NCBI GenBank assembly: GCA_002269645.1
Contig: NIVC01002986.1
Location: 1-64,000 of the forward strand
Reading direction: 5' to 3'
DNA from: Macrostomum lignano
Lineage: Eukaryota
DNA: 64,000 nucleotides
Position numbers and translations under genes: made by a program. Below, in pieces: positions 1 to 64,000 of the stretch (positions are counted from its first letter, which is position 1; each line of letters opens with the position of its first letter). The notes beneath the pieces were generated by a model. It was not told the DNA's origin. It did no database searches and saw nothing but the letters and a program-made list of their open reading frames with translations.

Positions 1-668
1 CATGTATTTTGTCTGGAAAATAGCAAGAAAAAAGATTTATAGCTACTTGGCATGGGTAGATAGCCAAGAAAAAAGCTATTTAAATCATGTTATGGCTTGT
101 GTTTTTGTAGTTTATTAAGACACCATGAAAATATCATGAGAATATTTTTGATAAAAAGATGGGCATTACTAGTCATTAAACTCTTCATTAAACAAAATAT
201 TTTTGATTTCTTAAAGATTAGACCCTAACATTTTTCAACCACCAATTTTCTTTCAACATTTCTCAATGTGTTTCCTTGCAAAGTACTATGATATATGATT
301 GCAAATTGTTTTTGAAATGCTATAGGTAGATAAGCAATGAAGTTCCAATGCTCTTTGAAATGTATTGCAATGCTTCCACTTGCACAAGCTTTGTGCTTAT
401 CACCACACAAGAAAGGAAATCTGGTGCAAATGCATAGATTTTCAAAAGATGACACTGCAGCAAAGTGCTGGCAGTAGCTACTAGAGCTGGATATTCACTT
501 GCAAACAGTTAAATTATAGGGCCTACATGTGTGCAGCTTGCACTTGATGGATGAGGCCTACAATTGCTTTACAAAGTGCCACAAACAAGACACCCATATT
601 TGCTAGGATGCAATCCAATACCAAGAGCTTGTGCTACCTTGCTTATTTGATTAGACCAGCTACTATCT

Positions 669-1447
669 GTGCAAGGGACTGATAAAGAGCTGGACAACAT
701 TTACCCTCTAATGCTAGAGCCAATTAGCAATCTGCCTGTAGCCAAGCCTGCAACCTGCCAGCTACCACTGCTATGGCAAAGCAACTATCAGCTACCAGAT
801 GCTGTGCAAAGAACAGCTGTTGCGACTGAGAGCTCTCACCTTTGCAGCCAATTCCAAGTGAAAGAGGCAATAATAAAGTGGCTGCAGAAGCTATTCTTGA
901 GGGACAAGGCTAGTGCAATGCAGGCATGCATCCATGACAGTGTGGCTAGGGGCAGCTTCTAATAGTCAACTGGACACTTGCAGTCAAGGGCTATGCTAGT
1001 CAAAGGATGCCATCAATAGATCATTGCAGCTGCACCACAAGAGTTTTGTTGCTTATTGGCTGTTACTGGGGATTGCTTTTGCAAGACGACAACAATGCTA
1101 CAACTAGTGACCTAACACCATCAAATAAAGCCTCTGGCAGCAACTCCAATGAAGCAGCTATCATGCTATTGCACAAACTGATAGAAGACTAAATTACTGA
1201 CCAAGGCAATGCAGTACTAAACAAGGCCACTGAATATCTTGCTGGCTGTGTGCTTAAAATAAGTGGTATATTGGACTGCATCAACTACAAAGTTTCAGAT
1301 CTGTCTAGCTATTACATGCAACATTATAGTCATTATCTGGCCCACATAGTCATTAGCCTCATACACCTTTTGTTCGTGGCTTTGGGTGAGTTCTGCAAGA
1401 TGGAGGCTGCTTTCATAGCATTATTTCCCAGTTTTACTTGTAGCTAA
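669..1447 (+). pseudogene. Possible decayed P-element/THAP9-like transposase C-terminal remnant
   Basis: The frame spanning 1007-1447 (one stop at 1190-1192) reads ...NKATEYLAGCVLKISGILDCINYK...ISLIHLLFVALGEFCKMEAAF, reminiscent of the YxAGYV..CxxC...GLxxPS...ExxF region of P-like transposases. The region is almost devoid of CpG. Recognition is by eye only. Confidence 0.2.
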
Positions 1448-3505
1448 ACAATTGGCTGCTGTGTTCATAGCTGCAGCAGTTGCATCATTAGCATGCAGCT
1501 TACATACTACACATGTGTAATGTCAAATATGCAGCATGTTTGCATGGTTTCAACTGCATCATTGGCACCCTTACAAGATAAAAAGCCTATAAGCAAAGGC
1601 AAGCAAAATCAGCACATTAAAAAAGTTTCACAAATTGACAAACTGATTAATTGATAAGAAATCTTTCTATTTAGCTATATGAATATCATGTATATAATAT
1701 CTCATATTTGCTAAATATAGTTAAATATAACAATATAGCCTTCAATGCAATCTAAAGCATTTAAACTGCTGCTTTTAACTGTGGAAAATATAATTATAAG
1801 TTTATATTTGCATATAAAGTCATAATGTAGAAGCGGTTACTGTTTTCTAGGAAACCTTATTTCTAAAATTACGCAAAAACTATGTTTTGTTTTAATTTGC
1901 AAAATATTCCTAATATTTTACGTTTGTTATAAATATACACAGTCGAGATGGTATAAATAGGAGCGAAGTTGGAGGTAGGAAAATTAACACTCGTTCAATA
2001 GCTATAAGCTCAAATGTGTTCAATAAATTGTTCTCAGATCATTATTCATTTCTAAGAGTATTGTAAAGAAAGTTGGAGGTTGCAATCGGGATTCATGCAA
2101 AGAGTAGTACCAAGAGTAATTGCTGTGACCCTCTAATCTCGGTAACGCCCAGACTAGAGAGAGAAAGTACATATACCAGTAAGACCGCTCAGGCCATACA
2201 TGTATACTAAGAATGCTACCAGACTAATACATAAGACGCTACCAGACTAATACATAAAAACGCTACCAGCATATCCAAATGAAATTCTAAGAAACAGTTA
2301 GAAATAGGCCTACCAAAGGCAGAATTTAGTACCAGCAGTATAAATTCTAGAGAGAGCTAAAAGGCCTAGTACAACTTTGGTGGCAATAGTGGGATAATTG
2401 GAGGACAGAAGTAAGCCCTGCAACAACTTTGGTTACAGCGGTAGGATTTGGTATTGTACGGGAACACCCCTAGCACAATAATACAATTGCAGCATTGTAC
2501 TCATTGGTTCTAGTTTTTAAAATATAAAAAACACTAAAATGTTTATATTACTACTAAGCAAAGAATAGAATAAAATGTGTATGAAAATTAATTAGAATGG
2601 CCTATCTAGTGTTGATAATATATATAGATAAAACTAATCTATCAATTTTATCGTAGACTGCAATCTATCAATTTTCTCTCTATGAACTTCTTCATGGCAA
2701 CTGATTCTCAAACCAAAATTGGTTCGGATTTCCAATAAAAAAGCAGTATAACTATTTAACTTTGTTGAAGTAGTTTGTTGAAGTTGTTGAAGAAGTAGTT
2801 AGTAGTGAATTCGTTGTTTGGCTGCCTTAACAGCCTCACTTTGCACAATTTTTTACTTTCTTCTTGGCTATTGCCATTTAATAATCACAATTTTAAAGCA
2901 CTAATATCCCTCTAGTTTAGAAGACAGAAAGTTATACTTTACAAATTGGTTCTGGTTCTAGAACTAGAACAATATGAAGAGCCTTTATGAAACTAAAATT
3001 TATGAGTAGGCCCCTATAAAAATCCTTTCAATAAAACTAAAAACTATAAAAACATTTCTATGAAACTGAAATCCATCAGTGCCAATTAGCATTGCACCTC
3101 AATCTAGCCTTGCCAAGCCTCCAAATTCTATTAATGTGTCAACTACATATGTCTGCATTTGCACTTTGTTGGTCACTGGCCTTCACCTAGGTCATTTCTA
3201 GACCTTCAACAGGTGGCACCAGGTGACTATAAATATACTGTTACAAAATTCTTTAGTTTTGCCAATCAAGCTTCAATAATAGGCAACTGCCTCAACTGCT
3301 TCAACTGCTAGACATGCTCAGCTAGTTGCTTAAGTATTCTGTTATTAACCCAATGTCAATGCCAAAGGCATGCATCAATTACCTTGATAGAAAGTTTATA
3401 GTGCTTATTTGTTAATAGGTTTGCTCATTGTTTTGCAAGTAGCATTCCCATGAGGCACTGACAAGCTAGAGAAGACTAGACAAAAATCCTATATACTAAA
3501 AATGG

Positions 3506-3515
3506 TCTGTCTATG

Positions 3516-3556
<41 letters not shown>

Positions 3557-3700
3557 GTGATCGATTAGAGAAAAAATGGCTGGACCGATTTTCTTCGAAC
3601 TTGCACCATTCGATCAGAAATTTTCCCGTGACGGTACATGCATCTTGGCTAAGAAATTGCTCCATGTTAAAGCGATTAAATATTCGAAAAACATGCTTTT
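3506..3700 (+). mobile_element. (TCTA)n microsatellite followed by a Helitron/Helentron-like non-autonomous segment
   Basis: A (TCTA)n tract at 3506-3556 is directly followed by aaaatggctggaccgattttcttcgaacttgcac, which resembles the ggctggaccgatt...aaa(c/t)tt motif after the microsatellite in microsatellite-carrying non-autonomous Helitron-type elements. No termini were identified. Confidence 0.3.
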
Positions 3701-4020
3701 TTGCAAAGGTCAAGCAAACTTTTCGACTTGAAATGCATTGTAATAATGCTAGAGAAAAAACTGACTGGTTGAATTCTGATTCTGAAATAGATTGCATCAT
3801 AACTGAATTGTAACTCCAACTTGAATTGCGTCACAGTATTGAAAATGCAGTGTGGAAGCGTAGCACCAGACTTGATTTAGATTGCGTAACCATATTCTCA
3901 ACTTTAATTGAGACTGATACTGACTTGCCTGGGAAATTGATTATGTCATAACTGCTTCGTGAGTGAGTGTTGAATTATATGTGAGTGTTGATTTATAAAT
4001 TCGATAAGAGCTAGCCTAGA

Positions 4021-4073
4021 TGTGAACAGACTGGACTGCAAATGCAGCGACCTGGGTTCGAATCTTAGTAGTG
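4021..4073 (+). mobile_element. tRNA-derived SINE-like head (copy 1)
   Basis: ggactgcaaatgcagcgacctgggttcgaatc contains a B-box (GGTTCGAATC) and a tRNA-like anticodon/T arm. A near-identical copy lies at 7902-7955. Confidence 0.4.
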
Positions 4074-4122
4074 AAAAGTTTTTTATTAAAAGCTTTTATT
4101 CAAGGACAAATAAAGGACAAAA

Positions 4123-5950
4123 GGCGTCATGTAAAAAATCATTGAAGCGTCATGTAAAAAATCATAGAAGCGTCATGAAACAATCATAGAAGCATCATGT
4201 AAAAATCATAGAAGCGTCATGTAAACAATCATAGAAGCGTCATTTAAAAAATCATTGAAGCGTCATGTAAAAATCATAGAAGCGTCATGTAAACAATCAT
4301 TGAATCGTCATGAAACAATCATAGAAGCGTCATGAAACAATCATAGAAGCGTCATGTAAACAATCATAGAAGCGTCATGTAAACAATCATAGAAGCGTCA
4401 TGTAAAAAGCATAGAAGCGTCATGTAAAAAGCATAGAAACGTCATATAAAACTCATAGAAGCGTCATGTAAAAAAATCATAGAAGCGTCATGTAAACAAT
4501 CATAGAAGCGTAATGTAAAAAAATCATAGAAGCGTCATGTAAACAATCATAGAAGCGTCCTATAAAAATCATAGAAGCGTCATGTAAAAAATCATAGAAG
4601 CGTCATGTAAACAATCATAGAAGCGTCATGTAAACCATCATAGAAGCGTCATGTAAACAATCATAGAAGCGTCATGTAAAAATCATAGAAGTGTCATGTA
4701 AAAAATCATAGAAGCGTCATGTAAAAAATCATAGAAGCGTCATGTAAAAAATCATAGAAGCGTCATGTAAAAATCATAGAAGTGTCATATAAACAATCAT
4801 AGAAGCGTCATGTAAAAAATCATAGAAGCGTCATTTAAAAAATCATTGAAGCGTCATGTAAAAAATCATAGAAGCGTCATGTAAACAATCATAGAAGCGT
4901 CATGAAACAATCATAGAAGCGTCATGAAACAATCATAGAAGCGTCATGTAAACAATCATAGAAGCGTCATGTAAACAATCATAGAAGCGTCATGTAAAAA
5001 GCATAGAAACGTCATATAAAACTCATAGAAGCGTCATGTAAAAAAATCATAGAAGCGTCATGTAAACAATCATAGAAGCGTAATGTAAAAAAATCATAGA
5101 AGCGTCATGTAAACAATCATAGAAGCGTCCTATAAAAATCATAGAAGCGTCATGTAAACAATCATAGAATCGTCATGTAAACCATCATAGAAGCGTCATG
5201 TAAACAATCATAGAAGCGTCATGTAAAAATCATAGAAGTGTCATATAAAAAATCATAGAAGCGTCATGTAAAAATCATAGAAGCGTCATGTAAAAATCAT
5301 AGAAGCGTCATGTAAACAATCATAGAAGCGTCATATAAAACTCATAGAAGCGTCATTTAAAAAAATCATAGAAGCGTCATGTAAACATCATAGAAGCGTA
5401 ATGTAAAAAATCATAGAAGCGTCATGTAAAAATCATAGAAGTGTCATGTAAACAATTATAGAAGCGTCATGTAAACAATCATAGAAGCGTCATGAAAAAA
5501 TCATAGAAGCGTCATGTAAACAATCATCGAAGCGTCATCTAAAAAGTCATAGAAGCGTCATGTAAACAATCATAGAAGCGTCATGTAAACAATCATAGAA
5601 GCGTCATGAAAAAATCATAGAAGCGTCATGTAAACAATCATCGAAGCGTCATCTAAAAAGTCATAGAAGCGTCATGTAAACAATCATAGAAGCGTCATGT
5701 AAACAATCATAGAAGCGTCATGAAAAAATCATAGAAGCGTCATGTAAACAATCATCGAAGCGTCATCTAAAAAGTCATAGAAGCGTCATGTAAAAAATCA
5801 TAGAAGCGTCATGTAAACAATCATAGAAGCGTCAAGAAAAAATCATAGAAGCCTCATTAAAAACTAATGAAAGTGTCATTTAAAAAATTAAGAAGCATCA
5901 TGGTAGAATAAAAGAAGCGTCATGTCAGACATGAAGGGTGTCATGTAAAA
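4123..5950. repeat. Minisatellite, ~20-22 bp unit (agaagcgtcatgtaaa(a/c)aatcat)
   Basis: Dozens of tandem copies are directly visible. An internal block duplication is present (aaaagcatagaaacgtcatataaaactc at ~4427 and ~4997). The array degenerates after ~5830. Confidence 0.97.
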
Positions 5951-5959
5951 ATTAAATGA

Positions 5960-7100
5960 AGCTATAGTGCTGGGCTAGGGAGAAAAACTGAGACGTCAAG
6001 GCTCACAAAGAATAACTGAGATTACGGGGGTGGGGTTTCTGAGATGTCAAAGCAAAAGTCAGAAGCTACTTCAAAGTTCATCTACTTTACTCAATTTTTT
6101 ATTACATTCTTTGTTGGCTCGCCACAGGGGGGGCGCTGATAGAAGAAGAGTCATGTAAAAAATAAAAGTAGCACTATGTATATGTAAAAGAAGAGTCATG
6201 TCGAAGTTAAAAGATTCCTTTGGGAATTGCTACGATGTCAAAGCTTGGTGGAAATCGTTATAGTGCTGTGATTCTTAAAGAAGGAATCACTAAAATGTCA
6301 AGGCTTAGGGGAGAAGAATTGCTGAGATTACAAGACTTTAGGTTGGGTTAAAGTTAGGTTTAGGTCAGGTTTGGGTTGAGGGTTATATCTTATCGGGTTT
6401 CAAGGTTAGCGGGGGTTTTTAGATTTCAAGGTTTATGGGGGCCATCGCTGACATGTCAAGGCTTACGAGGGGAATAGCTGACATGTCAAGGCTCACGGGG
6501 GTATAAATGAGATTTCAAGGCTAAAGTCAGAAGCTACATGTAGTTTATTGAAAACTTTTTATTACATTATTTGATGCCTCCTCAGGGAAGGGATCGCTGA
6601 TAAAAAAAGCGTAATGTAAAAAATAAAAGAAGCTTCATGTCGAAGTGAAGAGATGCATTTGGGAATCCCTACGATGTTGAGGCTTGCAGGGAATCGCTAT
6701 AATGCTGTAGTAGTGCAATAATGACTCTTAGAGAGAATTACTGAAATGTCAATGCTTTAGGGTTAGGTTAGGGTTAGGGTTAGGTTAGGGTTAGGGCTAG
6801 GGTTAGGGTTAGGTTAGGGTTAGGGCTAGGGTTAGGTTAGGGTTAGGGCTAGGGTTAGGGTTAGGGTTAGGCTAGGGTTAGGGTTAGAAGGTTGACAGAT
6901 ATTTTTAGATTTCCAAGGCTTATTGGGGGCATTGCTGAGATGTCAAGGGGGGAAGTTGATATGTTAAAGCTTGTGGGGGGGGAATTACTGACATTTCAAG
7001 GCTGACAAGTTTTGACAGGAGATTTTTTAAGATTTCAAGGATACATGTAGCTTATTAAAAAAACGTGTATTGCATTTCTTTGGCTCCCCAACGGGGGCGT
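5960..7100. repeat. Degenerate ~470-500 bp modular repeat with ctgagatgtcaagg subunits
   Basis: The agtcagaagctac...ttttttattacatt block recurs at ~6056 and ~6526, with a weaker copy at ~7040. ctga(g/c)at(g/t)tcaagg subunits are scattered throughout. Confidence 0.6.
6757..6887 (+). repeat. Interstitial telomere-like (TTAGGG)n tract with TTAGG/CTAGGG variants
   Basis: About 130 bp of ttagggttaggttagggttagggctaggg. A shorter degenerate G-rich tract lies at 6337-6385. Confidence 0.9.
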
Positions 7101-7901
7101 AGATTGCTAGTAATGTATCTAAATGTACTACCTTCTTCAACTAAGTTGACAACATTTACAAGCTAGGCTTAGAACTGAACAATATTGGCCTTTTACTGAC
7201 AAATTTCTAATATAAACTGCAAAAAAATTCTATACAAAGCATCAAACAAATAAAATTTTAATGCCAAATAGAACTTAAAAAGGATATTGGTATTGAACTA
7301 GCAAAAATGCAAGAAAAGCTCATTTAAAAAAATAATGAATGATATTTACAGTAACAAAAAATCTGTAGCCTATCTATAGCAACAATGAACTTGGCTAATT
7401 AGAGCTGTTTGTAAGCATCTAGAATTTTTATTAAATATCCTAGATAGGGCCTAGGGTTACACAAGTTAAATAGAGTAATTATCTCTGCTAGTGGGGCACG
7501 GTGAGTTTTCTTATCATTTGGCTCTGGTGCAATCATTAAAATTGGCTACAAAGTCTTTTGCTACATATAAGTTAATAAGAAATACATCATTAAGAAAGCC
7601 CATTTAAAGTAGTTTTTCAAATATTTAATCCTTTTAGCAATGAGCTAGAGCCTACTAAAAATATATATTGTCATAAGCACATTTGACATCTTTTGACAAA
7701 GAAATAACAAAATTGGTTGAGCCTTGGCTTTATAGAGATAATTGATTGCACACAAGCATACAATTTTTTTATTTTAGGCCTAGTTTACTAGATTTAACTA
7801 CCAAGCCAAGGGTTGCATTAAAGGAAAATCAAGGCAGCTTTTTAAAATGTTAAAACATTGCATTATGAAAACTCTCTTTTTACTACTGATGCTCATGCTC
7901 A

Positions 7902-7955
7902 TGCGAACAGACTGGAACTGCTAATGTAGCAACCTGGGTTCAAATCTTAGTAGTG
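7902..7955 (+). mobile_element. tRNA-derived SINE-like head (copy 2)
   Basis: gcgaacagactggaactgctaatgtagcaacctgggttcaaatcttagtagtg aligns with 4021-4073. Two of the differences are CG to CA changes. Confidence 0.4.
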
Positions 7956-7974
7956 CAAAATGACACCCTTAAAA

Positions 7975-8385
7975 CACAAAATGCTAAACATAAAAGAAGC
8001 GCAATGTCAAACATAAAAGAGTCACCATGTCAAACATAAAACTGCCACCATGTCAAATATAAAACAGCCACCATGTAATTGTAAGACATAAACGAGCCAC
8101 CATATCAAACATAAAAGAGCTACCATGTCAAAAAATTATTGAGCCACCATGTCAAACATAAAAAAGACACCATTTCAAATGTAAAAGGGCCGCCATGTCA
8201 AACATAGAAGAGCCACCATGTCAAACACAAAAAAGCCACCATGTCAAACATTAAAAAGCCACCATGTTGAACATAAATGAGCCACCACGTCAAACATAAA
8301 AGCTACCATGTGAAACATAAAAGAGACACCGTTTCAAACATAAAGAAGTGTCATGCCAAACAAAATGGAGCCACTATAAAGCTAA
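7975..8385. repeat. Degenerate ~22-bp minisatellite (catgtcaaacataaaagagccac)
   Basis: About 17 diverged tandem copies are visible. Confidence 0.85.
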
Positions 8386-8427
8386 GGAAATTGTTGCGCT
8401 AGCTACTGCCTACTTGTTCCTTGGTGG

Positions 8428-8752
8428 GTGCTTGCTATTTAAGGATGGATACTTGCTATTAGGGGGGTGCTTGCTATCTGAGGGATGCTTACTATCTGAG
8501 GGATGCTTGCTATTGGGGCTGAGGGTACTTGCTATCTGAGAGGGGGTTGCTAGACATCTATAAGGTCTCTTCGTATCCAGGTTATGCTTGCTATCTGGGG
8601 TTGCTTGCTATCGGGGATGCTTGCTATCTAGGAAATGCTTGCAGTCTAGGGGATACTTGTTATCTGGGGTTGCTTGCTATCTGGAGAATGCTTGCTATCT
8701 AGGGGATGCTTGCTATCTAGGGGATGCTTGCTATCTGGGGAATGCTTGCAGT
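8428..8752. repeat. Degenerate 18-bp minisatellite (tgcttgctatctagggga)
   Basis: Tandem copies are visible. They account for the ORFs at 8348-8539 and 8588-8791. Confidence 0.85.
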
Positions 8753-9155
8753 TTCTTTCTGCAGAGGGCTAAAGGGGAGCTCTGCGGTTGAGTTCAAATC
8801 GGTGCCGTAAATTCTAGGAGTCTAAGTTAATTTAACCAAACTAGGGGTGCGTAGGGAGTTCCTTCCGCTCAAAGGGGTAGCTGTGTCATAGGTGACTGAT
8901 TGAATTAAGATGACGCCGTCTTTTATAATGCCGAACAGACAGGGTTTAATGTGAGCCGATACGGAGACTTAAGTCTAAAAATGAACAAATATATATTCAC
9001 TGCCACCACGTGGTAATACACGAAGAAACGCCCTAAGACTTGATTAGCTAGAATTAGTCTGAGAACTCTCCTTGATTCAAATAAATCGCTAAGGATCAGA
9101 TAGGTTCAGTAAATCCGAGGTCGATCACAACGTATTGGAAAAGGGTCCATGAGAA

Positions 9156-9671
9156 TTGCCCGAAATTAACGATCGGATTGCCCGCCGAGCTTTTCCCGCC
9201 GAGATTTGCCCGCAGTGCATTTTGCCCGTGAGTGAACTGTCCATGAAGGAGTTGGCCCGTCGAGTTTTTTCCCGCCGAGGTTTTCCCGAAATGCATGCTT
9301 TTTTCCTGCAGCGCATATTTAGCCACGCTGTGCAGATTTTGTCTGCATTGCCCCCAATGCTTAATAACCCCTAGTAATAAGATTTACCAGATCAAAACAT
9401 TTCGATAGTTACTGCATATCGATTGCATATTTTTCTTGTACATTTAGGTATGCAGTTCTATATATGCAAGAAGGGGTTACATCAGTGAGCTAATTAATGT
9501 ATATGCAATGTCGCTTTATTGTCCCCAAAATCTCTTTTAGGATTCACACGGTACTAAAGCATTGCAGGGGGGGGGCAATAATGCAGACAAATCTGACGCG
9601 TGGCTAAATTCGCTGCAGGAAAAAAGCATTTCTGGCAAACTTTGGCGGGAAAAAAACTCGACGGGCAACTC
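9156..9671. mobile_element. Foldback/MITE-like element with ~110-bp inverted arms
   Basis: The left arm 9249-9360 (gagttggcccgtcgagtttttcccgcc...cctgcagcgcatatttagccacgc...ctgcattgccccc) is the reverse complement of the right arm 9559-9671 (gcaataatgcagacaaatctgacgcgtggctaaattcgctgcagg...ggcgggaaaaaaactcgacgggcaactc). cccgccgag subrepeats extend left to ~9156. Confidence 0.75.
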
Positions 9672-9698
9672 GTCGAGCACCGCAGGTGCAGGGGATCC

Positions 9699-10358
9699 CT
9701 ATTTACATATTATTTTTACATACTATTTACTATGTATTACATACCTACATACGATTACATATTATTTTTACATATATTTACATATTTACATATTTACATA
9801 TTCAGATGCAGAGGGCCTGGCCTGGCCGCGGCGCAATTGCTCGGTCGGCCGGTGCAGCATGGCCATGCAGGGCCAAAGGGACGCGCATCGGGCGGCGCCG
9901 GCGCAGAGTAGCGCTCAGGGGCGGAGTTCCAGCGCGGGGCCATCAGAGCGTTGTTGGTCGCAGGCAATCCGGGTAGTGCACGCCCAGCGCGTAGCGCAGC
10001 AGCGATCGGTAAAGCGCATCCAAGGCTCGCTCTCGCGTTTCGATCGGCGGCACAGCGTCCATGCCGTACAGCAGGATCGGCTTAACGGCCGCGCGGAACA
10101 GGCGCACCTTCAGGTTGTCTCTGGCAGCTGAATTAAAAACGTTCCTGAGGGGGTGCGCAGCGCGCCAGGCCTGATTCCGATCTGTCGGAGACAATCGCAT
10201 CGAGGTCCATGCAAGGTAGAGGTCCATCACCTCGCTCACCAGCGCAGCAGGTAGCTACTCCATAATAAGATAAAAGCCACGCGATCGCAGGCCTAGACAC
10301 CGAGTCAAACGCCTTGCGAAAGTCGACGAAGATGATTGACACGGAGCGCTATTTACAT
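9699..10358 (-). mobile_element. 5'-truncated, internally deleted non-LTR retrotransposon (RTE-like) with tail and TSD
   Basis: The minus strand encodes SIIFVDFRKAFDSVSRPAIAWLLSYYG (RT motif DFxKAFD), joined to NLKVRLFRAAVKPILLYG...RSLLRYALGV (post-RT C-terminal region). An (ATGTAAAT)-like tail lies at ~9700-9805. A 10-bp direct repeat ctatttacat is at 9699-9708 and 10349-10358. Confidence 0.8.
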
Positions 10359-10384
10359 CTATATTTACTTGTACTTTTTATACA

Positions 10385-10439
10385 CAGTGAGCCAGTGAGG
10401 ATCAGTGAGCCAGTGAGCCAGTGAGCCAGTGAGCCAGTG
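10385..10439. repeat. (CAGTGAGC)n short tandem repeat
   Basis: About six copies are visible. Confidence 0.9.
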
Positions 10440-10471
10440 GATTTTTTACTTTTTATACACATAAAAATTTG

Positions 10472-11033
<562 letters not shown>

Positions 11034-11329
11034 TATATAATCTAGACTCTTATATGTACACATTTTTGCACACATGTGCATAGAATGCAGGCATGGAAAA
11101 TCCTAATATACGCATGTTTGGAAGAGACTCCTTGAGGCTGTACGCTACAGTTAGATTCGAGGTAGAGAATGAGGTCTGACAATTCTCAGCAATTCGACCG
11201 ACAAGCAAGGTAAGTGAAGAATCGCAGTCCTGATTGGTTCTGATGACCGTGGAGAAGCAGTTTAAATAGATACGCGAGGCAAAATTGACAGAATTTCCGA
11301 CTCCTCATTCGCGTCCGCATAAAGCACTC

Positions 11330-12532
11330 ATGGACCAAGCGACGACTCCGTCATCGGTAACCAGCGACAGCTTTGGCCTTGACCGCTTTTTCCACAGACT
11401 GATGCTTTGCTTGCTAGGCCTTACCGGATTGGTCTCAATTGCTGGGAACAGTCTGCTGATGAAGGCCATTCTCGCTACTCGCAGAGAGCGCCGTAGTCAA
11501 ATCGCTTCGTTGCTAATGAATTTGTGCGGCTGCGACTTAGCCATCGGCGCCCTGGTAGTTCCAATCACAGCCTACCCGTTTATACAGTTCAACTGGAGTC
11601 TTGGCGAGCCAGCCTGCATGTTTGCCTGCTTTGGCAGCGTCTGGCTGATGATCGCCTCTGTCTTTACCTTGACGGCCATCAGTATGCGACGATGCCATGG
11701 CGTCGTGCGTGTAGCTCGAGGCGATGCAGCGGATGCTCAGGAGTCCGGCTTGGGGAGCTTGGCGCTCATCTGGATCCTGGCCGCTGTCTCAGCCCTGCCA
11801 AATGCCGTCAACTACCGTCTGGTGCCTTGCCAGGGCCTTGAAGCCAACGATTCAAATCTTAACGATAGTATCGTCTTTTGCTGCGAGGACAGCTGGAAAC
11901 GCAGCCTGGAGTTGCTTGGATTCGGCAACAACCCTCGTCCGGAAGTTGAGCTGGCAGCTCGAACTATTTATTCAATCTTTATCGTACTCGCAATGCTGCT
12001 GACACCGTTGAGCATCATTACAACAGCTTACCGACGCATCTGTCGTCAAGTTTCCAGCATTGGCCAGAGTCTGCGCGCGCTTGATCAACCAAGGTGTCGC
12101 AACAATCGTTTTAGACAAGATCGGATCGCCCGGTCAAGACGAATTTTTCGACTGTCCGTTGTGCTGACCGGCCTGTTTGCTGTCTGCTGGGAGCCGGCTC
12201 ATCTTTGGAATTTTGCAGCCGATCTCTGCCTACTGGTGATAGTTCTTGGACCTGACCAGCAGCTGCTGCTGCAGCAGCAGTGGCACCTATCGTTTGCCAA
12301 GGACGCCTATCTTGTGATTATGTGGCTAGCTCTGACCAATTCGGCTATTAATCCAGTTTTCCTATTCACCACCGACTCTACATATCGAGCTTGGCTACTG
12401 CGTCAGTTTCGTCGTAACCGCCGTAACCATAGTGACAATGGCAGGCCCGTCGTTAGTTTCAGCCTGGACCGGGACGCAGCTGGGACGCCAATACGGCTGC
12501 AGGTACTGCGGCGGGCCACAGTGGTAGAATAG
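11330..12532 (+). CDS. Intronless rhodopsin-family (class A) GPCR, neuropeptide-receptor-like, 400 aa
   Basis: First ATG at 11330 in the 11285-12532 ORF. Seven hydrophobic segments carry TM1 GN, TM2 NLCGCDL, an ECL1 W and TM3 Cys, TM4 W..P, an ECL2 Cys, TM5 P...Y, TM6 FAVCWEP and TM7 NSAINP. Confidence 0.92.
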   Translation: MDQATTPSSVTSDSFGLDRFFHRLMLCLLGLTGLVSIAGNSLLMKAILATRRERRSQIASLLMNLCGCDLAIGALVVPITAYPFIQFNWSLGEPACMFACFGSVWLMIASVFTLTAISMRRCHGVVRVARGDAADAQESGLGSLALIWILAAVSALPNAVNYRLVPCQGLEANDSNLNDSIVFCCEDSWKRSLELLGFGNNPRPEVELAARTIYSIFIVLAMLLTPLSIITTAYRRICRQVSSIGQSLRALDQPRCRNNRFRQDRIARSRRIFRLSVVLTGLFAVCWEPAHLWNFAADLCLLVIVLGPDQQLLLQQQWHLSFAKDAYLVIMWLALTNSAINPVFLFTTDSTYRAWLLRQFRRNRRNHSDNGRPVVSFSLDRDAAGTPIRLQVLRRATVVE

Positions 12533-14299
12533 TTGGATTGTTTGAATTACTTTGGTAAAATACAACGGTTTTAAATATTATCATCAATTGTGTTCACCCG
12601 ACGAACCCGAGAAACAAACACAAAGACAAATCAATAATTAAATTCTTGCAAAATTATGTACGAACTTTTGAGTGCATATAACTTTTTTTGTCCCATTATG
12701 CGAGCGCAATCTAGTTTGGATGACCAAGAAAATCACATTTTAATACCCTGTTGTTGCAGTTGCTTTGTCAAATTGTGCGCCTCTGAGTTTTTTGCGGCTT
12801 ATTTACAGTTCTAAGATGACTTTTATCTATTAATCTGCCCTCAAATGAAATCCTCTTTACCATGCGTCATGTTATATATAATCAAAATTTAATATGTATA
12901 GATGTGTATTACGTATTTATATATATAGCTAATTAAGTTTCTGGGCAGCCTCCCAGATCCCCAGTTGTTGACGTGTAAATACAATGTAATGCTTGCTGTT
13001 ATCGCAGTGTCAGCTATGGCACCGTTATACTGTTGCGAAAAATATACCTTTTCAAGCTCGACTTTGGCAAAAGTGACTTCAATTTTGGCAGCCCATAGAC
13101 AAAGCATACGCCTGCCAGCAACATGTCCATGGTCAACTGTGGTAGAATCGGTTAAAGTACGAGCTATAATCGCATGAGAGTGAGCTAGTATACTGATGCT
13201 AACAACTTTTTGCAAGTGTTGTCACTTGAAATGTGTCGAGAAAATATCAAAAAAAACTTTTGTGTTTAGTTTGTAAAACTGAAGTCGAAAGTAGTACGTA
13301 TAGTGCATTGTGATTAATCCAAAAACACAAATACATACGCTCGTACCAGAAACATGATCTCCCTCGTGTTTTTATTTTGGTAATTGTTATGTGCAAATTT
13401 AACTCAGACTGGAGCTCGATATTAATTTTGATTTTCATATTTTTTAAGATTCGAGATAATATAGTGTAATTGGCCATGTGGATGAAGAAATCTAATTCCG
13501 TGCAAACGTTCTGACGTCCAACCGAATGCCAAAAGTACCCAACATCAATGGACGTAGCTGCCAAGTACAGTGTAGGTTTTTAACACTATATACACCGGGT
13601 CGACGGGTAACGATGTTATACGTCGTCTAAAGGTTGGTGTAACATAAAAAAGTCGGCTGACGATGCTGTCGTCTACTACAAGACATTTTCTGTTTAAATT
13701 GTTGTATGGCAATTTATTTCTAATCTAATTGCCCCTTTTTCGACTGTCCGATTCCCTCGAGAATTTAATCCCTAATACGTGCCACCGACCAAACCTGACT
13801 TTAAGCAAATTCCTTTGACTATAAGACGAGTACAGTGTATGTCAAGGCCTGGTCAGTGCACCCTTCTTCAGCCTGTGTACTGTACATGTATATATGACCC
13901 ATTGTCAATGTGCAACCCGTCACATAGACTCAGATGTCTCATCAATGTAGACATTATTTCAGCACACCACCTTTGGTTTTGCCATTAAAGCAATTCTAAT
14001 CTATCAAACATGGGAATTAAAGAGAACAAAATAACGCACGAGTCACAACAAAGCAATGAAGCAGAGAGGGACACACAGTTGCAGGAGAGTGCTGTTGAGT
14101 GACGGGAAGGAATCTGAACATTAAAATTTGAAAGCGTTCGAAGAAAAAAGCCTCTTGTACCGGTTCTAATTAAGCGCCCTAAAAGAGGGAAAGAGTTGCT
14201 CTACTTATTTTCAAGAACATTATGAGCCATACTAGAGTTAATACGAAAAAGCGCTGCGAATCAAACTAACCCGAGGTCGGATGCACGATCCTCTTTCAT

Positions 14300-14891
14300 C
14301 TGTGAATACGATGTTCAAAAAGCCTTCACCAAGACGCTTCATTTGCTATATCCTGAGTTGTTCCATAGGCTACGAATGTATGTCCACTGCGTTCAGGCTG
14401 TGTTTTCACTGGCAGATGTGCAAAAATGAGTAAGGGCTATGTTCATCGGGTCCTATTTCCCCATTTAAGTCCCATCCTCCCTATCTCTTTATATACATGT
14501 AGACCTTGTCCCGGTCAAATACTTCTGTGGAAACATTTAATCTGTCCGGATTTTTTCGTCCTGGACGAAGAAACGATTTATTTGATGATATAGCAGCAAT
14601 CAGAACCATTATTTTCATTACAAAAAACTTTAACAAGACAGTCCAGATCCGATTCGCTCATCTTAATGCAGCTCCTTGAGCACCATCAGTCCACGTTGAT
14701 CACCAAACGGCAAATGCCCACTGTCTCTTCTCGTTGTGCCATTCCGTAAACGTGTCGATCACCCAAGCAGCTCTCTTTTTAGTATAGCTTCTTAGCACAC
14801 AGCCATTGATAACAGCCGAAAGCTCATCTTCTGACGTAAAACGAAGCGGGAGGTCTTGTTGATTTCTCCGTATGGTTTCGTCCGTAAACAT
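14300..14891 (-). pseudogene. Crypton/DUF3504-like tyrosine-recombinase element remnant
   Basis: Minus-strand fragments read RFTSEDELSAVINGCVLRSYTKKRAAWVIDTFTEW, then MSESDLDCLV/LKFFV...LIAAISS...LNVSTEVF, then LRI*QMKRLGEG. The order and look match the N-terminal TxxxTxWAxxxFxxW, LxxFY and GxG blocks of Crypton-A-type proteins. Stops and frameshifts are present. Confidence 0.4.
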
Positions 14892-16894
14892 TGAATGACA
14901 GAGAAAAAATTGTCATTCATTCTGACGGCCATAGATAAATGCATAAACGGAAGATATTTTATACGAGCGTTATACTTCTTTCCTTCATCTTCGTCAATGT
15001 CACAACCTAGAGCTACATGTACCCGGAATGCACGATGACAATTCAAGACATAACAATTCAAACGCTGATCTAATGACCACTTTGAAATTGTGGTTGAAAT
15101 AGTATCATTATAGTATTTTCTGGCATAAATATGACAACAGAGTCGTCTCGCATTTTATATTTCAGTAACAGTGTGAATTGATATCTGGTGGACTCAAGCA
15201 GAAGAATAACGATGCAGTCCGACTTTAATCGGAAAAGCGGATCATATTCGTCCTCCATATGCCTGGCGGAGGAATCTGCTGGTAACCTCATCTTGTTCAA
15301 GCTGATTTTTAACTTTTTAAGTCTTTAACTTTTTATCTCTTCTGATGCTAAATATATGTATCTTGTGCACCAATTCTTCGCCTCCAAATACCCTCCTGCT
15401 GTTTAAATCGCGCCGTCTCTTCGGTCGGCAAATCGGAAAGATCGGAAACATTTCTCCCGACAGATTGGAATAATCATGTTTAGAACGCAAGTACCGCCTA
15501 ATTTTGACAGAGTTGAAATGTTTTGCTAGACAGGTTTTGCAGTTTAGACATTCTATTGCAAAAGAGATCCAATATTTTTTTGCATAATGAAACAATGGGC
15601 ACAGTACAAGCTCCAAGCTTTAAGCCTCAAAGTTTTTTGAAAAAATTACCATTATGCCGAGTATACTCGTAATTGCATGTTTTGTCTAATTGATCCGATA
15701 TTGAATAACTATTAGAAAGCAATTTGAAAGAAAGATTCGTTGCGGTCGTTATTTTATAGAAGGATGTACATGTTAGCTATACTTATATCTTTGCGAATGG
15801 ATGGGGCTGTAGCAAGTAGAGGACGCATTTCAAATTGTAACCTTCCTGCAGCATCTCCATATGGCGAATTTCGGTAAACCTGAGAACAATATAATTAGCC
15901 TAGTAAATTCAAAGTCACGAGCTCGCATTAAAACTAAGTGAATGAGGTTTACGCATTCACGTGACTATGATCTAATGCAAATTTCTGCTTCGAACCTGTT
16001 AGAAATGCGTGTTAACGACAGATTTTTCCAAATATACATGTAAATTTTAGTGACAGCTTGAGTCCTGAGCGCGTCAAGGTTAGTTCGTGGACAATTGAAG
16101 TGGAACGCTACAGAAATATTTTCTTAGAAAGTAGACGCCGGAAAGGAATGTATTTATTTGTCGTATCGCCAATGCATGCATTTAGTACACCATTTTACCC
16201 TCGATTTTGAACAAGGAGAACTTCGAAACCGACAAACTCCTCTTCAATATTGACACTCCATGGTCGGGCACTCAAAATCTACAATCAATATTGAAAGATC
16301 AAGCTTCATTTGACAAACCCTGGTTCATTTTGACAATACACGTTTCGTCAACTTCTCCTGGGAAGAATTCGGTAACAAAGTGATCCAATAAAAGCCTGAA
16401 CGGCGCGAAGTTATTTGAGCAAAATCAGCTCATTCTGACCTTGCTTTTGGGATCCAACAAGTATTGATAAAGTTTATTTTTCTCCATCCTCTTATTCACA
16501 CAGACTAAAATAGCCTGACTGGTTGGGCCGCAAAGTCCGATTCCATTTTGACAGAGTTGCTTCAAAATTGACACTTTATGGTTTGTGTACTCCAAAAGTC
16601 TGCTTCATTTTCGACAACTCCTAATCAATATTGAACAATTTACAACCAGTTTTGACTAAAAGACTTTTTGATTAAGATTTTGAAAATTCTAACTAAAAAT
16701 CGTTAAGGTTGGAAATTTCAATGCAGTATTTTGTCTATGGCAGTTTGTTTTTTGTCTTTGTCATGAGGCAGCCTGCGCCTCGAATCTAATTGGCTACTGC
16801 TTCAGTGTTTATCATAGATGGTTGGTCAGACCAACACATGCACATATTGTCACGGAGGAATTCAAAAGAGTAGAATAGCAGTTCTCGCTTTGCT

Positions 16895-17292
16895 CGTGTT
16901 TGGGCTTGGCTGTGGCACGCGGTGGACGCTGACGGCTACTCTAGAGCGGCAGCTGGACTCAGCGCAATCAGGGCTGCTCCGTGCGGCATTTCGAGCTGAC
17001 GAGAGCGTCGGGACCGAGGCCCTGTACGATTGGGCCAAGCTGCAGCGCCCGTCCATCATCCTGCGCCGGCGGCGACTTCAACTGGCGGGCCACGTGATCC
17101 GGGCCGAGGACTAATGCCCCCAACCTGTTCAGGACGTCCTGCTGCTCACCTTGCAGGGCCCGTTCAGGCAGGTCAGGTCCAAACCCGTCGTCGATACGTG
17201 GACTGCCTCCTACGCAACGCCAGGGCACCCAACACTGCCAACGGGGCTGCATCATATTTTGTTGTGTTGTTGTTGTTGCTGTTGTTGTTTTG
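16895..17292 (+). mobile_element. 3' fragment of an RTE-like LINE with (TGT)n tail
   Basis: Reads GCGTRWTLTATLERQLDSAQSGLLRAAFRADESVGTEALYDWAKLQRPSIILRRRRLQLAGHVIRAED*CPQPVQDVLLLTLQGPF, then frameshifts to RRYVDCLL. This is a typical RTE post-RT C-terminus, followed by ttgttgttg repeats at ~17258-17292. Confidence 0.8.
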
Positions 17293-17299
17293 TATCTAT

Positions 17300-17395
17300 G
17301 AGACTTTTTTGTGGAAAAATCTCGGTGGGAAAAAATTGGTGGTAAAAGCTCGGTGGGAAAATTTAGTGGGACAAACTCGGAAATGTTTAGTGGCG
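17300..17395. repeat. Decayed copy of the 9156-9290 foldback-family subrepeat
   Basis: aaatctcggtgggaaaaa...aaagctcggtgggaaaa matches the reverse complement of ttttcccgccgagattt/cccgccgagctttt, with CG to TG changes. Confidence 0.5.
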
Positions 17396-19300
17396 CTAAT
17401 GTTAATACGAGTTCATAATATTCACTGTCAAAGCTGTCAAGTATAAAGAAGTAGAATTGCTTCAGTTTGCAAAAATGCTCTCTGCAGCTAAATGAAATCT
17501 TAACAACAAAAACGTAACCACATTTAATAGACATTGTCAGAGATATTGGCAGGTATAGCTTAACAAATTCCACTTAAGGCCGTTCATACCAATGTCTATT
17601 GAAGAACTTATGACTTCAAAAATATTCGCTTTGCCTTCAGCTCTTCTACTTTCAATATCTGCAGATTATTAAAGTAGCTAAGGGTCGGATTGCCGTCGCG
17701 AGCTGCAGATAATGGCATCACGTGTTGTTTTTCTGTCGATCGATCCCCTGTGAGTAGGCGAAATTCAGATAGAACTTGATTTCGAGGGTCCTTTTTAATT
17801 AGTAGGCGGCGTTGGTAGCTATAATTACCTCTGTCTGCCGCGCCCCCGGAACGGAGAGCATCCGGTAAGTGAAGTCGTAAATAGGGGCGTCGTAAAATAT
17901 TTCTGTAAATCTTGGGTCACATGTTGGCTGAACGTCGGTGTAAATGTAAAAGTACATATCTGTCATCGATTTCGATAAGCGTCGGATTGCTGTGCGGATA
18001 TGCATATGTACATGTAACTCTTATTAACAGGTAGCTACATGTGAAAAGGAGAATGAAGTATAGATAATAATGATTATAGTAATATACATGTATTCTATGC
18101 AATTCCTGCGCCCGTTTAGACAACAAAATACTCGATCGAATCCAATTCCGTATAGTTTCACTTACACCACCACACTTTCTATAGCTAGTAGTTGCTGTGT
18201 GATACTCATCTCATTGCAGCACACGATACGTGCAGGTATTTACAGGTACTTACTGTGTCGCGAAAAAGTCTTTGGGTTGAAAGTGCTTGCGAGTGTTAGT
18301 AGACACGACTAAAAGGAGGACGAGCACTTAAATCGCCAGAAGGTCAGGCTGTGCCATGTGCACAAAAATGCAGTTGTCATATGAAAAAGCAGATTTTCGG
18401 TTCACCTAATGCGCTCAAAGAGGTGAGCATCCCGGAGCTTGTGGTGCTGAAGGGAGGCTGGGTCGGGTTGCAAAGCTCAACAATTATCATAAAATTCAGC
18501 AAGTTCGGTATCGTTTGTTCTGTTTTATTTAATTCCGTCTTCTACAGTACTTAGTGCTCTCTGGTGGGGCGATAATAATGTGCAGCTTGGCGAAAAATTG
18601 TAATAACCTAGCACTTCAACACACATGCCGTCTGCAGCAGCGATGCATGTGCAAGTTGCAATGCATGTATTTATTGGTATCATCGCCTCAGTTACAGTAT
18701 ATCGCTATGACAACAGCGGAATAATATGCGCGGGGGTGAACTGAAACACAGCTAATAGACAGCGGCATTTCCGCGATTGTCCCCCACAAGGCCCCCAATC
18801 GTCGATCCGGCCCCAGCTATGCTAGGTGGCCGGGTGCTCTCGCCAAGAGTTTCGCCGGTGCTCCCGGCCCCCAGTTATTTTTCCACCCCGGCACTATAAT
18901 ACATGTAGACTAGATCACGTACCACACGTCATGGAAGTAACGCGTATACATGTACAGTACATGTATGTACGTAAGGACGACGTCCTTGCATGTGTACGTA
19001 CCACATGTAACTTCTAGTGGCCTTTGAGGTCTAGGTCCATGACCTGCATGTGCACATGGTAGTATGTTATACACGTACATAGTAAACGATTAGTTGGCAG
19101 TAATTAAAAAATGGCTACGTAAATGTAAATAATATGTGGTACTCGTATACGTAATCTACTACGCGGTACATGCAGTATACTACAATTTTACATTGGGTCT
19201 GTACCGGTAAAATTCACTTGTTTCAAAATAGTCACCACGTCCCAAGTTGCATTTTACAGATGTATCATATCATTTGATATATGCGCATTCATAAGTAGTT

Positions 19301-21297
19301 TGTAGCGTAAAGTATCAATCTTGGAAAGTACATGCAGACTAGATTTATTTTTAGAATTAGAATTTTCGAGAAATTACTTTTTTAGTGCAAAGTTAAAGTT
19401 TATTCCAGAAATTTCCTTTAGTTTAATTAGATGTTAGTTTTACTGCTTAATATTAGGTATAAAATTTATTGTTGTCATATTTATTAATGCATTTGTACGG
19501 TAGTGTTACGTAATAGCATTTAAAATATTTAATTTTGTTGTAACTAACGAAACTTCTAGAAATTTCCGGTTATACTCAGTTCAGTACTATAAATAAACGT
19601 AACCTAAGTACTTCAACTCTTTAAGTGATTCTTTTCATTCAGCAAACACAGAACCACCGCCTTTGCTCTTTATCTTCATCAACCATTCTTTACAACTGGT
19701 CCGGCGAGGCGCCGAAGCCCCGTCAGGGGCAGGACAGCAAACCAACATGTAAAAATATCGCCTGAACTTTCGCCCGTCATCATCACCGTCAACACATCGC
19801 ATGTACCATGGTCAACAACGCCTCACAATCCACACAGCAATCATCCGATTCCGCAGCAACTCCACAGCAACGCAGGACTCCTTCGACGACCTATATCAAC
19901 CAAGCCAACACGGGCTAAAAAAGGCCTATCGACCGAGCTTCCTGCACCGATCCAGCATCTCCAAGAGCCTTCAACCGAAGCAGTTCCGACCAACATCACC
20001 GGGGAGTCACCATTTCAAAGGCCTAACACAAGGTCAGCCGACAAACCGGTGATCGTCCCGGCCGCACCGTCGCATTACATCCGCAGTTTCCGGCCGCAGC
20101 CCACCTCATGCGCTCCCTCTGTGCTGCCCAGCCGCAGAGCGACTGCCCGCCGTCGTCCCCCGCCGTAGTCCAGGGAGTCGTCTGTCTGCAACTCGGCAAC
20201 TTCCGTAGGTCGCACCAGCCCCAGCGCCATTCCGCCATTCTGGAGCAACGCAGGAGGACGCACGAGTGGACCAGCCGCCGTTCCATTCGACACATCTACC
20301 ACGAATTAAGCGACATCACCACATTCAGCCAGCCATCATCACCGCCACGAAACCATCAACATCGACATCCGTCTCGTGCGCTTCGCCTGGTACCCTCGGC
20401 CGCAGAGCGACAACCCGCCTTTCTCCGGTTCACCTCCTCCAGGGTGTCGTCTGTCTGCATCCGGCAACACCCAGTTAGGTCCCACGTCCGACAATCCGCC
20501 AACCGGGAGCACCAGTCGAGGACACAAGTGGATCGATCGCCATCACACCAGACACTCCATCGCCGAATCCATTCGAATTGACAGTAACTTATCCTAACCA
20601 TCTGCAACACCGACATCGGCGGCCGAGTACAGTTTAACACAGCCGTCAGCATCCGAGCTGCCATCAGCGTCACCAACTCCGGACCCACCCGCTGCACCCG
20701 CCGTGACAGAGCCGGAAAAGGTGACTAGAAGCGGTCGCCGCGTGAGATTCGCCAGAGACAATGATTTTCATTACTATTGTCATCGCATTTTTCCAATTTT
20801 TTCTCACTTTTCTTTCCTCTCGTTTCCATTGCACCGTACATGTACTGTTTTCATTGTTTCGTTCTTAGTATCAGGGGACTCCGTCTTCCGTGGGGGGAAC
20901 TATTGTAGCGTAAAGTATCAATCTTGGAAAGTACATGTAGACTAGATTTATTTTTAGAATTAGAATTTTCGAGAAATTACTTTTTTAGTGCAAAGGTAAA
21001 GTTTATTCCAGAAATTTCCTTTAGTTTTATTAGATGTTAGTTTTACTGCTTAATATTAGGTATAAAATTTATTGTTGTCATATTTATTAATGCATTTGTA
21101 CGGTAGTGTTACGTAATAGCATTTAAAATATTTAATTTTGTTGTAACTAACGAAACTTCTAGAAATTTCCGGTTATACTCAGTTCAGTACTATAAATAAA
21201 CGTAACCTAAGTACTTCAACTCTTTAAGTGATTCTTTTCATTCAGCAAACACAGAACCACCGCCTTTGCTCTTTATCTTCATCAACCATTCTTTACA
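19301..21297 (+). mobile_element. Non-autonomous LTR retrotransposon (Ty3/Gypsy-derived, TRIM/LARD-like), 1997 bp
   Basis: Two 394-bp LTRs (19301-19694 and 20904-21297) are both TG...CA and differ at about three positions by eye. A 4-bp TSD AGTT is at 19297-19300 and 21298-21301. PBS-like TGGTCCGGCGAG starts at 19697 and a PPT (GGGGGGAAC) precedes the 3' LTR. A pol-terminal-like VTRSGRRVRF peptide is encoded at ~20720-20750. There is no intact gag/pol. Confidence 0.95.
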
Positions 21298-22421
21298 AGT
21301 TAATTGCAGCTATTATATTTGTCGTATTCGATCAACACAAATTATAATTATAATGAAATGATGAAAGTTGCAAATAACTATCCAAATAAGTCTTATCATC
21401 ACAATAACATAGAGCTTTTTATAGCGATGTTAGGCAACCTCACAAAGCTTCTGTTTCGAATTAGATTCTTACGCTGAAACAAGCTTTTACAGAAGTAACT
21501 CAGGCTTTCATCTGCAACTTCGTCACAATGTTGATATCTTTTTTTATGATGTCCCTTTTTAAAATAAAAAAATCGTTGCTTTTTAGTACTTAAAATAGAT
21601 AGCTTTATAAAGTTTTACCTCATATTTCGATTGTTTTGTTATATCAAGGTTAAATCGTTCCTTTATTAAAATTTACGTTTTCTCTGAATTCATGACAATT
21701 CGCTTTGCATCACTGCTTTACAGCCTATACTTCTGGAAGTTGCGCGTTCTGCTGGCACCGCCAACAACACGCTGCCTTCCGACGTCGATAAAACATAGGG
21801 CCTAACTTATTGTCTTTAATAACCACCTGGTTCAACTAAGATTAGAGATACGCTTAGCTAGGCGAAACGTGTTAGCTGTTAGGCCTAGTCTAAAATTTAT
21901 TTTAAAGCTTCTACGTGTAGGCCTTCTAAAAAAACGTAACTTTTAGAACATAGGAGTAGGCCTTCTTTCACTTAGGTCTCAATGGCGGCAATAAAGCTTT
22001 ACAAAGAGATTGTACGCACTCTCATTTCTAAAAAGAGTGCGTCTGTAATAAATCAGCAATTAACGCAATCTGCTAACCCTATTTCGCCAATTTCGGTATG
22101 TTACAGGATTTTTAATCTTATATTGACATGTGTAAGACTATGAAAATAAGTTATAGGCCCTAAGGTTTACATTTGTGTAATTTTTGTAATCAAACATAAA
22201 TTGAATTTCAAGTTTAGCCTTAGTTAAAAGATTTTTGAGATTTTTAAAGATTTTTAAAGATTTTTAAAACTAAAAAAATTTTAGACGATCTTTCAAATAC
22301 CTTACTTATACAAATATCGTAACCTGTATTCATCAATCATGTGAAAATAATCGACCTTTTGAGAAAATATTAAATACATAGAATCATATTGGAAAAAGCA
22401 GGCTCCTTGCCTGAGCCAAAT

Positions 22422-22485
22422 TACTACTACTACTAGGCCCCCTACTACTACTACTAGGCCTACTACTACTACTACTACTACTACT
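22422..22485. repeat. (CTA)n microsatellite
   Basis: Directly visible, interrupted by ggcc. Confidence 0.9.
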
Positions 22486-22571
22486 TGAGTTGAGAGTACA
22501 AGTACAAGACAAGAAACAACTTAGAATTTAGAATTTAGAAATTTAGAAATTTAGAATTTTTGGCTAGTCCC

Positions 22572-23227
22572 TAGTGTTCCACTGTAAGGGGGTCCATGTA
22601 CTGTACCATAGCTGTAGCTATAAGCAAAACTATGGCTTACTCCAATTCTCTGTATTCCGGAGCCGTAAGGACCCCGAAATTACCATATTCCTATAGTTCC
22701 CATAGCCGTAGCCGTAGTTTTAACAAAAAGTCTAAAAAACAAAATATTTTGAATCAAGAAGATAACCTAGGCCTAGGTAGTGCTTAAACAACTGCAAATT
22801 AAATTAAAAAATAAAAGAAACACTTAAATGTCTTAGTAAGATTATATTTCATCTCTTTTCAGAGCAACAATACTTAATCGTTATTGAAAGTACTAATGTT
22901 AAACTTTTTCACATTAATAAAAATTAGAGTTTTAGTGTTTTATTGTACTTTTTTAGGTACATTTTATAAGTTTCTAGGTTGATATACAATTTACTAAAAG
23001 TATCTTTGTTTTACTCTACCTGTTTCTAATATTTTTTCAATTTTTAACATTAATTACTATGGCTACAGGAATCTATAGAAAATGTGGCAGCAACTACCAT
23101 ATTTTCATAGTCGTAGCCATAAGAGCAGCTAGCTACCATAGGTGTATCCGTAGCTGCCATAAGCACCTATTTTATCGTATTTGCCATAGGATCCTGTAGC
23201 CGTAGCTACGGCTACGGCGGAACACTA
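22572..23227. mobile_element. MITE-like element with 15-bp imperfect TIRs
   Basis: Left end tagtgttccactgta versus reverse complement of the right end tagtgttccgccgta; both mismatches are at CpG positions. Internal catagccgtagc subrepeats. No clear TSD apart from a possible TA. Confidence 0.55.
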
Positions 23228-23289
23228 TTTTTGGCCTAGTGCTAGGCCTAGGCCTAATCACTAGACTCTGGAAAGTTACATATATACTG

Positions 23290-23570
23290 GAAAATTTGGG
23301 TTGCTTTCATAAGCTCAAAATTTCACAATCTCGAAATCAGTTACTTTCATAAGCTTGAAATTTCATAACCTCAAAAACCATTCTAGCAGCCACTTTCACA
23401 AACTTGAAACTTCATAAGCTCAAAGTTTCATATCCTTGAAAAATTTAGCAGGTGACTTCACAAGCTCAAAATTTCACAACCTCAAAAACCATTTTGGCAG
23501 CCAACTTTACAAGCTCAAAATTTCATATCCTTGAAAATTTAGCAGGCAATTTCACAAGCTCAAATTACAT
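23290..23570. repeat. Degenerate tandem repeats (ttcataagctcaaaatttcacaa), related to the MITE at 25060
   Basis: Repeated ttcataagct/ttcacaagctcaaaatttca units resemble ttcataagaccgaaatttcacaacgcc after CpG loss. Confidence 0.55.
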
Positions 23571-24448
23571 CTGTTTTTAATATAGTATAATTTTTTTCAA
23601 GGAGCTAGTATAGTATGTATTGAGCCTTTTTTGAGGCTCATTCCATATAAGATGGACATATTTGGAAAATAGAAAAAAGTCAATATTTTTGCTTGCCATT
23701 GCCTAATTAGCCTATTTTTTTACCAAATGTTTATATTGTGCAATATATACAATCTAAGAATAAAGGAATGGTAAAATGTTGGATTAGTATGTTATCAATT
23801 GGCAAAAAGTCATTTTTGTAAAAATTTGGACATTTTTCGAAGCAAAAGACATCATTAAGATTTTGTACCTTTTAAAAACAAATAGAAAGCTTTTGAAGGT
23901 TGAAACAAACTATAGATAAAAGTATAGTACTTGCATCATCAGATAAAAGCATTGGTGACCAAATAATCTATTATATTTTTAATGTATTAGTACCTCAAAG
24001 TTACTGAATTGACAGAAAAAAATATGTTACGACCATCAGTGCTGGGCATTAACTAGTTAATTGTTTAGCTAGTTAATTAACTAGTTAAATTTTTTAAAAA
24101 ATCGTTAAATTTTCGTTAAATTTTTTATGTATTAACTAGTTAACAAAAATCGTTAATTTTTTTCTGTAAGTTAAAGTTAAATGACAAAAGTTAATAATTC
24201 CGGGAAATGGAGTTCCCCGGGTTCAAAATCCGCGGGTTTCAACAGCTTGTATGCCATTAAAAAGTAAAATTAATACATACATAAAATAACTTCGCCTTTC
24301 TAAGCATTATTTAATGCGTCACAAACTATTACATGTATATATTTCAGTTACAAGTTATAATGTATAGAATATTCTGGAAGATTCTGGAATCTTCAACTAT
24401 TATCTATTGATATTCTACCCAAGGACTACTAGAAGTTATCGTTGTTCA

Positions 24449-25420
24449 TAGGGATGTCGATTCCCCAGGGAATTTTCTTATCGGGGACCTGGGGAATTTA
24501 CTGTCATTCCCCGGGGACCCCGGGGAAAAAAATGAGTAAAAAACGGCGGATAACTTAGATCTTTATAAGTCACTAAGTGGCATTTTTTAAACTTTGATTA
24601 AAGCTTTGGATGGACTACATGTTCAAGGCGCAAGGGTAAAAACTTTAAGCAATGTTTGTTTAAAACTGTATTTGACAACATGGCATCACCAAATCGTGTG
24701 CGCCCCTTTATCAGAAAGGGTCCAGACTCCGGAGGCAGAAAATGCATACTCAGCAGCTGCACTCGTGGGAGGATAATTAATGAATGAGACTGTTTTTATA
24801 ATTGGAATTTTAATTTCTTGCAGATACATGTAAATCACCATTTTGTCCTGTCTAATACGGAGTATTTTGTTATTGTATGATACCCCCCTATGCGTCAGTG
24901 ACTGACACAGGATATGGCGCTGTGTCTGCGTCAAATGTGTCAAGCCGTCAACGTAGACCAACACAATAGTCAGTAAGGCTTCTTTTTCCTGACAGGTTTC
25001 TATGCTCGTACATTCAATTTGCTTGATTGAAAGACTCATAGTGAAAAAAAACATTCAAATGGGTCGCTAATTTCATAAGACCGAAATTTCACAACGCCGA
25101 AAATTCTACATGCAATACAATCCTTATTGTAAAGTTTTCTACAATGTGAAATTTTGGTCTTATGAAGTTTTGGTCTTGTGAAGTATGGTGTTTCGGCGTT
25201 GTGAAATTTCGGTCTTATGAACCCCCCCCCCATTCAAACGTGTGTTGTGTTTGAAATAATACATTGAAATAAGCAGTTTTATGGTAAAAAAAAGCATAGA
25301 CAGAGTTTCAATCAGCTTTCTGTGAATGATTTTCTTATTTAAATGGCAAAAATTTAGTTAAAAATGCTTTTTTTCTCCCCAGGGTCCCCGGTCTAATTCC
25401 CAGGGGAGTATTCCCTGACA
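24449..25420. mobile_element. Decayed hAT-like element C nested in B
   Basis: Left end TAGGGATGTCGATTCCCC. ccccggggaccccggggaaaaaaa (~24510-24535) is inverted as ttttttctccccagggtccccgg (~25370-25392). The right terminus is eroded. Confidence 0.55.
25060..25230. mobile_element. Small palindromic MITE D nested in C
   Basis: ttcataagaccgaaatttcacaacgccgaaa (25072-25102) is the perfect reverse complement of 25191-25221. The element is flanked by an 8-bp direct repeat cattcaaa (25052-25059 and 25231-25238). Confidence 0.8.
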
Positions 25421-28400
25421 AGCTCCCCAGTGCGCCGCGACCTGGCCACAGCCGCGCCGCAACAACCTGAAATTTAAAAAACACACCGAACACATGTCCA
25501 GGAAAATGTCACTTTTTCTGTTAGGGAATTATTAACTTTAACTTTTAACTTTTCAGAAGTTAAAGTTTGGGCAAAAGTTAAATAACTAACTAGTTACAGT
25601 TAATTATTTTGGAGCAATTAAATTAACTTTTTAACTTTTAACTAGTTAAAAAAATTGATAAACTTGCCCAGCACTGACGACCATAATGTTACGACCATAA
25701 GGCTGCCTTTTCTTTTGTATCTTTGTTGCCTTTTGAGTTTATATATTCTAATAAAAGAGTATGATTTCTAAAGTTGTTCTTAGTCAAATTTTAAAAATGT
25801 ATTGCAAAATATCAAAAATGAAAAATGTTATAAGACTTTTACCTTTTAGTTTCTATATGTCAAAAATCCTGTTGTTACGACCATAAGTGTCATTTAAGGT
25901 TTAATAGCATCTATACTAATGATGAAATCTATATGAAACTCTATAAATATATTCTAGACAAAATAATCTTTCATTTAAAATATTGGTTTAGTATATTCTA
26001 TTATTAGATTTCATTTTATAAGTAAAAATAACCTGTCATGTTACGACCATGCTTATATGGAATGAGCCTTGACATACTTTTTTGGAGAAACATTTTCTAT
26101 GTTATTTGTTATGTTTCTATGCCCTATATCATAAAAGTTGTAATAAATAAATACATATAGAAATTTAACATTTGAAAATGAAGTTAAAAGTTAAAGTGAG
26201 ATTAGAAAATTTGCCACAAAAATTTGTATGTCATATGCTCCAAAGACCTTAATATAGGCCCCCTATATTATTGTATTATATCATTATACTTTATTATTAT
26301 AATAGGTAAATTATAGACTGAATGATAAGACACCAAGAATTTCAAAGTCTTATAAAATCTCATCCAAGCTTCTTAAACTAAATAGTTAGAATACCAACAA
26401 TGGTAGAATGATAAATCCATAGTTCATTAGAATTATTACTCTTAAATGTTTTATCATTTTTTACTTTTTTAGTGACACAAAAATTGATATTCTTGTCAAC
26501 TAGATTTTTTAGGTTGCTAATGTATAGCCTTTAGACCAAAACATTTGAAATTTTGATTTAAAATCAAAGTTTAAGAGCCATTCACAGAGTCAGCTAGCTT
26601 GATCCAGCATAAATCAGACCAAACAAATTTTCCACTGTCTAGGATATAGCTTGATAGTTCAAGTGATACATTTAACTAACTAACTAAAATAAGTAAAAAG
26701 GCACCTCAGCCATTAAAAAGGCTCTTACGCCACTAGTAATGAATTAGGTTCCAGGTTGGGAGTGTACTAATGTACACTAGGTTCATAAGCTAGGCTAAGA
26801 GAAACTATAGCCATCAAGCCGAGCAGGCGACACCAGTTGGGCTGAGGGTGGGCCTTACCCCCTACCATCGAGGCGTCGCACCTACTCCAAGCTCAAATCA
26901 AAACCTCCCTGGGGCTAGAGAGGGTTAAGTAAACCAATCAGGGAAGCCCGTGCCTTCTCCTGGATTAGTAAAGCCAAAAAACTAGTCATATGACTGCCCC
27001 CACAGCCATGGCAACCCGAAGGAGCCTCCCCCCCACTAACCCCGGGTACTCTTGCCAAGACAGTCTCTTATCTTTGAAGCCGCAGGAGGGCTAATTGCTG
27101 GGACTATTTCACCCTTTGCTTCGCCAACCTGCCATTTATATTAGGCCGTGCCAACAGCCCCATCCTGGTCAGACTCAGTCCTGGTTTTGGCACACTCTAG
27201 CTTTAAAAGGGTCGCTGGCTGTTCGCTCAGAGGACACTCCGAGGGGGACCGTCAGAGCATCAACTGGAACAGGTATAGGCCTGCCTTCCTATACAGCTAC
27301 CCACAGCCCTTCCTGATCCACTATTACCCTCCAACCTAGCCTACTAACTCATTACAAGCTTTCAGCCAGGCAGAGGTACTGCCACGTCAGGGTCAGGGGT
27401 ACTGCAGTGTCAGGGGTACTGCGGTTAGATGTCTCTATGCGAGACAAAACCAGACAAAAATGATACATTTTTACAGATTTACTTATGAACTATGGACCAC
27501 TCAAGTATTAGTGTAGGAAGTGTTATTTTTTATTTACTGAATTATGTATTACTATTAGTAGGCCTAGCAATTTCCCAAGTTCTGTCAAAGTTATAGATAT
27601 AAAATACATAATGTTCATGCTAGTAATTTCTAATATAAACCAATATAGAGATACTAAAAATGCAGGATAACATAAACTTTGCTGATAGTTTTTTCATAAA
27701 CTTTTATTTTAATCTACAGCTCTGTTAATGACTTCATTACATTCCATTTTAGACCATTCAACAAGATCCACTGATTCGTTACATTGCTAATGAGTTCAAG
27801 CGGCATCAAGCTACTCAGGAAATTAATTGCAAAGCTCAAAATGAGGCTTCTTATTTAGCCAGCACATATTTGTCCTACCTGACTAGTTGTCAGAAGCATC
27901 AGGTTAGTTGTGCTGATTTTCTATTAAACCGTAAAAATTGTTTCAATGGGAAGATTCGCTAAACAGAACTCACAATGGCAACTGTTGGAGAGGCGACTGT
28001 TGAGTCACGAGTTCATCGCGTGAGTTGCAGAATCGTAGAAAACGATTGCAAAAAAGTTGACCAAAAGTCGCTTTGTTAGCGCTTAACTTTCTACTGACTC
28101 AAGTAGACTAAATAGAGTTTTTACAAATGCAAAATGCGATTCTAATTCATAGAGTGACGCAGATGCGCAACTCAAGTGATTCCACAGCGACCATTTTCAT
28201 CGGGTGAACAGTAAAAGCAAGCCTCTCCATCAAACACAATACTAATTTGTATTTTAGATAGATAGGCAAATTACTTTCAACCTTAAATCCAAATTCAAAT
28301 CCAATTATATATTAACTATTGCAGTCGCTGATTGACACCTACGGCGCCAAAGGTGAACGCACGACCAAGCAGGCTGCTCGATTAGTTGGTCTAGACGTTC

Positions 28401-28798
28401 CTGACACACCTAGCCAGTGATTTGCGGGGACTTAAACATCTATATTGTTGAAGAAACTGACTTATTACTAAATAATTTGCCTGTTGAAAGTTAGAAGACT
28501 GTATTATTTAACCGAAATATCAAATAAAACTGTTAGTATCGATACTGATTGTCATTTTTTTGTTTTGTGTTGCAAACTTGACGAATTCTGCTTTCAATTA
28601 TTCTTAGTCGCATTTCTAAGAGTAGTTTACCTAGTTGCTAGCTGAGCTTTGCTTTGTGTGTAACACTTCAAGGTCAAAACTTAAAACTTCCATCTGGCTA
28701 TTAGTTGATAACAGACTGTGTTACATTCAAGTTCTAACTCGCCTTGTTGTTTAAAATTGTTTCAAAATATAGAATAAATTAAGTTAAGATGGTCTATG

Positions 28799-29355
<557 letters not shown>

Positions 29356-29489
29356 TAGAAATAGAGAACTCGTGCTCATTATCGCTAAAAGCTGTAGGGC
29401 TTAAAGTTCTAATGGGCGCTACTATGAGTAGAAATGCACGCTCAAATCGCTAATTTCTCATTGGCCCTACTGAACCTGCAGCCACAGCC

Positions 29490-29813
29490 ATGGACGTTGA
29501 CAGCCCAGCCTCCGCCTCCGCGTCATCTGCCGCTGCCAGTCGCAAGCGCTTCGAAGTGAAAAAGTGGAACGCCGTAGCGTTGTGGGCCTGGGACATTCAA
29601 GTTGACACGTGCGCCATCTGCCGCAACCACATCATGGACCTGTGCATCGAGTGCCAGGCCAACCAGGCCTCAGCTACCAGCGAAGAGTGCACAGTGGCCT
29701 GGGGCGTCTGCAATCACGCCTTCCATTTTCATTGCATCTCGCGTTGGCTGAAAACTCGCCAAGTTTGCCCGCTGGACAATCGCGAGTGGGAGTTCCAGAA
29801 GTACGGGCACTAG
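29490..29813 (+). CDS. RBX1: RING-box protein 1 (ROC1), cullin-RING ligase subunit, intronless, 107 aa
   Basis: [89 protein letters not shown] is nearly identical to the canonical RBX1 RING-H2 sequence. Confidence 0.99.
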
Positions 29814-30156
29814 AGTGTCGCGTTGTTGGGGATTAACTGCGATGTTTTTTGGAGGGTTTATTCGCTTAAAAAACCATTTCTTAATTGTTGTTTTATTCAG
29901 TAGTCTTGATTTCTTTTCTAAGAAATCCAAGTGTCCCGTATACGTTTACTAAAGTACTCGGTAAGTTTGTTAACGTAATTCATTTGATAATGTTTAAAAA
30001 ATAACTTCTTACGCAAGCTTATAATGTTCGTGTATTTGGCAGATTGAATTCGCGTGGTTCTTTTTCTGTTTCAAATTATAAAAGCTTTGACGACTATTGT
30101 ATATCTTTATAATATGCTTGTTTATTTATTTACGAGTACATTGATAATAATAGGGC

Positions 30157-31008
30157 TTAGAGTTCAGGTATTCGATTCTGAGTAGATTAGAGTTCAGGTA
30201 TTCTATTGAGTAGATTAGAGATGATTGGATGAGGTATTCAATTCTGAGTAAATTAAAGTTCAGGTATTCGATTCTGAGTAGATTAAAGTTCAGGTATTCG
30301 ATTCTGAGTAGATTAAAGTTCAGGTATTCGATTCTGAGTAGATTAGAGTTCAGTTATTCGATTCTAAGTAGATTAGAGTTCAGGTATTCGATTCTGAATA
30401 GATTAGCGTTCAGTTATTCGATTCTGAGTAGATTAGAGTTCAGGTATTCGATTCTAAGTAAATAAGAGTTCAGGTATTCGATTCTAAGTAGATAAGAGTT
30501 CAGTTATTCGATTCCAAGTAGATTAGAGTTCAGGTATTCGATTCTGAATAGATTAGCGTTCAGTTATTCGATTCTGAGTAGATTAGAGTTCAGGTATTCG
30601 ATTCTGAATAGATTAGCGTTCAGTTATTCGATTCTGAGTAGATTAGAGTTCAGGTATTCGATTCTGAGTAGATTAGAGTTCAGGTATTCGATTCTGAGTA
30701 GATTAGAGTTCAGGTATTCGATTCTGAATAGATTAGCGTTCAGTTATTCGATTCTGAGTAGATTAGAGTTCAGGTATTCGATTCTGAGTAGATTAGAGTT
30801 CAGGTATTCGATTCTGAATAGATTAGAGTTCAGGTATTCGATTCTGAATAGATTAGCGTTCAGGTATTCGATTCTGAGTAGATTAAAGTTCAGGTATTCG
30901 ATTCTGAATAGATTTGCGTTCAGGTATTCGATTCTGAGTAGATTAGAGTTCAGGTATTCGATTCTGAGTAGATTAGAGTTCGGGTATTCGATTCTGAGTA
31001 GATTAGAG
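30157..31008. repeat. 30-bp minisatellite (gttcaggtattcgattctgagtagattaga), ~28 copies
   Basis: Highly homogeneous tandem array between RBX1 and the ZIP gene. Confidence 0.98.
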
Positions 31009-31103
31009 TATTTTCAATTCATTCCGACGTCGATTTCAGCTCTAATCGCCCCAGCTTAGCTGGGAAACCAGTCAGCGAGTTTAATCTCCCCATTTCTATC
31101 AGC

Positions 31104-34100
31104 ATGACATTCACCGTAGTAGATCTCAAAGTGACGCTTCTGTCACTAATGGCAACGACAGTTCTAGCAGTCTGCTTAGGCCCAGTGTACGCACTGCACA
31201 GGATTCGCAACTCAGAATTGGCATCTAGATTTGCTCGCGGTCACGTTGAAGAACGTCGCAGGCGTCGACTCCGCGAACTGTGGGTGTCGCGTATGTCGGT
31301 ATTCGCCGCTGGCGTGTTCGTGTCGGTCGGCCTGATGGACCTGTTCCCCGACGCCTACGGCGATCTCAGCGAAGCAGCTGACGTTTATCGTTGGCGAATG
31401 CGCCGGTTTCCGCTGTCTTATTTTTTAATGCTGTGCGGCTTCTTCATGGTGCTAGTGCTGGAGCAGGTTGTGCTCAGCTGCCGAGAGCGTCAGATGTTGA
31501 GCCAGTCGGGTCGGTCCCAGAAACGGAGAGATAAGCGAATGAAGGAAAGAGAACCTGCAGCTGTCAACAACTCGGTAGAAACCGACGCCTTGCTTGGCCA
31601 GCCAATCAGAACAGGCCGCGCTAATGTACCGGCCGCTCTGATTGGCTACGGCACTTCGCATATGTTAGCTAATAGTAGTAGTCAATCAATTTCAGTTGCT
31701 AGGCGAGCCAGGTCTCTGTCGGACATCGCCGCGTCCTGGCGTCAGGCCGGGGAGTTCGACGAATTCCCATCGATTGTTGGCATCCGGGCTGAGCCTGTGC
31801 TGCCGCCGCCGCCCGCCCCCTGGAGTGCCGGGGCCGGGGCAGCGCGTCGGTATGGCGGAGTCGATGATGACAATGATGACGTCATCATAGCGACGAGTCA
31901 GGCCGAGGCGGCGGCAGCCGTGGCCGAGATTGAAGCCGCTCTGTCCGAGGAGGACACAGCGTCGAGTATGGCGCACGAGTGCGACCACCGAAGTCATAGG
32001 GATCATAATAATTTTGTTAGCGGCAGTCAGGTGAGATCATATTGCCTGTGTCAGTGGGGAATTGCTCAGATTGCCTGTGTGTCAGTGGCGAATTTCTCAG
32101 ATTGCCTGTGTCAGTGGGGAATTGCTCAGATTGCCTGTGTCAGTGGGGAATTGCTCAGATTGCCTGTGTGTCAGTGGGGAATTGCTCAGATTGCCTGTGT
32201 CAGTGGCGAATTTCTCAGATTGCCTGTGTGTCAGTGGGGAAATTGCTCAGACTGCCTGTGTGGTAAAGGGGAATTTCTCAGACTGCCTGTGTGTCAGTGG
32301 GGAAATTGCTCAGACTGCCTGTGTGGTAAAGGGGAATTGCTCAGACTGCCTGTGTGTCAGTGGGGAATTGCTCAGACTGCCTGTGTGTCAGTGGGGAATT
32401 GCTCAGACTGCCTGTGTCAGTGGGGAAATTGCTCAGACTGCCTGTGTGTCAGTGGGGAAATTGCTCAGACTGCCTGTGTGTCAGTGGGGAATTGCTCAGA
32501 CTGCCTGTGTGTCAGTGGGGAAATTGCTCAGACTGCCTGTGTGTCAGTGGGGAATTGCTCAGACTGCCTGTGTGTCAGTGGGGAATTTCTCAGATTGCTT
32601 GTGTGTCAGTGGGGAATTTCTCAGACTGCCTGTGTTAAAGGGGAATTTCTCAGATTGCCAAGACCAGTAAAGTAGTAAATCGGCCCTAAGCCAAAGCGGT
32701 TGATCGAGGTCCGAAAACTGTCTCAAAAGGCTCTAATAGGAGTCTTTCGTGTTTCCATCGCGTGTTGAAAATTTAGGTTTTTCACTGGCGTATTTTGCGA
32801 ATCGCCATCCTTTGTGAATTGGACTGTAAAGTAGCCAGCCTGAACGACTTTCAATATCTAGAAATAAATCGCTTTTTAAGACTTCAACTACTTTTCCTTT
32901 GACCTGTGAAGCTTTGAATGTTGTATCATTTTTGTCCTGTTACAAATGGAAATTTGCGGCTGTGTTTTCAAAGTAGATACGAGTCTTCTCGTGTGTCAAT
33001 GTGTTTTGAAATAATGAGTCTCAATCTGTCTTCAAATGAGTCTCACTGTGTCTCGAAATGAGTCTCACTGTGTCTCGAAATGAGTCTCAGTGTCTCGAAA
33101 TGAGTCTCAGTGTCTCGAAATGAGTCTCACTGTGTCTCGAAATGAGTCTCACTGTGTCTCGAAATGAGTCTTATGTCTCGAAATGAGTCTCACTGTGTCT
33201 CGAAATGAGTCTCACTGTGTCTCGAAATGAGTCTCACTGTGTCTCGAAATGAGTCTCACTGTGTCTCGGAATGAGTCTCACTGTGTCTGGAAATGAGTCT
33301 CACTGTGTCTCGGAATGAGTCTCACTGTGTCTGGAAATGAGTCTCACTGTGTCTCGAAATGAGTCTCACTGTGTCTCGAAATGAGTCTCACTGTGTCTCG
33401 AAATGAGTCTCACTGTGTCTCGGAATGAGTCTCACTGTGTCTGGAAATGAGTCTCACTGTGTCTCGATATGAGTCTCACTGTGTCTTGATATGAGTCTCA
33501 CTGTGTCTCGATATGAGTCTCACTGTGTCTTGATATGAGTCTCACTGTGTCTCGAAATGAGTCTCACTGTGTCTCGAAATGAGTCTCACTGTGTCTCGAA
33601 ATGAGTCTCAGTGTGTCTCGAAATGGGTCGGGTCTCACTGTGTCCTTAAACAACGAGTCTCAATATCTCCAAGACTGCTCATCATTCTACCTGTAATTAT
33701 AACCGCTGACAGATTCGCACGGTACTACTCGTGGCTGCAATGTCCGTGCACTCCCTATTCGAGGGTCTGTCACTCGGCCTCATACCAGCTGTTGACAACG
33801 CGGCCAGCTTATTCGCTGCCATACTACTGCACAAGCTAGTAGTAGCATTCAGCATTGGAATGCAGCTGAGCTCATCTGGCCTGTCACTTTGTACAGTGAT
33901 CGCCTGCGGCTGCGTGTTTGCTCTGATGAGCCCGGCTGGCTGTGGCTTGGGCATGCTGGTGATTGAGTTTGTCAATCACTCGGCTGCCAAGCTGGTTAGC
34001 GGTGTGCTTCAATCCATCACATCCGGCACGTTTCTCTATGTTGCATTCTTTGAAGTGCTGCCGCACGAGTTCAACACTGGCCGGGACCGGCTGGGCAAGC

Positions 34101-34174
34101 TGCTGGCTCTGGTGCTGGGTTTTGCTACGGTCTGCATCTACGTGTTTATCGACTCGCTGAAGGATGCCGACTAG
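31104..34174 (+). CDS. ZIP (SLC39A1-3-like) zinc transporter, 2 exons: 31104-32030 and 33713-34174, 462 aa
   Basis: Exon 1 has FAAGVFVSVGLMDLFPDA...FPLSYFLMLCGFFMVLVLEQ and ends at CAG|GTGAGA (phase 0). Exon 2 follows TGACAG| and reads IRTVLLVAAMSVHSLFEGLSLG...LLHKLVVAFSIG...SITSGTFLYVAFFEVLPHEF, containing the ZIP TM4 HSxxEG and TM5 HK motifs. Confidence 0.93.
32040..32660. repeat. ~26-30 bp intronic minisatellite (gtgtcagtggggaattgctcagactgcct)
   Basis: Tandem array starting ~10 nt into the ZIP intron. Confidence 0.97.
33012..33660. repeat. 22-bp intronic minisatellite (gaaatgagtctcactgtgtctc)
   Basis: Tandem array ending ~50 nt before the ZIP exon-2 acceptor. Confidence 0.97.
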
Positions 34175-34195
34175 ACAGTAGACAGTCTTACCCTA

Positions 34196-35445
34196 GTTCT
34201 CACCCTTCATGTTCTCAATCAGCTCCCCTACATCTCATTATTCATGTTCTCAATCACCTTCCCTACATCTCATCCTTCGTGTTCTCAATCAGCTTCCCTA
34301 CATCTCACCCTTCATGTTCTCAGTCACCTTCCCTACATCTCACCCTTCATGTTCTCAGTCACCTTCCCTACATCTCATTCTTCGTGTTCTCAATCAGCTT
34401 CCCTACATCTCATTCTTCGTGTTCTCAATCAGCTTCCCTACATCTCATTCTTCGTGTTCTCAATCAGCTTCCCTACATCTCATCCTTCGTGTTCTCAATC
34501 AGCTTCCCTAAATCTCATCCTTCGTGTTCTCAATCAGCTTCCCTACATCTCATCCTTCGTGTTCTCAATCAGCTTCCCTACATCTCATCCTTCGTGTTCT
34601 CAATCAGCTTCCCTACATCTCACCCTTCGTGTTCTCAATCAGCTTCCCTACATCTCACCCTTCATGTTCTCAATCAGCTTCCCTAAATCTCATTCTTCGT
34701 ATTCTCAATCAGCTTCCCTACATCTCACCCTTCATGTTCTCAATCAGCTTCCCTACATCTCATTCTTCGTATTCTCAATCAGCTTCCCTACATCTCATCC
34801 TTCGTGTTCTCAATCAGCTTCCCTACATCTCATCCTTCGTGTTCTCAATCAGCTTCCCTACATCTCATCCTTCGTGTTCTCAATCAGCTTCCCTACATCT
34901 CATCCTTCGTGTTCTCAATCAGCTTCCCTACATCTCATTCTTCGTGTTCTCAATCAGCTTCCCTAAATCTCATCCTTCGTGTTCTCAATCAGCTTCCCTA
35001 CATCTCATTCTTCGTATTCTCAATCAGCTTCCCTACATCTCATTCTTCGTGTTCTCAATCAGCTTCCCTACATCTCATCCTTCGTGTTCTCAATCAGCTT
35101 CCCTACATCTCATTCTTCGTATTCTCAATCAGCTTCCCTACATCTCATTCTTCGTATTCTCAATCAGCTTCCCTACATCTCATTCTTCATGTTCTCACTC
35201 ACCTTCCCTACTTCTCACCCTTCATGTTCTCACTCACCTTCCCTACTTCTCACCCTTCATGTTCTCACTCACCTTCCCTACTTCTCACCCTTCATGTTCT
35301 CAATCTTCCCAAGTTCCCACCCTGCTTCTCACCCTTTATGTTCTCAATCTTCCCACCCTGCTTCTCACCCTTTATGTTTTCAGTCACCTACCCTAATACT
35401 CACCCTTCATGTTGTCACTCACCTTCCCTACTTCTCACCCTTCAT
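34196..35445. repeat. 35-bp minisatellite (catccttcgtgttctcaatcagcttccctacatct)
   Basis: About 35 tandem copies, starting ~20 nt after the ZIP stop codon. Confidence 0.98.
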
Positions 35446-35999
35446 GCTCCCAGTCTGTCTCCCCTACAAGTGTTACTGGACTTCCGTCAATAACTTTATT
35501 ATTTTATCTACGCAGTTGGTAATTTTCGCCGACATTCAATTGTCATTACAGCTCTGATTTTATATGATTAACGTTTTCCGTGTGCTTATTATACGTAAAT
35601 GCTACAGAGCTGATTCTACTATGCCATTAGTATTTACTAGATTTGCATAATTAGCCACTATTCGCACATCTTTGCATTCGCGTTCTGAAAGTCTTTCCTA
35701 TATGCTAGTTATTTAATGTTTGTAATGTTTTTTTTTACCTTCGTGAAAACAATCTGAGGAGGTGTTACAGTGCGATTGCTTTTAAGAGATTGTGAAAATT
35801 AAAATGCGTCAAGAGTCAAGGCTTTTCTCGGTTGACTTGCATTGCAAAAGACTGCTAACCACTACTGCATTGGGTTCTTAGCCTACCTAATGTTAAAGTT
35901 TGGGTTTAAGACTCTGGCCACATGCGGCCTGCGAAGCCTCTCTATCCGGCCCTCGGGTCCTTTGAAACTTCACACTAGCAATTCGGCCCGCTCAGGGCT

Positions 36000-36567
36000 T
36001 GTGTCTCTTCTCAGCTCTCTTCTGTTTGATCTTATCTCTTCTCTTTTCTCTCCCTTCTTTCCTCTCTCCTCCTCTTCTCTCTTCTCTCCTCTCCTCTCCT
36101 ATCTTCTCTGTCCTCTCCCTTCTCTCCTCTCTCCTCCTCTTCTCTCTTCTCTCCTCTCCTCTCCTATCTTCTCTGTCCTCTCCCTTCTCTCCTCTCTCCT
36201 CCTCTTCTCTCTTCTCTCCTCTCCTCTCCTATCTTCTCTGTCCTCTCCCTTCTCTCCTCTCTCCTCCTCTTCTCTCTTCTCTCCTCTCCTCTCCTATCTT
36301 CTCTGTCCTCTCCTCTTCTCTCCTCTCTCCTCCTCTTCTCTCTTCTCTCCTCTCCTCTCCTATCTTCTCTGTCCTCTCCTCTTCTCTCCTCTCTCCTCCT
36401 CTTCTTCTCTTCTCTCCTCTCCTCTTCTCTCCTCTCTCCTCCTCTTCTCTCTTCTCTCCTCTCCTCGTCTCTTCTCGTCTCCTCGCCTCGCCTCTCCTCT
36501 TTTCTCTCCCCTCTATCCTCATCTCTCCTCTCCTCTCCTCTCCTATTTTATTTCTCTTCTCGTCTCC
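36000..36567. repeat. CT-rich polypyrimidine tract with ~65-bp higher-order unit
   Basis: ctatcttctctgtcctc recurs at ~65-bp spacing within (TCC/TCT)-rich sequence. Confidence 0.95.
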
Positions 36568-37199
36568 TCTGGCTAGATTCTGTATTTGGCCCTGCAGTTA
36601 AGAAAATTTTTGCCCACCCCAAGTTTAAAAATAGCCTTGCAGATTTTGGTTAGGATTAGGGTTACGTTTGGCAGTCAACGTTTGGCGTTTGTAGACCCTG
36701 AATCTGGTGCACTTTGCGGTGGGCCTAAGTAACGCCTACTAATTTAAATATTTATACAGTATTACAGTGTTACGTATATTACACAGTGATTCGAGGACAC
36801 CCAAATCGATTTCTGTCTGTACAGTTTATTTTTTTAATTAAACTTCTCTCAGAGTGATCGTCCGTGCATACCTTTTTCTATGCTTATAAATATTAGTTTT
36901 ACTACTATTATTCAGAATCTGAGAAATTTTAGAGAGGAAATTCTCGAAGTTGTCTCGGTAAAATGTTTCTTATTTAATTTTAACAAAGTATTTAATTTTA
37001 GTGCTGCTATATTTATTATTGGCTGTATGTTGTCTAATTATAATAGACTATTATATCGTCTCATAAAATTAAACACGAATATGAATAATGATGATTTAAA
37101 AATTATTTTATTAAACCTTTTTATTCTGTAGCTACTAAGCAGCTGCGCTATAATAATTAAAATTCTTGCTATTCTCTCGTTGTATTGTAATCCTTTTTG

Positions 37200-37929
37200 G
37201 GTGAAGTAGGGTGAGATTGGGAGAGGTAGGGTGAGATTGGAGAGGTAAGGTGACATTCGGAGAGGTAGAGTGAGGTTAGGAGAGGTAGGGTGAGATTGGA
37301 GAGGTAGGGTGAGATTGGGAGAGGTAGGGTGAGATTGGAGAGGTAGGGTGAGATTGGAAGAGGTAGGGTGAGATTGGGAGAGGTAGGGTGAGATTGGGAG
37401 AGGTAGGGTGAGATTACGAGAGGTAGAGTGAGATTGGAGAGGTAGGGTGAGATTGGAGAGGTAGGGTGAGATTGGAGAGGTAGGGTGAGATTGGGAGAGG
37501 TAGGGTAAGATTGGGAGAGGTAGGGTGAGATTAGGAGAGGTAGCGTGAGATTGGGAGAGGTAGAGTGAGATTGGGAGAGGTAGGGTGAGATTGGAGAGGT
37601 AGGGTGAGATTGGAAGAGGTAGGGTGAGATTGGGAGAGGTAGGGTGAGATTGGGAGAGGTAGGGTGAGATTACGAGAGGTAGAGTGAGATTGGAGAGGTA
37701 GGGTGAGATTGGAGAGGTAGGGTGAGATTGGAGAGGTAGGGTGAGATTGGGAGAGGTAGGGTAAGATTGGGAGAGGTAGGGTGAGATTAGGAGAGGTAGC
37801 GTGAGATTGGGAGAGGTAGAGTGAGATTGGGAGAGGTAGGGTGAGATTGGGAGAGGTAGAGTGAGATTGGGAGAGGTAGGGTGAGATTGGGAGACGTAGG
37901 GTGAGATTGGGAGAGGTAGGGTGAGATTA
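37200..37929. repeat. ~19-20 bp G-rich minisatellite (gagaggtagggtgagattgg)
   Basis: Tandem array. Variant units (gattacg, gtaagat) recur at a 256-bp offset. Confidence 0.97.
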
Positions 37930-38389
37930 AAGAGTTATTGACACTTTTGAATGTAGTGCTACTGTTTTAACCTTGCACTGTACTTTTAGTCAATTAATAA
38001 GCTTTGATGGAACGAAAACTTTCGCTGGAATAACGCTTTTTGTGAGGTCAATGTTTGTTCAGGCACGATGCATTAAGTCCATGAGGTTGCCCTCGGGTTA
38101 GAAAGTGTTACACTCGAATTATTTTGCGGCTTCTAAAGCGAGGTCGAAGCTGTTTACTCTTGACAAGTTTATTGCAAGCACATTTAAAGGTAAAATTTAA
38201 AGAAAATGTTTTTTGGTGACGGATCACGTCACTTCCTAACTTGATGTCAGGAATTGCTTAGCTGGCGTGTCAGAAAAGTATGTTGAGGATAACGCTTGTG
38301 CTGTGCTCTATTTGCAAGACCGTTACAATAACAAATTTAAGAACTCTTAGCGACGCGATTCAAAAACCGAGAAAGATCCTGTTTCCCTA

Positions 38390-38595
38390 TGCATGGTCAC
38401 GTGGTCACGGGACTACTGGACCGCCTCTTAAAGCGCTTTGATCAGTTCTCAAACGCGGCTGAGCCAATGGCTGAGAACAGAAAAGGGAATCTCAGACTGG
38501 CTAAAAGCAACTGGTCAAGACTGCTGCTACAAATTGCCGAATTCGCGACAGTCCTTTTGCAATCGTCTTGTGAGCGTATTCACAGAAACTGAAAG
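38390..38595 (+). promoter_or_regulatory. Candidate promoter and non-coding first exon of the 40605 GPCR
   Basis: CACGTG at ~38398, CCAAT at ~38464 and a strong donor AAG|GTAAGC at 38596. A strong acceptor (tttcctcacttcgcttcAG) is at 40592, 12 nt before the ATG. This is inference only. Confidence 0.35.
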
Positions 38596-38672
38596 GTAAG
38601 CAGATTTTTCTTATTGCATGACTGATTTTCAGCAATTGTATTCAGTATTGTTATCAGTGCTGCCTCATTCTT

Positions 38673-38890
38673 ATCACCACCAACCCACATTCTTATAGCC
38701 CCACCACCCCACATTCTTATAACCCCACCACCCCACATTCTTATAACCCCACCACCTCACGCTCTTATAACCCCACCACCCCACTTTCTTATCGCCCCAC
38801 CACCCCACTTTCCTATAAACCCACCACCCCACATTCTTATGGCCCCACCACCTCACATTCTTATCGCCCCACCACCCCACATTCTTATAG
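38673..38890. repeat. ~21-22 bp C-rich minisatellite (ccccaccaccccacattcttat), block 1
   Basis: Tandem array of the same family as 39985-40507. Confidence 0.95.
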
Positions 38891-39433
38891 TCAGATACAC
38901 AAGCAGATATACGGCTGATAAATGCGTAGTCGAAAAGATGCATTTATTGAAATGAAAGCCAGGGAACTCCAGTTTCTTGTGAAGATTTACCCGTAAAGAT
39001 CTAAGCAGAAGACAAGCAGGCTGAAAACTGGCTGAAAAAGGAGTTGCCTAATTCCACTTGGCTTCCTCCTTCCCAGTTTAATAGGGAAGTGTGCATAAAG
39101 GAATCGAGATCCGGGGGAAACAATGCAAGCAGGAAATTACAGCTCTCAAAGTCTAATTATTCAGTCATAATTAATTAGAAGACCTTCAATTGCCAGGTTT
39201 TTCTCTCGGCTCGCTTTTCTGCTTTCCTTCCTTTATCTATTTATTAGTCGCTGAAGGCGAATGATAATTAGTAGCCGGCGATCAGGTGCGATTCAACCCT
39301 CGAATCCAAAAAATCATGCCCCGATGACTCACGTCAACTTTAGTGATAGAAAAAATTAATAGCATAATAATAATGTAGTTGGTTATGCCTATGCATTCCT
39401 AAATGCTGAAATTAACCTTTACACTTTTATACC

Positions 39434-39690
39434 AACTGACTGACTGACTGACTGACTGACTGACTGACTGACTGACTGACTGACTGACTGACTGACTGAC
39501 TGACTGACTGACTGACTGACTGACTGACTGACTGACTGACTGACTGACTGACTGACTGACTGACTGACTGACTGACTGACTGACTGACTGACTGACTGAC
39601 TGACTGACTGACTGACTGACTGACTGACTGACTGACTGACTGACTGACTGACTGACTGACTGACTGACTGACTGACTGACTGACTGACTG
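39434..39690. repeat. (GACT)n microsatellite
   Basis: Perfect tract of about 64 units. Confidence 0.99.
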
Positions 39691-39984
39691 TCGGAAACAA
39701 CTGTCTAATGGTTTATATCTAGGATTCTTGAATTCTGTTTATGAGTTCGGCTTCATGTCTATGCCACATATTGCAATTTTTTTTGCCGTTTTGTCACGAT
39801 CAAGTTAGGAGTGCAGGGTTTAGTTATCTCTGCACGTGTAAAACTTAGCTAAATGTCTAGTCAATATAAAAAATACAAGTCAGGAAGTGTCCTGACCTTA
39901 ACTTTAGAGCATAAGTTCCTTTCAAATAAATAGTATATACATTTTTACCAATAATATACTTTGATAATTCATAAGCCTGCAGCA

Positions 39985-40507
39985 CCCAGCATTCTTATCG
40001 CCCCACCACCCCACATTATTAACGCCCACCACCCCACATTCTTATCGCCCCACAACCCCACATTCTTATCGCCCCACCAACCCACATTCTTATCGCCCCA
40101 CCACCCCACATTCTTATCGCCCCACCAACCCACATTCTTATCGCCCCACCAACCCACATTCTTATCGCCCCACCACCCCACATTCTTATCGCCCCGCCAC
40201 CCCACATTCTTATCGCCCCACCACCCCACATTCTTATCACCCCACCACCCCACATTCTTATCACCCCACCACCCCACATTCTTATAACCCCACCACCCCA
40301 CATTCTTATCGCCCCACCACCCCACATTCTTATCACCCCACCACCCCACATTCTTATCGCCCACCACCCCACACTCTTATCGCCCCACCACCCCACACTC
40401 TTATCACCCCACCACCCCACATTCTTATCGCCCACCACCCCACACTCTTATAACCCCACCACCCCACATTCTTATCGCCCCACCACCCCACACTCTTATC
40501 GCCCCAC
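39985..40507. repeat. ~21-22 bp C-rich minisatellite, block 2
   Basis: Tandem (cgccccaccaccccacattcttat)-type units. Confidence 0.97.
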
Positions 40508-40604
40508 CCCGCGGTCACGGACATCTCATTAAAAGAAAGTCTACAGTAAATCTCCTAATTAAGCTGTTCCATATTTCCTCACTTCGCTTCAGATTTAACT
40601 ACTA

Positions 40605-41723
40605 ATGCAGCCAGCGGTTATCAAGACCGACTGCGATGATAGCTTTTTCAACGCCACGCATCACCCAAGCAGAGCTCTGCTGGCTGTCACAGGCAGTCTG
40701 GCAATTCTTCAGGGCATCCTGCTGCTCTGCGGAGTTTGCTGCAACACAATCGGCTACTTGGCTCTGCGATCGAGCCCGCTGTCAGCTGACTTAGCCAGCC
40801 AGTTCCGGGCTCTGGTCATTGGCGATCAGTTCTTTCTATTGTTCAACCTGTTGGACACGTGGATTCACCTGGTGGAAAATCTCGGCCCGGTAGAGTCGCC
40901 AATACCTCTCCTGATTGCGGCCTGGTCGCATCCCATTGTCTGGGCTTTGCGCACCAGCGTGTTCAGCTTCCACAGCTGGACAATGGCTTTGCTGAGCCTC
41001 ATCAAGTGCGTTAAAGTGACGCAACCCTGGCGCAGAGGGAATCAGCCTCGGTTGATGCGTCTGCTAACGTCGGCGGCTTTGATCTACAGTTTCTCTAGCA
41101 ACTGCCCGGCCATAGCGCTGTTCACGAACTTCAGCGTCACCTACATGGCCAGGTGCGACGATGGCTTCAGACTGGCCAGCAAGGCCTACCTAATCAAGGA
41201 AACTAACGACAGCACCACCGACCGCTTGGATCTGAAATCGATGGCTTCGCCAATATTCTTAGCCGTGAATGTGACAGCGCTACCAGTGCTGCTCACCCTG
41301 GTCTGCAATCTCATCACTCTGTGCCGGCTTCGCGAACGATCTGGCGGTCTGAGAGGGCCCGGCAGCGGCCGGGTGATGCTGGCGCTGCTGCAGCAGAGAA
41401 GCGCCCAGGCCACGCGAACTATTCTAATCCGCACTAATACGTTCTTGGCTTTTCAAGCGCCCGTGCTCATTTGGACGCTGATGGACACGTGGGTCTGGGC
41501 CCAGCTGGAGCCGTCAACCTTTTGCTGCCTGGTGGTAATCAGCAACACGCTCAGTCAGGCCTTCTTCGCCACCAGCTTCTTGGTCTGCGTTCGATGCGAC
41601 CGCGGCCTTCGGCGTCGTTTCGTCCAGACAGCATCAGCTTGCGTTCCGGCCTCCGCCGTCGCCTGCCTCGACAGAAACAGGCCGGCGCCGAACCAGTTGC
41701 CAATGACAACAAACGGTCGCTAG
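40605..41723 (+). CDS. Intronless divergent class A GPCR (FMRFamide-receptor-like / orphan peptide receptor type), 372 aa
   Basis: Seven hydrophobic segments: TM1 GVCCN, TM2 LVIGD, TM3 HSWTMALLSLIKCVKVTQPW, TM4 YSFSSNCP, TM5 NVTALPVLLTLVCN, TM6 NTFLAFQAP and TM7 SNTLSQAFFATSFLV. N-glycosylation sequons are present at the N-terminus and in ECL2. Confidence 0.85.
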   Translation: MQPAVIKTDCDDSFFNATHHPSRALLAVTGSLAILQGILLLCGVCCNTIGYLALRSSPLSADLASQFRALVIGDQFFLLFNLLDTWIHLVENLGPVESPIPLLIAAWSHPIVWALRTSVFSFHSWTMALLSLIKCVKVTQPWRRGNQPRLMRLLTSAALIYSFSSNCPAIALFTNFSVTYMARCDDGFRLASKAYLIKETNDSTTDRLDLKSMASPIFLAVNVTALPVLLTLVCNLITLCRLRERSGGLRGPGSGRVMLALLQQRSAQATRTILIRTNTFLAFQAPVLIWTLMDTWVWAQLEPSTFCCLVVISNTLSQAFFATSFLVCVRCDRGLRRRFVQTASACVPASAVACLDRNRPAPNQLPMTTNGR

Positions 41724-43224
41724 GCGTTGCCTAATGCTCGGCGCAAGGTAAAACACCGAATATTGAAACGTCATGGAAAATAATACAAAAAACAATTTGA
41801 CGACTTTCATTTTTGTCGGCACGATCGAAAAAGACCTTGGATATTTTTAGCTACTTCTTCGTGCTGCTCTTGGAATTTTGAATTATCTCATTTTTTGCTT
41901 TCAGTTAATTGCATAATTATTTTATTACTCTACTTTATGTTATTTATAAAGATTACATTTAACATCGACTATTATTAAGAAGCGCCCTTGATTGATTTAC
42001 ATATATAGCCAGGATAAATGCTTAATTTGTAAGTCTCATTGATCAAAACTTACATTTACTTTTTTTTCTTTACTCGTTGGACTTTGATGATAATTTCATC
42101 TCAAAGTTTGCTTACATCTAGCTATTGCCCTTGCAATGTACATGTAGGAGCGTAAGATATTTAATATCTGAATTTTTATTCATTGTTAATCGTTTAGAAA
42201 GATTTGGCCACGCCCTTTCACCTACTGGCTATCCACAGGAATCGCGGCTCCTGTTACACTTCGCAAACTCTATACGTACACAACTCAAAAAGGAAGTTCG
42301 CTGACAAACTATTGAGTTATAACTTATGTAGTATAATGTAGCCAGCGTTTTAATTACAATACATACCTGGCCAACTTGCACAACGGAGCAGGGAACGCAG
42401 GAAATGAATAGCTGGCCTTGGACACTCCCTCGAGAGCAAGGTTCATTTCCCTTCTCGAGTCGCAGCAGTTCTCAGCGCGGGACACGCTGACACATTTGTA
42501 GGCAGACACCTTGCATGCAGCTCGCCAAAGATGAAGCCTTGCAGCATCCCTAATATGGTCGGACATCCTTTTTGAAGATATTTTTCAGCGCCAAAGCAGC
42601 CGGAGAGTCGATGAGGACAGAGTGCCAGCTAGTTCAGCAGGAACACGTCAGACTCTCTGACCATTTATTCTTGATTGATTTATGCTGATGAAGGTTTGTG
42701 AAAATGAGTAAGTCAGGGCCGCTGTACACCCGTGTAAATCGTGCGCAAGCTCCTCTACGAACTGACTAACCGGGAAAGGCATACACGAGCTTGCAGCTGA
42801 GCACACAAACAAAAGCTTAGTTGAGTATACTCTGCTTGAACATCGGCTTTCGTCGATTCTATACATGCAAACATCCTGATGCCTAAAATTGAATTCCTCT
42901 GTTCAACCGTTCTAGTACATAGTTTTTTCTCGTTTTTCCCCAGGATCGCGATCGGGAAGTAATTATTTTATTTGATTTCGCGAAGAATGGCCTGATTGAA
43001 AAAAAGGTTTTGAGTATACAGCTATAAAACATGTACTATAGAATTTTAAGTAAGAAAAAATATGTGCAAAAAAGTGAATTTAGAACTCATTCGGTGGGCG
43101 CGACCCATGCGATGAGTCACATGGACAAAAAAATGAAACAGGTAGCCAAGCTCGACAAATGAGCTCAAACTTTTGTCGCCACTCTCAATTGAACGTGGCA
43201 TTCACCGGCTTAGGTGACAGGGAC

Positions 43225-46200
43225 ATAGGGACACCCTCCAAGAGACAGTGACGCGCACCAAGAGACAGGGCACCCTCCAAAAGACACTAAGTGACAGGGG
43301 CACCCTTCAAGAGAGGGGAGTGCTCACCAAGAGATAGGGGTGCCCACCAAGAGACAAGGGAGCCCTCCAACAGATAGGGGTGCCCTCCAAGAGACAGGGG
43401 TGCCCTCCAAGAGACAGGGGCACCCACCAAGAGACAGGGGTGCCCTCCAAGAGACGGGAGCCCTCCAAGAGACAGGGGCACCCACCAAGAGACAGGGGTG
43501 CCCTCCAAGAGACAGGGGTGCCCTCCAAGAGACAGGGGAGCCCTCCAAGAGACAGGGGCACCCACCAAGAGACAGGGGTGCCCTCCAAGAGACAGGGGAG
43601 CCCTCCAAGAGACAGGGGCGCCCACCAAGAGACAGGGGTGCCCTCCAAGAGACAGGGGAGCCCTCCAAGAGACAGGGGCGCACACCAAGAGACAGGGGTG
43701 CCCTCCAAGAGACAGGGGCACCCACCAAGAGACAGGGGTGCCCACCAAGAGACAGGGGTGCCCACCAAGAGACAGGGGTGCCCACCAAGAGACAGCTAGG
43801 GGTGCCCACCAAGAGACAGGGGTGCCCACCAAGAGACAGGGGTGCCCACCAAGAGACAACTATAGGGGTGCCCACCAAGAGACAGGGGTGCCCACCAAGA
43901 GACAACTATAGGGGTGCCCACTAAGAGACAGGGGTGCCCACCAAGAGACAGGGGTGCCCACCAAGAGACAACTATAGGGGTGCCCACCAAGAGAGAGGGG
44001 TGCCCACCAAGAGACAACTATAGGGGTGCCCACCAAGAGACAGGGGTGCCCACCAAGAGACAGGGGTGCCCACCAAGAGACAGGGGCGCCCACCAAGAGA
44101 CAGGGGTGCCCTCCAAGAGACAGGGGCACCCACCAAGAGACAGGGGTGCCCACCAAGAGACAGGGGTGCCCACCAAGAGACAGCTAGGGGTGCCCACCAA
44201 GAGACAGGGGCGCCCACCAAGAGACAGGGGTGCCCTCCAAGAGACAGGGGCACCCACCAAGAGACAGGGGTGCCCACCAAGAGACAGGGGTGCCCACCAA
44301 GAGACAGGGGTGCCCACCAAGAGACAGCTAGGAGTGCCCACCAAGAGACAGGGGTGCCCACCAAGAGACAGGGGTGCCCACCAAGAGACAACTATAGGGG
44401 TGCCCACCAAGAGACAGGGGTGCCCACCAAGAGACAACTATAGGGGTGCCCACTAAGAGACAGGAATGCCCACCAAGAGACAGGGGTGCCCACCAAGAGA
44501 CAACTATAGGGGTGCCCACCAAGAGACAGGGGTGCCCACCAAGAGACAACTATAGGGGTGCCCACTAAGAGACAGGGGTGCCCACCAAGAGACAGGGGTG
44601 CCCACCAAGAGACAGGGGTGCCCACCAAGAGACAGCTAGGGGTGCCCACCAAGAGACAGGGATGCCCACCAAGAGACAGGGGTGCCCACCAAGAGACAAC
44701 TATAGGGGTGCCCACCAAGAGACAGGGGTGCCCACCAAGAGACAACTATAGGGGTGCCCACCAAGAGACAGGGGTGCCCACCAAGAGACAACTATAGGGG
44801 TGCCCACCAAGAGACAGGGGTGCCCACCAAGAGACAGGGGTGCCCACCAAGAGACAGGGGTGCCCACCAAGAGACAGCTAGGGGTGCCCACCAAGAGACA
44901 GCTAGGGGTGCCCACCAAGAGACAGGGGCGCCCACCAAGAGACAGGGGTGCCCTCCAAGAGACAGGGGCACCCACCAAGAGACAGGGGTGCCCACCAAGA
45001 GACAGGGGTGCCCACCAAGAGACAGGGGTGCCCACCAAGAGACAGCTAGGAGTGCCCACCAAGAGACAGGGGTGCCCACCAAGAGACAGGGGTGCCCACC
45101 AAGAGACAACTATAGGGGTGCCCACCAAGAGACAGGGGTGCCCACCAAGAGACAACTATAGGGGTGCCCACTAAGAGACAGGAATGCCCACCAAGAGACA
45201 GGGGTGCCCACCAAGAGACAACTATAGGGGTGCCCACCAAGAGACAGGGGTGCCCACAAGAGACAACTATAGGGGTGCCCACTAAGAGACAGGGGTGCCC
45301 ACCAAGAGACAGGGGTGCCCACCAAGAGACAGGGGTGCCCACCAAGAGACAGCTAGGGGTGCCCACCAAGAGACAGGGATGCCCACCAAGAGACATGGGT
45401 GCCCACCAAGAGACAACTATAGGGGTGCCCACCAAGAGACAGGGGTGCCCACCAAGAGACAACTATAGGGGTGCCCACCAAGAGACAGGGGTGCCCACCA
45501 AGAGACAACTATAGGGGTGCCCACCAAGAGACAGGGGTGCCCACCAAGAGACAGGGGTGCCCACCAAGAGACAGGGGTGCCCACCAAGAGACAGCTAGGG
45601 GTGCCCACCAAGAGACAGCTAGGGGTGCCCACCAAGAGACAGGGGTGCCCACCAAGAGACAGCTAGGGGTGCCCACCAAGAGACAGGGGTGCCCACTAAG
45701 AGACAGTGGCGCCCACCAAGAGACAGGGGTGCCCACCAAGAGACAGCTAGGGGTGCCCACCAAGAGACAGCTAGGGGTGCCCACCAAGAGACAGGGGTGC
45801 CCACCAAGAGACAGCTAGGGGTGCCCACCAAGAGACAGGGGTGCCCACCAAGAGACAGTGGCGCCCACCAAGAGACAGGGGCGCCCACCAAGAGACAGGG
45901 GTGCCCACCAAGAGACAGCTAGGGGTGCCCACCAAGAGACAGGGGTGCCCACCAAGAGACAGGGGTGCCCACCAAGAGACAGCTAGGGGTGCCCACCAAG
46001 AGACAGCTAGGGGTGCCCACCAAGAGACAGGGGTGCCCACCAAGAGACAGTGGCGCCCACCAAGAGACAGGGGCGCCCACCAAGAGACGGGCGCCCACCA
46101 AGAGACAGTGGCGCCCACCAAGAGACAGGGGCGCCCACCAAGAGACAGGGGTGCCCACCAAGAGACAGGGGTGCCCACCAAGAGACAGCTAGGGGTGCCC

Positions 46201-49200
46201 ACCAAGAGACAGGGGTGCCCACCAAGAGACAGGGGTGCCCACCAAGAGACAACTATAGGGGTGCCCACCAAGAGACAGGGGTGCCCTCCAAGAGACGGGA
46301 GCCCTCCAAGAGACAGGGGCACCCACCAAGAGACAGGGGTGCCCTCCAAGAGACAGGGGTGCCCTCCAAGAGACAGGGGAGCCCTCCAAGAGACAGGGGC
46401 ACCCACCAAGAGACAGGGGTGCCCTTCAAGAGACAGGGGAGCCCTCCAAGAGACAGGGGCGCCCACCAAGAGACAGGGGTGCCCTCCAAGAGACAGGGGA
46501 GCCCTCCAAGAGACAGGGGCGCCCACCAAGAGACAGGGGTGCCCTCCAAGAGACAGGGGCACCCACCAAGAGACAGGGGTGCCCACCAAGAGACAGGGGT
46601 GCCCACCAAGAGACAGGGGTGCCCACCAAGAGACAGCTAGGGGTGCCCACCAAGAGACAGGGGTGCCCACCAAGAGACAGGGGTGCCCACCAAGAGACAA
46701 CTATAGGGGTGCCCACCAAGAGACAGGGGTGCCCACCAAGAGACAACTATAGGGGTGCCCACTAAGAGACAGGGGTGCCCACCAAGAGACAGGGGTGCCC
46801 ACCAAGAGACAACTATAGGGGTGCCCACCAAGAGACAGGGGTGCCCACCAAGAGACAACTATAGGGGTGCCCACCAAGAGACAGGGGTGCCCACCAAGAG
46901 ACAGGGGTGCCCACCAAGAGACAGGGGCGCCCACCAAGAGACAGGGGTGCCCTCCAAGAGACAGGGGCACCCACCAAGAGACAGGGGTGCCCACCAAGAG
47001 ACAGGGGTGCCCACCAAGAGACAGGGGTGCCCACCAAGAGACAGCTAGGGGTGCCCACCAAGAGACAGGGGCGCCCACCAAGAGACAGTGGCGCCCACCA
47101 AGAGACAGGGGCGCCCACCAAGAGACGGGCGCCCACCAAGAGACAGTGGCGCCCACCAAGAGACAGGGGCGCCCACCAAGAGACAGGGGTGCCCACCAAG
47201 AGACAGGGGTGCCCACCAAGAGACAGCTAGGGGTGCCCACCAAGAGACAGGGGTGCCCACCAAGAGACAGGGGTGCCCACCAAGAGACAACTATAGGGGT
47301 GCCCACCAAGAGACAGGGGTGCCCTCCAAGAGACGGGAGCCCTCCAAGAGACAGGGGCACCCACCAAGAGACAGGGGTGCCCTCCAAGAGACAGGGGTGC
47401 CCTCCAAGAGACAGGGGAGCCCTCCAAGAGACAGGGGCACCCACCAAGAGACAGGGGTGCCCTTCAAGAGACAGGGGAGCCCTCCAAGAGACAGGGGCGC
47501 CCACCAAGAGACAGGGGTGCCCTCCAAGAGACAGGGGAGCCCTCCAAGAGACAGGGGCGCCCACCAAGAGACAGGGGTGCCCTCCAAGAGACAGGGGCAC
47601 CCACCAAGAGACAGGGGTGCCCACCAAGAGACAGGGGTGCCCACCAAGAGACAGGGGTGCCCACCAAGAGACAGCTAGGGGTGCCCACCAAGAGACAGGG
47701 GTGCCCACCAAGAGACAGGGGTGCCCACCAAGAGACAACTATAGGGGTGCCCACCAAGAGACAGGGGTGCCCACCAAGAGACAACTATAGGGGTGCCCAC
47801 TAAGAGACAGGGGTGCCCACCAAGAGACAGGGGTGCCCACCAAGAGACAACTATAGGGGTGCCCACCAAGAGACAGGGGTGCCCACCAAGAGACAACTAT
47901 AGGGGTGCCCACCAAGAGACAGGGGTGCCCACCAAGAGACAGGGGTGCCCACCAAGAGACAGGGGCGCCCACCAAGAGACAGGGGTGCCCTCCAAGAGAC
48001 AGGGGCACCCACCAAGAGACAGGGGTGCCCACCAAGAGACAGGGGTGCCCACCAAGAGACAGGGGTGCCCACCAAGAGACAGCTAGGGGTGCCCACCAAG
48101 AGACAGGGGCGCCCACCAAGAGACAGGGGTGCCCTCCAAGAGACAGGGGCACCCACCAAGAGACAGGGGTGCCCACCAAGAGACAGGGGTGCCCACCAAG
48201 AGACAGGGGTGCCCACCAAGAGACAGCTAGGGGTGCCCACCAAGAGACAGGGGTGCCCACCAAGAGACAGGGGTGCCCACCAAGAGACAGGGGTGCCCAC
48301 CAAGAGACAACTATAGGGGTGCCCACCAAGAGACAGGGGTGCCCACCAAGAGACAGGGGTGCCCACCAAGAGACAACTATAGGGGTGCCCACCAAGAGAC
48401 AGGGGTGCCCACCAAGAGACAACTATAGGGGTGCCCACTAAGAGACAGGGGTGCCCACCAAGAGACAGGGGTGCCCACCAAGAGACAACTATAGGGGTGC
48501 CCACCAAGAGACAGGGGTGCCCACCAAGAGACAACTATAGGGGTGCCCACCAAGAGACAGGGGTGCCCACCAAGAGACAACTATAGGGGTGCCCACTAAG
48601 AGACAGGGGTGCCCACCAAGAGACAGGGGTGCCCACCAAGAGACAACTATAGGGGTGCCCACCAAGAGACAGGGGTGCCCACCAAGAGACAGGGGAGCCC
48701 TCCAAGAGACAGGGGCGCCCACCAAGAGACAGGGGTGCCCTCCAAGAGACAGGGGCACCCACCAAGAGACAGGGGTGCCCACCAAGAGACAGGGGTGCCC
48801 ACCAAGAGACAGGGGTGCCCACCAAGAGACAGCTAGGGGTGCCCACCAAGAGACAGGGGTGCCCACCAAGAGACAGGGGTGCCCACCAAGAGACAACTAT
48901 AGGGGTGCCCACCAAGAGACAGGGGTGCCCACCAAGAGACAACTATAGGGGTGCCCACTAAGAGACAGGGGTGCCCACCAAGAGACAGGGGTGCCCACCA
49001 AGAGACAACTATAGGGGTGCCCACCAAGAGACAGGGGTGCCCACCAAGAGACAACTATAGGGGTGCCCACCAAGAGACAGGGGTGCCCACCAAGAGACAG
49101 GGGTGCCCACCAAGAGACAGGGGTGCCCACCAAGAGACAGCTAGGGGTGCCCACCAAGAGACAGCTAGGGGTGCCCACCAAGAGACAGGGGTGCCCACCA

Positions 49201-50552
49201 AGAGACAGCTAGGGGTGCCCACCAAGAGACAGGGGTGCCCACCAAGAGACAGTGGCGCCCACCAAGAGACAGGGGCGCCCACCAAGAGACAGGGGTGCCC
49301 ACCAAGAGACAGCTAGGGGTGCCCACCAAGAGACAGCTAGGGGTGCCCACCAAGAGACAGGGGTGCCCACCAAGAGACAGCTAGGGGTGCCCACCAAGAG
49401 ACAGGGGTGCCCACCAAGAGACAGTGGCGCCCACCAAGAGACAGGGGCGCCCACCAAGAGACAGGGGTGCCCACCAAGAGACAGCTAGGGGTGCCCACCA
49501 AGAGACAGGGGTGCCCACCAAGAGACAGGGGTGCCCACCAAGAGACAGCTAGGGGTGCCCACCAAGAGACAGCTAGGGGTGCCCACCAAGAGACAGGGGT
49601 GCCCACCAAGAGACAGTGGCGCCCACCAAGAGACAGGGGCGCCCACCAAGAGACGGGCGCCCACCAAGAGACAGTGGCGCCCACCAAGAGACAGGGGCGC
49701 CCACCAAGAGACAGGGGTGCCCACCAAGAGACAGTGGCACCCACCAAAAGACAGTGGCACCCACAAAGAGACAGGGGTGCCCACCAAGAGACAGTGGCGC
49801 CCACCAAGAGACAGGGGCGCCCACCAAGAGACAGGGGTGCCCACCAAGAGACAGTGGCACCCACCAAAAGACAGTGGCACCCACCAAGAGACAGTGGCAC
49901 CCACCAAAAGACAGTGGCACCCACAAAGAGACAGTGGCGCCCACCAAGAGACAGGGGCGCCCACCAAGAGACAGGGGTGCCCACCAAGAGACAGCTAGGG
50001 GTGCCCACCAAGAGACAGTGGCGCCCACCAAGAGACAGGGGCGCCCACCAAGAGATAGGGGTGCCCACCAAGAGACAGTGGCGCCCACCAAGAGACAGGG
50101 GCGCCCACCAAGAGACAGGGGTGCCCACCAAGAGACAGGGGAGCCCACCAAGAGACAGGGGTGCCCTCCAAGAGACAGGGGTGCCCTCCAAGAGATAGGG
50201 GTGCCCTCCAAGAGATAGGGGTGCCCTCCAAGAGACAGGGGAGCCCTCCAAGAGACAGGGGTGCCCACCAAGAGACAGCTAGGGGTGCCCACCAAGAGAC
50301 AGGGGTGCCCACCAAGAGACAGCTAGGGGTGCCCACCAAGAGACAGGGGTGCCCACCAAGAGACAGCTAGGGGTGCCCACCAAGAGACAGGGGTGCCCAC
50401 CAAGAGACAGCTAGGGGTGCCCACCAAGAGACCGGGGTGCCCACCAAGAGACAGCTAGGGGTGCCCACCAAGAGACAGGGGTGCCCACCAAGAGACAGCT
50501 AGGGGTGCCCACCAAGAGACCGGGGTGCCCACCAAGAGACAGTGGCGCTTAC
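43225..50552. repeat. 7.3-kb satellite of 20-bp units (caccaagagacaggggtgcc) with 24- and 26-bp variants and higher-order duplications
   Basis: Variant units carry a GCTA (24 bp) or ACTATA (26 bp) insertion after gagaca. Identical ORF-track entries recur at a 1038-bp offset (46050/47088, 46253/47291) and a 718-bp offset (44328/45046). Confidence 0.99.
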
Positions 50553-52364
50553 CAAGCCAGCAAACATCGGCGCCTTTAGAGTTTCGGCCCCATCCAGTAA
50601 ATTACATTCCTGGGACGAAACTCAACTGATATCTTCACTAGAGCGTCATAAAGGTTTTAAGAAGGCTTCTAAAGTGAAACAGTAATTATCTTTATTACCT
50701 TCAGTTCTTCAGTTCTTCAGTCTTCAGTTCATAAAAGCTGAAACTTTCCGGGTACGCGTAAAGCCATGCAACTTCAAAAGCATCGTTGAGTGACGAAATC
50801 TTTGCGTGAATTAGTCACGCACTGCTCAGTGCCGAGCGAGCAACGCTAATTACTGCTTAAAACCCAAACGATTTCCTTAGTTCAAAGCAATTCAGCTTGC
50901 ATTCTAGACTTTTTATAGGCGTTTCATGAGACACAATGAGGTCGTAAATGGATTTCGACTTTGTAATTGTTCGCTATATAAAAAGTACTTAGAAGCTGAA
51001 TATGACTAGAGGATTAGAGAGGATTATAGATCAATATCTTAATGTACTTTGCGTTAGCGAGGTCACCCACTGACATCATCAGAGGTAAAAATAAATCGAC
51101 AAATAATCAAGAAGATCCCAAAAGCGTACAATTTCTTTTCAGCAAATGTTGTAGTAGTAGAGCCGTGGCTAAATACCATTCACCCTTGAAGTTCAAGTGA
51201 CGGCAGGCAGTTCTACTTGAAGCAAATATATGTAAAAAATATCGCAAAACAGCAGAGAAACAGGCAGAGTACATACTGTATTTAGCCAAACCAACACTTG
51301 ACGGTAAGAAATTTTAAACAAATAAACTCATCCATCTATAGCAGAAATGTTTAGCTATTGGGCGCTTATATAAAATGAAAACAAAAGTTTAACTTTATTA
51401 ACAGAATATACATAATGTATTAGTAGATAATATTATGCAAAGTCTCCAGCAGCATAAAGTGCTTTCTTTAGCCGACTATTTTGTACACATTTTTACACCT
51501 GTATTTATGCGGGAACTGACTAATTAGGAAGCAGCCGCGATCACGGGAAAGACAGAATATTTGTGTTGAAATTTTCAAATCGAACGCGTACGCAAAACAA
51601 AATGAAAAAAAAAACAAAACTCCGAGCAATCTTCTCTCTAATTGAGCTTTGAGAACTATACTCATAGGTTGCGTGCAAATATTGACTTGTTGACTTGAGA
51701 CATCGGAGCATCTTAATGCAATATGCTTTACTTGATAAACGAAACAATCATGCATTGCTTGGCACCACAGTAAGTACATTTAATGTTTGGTACATATTGT
51801 AGGAACAGGAATATGAGATCATCTCTCGCACGATATTAAGCGTTTGAAAGAATCTATTTTTCTTATTCCTGCCTTTATTGCTACAGATTTTCTATAGAAT
51901 AAATCAAACTTTTTACTCCCACTGACGACAATTGTTTCAAAAACTTCGTTGATTATAACCTTTCTTTGATAGGTAATATTTTAAATATAGCAATTATTTG
52001 GGCAATTAGAAATACTAAACTAAGTACGCTACTAGTAGTAATACTACTGGCGCACTTGGTAGAGGTGCAGTGGGTTTGATATACTGCCTGCTATTAGGGG
52101 AGAGAGAAAGCAACAATAGTAAGGACTGAGTATAGGGATCAACGCTTTTTGAAAGACTTCCATTGTTTCTTCATTTTTTATGGAATTTTCCATAATTCCA
52201 TGGGATAACGCTTTCACCTCTTAGGAAAGTTAATTTTTTTGACCAACCTGCCCAACACTGTAAACCGTATATGAATTCAGAAATACTGTCAATAGACAAT
52301 AATACTATTCATGATCGCAATCTTGTACTGTTAGTAGACTAAGCTGGAAATATACGCCTTTTCT

Positions 52365-55300
52365 TCAAGCCGGCCCGTCGTGCCGGTGCTCGGATTTCAA
52401 TCGGACAAATTCGGCCGCCACTTCGTCGTTGGGTCGCTGCGACAGAATCCTGAGCACCGTCCAGCCGATCTCGTTGATGTGCAGCTTCCGGCCCAGGCCG
52501 CACCAGCAGGAGCAGCTGCCCTGCTCGATAATGTCGCGAATCTGCAGCACCGTGACGCCGATCAGGTGGTCCTCGCGGGCGAAGCAATAGTCTTTGCAGC
52601 TCAGCTGCAGCTCGTAGGCTTCTGGCTCCTCCGCTGAACCAATCAGGCTGGGCGGATGTGCGATGGTGAAAAATACAGTGTATAGTGATAATAGTAGCGA
52701 CAGGCACAAGTCAGAAGAGTGACACACCTGAGACAGTCGGGAATGACACAAGTCAGGATAATGACACACCTGAGACAGTCAGGACTGTCACAAGTCAGAA
52801 GAATGACACACCTGAGACAGTCGGGACTGTCACAAGTCAGAAGAATGACACACCTGAGACAGTCGGGACTGTCACAAGTCAGAAGAATGACACACCTGAG
52901 ACAGTCAGGACTGTCACAAGTCAGAAGAATGACACACTTGAGACAGTCAGGACTGTCACAAGTCAGAAGAATGACACACCTGGGACAGTCGGGACTGTCA
53001 CAAGTCAGAAGAATGACACACTTGAGACAGACAGGACTGTCAAAAGTCAGAAGAGTGACACATCTGAGACAGTCGAGACTGTCACAAGTCAGAAGAATGA
53101 CACACCTGAGACAGTCAGGACTGTCACAAGTCAGAAGAATGACACACTTGAGACAGTCAGGACTGTCACAAGTCAGAAGAATGACACACCTGGGACAGTC
53201 GGGACTGTCACAAGTCAGAAGAATGACACACTTGAGACAGACAGGACTGTCAAAAGTCAGAAGAGTGACACATCTGAGACAGTCGAGACTGTCACAAGTC
53301 AGAAGAATGACACACCTGAGACAGTCAGGACTGTCACAAGTCAGAAGAATGACACACCTGGGACAGTCGGGACTGTCACAAGTCAGAAGAATGACACACT
53401 TGAGACAGACAGAACAGTCACTACACGAAATGACTGGCATTTCAAACTCACAAGCTAAACGATTCGTTGTACTTTGGCGACGTTGTGCCGCTCTTGGATT
53501 TAGTTGCAAACTTTCGCTTCTTGCCAGTCAATTTCGGCCCGATCAGATTGACTTCAACGAACGGACGAAACATTGATACGTTTTTCCATTTCAGTTTGCT
53601 GGCCAGAATAATTTTCACATTCACTTTCACGTCTCCAGTGCCGGGATGGCGGAACAGATCGATTTGAACGGACACTTCGCCAACCTGGTCTTCGGTTGCA
53701 GGTTTGTCTGCAATAATCATATTCGAACATATCTTTGGTTTGTATTGTCGCTTTCCTGGGTACTTAGGTCTTAAACAAATGTGGCTTTGCTGTATCAATA
53801 CTAGTCCCAAGTCTGAGAGAAAGAGTGATTCTTTTAATTACAAAATGCGACTAACCTTGACAGTTTTGCGTAGCAACGAAAGTTTTAATCAACGAGTCGG
53901 TCGACTGCGAATACAACGACAGAGCGTGTCGCAGCGACTGCAACTCGGTGCTCTTCTCCAAATAGGCCATCTTCAGGCCGTTGCCGCCGGCGTGAAAATA
54001 CTGCCGAATGGTTTCCAGGGCGATGAGAATGACGCCGCACTGTCTGGGCGTCATTGTCTTGGCCTCGGTGTCTTTCGACAGGGTGTCCTTTGAAGAAGGT
54101 TTTTATAAAGAGATTTTCCGTGTTTAAGAAGAATCTTCACAATCAAACTAAGTAACCGTTAAAACCATACCTGCAACAGGTGCGAAACATTGGATATATT
54201 CGGCACACTGACATTCGAGGAAATGTTGGAGATGTTGCTTAGCAGGCCGTGGCTCACGCCGGACACTGACGCTTTTGACGAAATTGACAGCGTTGAAAAC
54301 AGCTGTAAATTTAACAGAAAATACTTGAGATGAAAATTGAAATTAATTTAGTACTCAGGAGTTTGAAAACTGAGCAGAATTTTTGTCAGCGCTGGGGTGG
54401 GACGATGTCGCTTATAATCTTTCAAAGAATATTTATGAATACTAAACATTAATGAATCACATTACGCTCGTAAATACCTGTCTCGGATCGCTCACAGGCG
54501 GTAGCACGACTCGTTTCTCAAGATTGCTGATAGTTAATCGCCAGACCTCTCTAAGCAGCCTCTTCAAGATGGCTTTCTCACACTCGGAGGCGAATAGCGA
54601 CAGCTCGGCGTCTAGTAGCTCCATCAACGGTCTCAGCACAGCGTCAGCCTCCTCCGCTTGAGCAGCGGCAGTTGCGGCAGCTGCCGCCGATGTTGTGGCA
54701 CCCGAAGGCTGCGGACCCTGCAAAGAGAATCGAGTGTGCAGTAGACGTCTGTTGAGTTGATGTTTAACAGATTGGAGACAACCAAACTACTTGTACGAGC
54801 GTAGAAGGGCGCAACACACACCCTCAATTACCCTCAACTAATGCTGGCACCAGTTTTACAGCTGAGTGAACTGAAGCAACGCTAAATTCAACAGTTAAAA
54901 GCTAGCAAGCAATCGCTCGCATTTACCTTGACAACTCGATGCAGCAATCTGCCAACCTCGTTAACCACTTCCACAATGGCCGCCTCCTGGGAAGCCACAA
55001 ACCGGGCTGCAAGATTATCCAAAGCTGCATTCAATTCGTCCTGCAGATTCTGCAGATAGTCTTGCGTCTCCTGCTGCATCGCTGTACCGCCCATTGCTTC
55101 GTACAGCTTCTCAAGTTGTACTCTGGCCTGCTGGATGTTGTTCATAAGTACGCACGCCTTCTGCGGCTTGTCAGTAAAACTTCCGTAGTCTTTAGCAACA
55201 ATATCGGCGTACGCGAATAGCACCTTGGCTACTGTGCGGCTAAACCGACTTAGGAACGTGGCTTCAACCTCGGGGTCTGGACATTCCAACTTTTTGACAA

Positions 55301-58300
55301 CATCTAAACACTGGTTGAGATGAGTGAAGATGTCAACTACGGAGGTGCTGAACAGGGCGTGTTCAGAGGACTTCTGGAAATTGTCCTTCCTGTCCCGGGC
55401 ATAGGCGCTATGCAGATACTCCATGGAGACTTCGTCATTTTCACTGAGCCAACGGAGTACAAACTGTTCGAACCAGCGTGGATAGTCCGGCACTGAGCCT
55501 TTGTGCGCCGGCGCATCCGCGACGTACTTGTTGTAAAACCACTTGATCTGTTGGGTGTTGAGAGATCGGCAAAGCAGCCTTAAGCTTCGCAAAACTTTGA
55601 AATGATTCAGCAAACAAAATTTTTATTTAGCTGTGTCAATTTTGAATTCAAGTTTTTCGAGATGTCCTGCTGCGATCTTTACATCTATAATGTTGTCTAA
55701 CAACATAAAACTACTTTTTAACACATGAAGGGGAGAAATTCTTTACAAACTCTTTTCTCGCTACTCATCAGTAAGCGACTTGAATAAACTACTAGATTTA
55801 AATCTGGATTTTGGCCTATATTATGATATGGACAGTTTCTGATGAACAATGCGTATCATTGAGTTTAGCCCAAGGTCAGGTCACTGCATTCAGTGAATCA
55901 GAACATTGTCTGTGCCAACAACCCGATTTTGTACAAAGCTTTCTAAGAAACATACAAATCCCTTTGGTTATTTCCAAGCTGATTGAGCAAACAATACAGT
56001 TTTTAGACTTAAAAGGTCTTCACAACATGGGTGCCTGAAATAAAACTTTGACCACTCACCTTAAACAGCAGATTCATATAGTCGGACATTTTCACGGTTG
56101 GCTTCTCGCTATGCTCCTGCAGTGCCAGTTGAACATCCTGACTAAAGTGGCTCCACATCGATGACGCACTCAACTGTCCAATGTTGACATCCAGCTGCAG
56201 AGATGACAGCACAGGCGTGTAATTGACTCGATCCTCCTCGATCACCGACACCATCAGTTCAACTAGGCGATGCCAAAACTCCAGACCGTCTGGCGACTGG
56301 CGATCGACGTCGTTTGACTGCAGTTCGTTGCAGTTGTCGAACAGGAACTGATAAGTTGTCTTCATGCAGTTAAGGGCGCATTCCTTCAGCACGGTGGCAG
56401 CACGTGGAGCACTGCTGAGATTCTGGACCTGCGGAGAAATGATATCATATTCGCACGATATTCGCACGAGGACTTTGCGGCACCCTGACAAAACGCCCTC
56501 AGTGACATCGGCTCAAAACCAGAGCTGAGGGCAATTCTGCCCATTCCGCTCATACACACGAGGTTTGGGGGGGGGTTGTCCTCAATGGCTGCGAATTGGG
56601 CTGCGCACGGAATCGAACCCGGGGTCATAGGGTGAGAGTCAAATGCATCTACCGCGGAGTTGCTTCTGTATACTGTACAAACTGTTCACAGAAGCGTGCA
56701 CTTATAAGAGAAAAGTACAAACCTTTAATCGAAAAAATGTAATACTAGTCAGCAGGTCCACAGTGCACTTCATGTCGTGCAGTCGTTCCGGCTGCGACGC
56801 CGGAAACGAATTCCTGTACACGGCCAGACTGATGCGCAGCGAATTGTGCAGCTGGTCCAGCAGCTTCACGAACTTCTCTTTGCCGAAGTTGGACGCCGCA
56901 AATCGATCGCCGGCGCTCACCGCGTTCGACGTGGCGTTGTGCGCGTAGTAAGAATTGATGTGCGCAAGAAGGTTGGACATCACCTCCGGTACGCCTCGAC
57001 ACATGGACTTTGTGGTTAGGCAGGAAAAGTGTCTGGAATGCGTTGGAAATATATTGCGTTTGATCAGTGGTGTACATAGGGGATTTATTTTCCGGGGGGA
57101 TGCAACAGTGTGCCAATTGGTGCTCGTCCCCTGTCTCTCGGTGGCCGCCCCTGTCTCTTGGTAGGCGCCTCTGTCTCTCGGTGGGCGCCCCTGTCTCTTG
57201 GTGAGCGCCCCTGTCTCTTGGTAGGCGCCCCTGTCTCTTGGTGAGCGCCCCTGTCTCTTGGTAGGCGCCCCTGTCTCTTGGTAGGCGCCCCTGTCTCTTG
57301 GTAGGCGCCCCTGTCTCTTGGTAGGCGCCCTGTCTCTTGGTGGGCGCCCTGTCTCTTGGTGGGCGCCCTGTCTCTTGGTGGGCGCCCCTGTCTCTTAGTG
57401 GGCGCCCCTGTCTCTTGGTAGGCGCCCTGTCTCTTGGTAGGCGCCACTGTCTCTTGGTAGGCGCCCCTGTCTCTTGGTAGGCGCTACTGTCTCTTGGTAG
57501 GCGCCCTGTCTCTTGGTAGGCGCCCTGTCTCTTGGTGGGCGCCCCTGTCTCTTGGTGAGCGCCCCTGTCTCTTGGTGGGCGCCCCTGTCTCTTGGTAGGC
57601 GTCTCTGTCTCTTGGTGGGCGCCCCTGTCTCTTGGTGAGCGCCCCTGTCTCTTGGTAGGCGCCCCTGTCTCTTGGTAGGCGCCCTGTCTCTTGGTGGGCG
57701 CCCTGTCTCTTGGTGGGCGCCCCTGTCTCTTAGTGGGCGCCCCTGTCTCTTGGTAGGCGCCCCTGTCTCTTGGTAGGCGCTACTGTCTCTTGGTAGGCGC
57801 CCTGTCTCTTGGTAGGCGCCCTGTCTCTTGGTGGGCGCCCCTGTCTCTTGGTGAGCGCCCCTGTCTCTTGGTAGGCGCCCCTGTCTCTTGGTAGGCGCCC
57901 TGTCTCTTGGTGGGCGCCCCTGTCTCTTGGTAGGCGCCCTGTCTCTTGGTGGGCGCCCCTGTCTCTTGGTGGGCGTCCCTGTCTCTAGGTGAGCGCCCCT
58001 GTCTCTTGGTGGGCGCCCCTGTCTCTTGGTAGGCGCCCCTGTCTCTTGGTAGGCGCCCCTGTCTCTTAGTAGGCGCCCCTGTCTCTTGGTAGGCGCCACT
58101 GTCTCTTGGTAGGCGCCCTGTCTCTTGGTAGGCGCCACTGTCTCTTGGTAGGCGCCCCTGTCTCTTGGTAGGCGCCACTGTCTCTTGGTAGGCGCCCCTG
58201 TCTCTTGGTAGGCGCCACTGTCTCTTGGTAGGCGCCCCTGTCTCTTAGTAGGCGCCCCTGTCTCTTGGTAGGCGCCCCCACCATCTTGGTGCCTGCCGCC

Positions 58301-61300
58301 TCTCTGGCTGCGGGTTTCGACTATGAACTCAATGAGACTGGTTACCCGTAAGCCGACATAGCCTGAGAAATCTCGTACCCAATAGCATTCGACCGATTTA
58401 TTCCCCGGGAGGCAGACTGCTGTGCAGGCAGCAGGAGTTGAGCTGTGTTGATTTATGCGTGCGCCAGATTTGCAGAACAAATTTTGCATACAATTCAGCA
58501 AACAGAAGCTGCTAGAAATGTTACTGGTAAATTCTTCTTGTCTAGAAGAAGAGCGACTAGTGTAGAACCCCCCCCCCCTAAGCCGATGCTTAACTGTCAG
58601 TTGGATCGGGGGGAACAGACATTTCTGAGCAACAGAGCCCAGCAGCAGTTCGTTTGAGTTGGCGCCGTGACGGACTTTTGCCTTTGCCAATCCAATAGAG
58701 AATTGCTGGGATGCAGCTTCCAGCCTAAAAGAGAGAAATGCTATCTCGAAGGCAAGGCAAGGAGAAGAGAGAGAACGGCGAGAAGGCTGTTGGAGAAAGA
58801 TTTGCTGAATGATGAATAGCATTTCACTGCCCTCTTCGAGCCAGCATTAACGGCTTTGGGAAGTCAGAAGTTGGGAAATTTTCAGATGATGCGAAGAAAG
58901 AGGTAAGATCCTGCTGAGTCTAAAATAGTAGCCTCGTCTCGTTCTCAAACTGCCTCTTTTCAAAGCAGATTGCTGTAAAACTCTAAGCATGAAAAAGACT
59001 AGGGCGAAGACGTAGGGTACTCTATTATAAAAAGGTCTTGACGCACCTGTTAGGCTGCTTCCTGGGAATCCCAATCGGGGCTTGTAATTTGTCTCAACTC
59101 GCGGGAATAGCAAATTTAGGCGGCTGAGATTCAAGGGAAATGTTCTCAGGGAATTCCATCCTCTTATGGAAGCTCTTTCCGAACTTCAGAAACTTATTAT
59201 TAAATATTTTTGACTCGATGGAAAAGGAGGGACACGAATGGTATACATGGTTGGAACGAAATGAAAGACCACGACACCTGGTTCGATCCGCGGTCATTTA
59301 GGCTCTTGCCGAAAATTGATCCCCAAGGCGCATAGAGTGTACATGCCTTACGATTAGAAAGTCAATGGTCTGCTGTACATCCTGTTTACATTTTCAGGGG
59401 GCGTTCCATAATCTGATATCACATCGCTAAAGGCAGGCTCTTACGCGACCCAGTGGTTAAAACTTTATATCGTCAAAAAGTCTTACTGAAAATTTGAGCT
59501 TTTGAAAGTGCTATCTGTAGTCAGGAAGCTTTAGACTAACTTTAAAACTATTCTGCTATCTATGGTTTTGTTTGCTGAGAAACATATGAAGCCTTATTAC
59601 TCAAATATCCGTACTTACTTTACAGTGTATTAAGCCTATAGTCTTAGTTACTCTTAGTTCTATAGTAAGTACTATAGTAACAGGGGTTGTAGCCTAGTGG
59701 TTAGAGTAGTTAGAAAGTCGGACTCACGACTGAAAGGTGGGGGGGGTTCGATTTTAGACCTACTCTGTACAATTTGTGTCCTTGACCTAGGCACTTAACT
59801 CTGCGTTGCTTCAGTTCACCCAGCTGTAAAATGGGTGCCAGCATTAACCTCCCAGTCCTTGGACTGAACAGCCGTACGCAGCCTTCAGATGCGCCGCGCA
59901 ATAGCTGCGGCTGAGCTGTCGGTTGCACATCTGCCCATTAGGGCAGGTGTAACCAATTATGATTATTAATATTATCTGTAGTCTTAGTTTTATATACTTA
60001 CGTCATCGCCCTGTAGATGTTTTCAATGCCGTATCGCATCGCGAACTCGTCCGTGATCTCTTGCATAGTGGGCAAAAAGTAGATTTTCCATGCGTTTTCG
60101 CCCTTCACCTTCGGTAGTTGGACTTCGTCTTCGCAGCCTGACTTTTTCGACGACTCGCACATATAGTGAAATATGTTCTGCACGTTCAGAAAATAGGAAA
60201 GCCGTGAATTAAATTCAGCTTGTAGAGTGAGCAGTACGACGCGTTATGCACTGTCAACTTTTAAGATATTCCAACTCACCTCATGCAGGCAAGTGTACTG
60301 AACGTGATACGGGGCCACCTTTTCTTCACCCTTGATCTCTACGCTGATGTGGAGTCGAATCGCGCCTGAGACCATGGACTTGTCCGTTCGCTTTTCTGTA
60401 ATTAATTTTTTCCAAGTTTCTTTACAATCCATTTTATGTGAAAGCATATTGCTAGAAGTTCAGTTACGGTAAAGATTCGATACGTACCAGTAAACAATTT
60501 TAGTACCACAAAACTTAACTAAAAAAGAGGATTTTACCGTTTTCGAGCTGGTATTTTACACAACAACGCGTTTACAACAAAACATGCATTTAGCTGTGAG
60601 GTTTATTATTCACTTAAAGGTACAACGGTATACAAATAGTTAACATTCGATGTGATAATTGGATATTTCATTGGGCAATACCACTTTTTATTACTAAATA
60701 TTTTAGTCTGAAAACTAAATTTTGTGCATTTTGTTTAATTGTCAGCCGTAGTAATGTGGATTTAATATTTTGTTTAAATGTTTTTCCGTTAGTGAAAGCT
60801 TGCATTAGAAAGGTAAATAATGATTATTAATGATAGTACCGTCGGTGCCAAATGACTGGGGAGGCCGTGGCACCTACCAAGGTTGTACCAGACATCCATT
60901 TGGCCCGATAATTTATTAACATCGATCATTGTCTGGCCCAAAAAGTCGTCAGACTCTGAGGTCAACTTTGATCGAATACGGGATCTCAAGTCATTGTCTT
61001 CGTCCCTGCGACAATAGTAGTGTTAAATGGAAACTCAGCCATTTAGTCGGGTTAAAACAAAACAAACTAAAAGCTAGAGCAATCCGAGAAGTCAACGAGT
61101 TAATATTATACTTTGGGTTGGTACACTTGAACATAAAAAAATTAATCGATTTTTTTATTCACTAAACCAGCTAGAAAACTATTTTTATACTGGATAGTTA
61201 AACTTACTAACTAAACCATGGGGAGTACGAATTACAACACGGTAACACGTCCACGACCTACATTTGACCGGATAGTTGCTATTTGCTATTTCAAGAGTAC

Positions 61301-63758
61301 ATTCATTCAGAAAGCTACTACAGAAGTATCCAAACAGGAACGACGTAATACTAGCAGCAGACGCTGCGGGCACGACTTTTGAACTGCGTCGACGTCTGTT
61401 CAGGAGGACTAAGACCTACCCAAGTTGTACCAAACGTCCATCTCTCCGGACAGCGTACGAACTTCGATCAGCGTCTGACCAAGAAAATCGTCAGATTCTC
61501 GCGTCAAACGCTGACGAATTCTAGATTTGAAGTCATTGTCTTCGTCCCTGAGTTGGCGTACGAGTATATTATTGATAGTTGCAACAGTGTCACTGGGAGG
61601 AGTGTGCGAAGCGCACGCATGTAGCTGATAGAGACAGTCTATAAAACATTTTTGAAAAGACAGCGGTAGAATTCTAACGATTGTGCAGTTTCAATGAACT
61701 CACCAAACTCGAACTTTAATACGGTCTGAAAAGTTGTGACACTCGCTGAAACGGAAGAAAAGTTATCCAAGTTATTGTCAGAATCTAGCTCAGAATCAGT
61801 GGCCAGCTCAACTTACAAGAAAAACTTCTCGTTCCAAGCCGGATTGAGTTCTTGCGGCACTGTCTTGGTTCGCTTCTTGATTCTTCCAACCTGCACTGTG
61901 ACATACGGATCGGAGGTACCAGTCTTGTCCTTACCGATGAGCCCTTGAGCGCAGATGACTGTGATGGCCAGTTTTGCGCTCCAATTGCTGCTGCCCTCCA
62001 GAATTGACTGCTGAACTATTTTCACCTGAAAGGAATAATTAAAATAAATAATTAATTAAAAGATGCTTGACACCATGGCGAAATGTATTCGACGACATCG
62101 GCTCACAACCAGCAATTCTGTGCAGCTCTCTGACTTCTGAGTACATACAAGCACGCCAATACTGTACGCAGGCACGCTCTCTGTGCCCTGGGGGTTGGCC
62201 CTCATAGAGGTGAACGCGCGACAACCCCACCGGCCAATTTTCTTTCACAAGTGGCCGAGCGTCAAGCGAATTTAGGCGCGCATGGAATCGAACTAGAGGA
62301 CGTGGCTTGAATGTGAGACGGCTGCTCCGACCACATTAAAATAGTCTGAATAAATTCACTAAGCTAAAATCATGTTGATTTCAAACCTGCATGAAAATTT
62401 CTTCTATAACCTTTCACGTTAGATAGATGCAAACTGAAGAAGGACGCGGTTTCATAGTAAAAGAAACTGAAAGTCGAATGCTAAGAGCCTTTTGAGCTGA
62501 AATTTTAACCCTTTGGCAAACAAAGCAAACAATACGAGCGTATATGCGTTAATTTTTTCAAGCATTCCTTAAACCGAATTTTCTCTCACCTGTTCCTTAT
62601 GAGCCTGCTCGTCAACGCCAAACACTTGTCGGACTAACACGAACACCTCCGAATGCTGTTGCTCTCTAAGAAGCATTCGTTCTCGCATCGCCTGTTTCAT
62701 TGTGGCCAGCCGGTCCTCGGCTCCTTGTCGCGATGATTTCGCCGCGGCGCGTTGCAAACAGTCGGCGTTGATGAGATCTTTGCACTTCTCGTGAGTCTTG
62801 ATGCCGCACTCTGTGCAGCGCATGCCCTGTCTGGCCAGGCCCCACAGCAGGCCTTCGCATTCGTGACAATAAGTTGGACTAGTTGCCGACCAGACTTGAA
62901 AGCTATGCGGTATAGTGCAGCTAATTGGGTAGCATACGGCTTGGAGTGTCTTCTTGTATACGTGCGATTTCTGAGTACGGAGGTTTAAGCGGTAACTTTT
63001 AATAGCTTATTAAGATGAAACTTAGGAGTTGGTCCCTTCCTCGAGAGGATTAAATGGTGATTAACTCTGATTTTAGGCCCTGTGTCGCTAGAAAGGCGTT
63101 GGATAAATGTAGGCCCTACTAGTATTCTTGAGTATTCTCTATAGACCTGATAAAACATAATTTCAAGCCTAAGGCAACCAGGTATTATTAAAAACATTTA
63201 TGAGGCATATTTAGAAACCAAAATTTTCAATACAGTTTTCGAGGCTGATCCTAGATTTTTTCGATCAGAATTTTAATCTTCAAAACAATCAAACTGAAGA
63301 ACATACGAATTATTCCCGATCAAAGAAAACCAGTCATGCCATTTTAGTCTATTCGTTTCTTCGACTAGTCGTTGAAATCAATGCCGATCATCTCCCACTT
63401 GGTGTCTTGCTCGGCTCTGATTTCCATCTAGCCTCTGGATATGGATATAATATTAAGGCTTCAGCTAGATTCGTCTTCATTCCAATACATATCCCCAATG
63501 CTGTAAAGACATATTTCGTAGCCCTGGGCTAAGATCAGACACTTGATAGATAGATACATGTATGATATATGAATCGGCTAGCAGATTATGAGCTGAGAAA
63601 TTGGCAATTGGGCCCGATAGATTAACAGCATTAACGATTTTTATTCGGCTGTAACTTATAACAGCAGCTCAGCTCACCAGTTCTTCGTCGTTCAAACTCT
63701 GCCTAGCAACCAGCGACGCGGATGCGCCCGCTTGATTGCGCTTCTGCGCGACCATCGT
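52365..63758 (-). CDS. unc-13: Unc-13/Munc13 (C1, C2B, MUN, C2C), 5'-partial, ~1191 aa in window
   Basis: Exons in minus-strand order, all GT-AG and phase-consistent: 63678-63758, 62590-62970 (C1 domain), 61817-62025, 61704-61745, [61420-61547 or 60878-61005], 60280-60395, 60002-60177, 56723-57032, 56060-56428, 54927-55547, 54478-54717, 54171-54302, 53856-54087, 53452-53707, 52365-52647 (TGA). The total is 3576 nt with one alternative exon. The translation tracks Munc13 from SLNDEEL/[11 protein letters not shown] to EFVRLKSE. Confidence 0.97.
52703..53415. repeat. 42-bp minisatellite filling the last unc-13 intron
   Basis: Unit gacacacctgagacagtcaggactgtcacaagtcagaagaat, about 17 copies. A variant block repeats at a 210-bp offset. 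Confidence 0.98.
56495..56663 (-). mobile_element. tRNA-derived SINE in an unc-13 intron
   Basis: The minus strand reads ...gactctcaccctatgaccccgggttcgattcc (tRNA-like arm plus B-box). It shares gacatcggctca(a/c)aacca and gcgca(c/t)ggaatcgaac with 62085-62335. Confidence 0.55.
57128..58277. repeat. 19-20 bp satellite (cccctgtctcttggtaggcg), inverted relative of the 43225-50552 family, in an unc-13 intron
   Basis: The reverse-complement unit cgcc(c/t)accaagagacagggg matches the ggcgcc variant of the large array. Confidence 0.97.
59683..59975 (+). mobile_element. tRNA-head SINE with conserved central-domain-like body and AT-rich tail
   Basis: A-box TAGCCTAGTGG and B-box GGTTCGATT, then gtgtccttgacctaggcacttaactc...cacccagctgtaaaatgggtgcc (a motif typical of V/CORE/Deu-type SINE bodies), and an attatgattattaatatta tail. 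Confidence 0.7.
60878..61005 (-). CDS. unc-13: unc-13 C2B alternative exon B (128 bp, phases 2/1)
   Basis: CAG|G GAC GAA...TAC AAC CTT G|GTAGGT; encodes (W)[42 protein letters not shown](E). Confidence 0.9.
61420..61547 (-). CDS. unc-13: unc-13 C2B alternative exon A (128 bp, phases 2/1)
   Basis: CAG|G GAC GAA...TAC AAC TTG G|GTAGGT; encodes (W)[42 protein letters not shown](E). Confidence 0.93.
62085..62335 (-). mobile_element. Second copy of the 56495 SINE family
   Basis: Shares the blocks listed for 56495-56663. A reverse B-box (ggaatcgaac) lies at ~62285-62294. Confidence 0.45.
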
Positions 63759-64000
63759 CTGCAATTATTGGTGTTTGTTTAAAACGATAATAAACAAAAT
63801 GGGCAAGTAGTTGAGAATGACGTCTATTTGCAATAAGATGCTATCAATTAGTCATTGTAGCTATGAACTAATTACAACTAGGCTACGGTGGCCAGATGTC
63901 ACTTGCCACGCGATTCTAGATTGTGTACGTTACGAGTTTTAAAGGAAATGTTAATTTTTTTCACTAGTAATAATTAAGAGTTTTTAGTACTGTGCGTCGG

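What the first reader, a model, noticed from the sequence alone, without database searches (positions are those of the whole stretch)
60878..61547. Tandem mutually exclusive exons swap Ca2+-binding loop 3 of the Unc-13 C2B domain
Seen: two paralogous exons, each exactly 128 bp, have identical phases (2 in, 1 out), intact CAG acceptors and GTAGGT donors, and open frames. They lie between the 42-bp [14 protein letters not shown] exon and the KRTDKS exon. Because 128 is not a multiple of 3, including both or skipping both frameshifts the mRNA, so only one-of-two gives protein. The acidic Ca2+-ligand motifs (DEDND, ESDD) are conserved in both. The differences fall in the basic loop-3 helix ([11 protein letters not shown] vs [11 protein letters not shown]) and the following strand ([10 protein letters not shown] vs [10 protein letters not shown]), and many silent changes suggest purifying selection on both. 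Established: the Munc13 C2B domain binds Ca2+ and phosphoinositides through this loop, regulating vesicle priming and short-term plasticity, and loop 3 is implicated in autoinhibition in C. elegans UNC-13. Inference: this is a splicing switch that tunes lipid/Ca2+ sensitivity of release in different neurons. I do not know of such a C2B exon pair in model species. The 414-bp spacer is too long for simple steric exclusion, so NMD, RNA pairing or a splicing factor would have to enforce the choice.
Basis: partly seen in the sequence, partly recalled or inferred. Interest (0 to 1): 0.88.

Follow-up and report, generated by a model that had tools for sequence, protein, structure and literature searches.

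The report
Alternative exon pair in Unc-13 C2B
The flatworm Macrostomum lignano's gene for the synaptic priming protein Unc-13 carries two interchangeable copies of the exon that encodes the calcium- and lipid-binding loop of its C2B domain; the pair is real, old and under selection, and equivalent pairs are already annotated as alternative isoforms in bivalves and a brachiopod, though I found no paper describing any of them.

Summary
On the minus strand, two 128-nt exons (A 61547-61420, B 61005-60878) have AG acceptors, GTAGGT donors and the same phase. They lie between the 42-nt ECHN exon and the KRTDKS exon of unc-13.

- **Species:** the window is Macrostomum lignano. The A-only splice chain reproduces UniProt A0A1I8HVR6 exactly once its inserted exon-B segment is removed.
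- **Reading frame:** A-only and B-only chains each give an open 1150-aa protein, differing at 10 residues. Including both, or neither, gives an early stop.
- **Conservation in flatworms:** the pair is also present in two further M. lignano paralogues and in Echinostoma, Schistosoma and Paragonimus. Cestodes keep only the B type in this gene. Between the two trematodes, each copy has pN 0.02-0.03 against saturated pS.
- **Beyond flatworms:** the annelid Owenia has a tandem pair. RefSeq isoform pairs in three bivalves and Lingula differ only in this exon.
- **Protein differences:** they lie in the loop-3 helix (K763R, Q768S and loss of the R772 equivalent, rat Munc13-1 numbering).

No transcript data for M. 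lignano could be examined, and no RNA-pairing signal was found.

The parts
52365..62970 (-). C1-C2B-MUN-C2C part of the unc-13 gene. It has 14 exons and all introns are GT-AG.
   Evidence: The spliced reconstruction equals UniProt A0A1I8HVR6 (M. lignano) minus its inserted exon-B segment. The homologue carries Pfam C1_1, C2 and MUN hits. It matches rat Munc13-1 structures 7T7C and 5UE8 at E about 5e-79 to 7e-79.
61817..62025 (-). Constitutive exon encoding the first half of C2B, including Ca2+-binding loop 1 (equivalents of D705, K706 and D711).
   Evidence: alignment to 5UE8.
61704..61745 (-). Constitutive 42-nt exon ([14 protein letters not shown]). It ends with TG of the Trp codon, so the next exon is entered in phase 2.
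61548..61703 (-). Intron of 156 nt upstream of exon A.
   Evidence: it contains no UGCAUG.
61420..61547 (-). Exon A (128 nt): [42 protein letters not shown]. This is the ancestral-type loop 3 plus the following strands.
   Evidence: It is close to the consensus of other animals (5 of 42 differences from the protostome consensus). It is used in the A-only chain that equals the database protein.
61006..61419 (-). Intron of 414 nt between A and B. It is too long for steric exclusion and shows no homology to the other introns.
60878..61005 (-). Exon B (128 nt): [42 protein letters not shown]. This is the derived-type loop 3.
   Evidence: The B signature (K to R, Q to S, and R to S/T/A before ESDD) is shared with two M. 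lignano paralogues, trematodes and cestodes.
60396..60877 (-). Intron of 482 nt downstream of B. It holds the only UGCAUG of the three introns, at 60588-60583.
   Evidence: 1 observed against 0.08 expected, P about 0.08; a hint only.
60280..60395 (-). Constitutive exon (E)[38 protein letters not shown], accepted from either A or B.

Best explanation
Exons A and B are a pair of mutually exclusive alternative exons of the M. lignano unc-13 gene. Each mRNA that makes protein carries exactly one of them.

**What the swap does.** It exchanges 42 residues of the C2B domain, equivalent to D757-L798 of rat Munc13-1. These cover the Ca2+-binding loop 3 with its basic membrane-inserting helix, plus the two strands that follow. 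The Ca2+-ligand motifs (DEDND, ESDD) and the critical R769-equivalent basic residue are unchanged. Exon A gives the ancestral-type loop. Exon B gives a derived loop (K763R, Q768S, R772 to S) with one positive charge fewer next to the Ca2+ site. In Macrostomum, B also changes the following strand and loop (E784D, R786N, T787K).

**How exclusivity is enforced, at minimum.** The reading frame does it. 128 is not a multiple of 3, so double inclusion stops at codon 260 and double skipping stops at codon 211. Both stops lie far upstream of ten further exon junctions, so such mRNAs should be removed by nonsense-mediated decay.

**What chooses A or B.** Most likely a trans-acting splicing regulator, not RNA pairing or steric hindrance.

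**History.** The pair is ancient. It predates the split of Macrostomorpha and Neodermata. It may go back to the lophotrochozoan ancestor.

**Shown:** anatomy, frame logic, conservation, selection, and annotated exclusivity in other phyla. **Inferred:** usage in M. lignano, decay of aberrant mRNAs, the regulator, and a difference in membrane/Ca2+ behaviour.
For: **Anatomy and frame**
- Coordinates, lengths and splice sites.
- Full A-only and B-only open reading frames and the early stops.

**Conservation in flatworms**
- Three M. lignano paralogues (about 70-77% identical proteins) each carry A then B. The A exons cluster together and the B exons cluster together.
- Tandem A/B pairs with AG and GT sites occur in Echinostoma caproni and Schistosoma japonicum.
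- Paragonimus gene models use B alone or A+B fused.
- Cestodes have only the B type in this gene. Rodentolepis nana has a second locus with an A type only.

**Selection**
- E. caproni against S. japonicum: exon A pN 0.020, exon B pN 0.031, with pS at or above 0.9.
- M. lignano A against B: pN 0.175, pS 0.75.

**Exclusivity annotated elsewhere**
- RefSeq isoform pairs of equal length differ only inside this segment: Crassostrea angulata X1/X2, Mytilus trossulus X5/X6 and X1/X3, Mizuhopecten yessoensis X9/X10 and X13/X14, and Lingula anatina X1/X3, X7/X8, X10/X11.
- Owenia fusiformis has a tandem 128-nt pair in its genome.

**Functional weight of the region**
- Alignment to 5UE8 gives the residue numbering.
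- R769E severely impairs priming and membrane binding (PMC8648301).
- The loop-3 helix inserts into the bilayer (PMC8851502).
- Loop-3 Ca2+-site mutations disinhibit worm UNC-13 (PMC11991699).
Against: - No transcript evidence for M. lignano could be examined.
- A search with the B-form C2B found no Macrostomum-derived spliced fragment with either exon.
- The only transcriptome-guided M. lignano model seen (PAA82660, a paralogue) uses A, so B could be rare.
- The acceptor polypyrimidine tracts of A and B (0.55, 0.60) are not weaker than those of the constitutive exons (mean 0.62), so nothing in the splice sites marks them as regulated.
- No intron pairing above shuffled controls was found.
- The flatworm-B clade has only 52% bootstrap support on 42 residues.
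- The A/B differences are mostly conservative, so a biochemical difference is not guaranteed.
Confidence: 0.78

Rival explanations
1. One copy, most plausibly B, is an unused relic of an exon duplication (a pseudo-exon). The gene makes only the A form.
For: The A form is the ancestral type. It is the one used in a transcriptome-guided M. lignano model of a paralogue and in the E. caproni model. No B-only Macrostomum protein is in the database.
Against: B keeps an open frame, an AG acceptor and a GT donor in three M. lignano paralogues, two trematodes and four cestodes. Orthologous B exons show pN 0.031 against pS 0.90. B is the only copy in the cestode gene and the copy used in Paragonimus heterotremus and P. 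skrjabini models.
Confidence: 0.04
2. Both exons are constitutive and are joined in frame, as in the UniProt models (A0A1I8HVR6, A0A1I8IN99, A0A1I8IAL3). This would give a C2B domain with a duplicated second half.
For: Several automated models contain A followed by B: for M. lignano, and for Mytilus coruscus and Paragonimus westermani.
Against: The M. lignano model can only be reproduced by extending A by 5 nt and trimming B by 1 nt. That implies an intron starting TC and ending GG. With the canonical sites the frame breaks at codon 260. The fused models in other species use different ad hoc trims. Duplicating loop 3 and two strands of a C2 beta-sandwich is not compatible with the solved fold (inference).
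Confidence: 0.02
3. The pair is not a balanced two-isoform switch. A is the default, and B inclusion (alone or with A) serves mainly as regulated unproductive splicing to lower Unc-13 dosage.
For: A+B transcripts carry an early stop and would be decay targets. Coupling of splicing to decay is a known way to set dosage (established knowledge).
Against: A poison exon needs no conserved protein sequence, yet B is conserved at the amino-acid level with saturated synonymous change. B alone makes the protein in cestodes. Both versions head many RefSeq isoforms in bivalves.
Confidence: 0.08
4. The choice is made by competing intronic RNA pairing (docking site and selector sequences), as in insect Dscam1 or 14-3-3 clusters.
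For: Two 14-nt, 93% complementary pairs link the A-B intron (61166-61190) to the intron after B (60539-60552, 60628-60641). Such a loop could hide exon B.
Against: Inter-intron duplex energies are no better than dinucleotide shuffles (z +0.4 to +1.3). The stems are short and AT-rich, and about as many are expected by chance. No second Macrostomum sequence was available to test covariation.
Confidence: 0.08

Closest known systems
RefSeq-annotated alternative versions of the same unc-13 C2B exon in bivalves (Crassostrea angulata, Mytilus trossulus, Mizuhopecten yessoensis, Mya arenaria) and the brachiopod Lingula anatina
   Same: The same exon is involved (between ...RIKVRVW and EKRTDKS...), with the same 42-residue swap. 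Isoform pairs are of identical length and differ only there. In the one fused model seen, the consensus-like version comes first.
   Different: The second versions carry other substitutions. Bivalve v2 has D4, I6, F14 and IDVTT. Lingula has DEDDDLRAKLKHKINRE. Some bivalves have a third, more divergent version with changed acidic motifs (EGDD, EPDE). Orthology to flatworm B is unresolved. These are database isoforms only; I found no paper on them.
Frame-policed mutually exclusive exon pairs (exon lengths not divisible by 3; double inclusion or skipping leads to nonsense-mediated decay). SNAP-25 exons 5a/5b are a presynaptic example (own knowledge).
   Same: These are tandem homologous exons of equal length and phase, where one-of-two preserves the frame and the swap exchanges a functional segment of a release-machinery protein.
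   Different: Decay of aberrant forms and tissue-specific use are documented for the known cases and untested here. Here the swapped segment is a C2-domain Ca2+/lipid-binding loop.
Docking-site/selector RNA-pairing clusters (insect Dscam1 exon 6, 14-3-3 xi, MRP1; own knowledge)
   Same: Tandem arrays of homologous alternative exons in invertebrate neuronal genes.
   Different: No significant intron complementarity here, and only two exons.
Engineered Munc13 C2B loop mutants (R769E, K706E, K720E; D-to-N Ca2+-site mutants; the Munc13-2 K630W mutant)
   Same: They alter charge and Ca2+/PIP2 behaviour of the same membrane-facing loops and change priming or release probability (PMC8648301, PMC5344669, PMC11991699).
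   Different: Exon B is a natural, selected variant. It keeps the R769-equivalent basic residue and the acidic ligands, and changes neighbouring positions (763, 768, 772) that have not been tested, as far as I found.
Partition of alternative exons into separate gene copies (the known inverse relation of alternative splicing and gene duplication; own knowledge)
   Same: In Rodentolepis nana one unc-13 locus has only a B-type exon and a second locus only an A-type exon. This argues that both forms are needed.
   Different: Whether the cestode paralogues arose from a gene that carried both exons was not tested.

Membership tests
Mutually exclusive exon (MXE) pair | Adjacent exons that are homologous to each other | tested here: met
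   91/128 nt and 34/44 aa identical. The repeat spacing is 542 nt and the similarity is confined to the exons.
Mutually exclusive exon (MXE) pair | Same length and phase, with each exon having its own functional splice sites | tested here: met
   Both are 128 nt, with CAG acceptors and GTAGGT donors. The same holds in E. caproni, S. japonicum (coding frame only checked by tblastn) and Owenia.
Mutually exclusive exon (MXE) pair | Either exon alone gives a complete open reading frame | tested here: met
   A-only and B-only chains both give 1150 aa ending at the same stop.
Mutually exclusive exon (MXE) pair | Mature mRNAs contain exactly one of the two | not testable with these tools
   No RNA data for M. 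lignano. Indirect support: RefSeq isoform pairs in bivalves and Lingula differ only in this exon.
Mutually exclusive exon (MXE) pair | Both copies maintained by purifying selection | tested here: met
   pN 0.020 (A) and 0.031 (B) against pS of 0.9 or more between two trematodes. B is conserved in three M. lignano paralogues.
Frame/NMD-enforced exclusivity | Double inclusion and double skipping both shift the frame and create an early stop upstream of later exon junctions | tested here: met
   Stops at codon 260 (A+B) and codon 211 (skip), out of 1150.
Frame/NMD-enforced exclusivity | Aberrant mRNAs are degraded by nonsense-mediated decay | not testable with these tools
   Needs UPF1 knock-down or translation block plus RNA-seq.
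Steric-hindrance exclusivity | The intron between the two exons is too short (about 60 nt or less) for both to be spliced | tested here: not met
   The intron is 414 nt.
U2/U12 spliceosome-incompatibility exclusivity | One exon is flanked by U12-type sites and the other by U2-type sites | tested here: not met
   All four sites are ordinary GT-AG with GTAGGT donors and no TATCCTT-type donor.
Docking-site/selector RNA-pairing exclusivity | Conserved complementary intronic elements that pair competitively | tested here: inconclusive
   No excess duplex stability over shuffles, and only short AT-rich inverted repeats. Conservation could not be tested for lack of sister-species introns.
Unc-13/Munc13 (C1-C2B-MUN-C2C) | Domain order C1, C2, MUN, C2 and close similarity to Munc13-1 | tested here: met
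   Exons found along the whole rat Munc13-1 C-terminal region. The identical M. lignano protein carries PF00130, PF00168 and PF06292. The C2B matches the Munc13-1 chains of 7T7C and 5UE8 at E 4.8e-79 and 7.4e-79.
Unc-13/Munc13 (C1-C2B-MUN-C2C) | C2B acidic Ca2+-ligand motifs present in both variants | tested here: met
   DEDND and ESDD are identical in A and B. The loop-1 aspartates lie in the constitutive upstream exon.

The most novel reading that the evidence does not exclude
The A/B pair descends from a single exon duplication in the lophotrochozoan ancestor. It has been kept for more than 500 million years as a splicing switch in the membrane-inserting loop-3 helix of Unc-13 C2B. It was retained in flatworms, annelids, brachiopods and bivalves. 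It was lost in gastropods and cephalopods. It was resolved into separate genes in tapeworms. The two forms would set different resting membrane affinity or autoinhibition of the priming factor in different neurons. This natural handle on short-term plasticity has not been described in the literature.
Probability: 0.3. Interest if true: 0.7.

Novelty: new member of a known kind. Interest (0 to 1): 0.6.

Why it matters
**Why the region matters.** Munc13/Unc-13 is the central vesicle-priming factor. Its C2B loop 3 is where Ca2+, PIP2 and autoinhibition meet. Single engineered changes there, such as R769E, strongly alter priming.

**What the exon pair offers.** A naturally selected, deeply conserved pair that swaps just this loop points to residues evolution uses for tuning. 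These are positions 763, 768 and 772, and in Macrostomum also 784, 786 and 787. None of them has been tested, as far as I found. The pair also gives a ready A-versus-B comparison for liposome and rescue assays.

**Practical consequences.**
- Current flatworm and some mollusc gene models of unc-13 are wrong here. They fuse both exons or arbitrarily pick one.
- Schistosomes and other trematodes carry the same pair.

Tried and rejected
- **RNA pairing as selector.** Inter-intron duplex energies are no better than dinucleotide shuffles. Inverted repeats are short and AT-rich.
- **Steric and U12 mechanisms.** Excluded by the 414-nt intron and the ordinary GT-AG sites.
- **Weak-acceptor signature.** The pyrimidine content of the A and B acceptors (0.55, 0.60) lies within the range of the 12 other acceptors (mean 0.62, sd 0.11).
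- **Degenerate exon A in cestodes.** Three-frame translation of the 579-773-nt intron in four species shows no remnant.
- **Third exon copy in the window.** None found.
- **Spliced B-form fragments from Macrostomum or trematode transcriptomes.** A search of the protein collection found none. Only genomic cestode models were B-like. The tool appears to return only proteins up to about 1.75 times the query length, which shaped the later searches.
- **Loci for Mytilus edulis and Lineus longissimus.** They could not be fetched, so the bivalve genomic arrangement was not inspected directly.
- **Literature.** Six searches combined unc-13 or Munc13 with mutually exclusive exons, C2B splicing, flatworms or oyster. 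They found no description of this event.
- **Splicing-factor motifs.** UGCAUG is enriched in the introns after A and B summed over four species (10 against 3.7 expected, P about 0.004). This is driven by E. caproni and Owenia. In the window there is a single site (P about 0.08). It is kept as a lead, not a finding.
Full report
**1. The observation**

Reading the minus strand of 60200-62000 and checking by script confirms every stated coordinate.

- The 42-nt exon [14 protein letters not shown] is 61745-61704.
- Exon A is 61547-61420.
- Exon B is 61005-60878.
- The KRTDKS exon starts at 60395.

A and B are each 128 nt. Both are preceded by CAG and followed by GTAGGT. They share 91/128 nt and 34/44 residues, with 15 synonymous and 10 non-synonymous codon differences.

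A repeat search recovers the two copies 542 nt apart. The similarity ends about 6 nt outside the exons. No third copy exists in the window.

**2. The gene and the organism**

A guide-based tblastn locates C1, C2B, MUN and C2C exons from about 62900 to 52380. A long query finds a Macrostomum lignano protein (UniProt A0A1I8HVR6) as the best hit.

A strict spliced reconstruction gives 14 exons, all with GT-AG introns. Its translation is identical to that protein once a 44-residue insertion is removed. That insertion is exon B.

The database model can be reproduced only by extending A by 5 nt and trimming B by 1 nt. This implies an intron that begins TC and ends GG. The published model is therefore an annotation artefact of a kind that tandem alternative exons often cause.

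With the canonical sites:
- the A-only and B-only chains each give 1150 aa and differ at 10 positions;
- A+B stops at codon 260;
- skipping both stops at codon 211.

**3. Is exon B alive?**

*Within M. lignano.* Two further M. lignano unc-13 paralogues, about 70-77% identical at protein level, also carry A followed by B. Their A segments resemble each other (LKSRIRQ[RK]LTRE...IEVRTLSGE). Their B segments also resemble each other (LR[SA]RIRSKLT[ST]E...V[NS]KLSG[QE]). The duplication therefore predates these gene copies.

*In other flatworms.*

| Species | Exon arrangement |
|---|---|
| Echinostoma caproni | 42-nt exon 5980-6021; A-type 7850-7975; B-type 9548-9673; next exon at 10986, all in locus L005; A- and B-type exons with AG and GT sites |
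| Schistosoma japonicum | A-type 3789-3914 and B-type 5064-5189 in L010 |
| Paragonimus heterotremus, P. skrjabini | gene models use B alone |
| P. westermani | gene model fuses both |
| Four cestodes | only a B-type exon in this gene, no remnant of A in the preceding intron |
| Rodentolepis nana | a second unc-13 locus with only an A-type exon |

*Selection.* Nei-Gojobori counts between the two trematodes give pN 0.020 for A and 0.031 for B, with pS of 0.9 or more. M. lignano A against B gives pN 0.175 and pS 0.75. Both copies have therefore been protein-coding under strong constraint for a very long time.

**4. Beyond flatworms**

The annelid Owenia fusiformis has two 128-nt copies between the same flanking exons, at 18250-18377 and 19215-19342 in L008.

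A search with a trematode B-form query, followed by cluster look-ups, showed RefSeq isoform pairs of identical length that differ only inside this 42-residue segment:
- Crassostrea angulata X1/X2;
- Mytilus trossulus X5/X6 and X1/X3;
- Mizuhopecten yessoensis X9/X10 and X13/X14;
- Lingula anatina X1/X3, X7/X8 and X10/X11.

Mya arenaria X14 and Mactra carry a third, more divergent version.

Single copies were found in the Lottia and Priapulus loci. All gastropod, cephalopod and hemichordate isoforms seen also have a single version.

An NJ tree of the 42-residue segments groups all flatworm B exons together (52% bootstrap) next to Owenia B. Bivalve versions 2 and 3 form their own groups. Some states are shared by the second exons:
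- D at position 4 in Owenia, Lingula and bivalves;
- R at position 7 in Lingula and flatworms;
- A at position 8 in Lingula, Owenia and the trematodes;
- S at position 12 in Owenia and flatworms.

These suggest one old duplication, but 42 residues cannot settle it.

**5. What the swap changes**

Alignment to rat Munc13-1 (5UE8 chain index plus 528) reproduces the published D705, K706, D711 and K720. It places the exon at D757-L798.

The acidic motifs are identical in A and B. The R769 equivalent stays basic (R in A, K in B). R769E severely impairs priming and Ca2+-independent membrane binding (PMC8648301).

All flatworm B exons differ from A at K763R, at Q768S, and at the R772 equivalent, which becomes S, T or A. 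That is one positive charge fewer at the end of the loop-3 helix. This helix is reported to insert into the bilayer (PMC8851502). Ca2+-site mutations in this loop disinhibit worm UNC-13 (PMC11991699).

Macrostomum B exons also change the following strand and bottom loop (E784D in two of three, R786N/S, T787K).

A difference in membrane affinity or autoinhibition is therefore plausible, but it is an inference.

**6. How exclusivity and choice could work**

The frame rule is shown by the sequence. Decay of the aberrant mRNAs is inferred.

- Steric hindrance is excluded by the 414-nt intron.
- U12 incompatibility is excluded by the ordinary GT-AG sites.
- Intron-intron duplex energies do not exceed shuffles (z +0.4 to +1.3).
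- Inverted repeats are short and AT-rich.
- Acceptor pyrimidine content is unremarkable.
- UGCAUG occurs once in the intron after B (60588-60583). It is enriched in the post-A and post-B introns summed over four species (10 against 3.7, P about 0.004), driven by two of them. I treat this as a lead for an Rbfox-type regulator, nothing more.

**7. Novelty**

Six literature searches found no description of alternative splicing in the Munc13/Unc-13 C2B domain.

The kind of feature, a frame-policed mutually exclusive exon pair, is well known. The equivalent event is already present, unremarked, in RefSeq isoforms of bivalves and Lingula.

The flatworm pair is mis-annotated everywhere I looked: fused, or one exon picked arbitrarily. 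I therefore class it as a new member of a known kind.

**8. Limits**

- No RNA data for M. lignano were available, so use of B in this species is inferred from conservation.
- The bivalve and Lingula genomic loci were not inspected.

Noticed in passing
window 43285-50542 and 57128-58278: A 20-nt satellite (CACCAAGAGACAGGGGTGCC, about 344 copies, 7.3 kb, GC about 0.62) lies a few kb beyond the last coding exon reconstructed for unc-13 (which ends at 52365). The same unit in reverse orientation (about 58 copies) fills part of the unc-13 intron between exons 6 and 7. Both give long spurious open reading frames.
   Followed up: partly
window 52705-53421: A 42-nt minisatellite (17 copies) lies inside the intron between the two C2C exons of unc-13.
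   Followed up: no
window 6757-6887: An interstitial telomere-like (TTAGGG)n stretch of about 130 nt.
   Followed up: no
window 10472-11003 and 28798-29359: Long (TATC)n and (GATA)n microsatellites in opposite orientation about 18 kb apart. There are many further minisatellites between 4 kb and 40 kb (for example 4124-5925, 30157-31009, 34191-35305, 37197-37928). The window is very repeat-rich.
   Followed up: no
UniProt A0A1I8HVR6, A0A1I8IN99, A0A1I8IAL3, A0A1I8HQL8, A0A1I8HM34 (M. lignano); KAF8567119 (Paragonimus westermani); Mytilus coruscus model P0246: Automated gene models fuse both alternative exons in frame by ad hoc trimming. For the window's gene this needs a TC...GG intron at 61414-61005. 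These records contain a duplicated half C2B domain that is almost certainly not made.
   Followed up: yes
L001 and L003 (Rodentolepis nana); L002, L004, L006 (other cestodes): Tapeworms have lost exon A from this gene and keep an identical B-type peptide in all four species. R. nana has a second unc-13 locus with only an A-type exon. This looks like alternative exons partitioned into gene copies.
   Followed up: partly
Proteins P0263 (Mactra antiquata) and P0264 (Mya arenaria isoform X14): A third bivalve version of the exon changes the second acidic motif (ESDD to EPDE or EGDD) and many loop residues. It may be a Ca2+-binding-impaired C2B isoform.
   Followed up: no
window 60583-60588; L005 intron between A and B; L008 intron after B: UGCAUG (the Rbfox-type motif) is absent from the intron before A in all four species examined. 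It is over-represented in the introns after A and B in aggregate (10 against 3.7 expected).
   Followed up: partly
Arthropod fragments P0017, P0038, P0040, P0071, P0077, P0097: In insects the genomic models run into intron after ...FLGQTIIE. The exon boundary inside this segment therefore differs from the 128-nt exon shared by flatworms, molluscs, annelids, priapulids and vertebrates.
   Followed up: no
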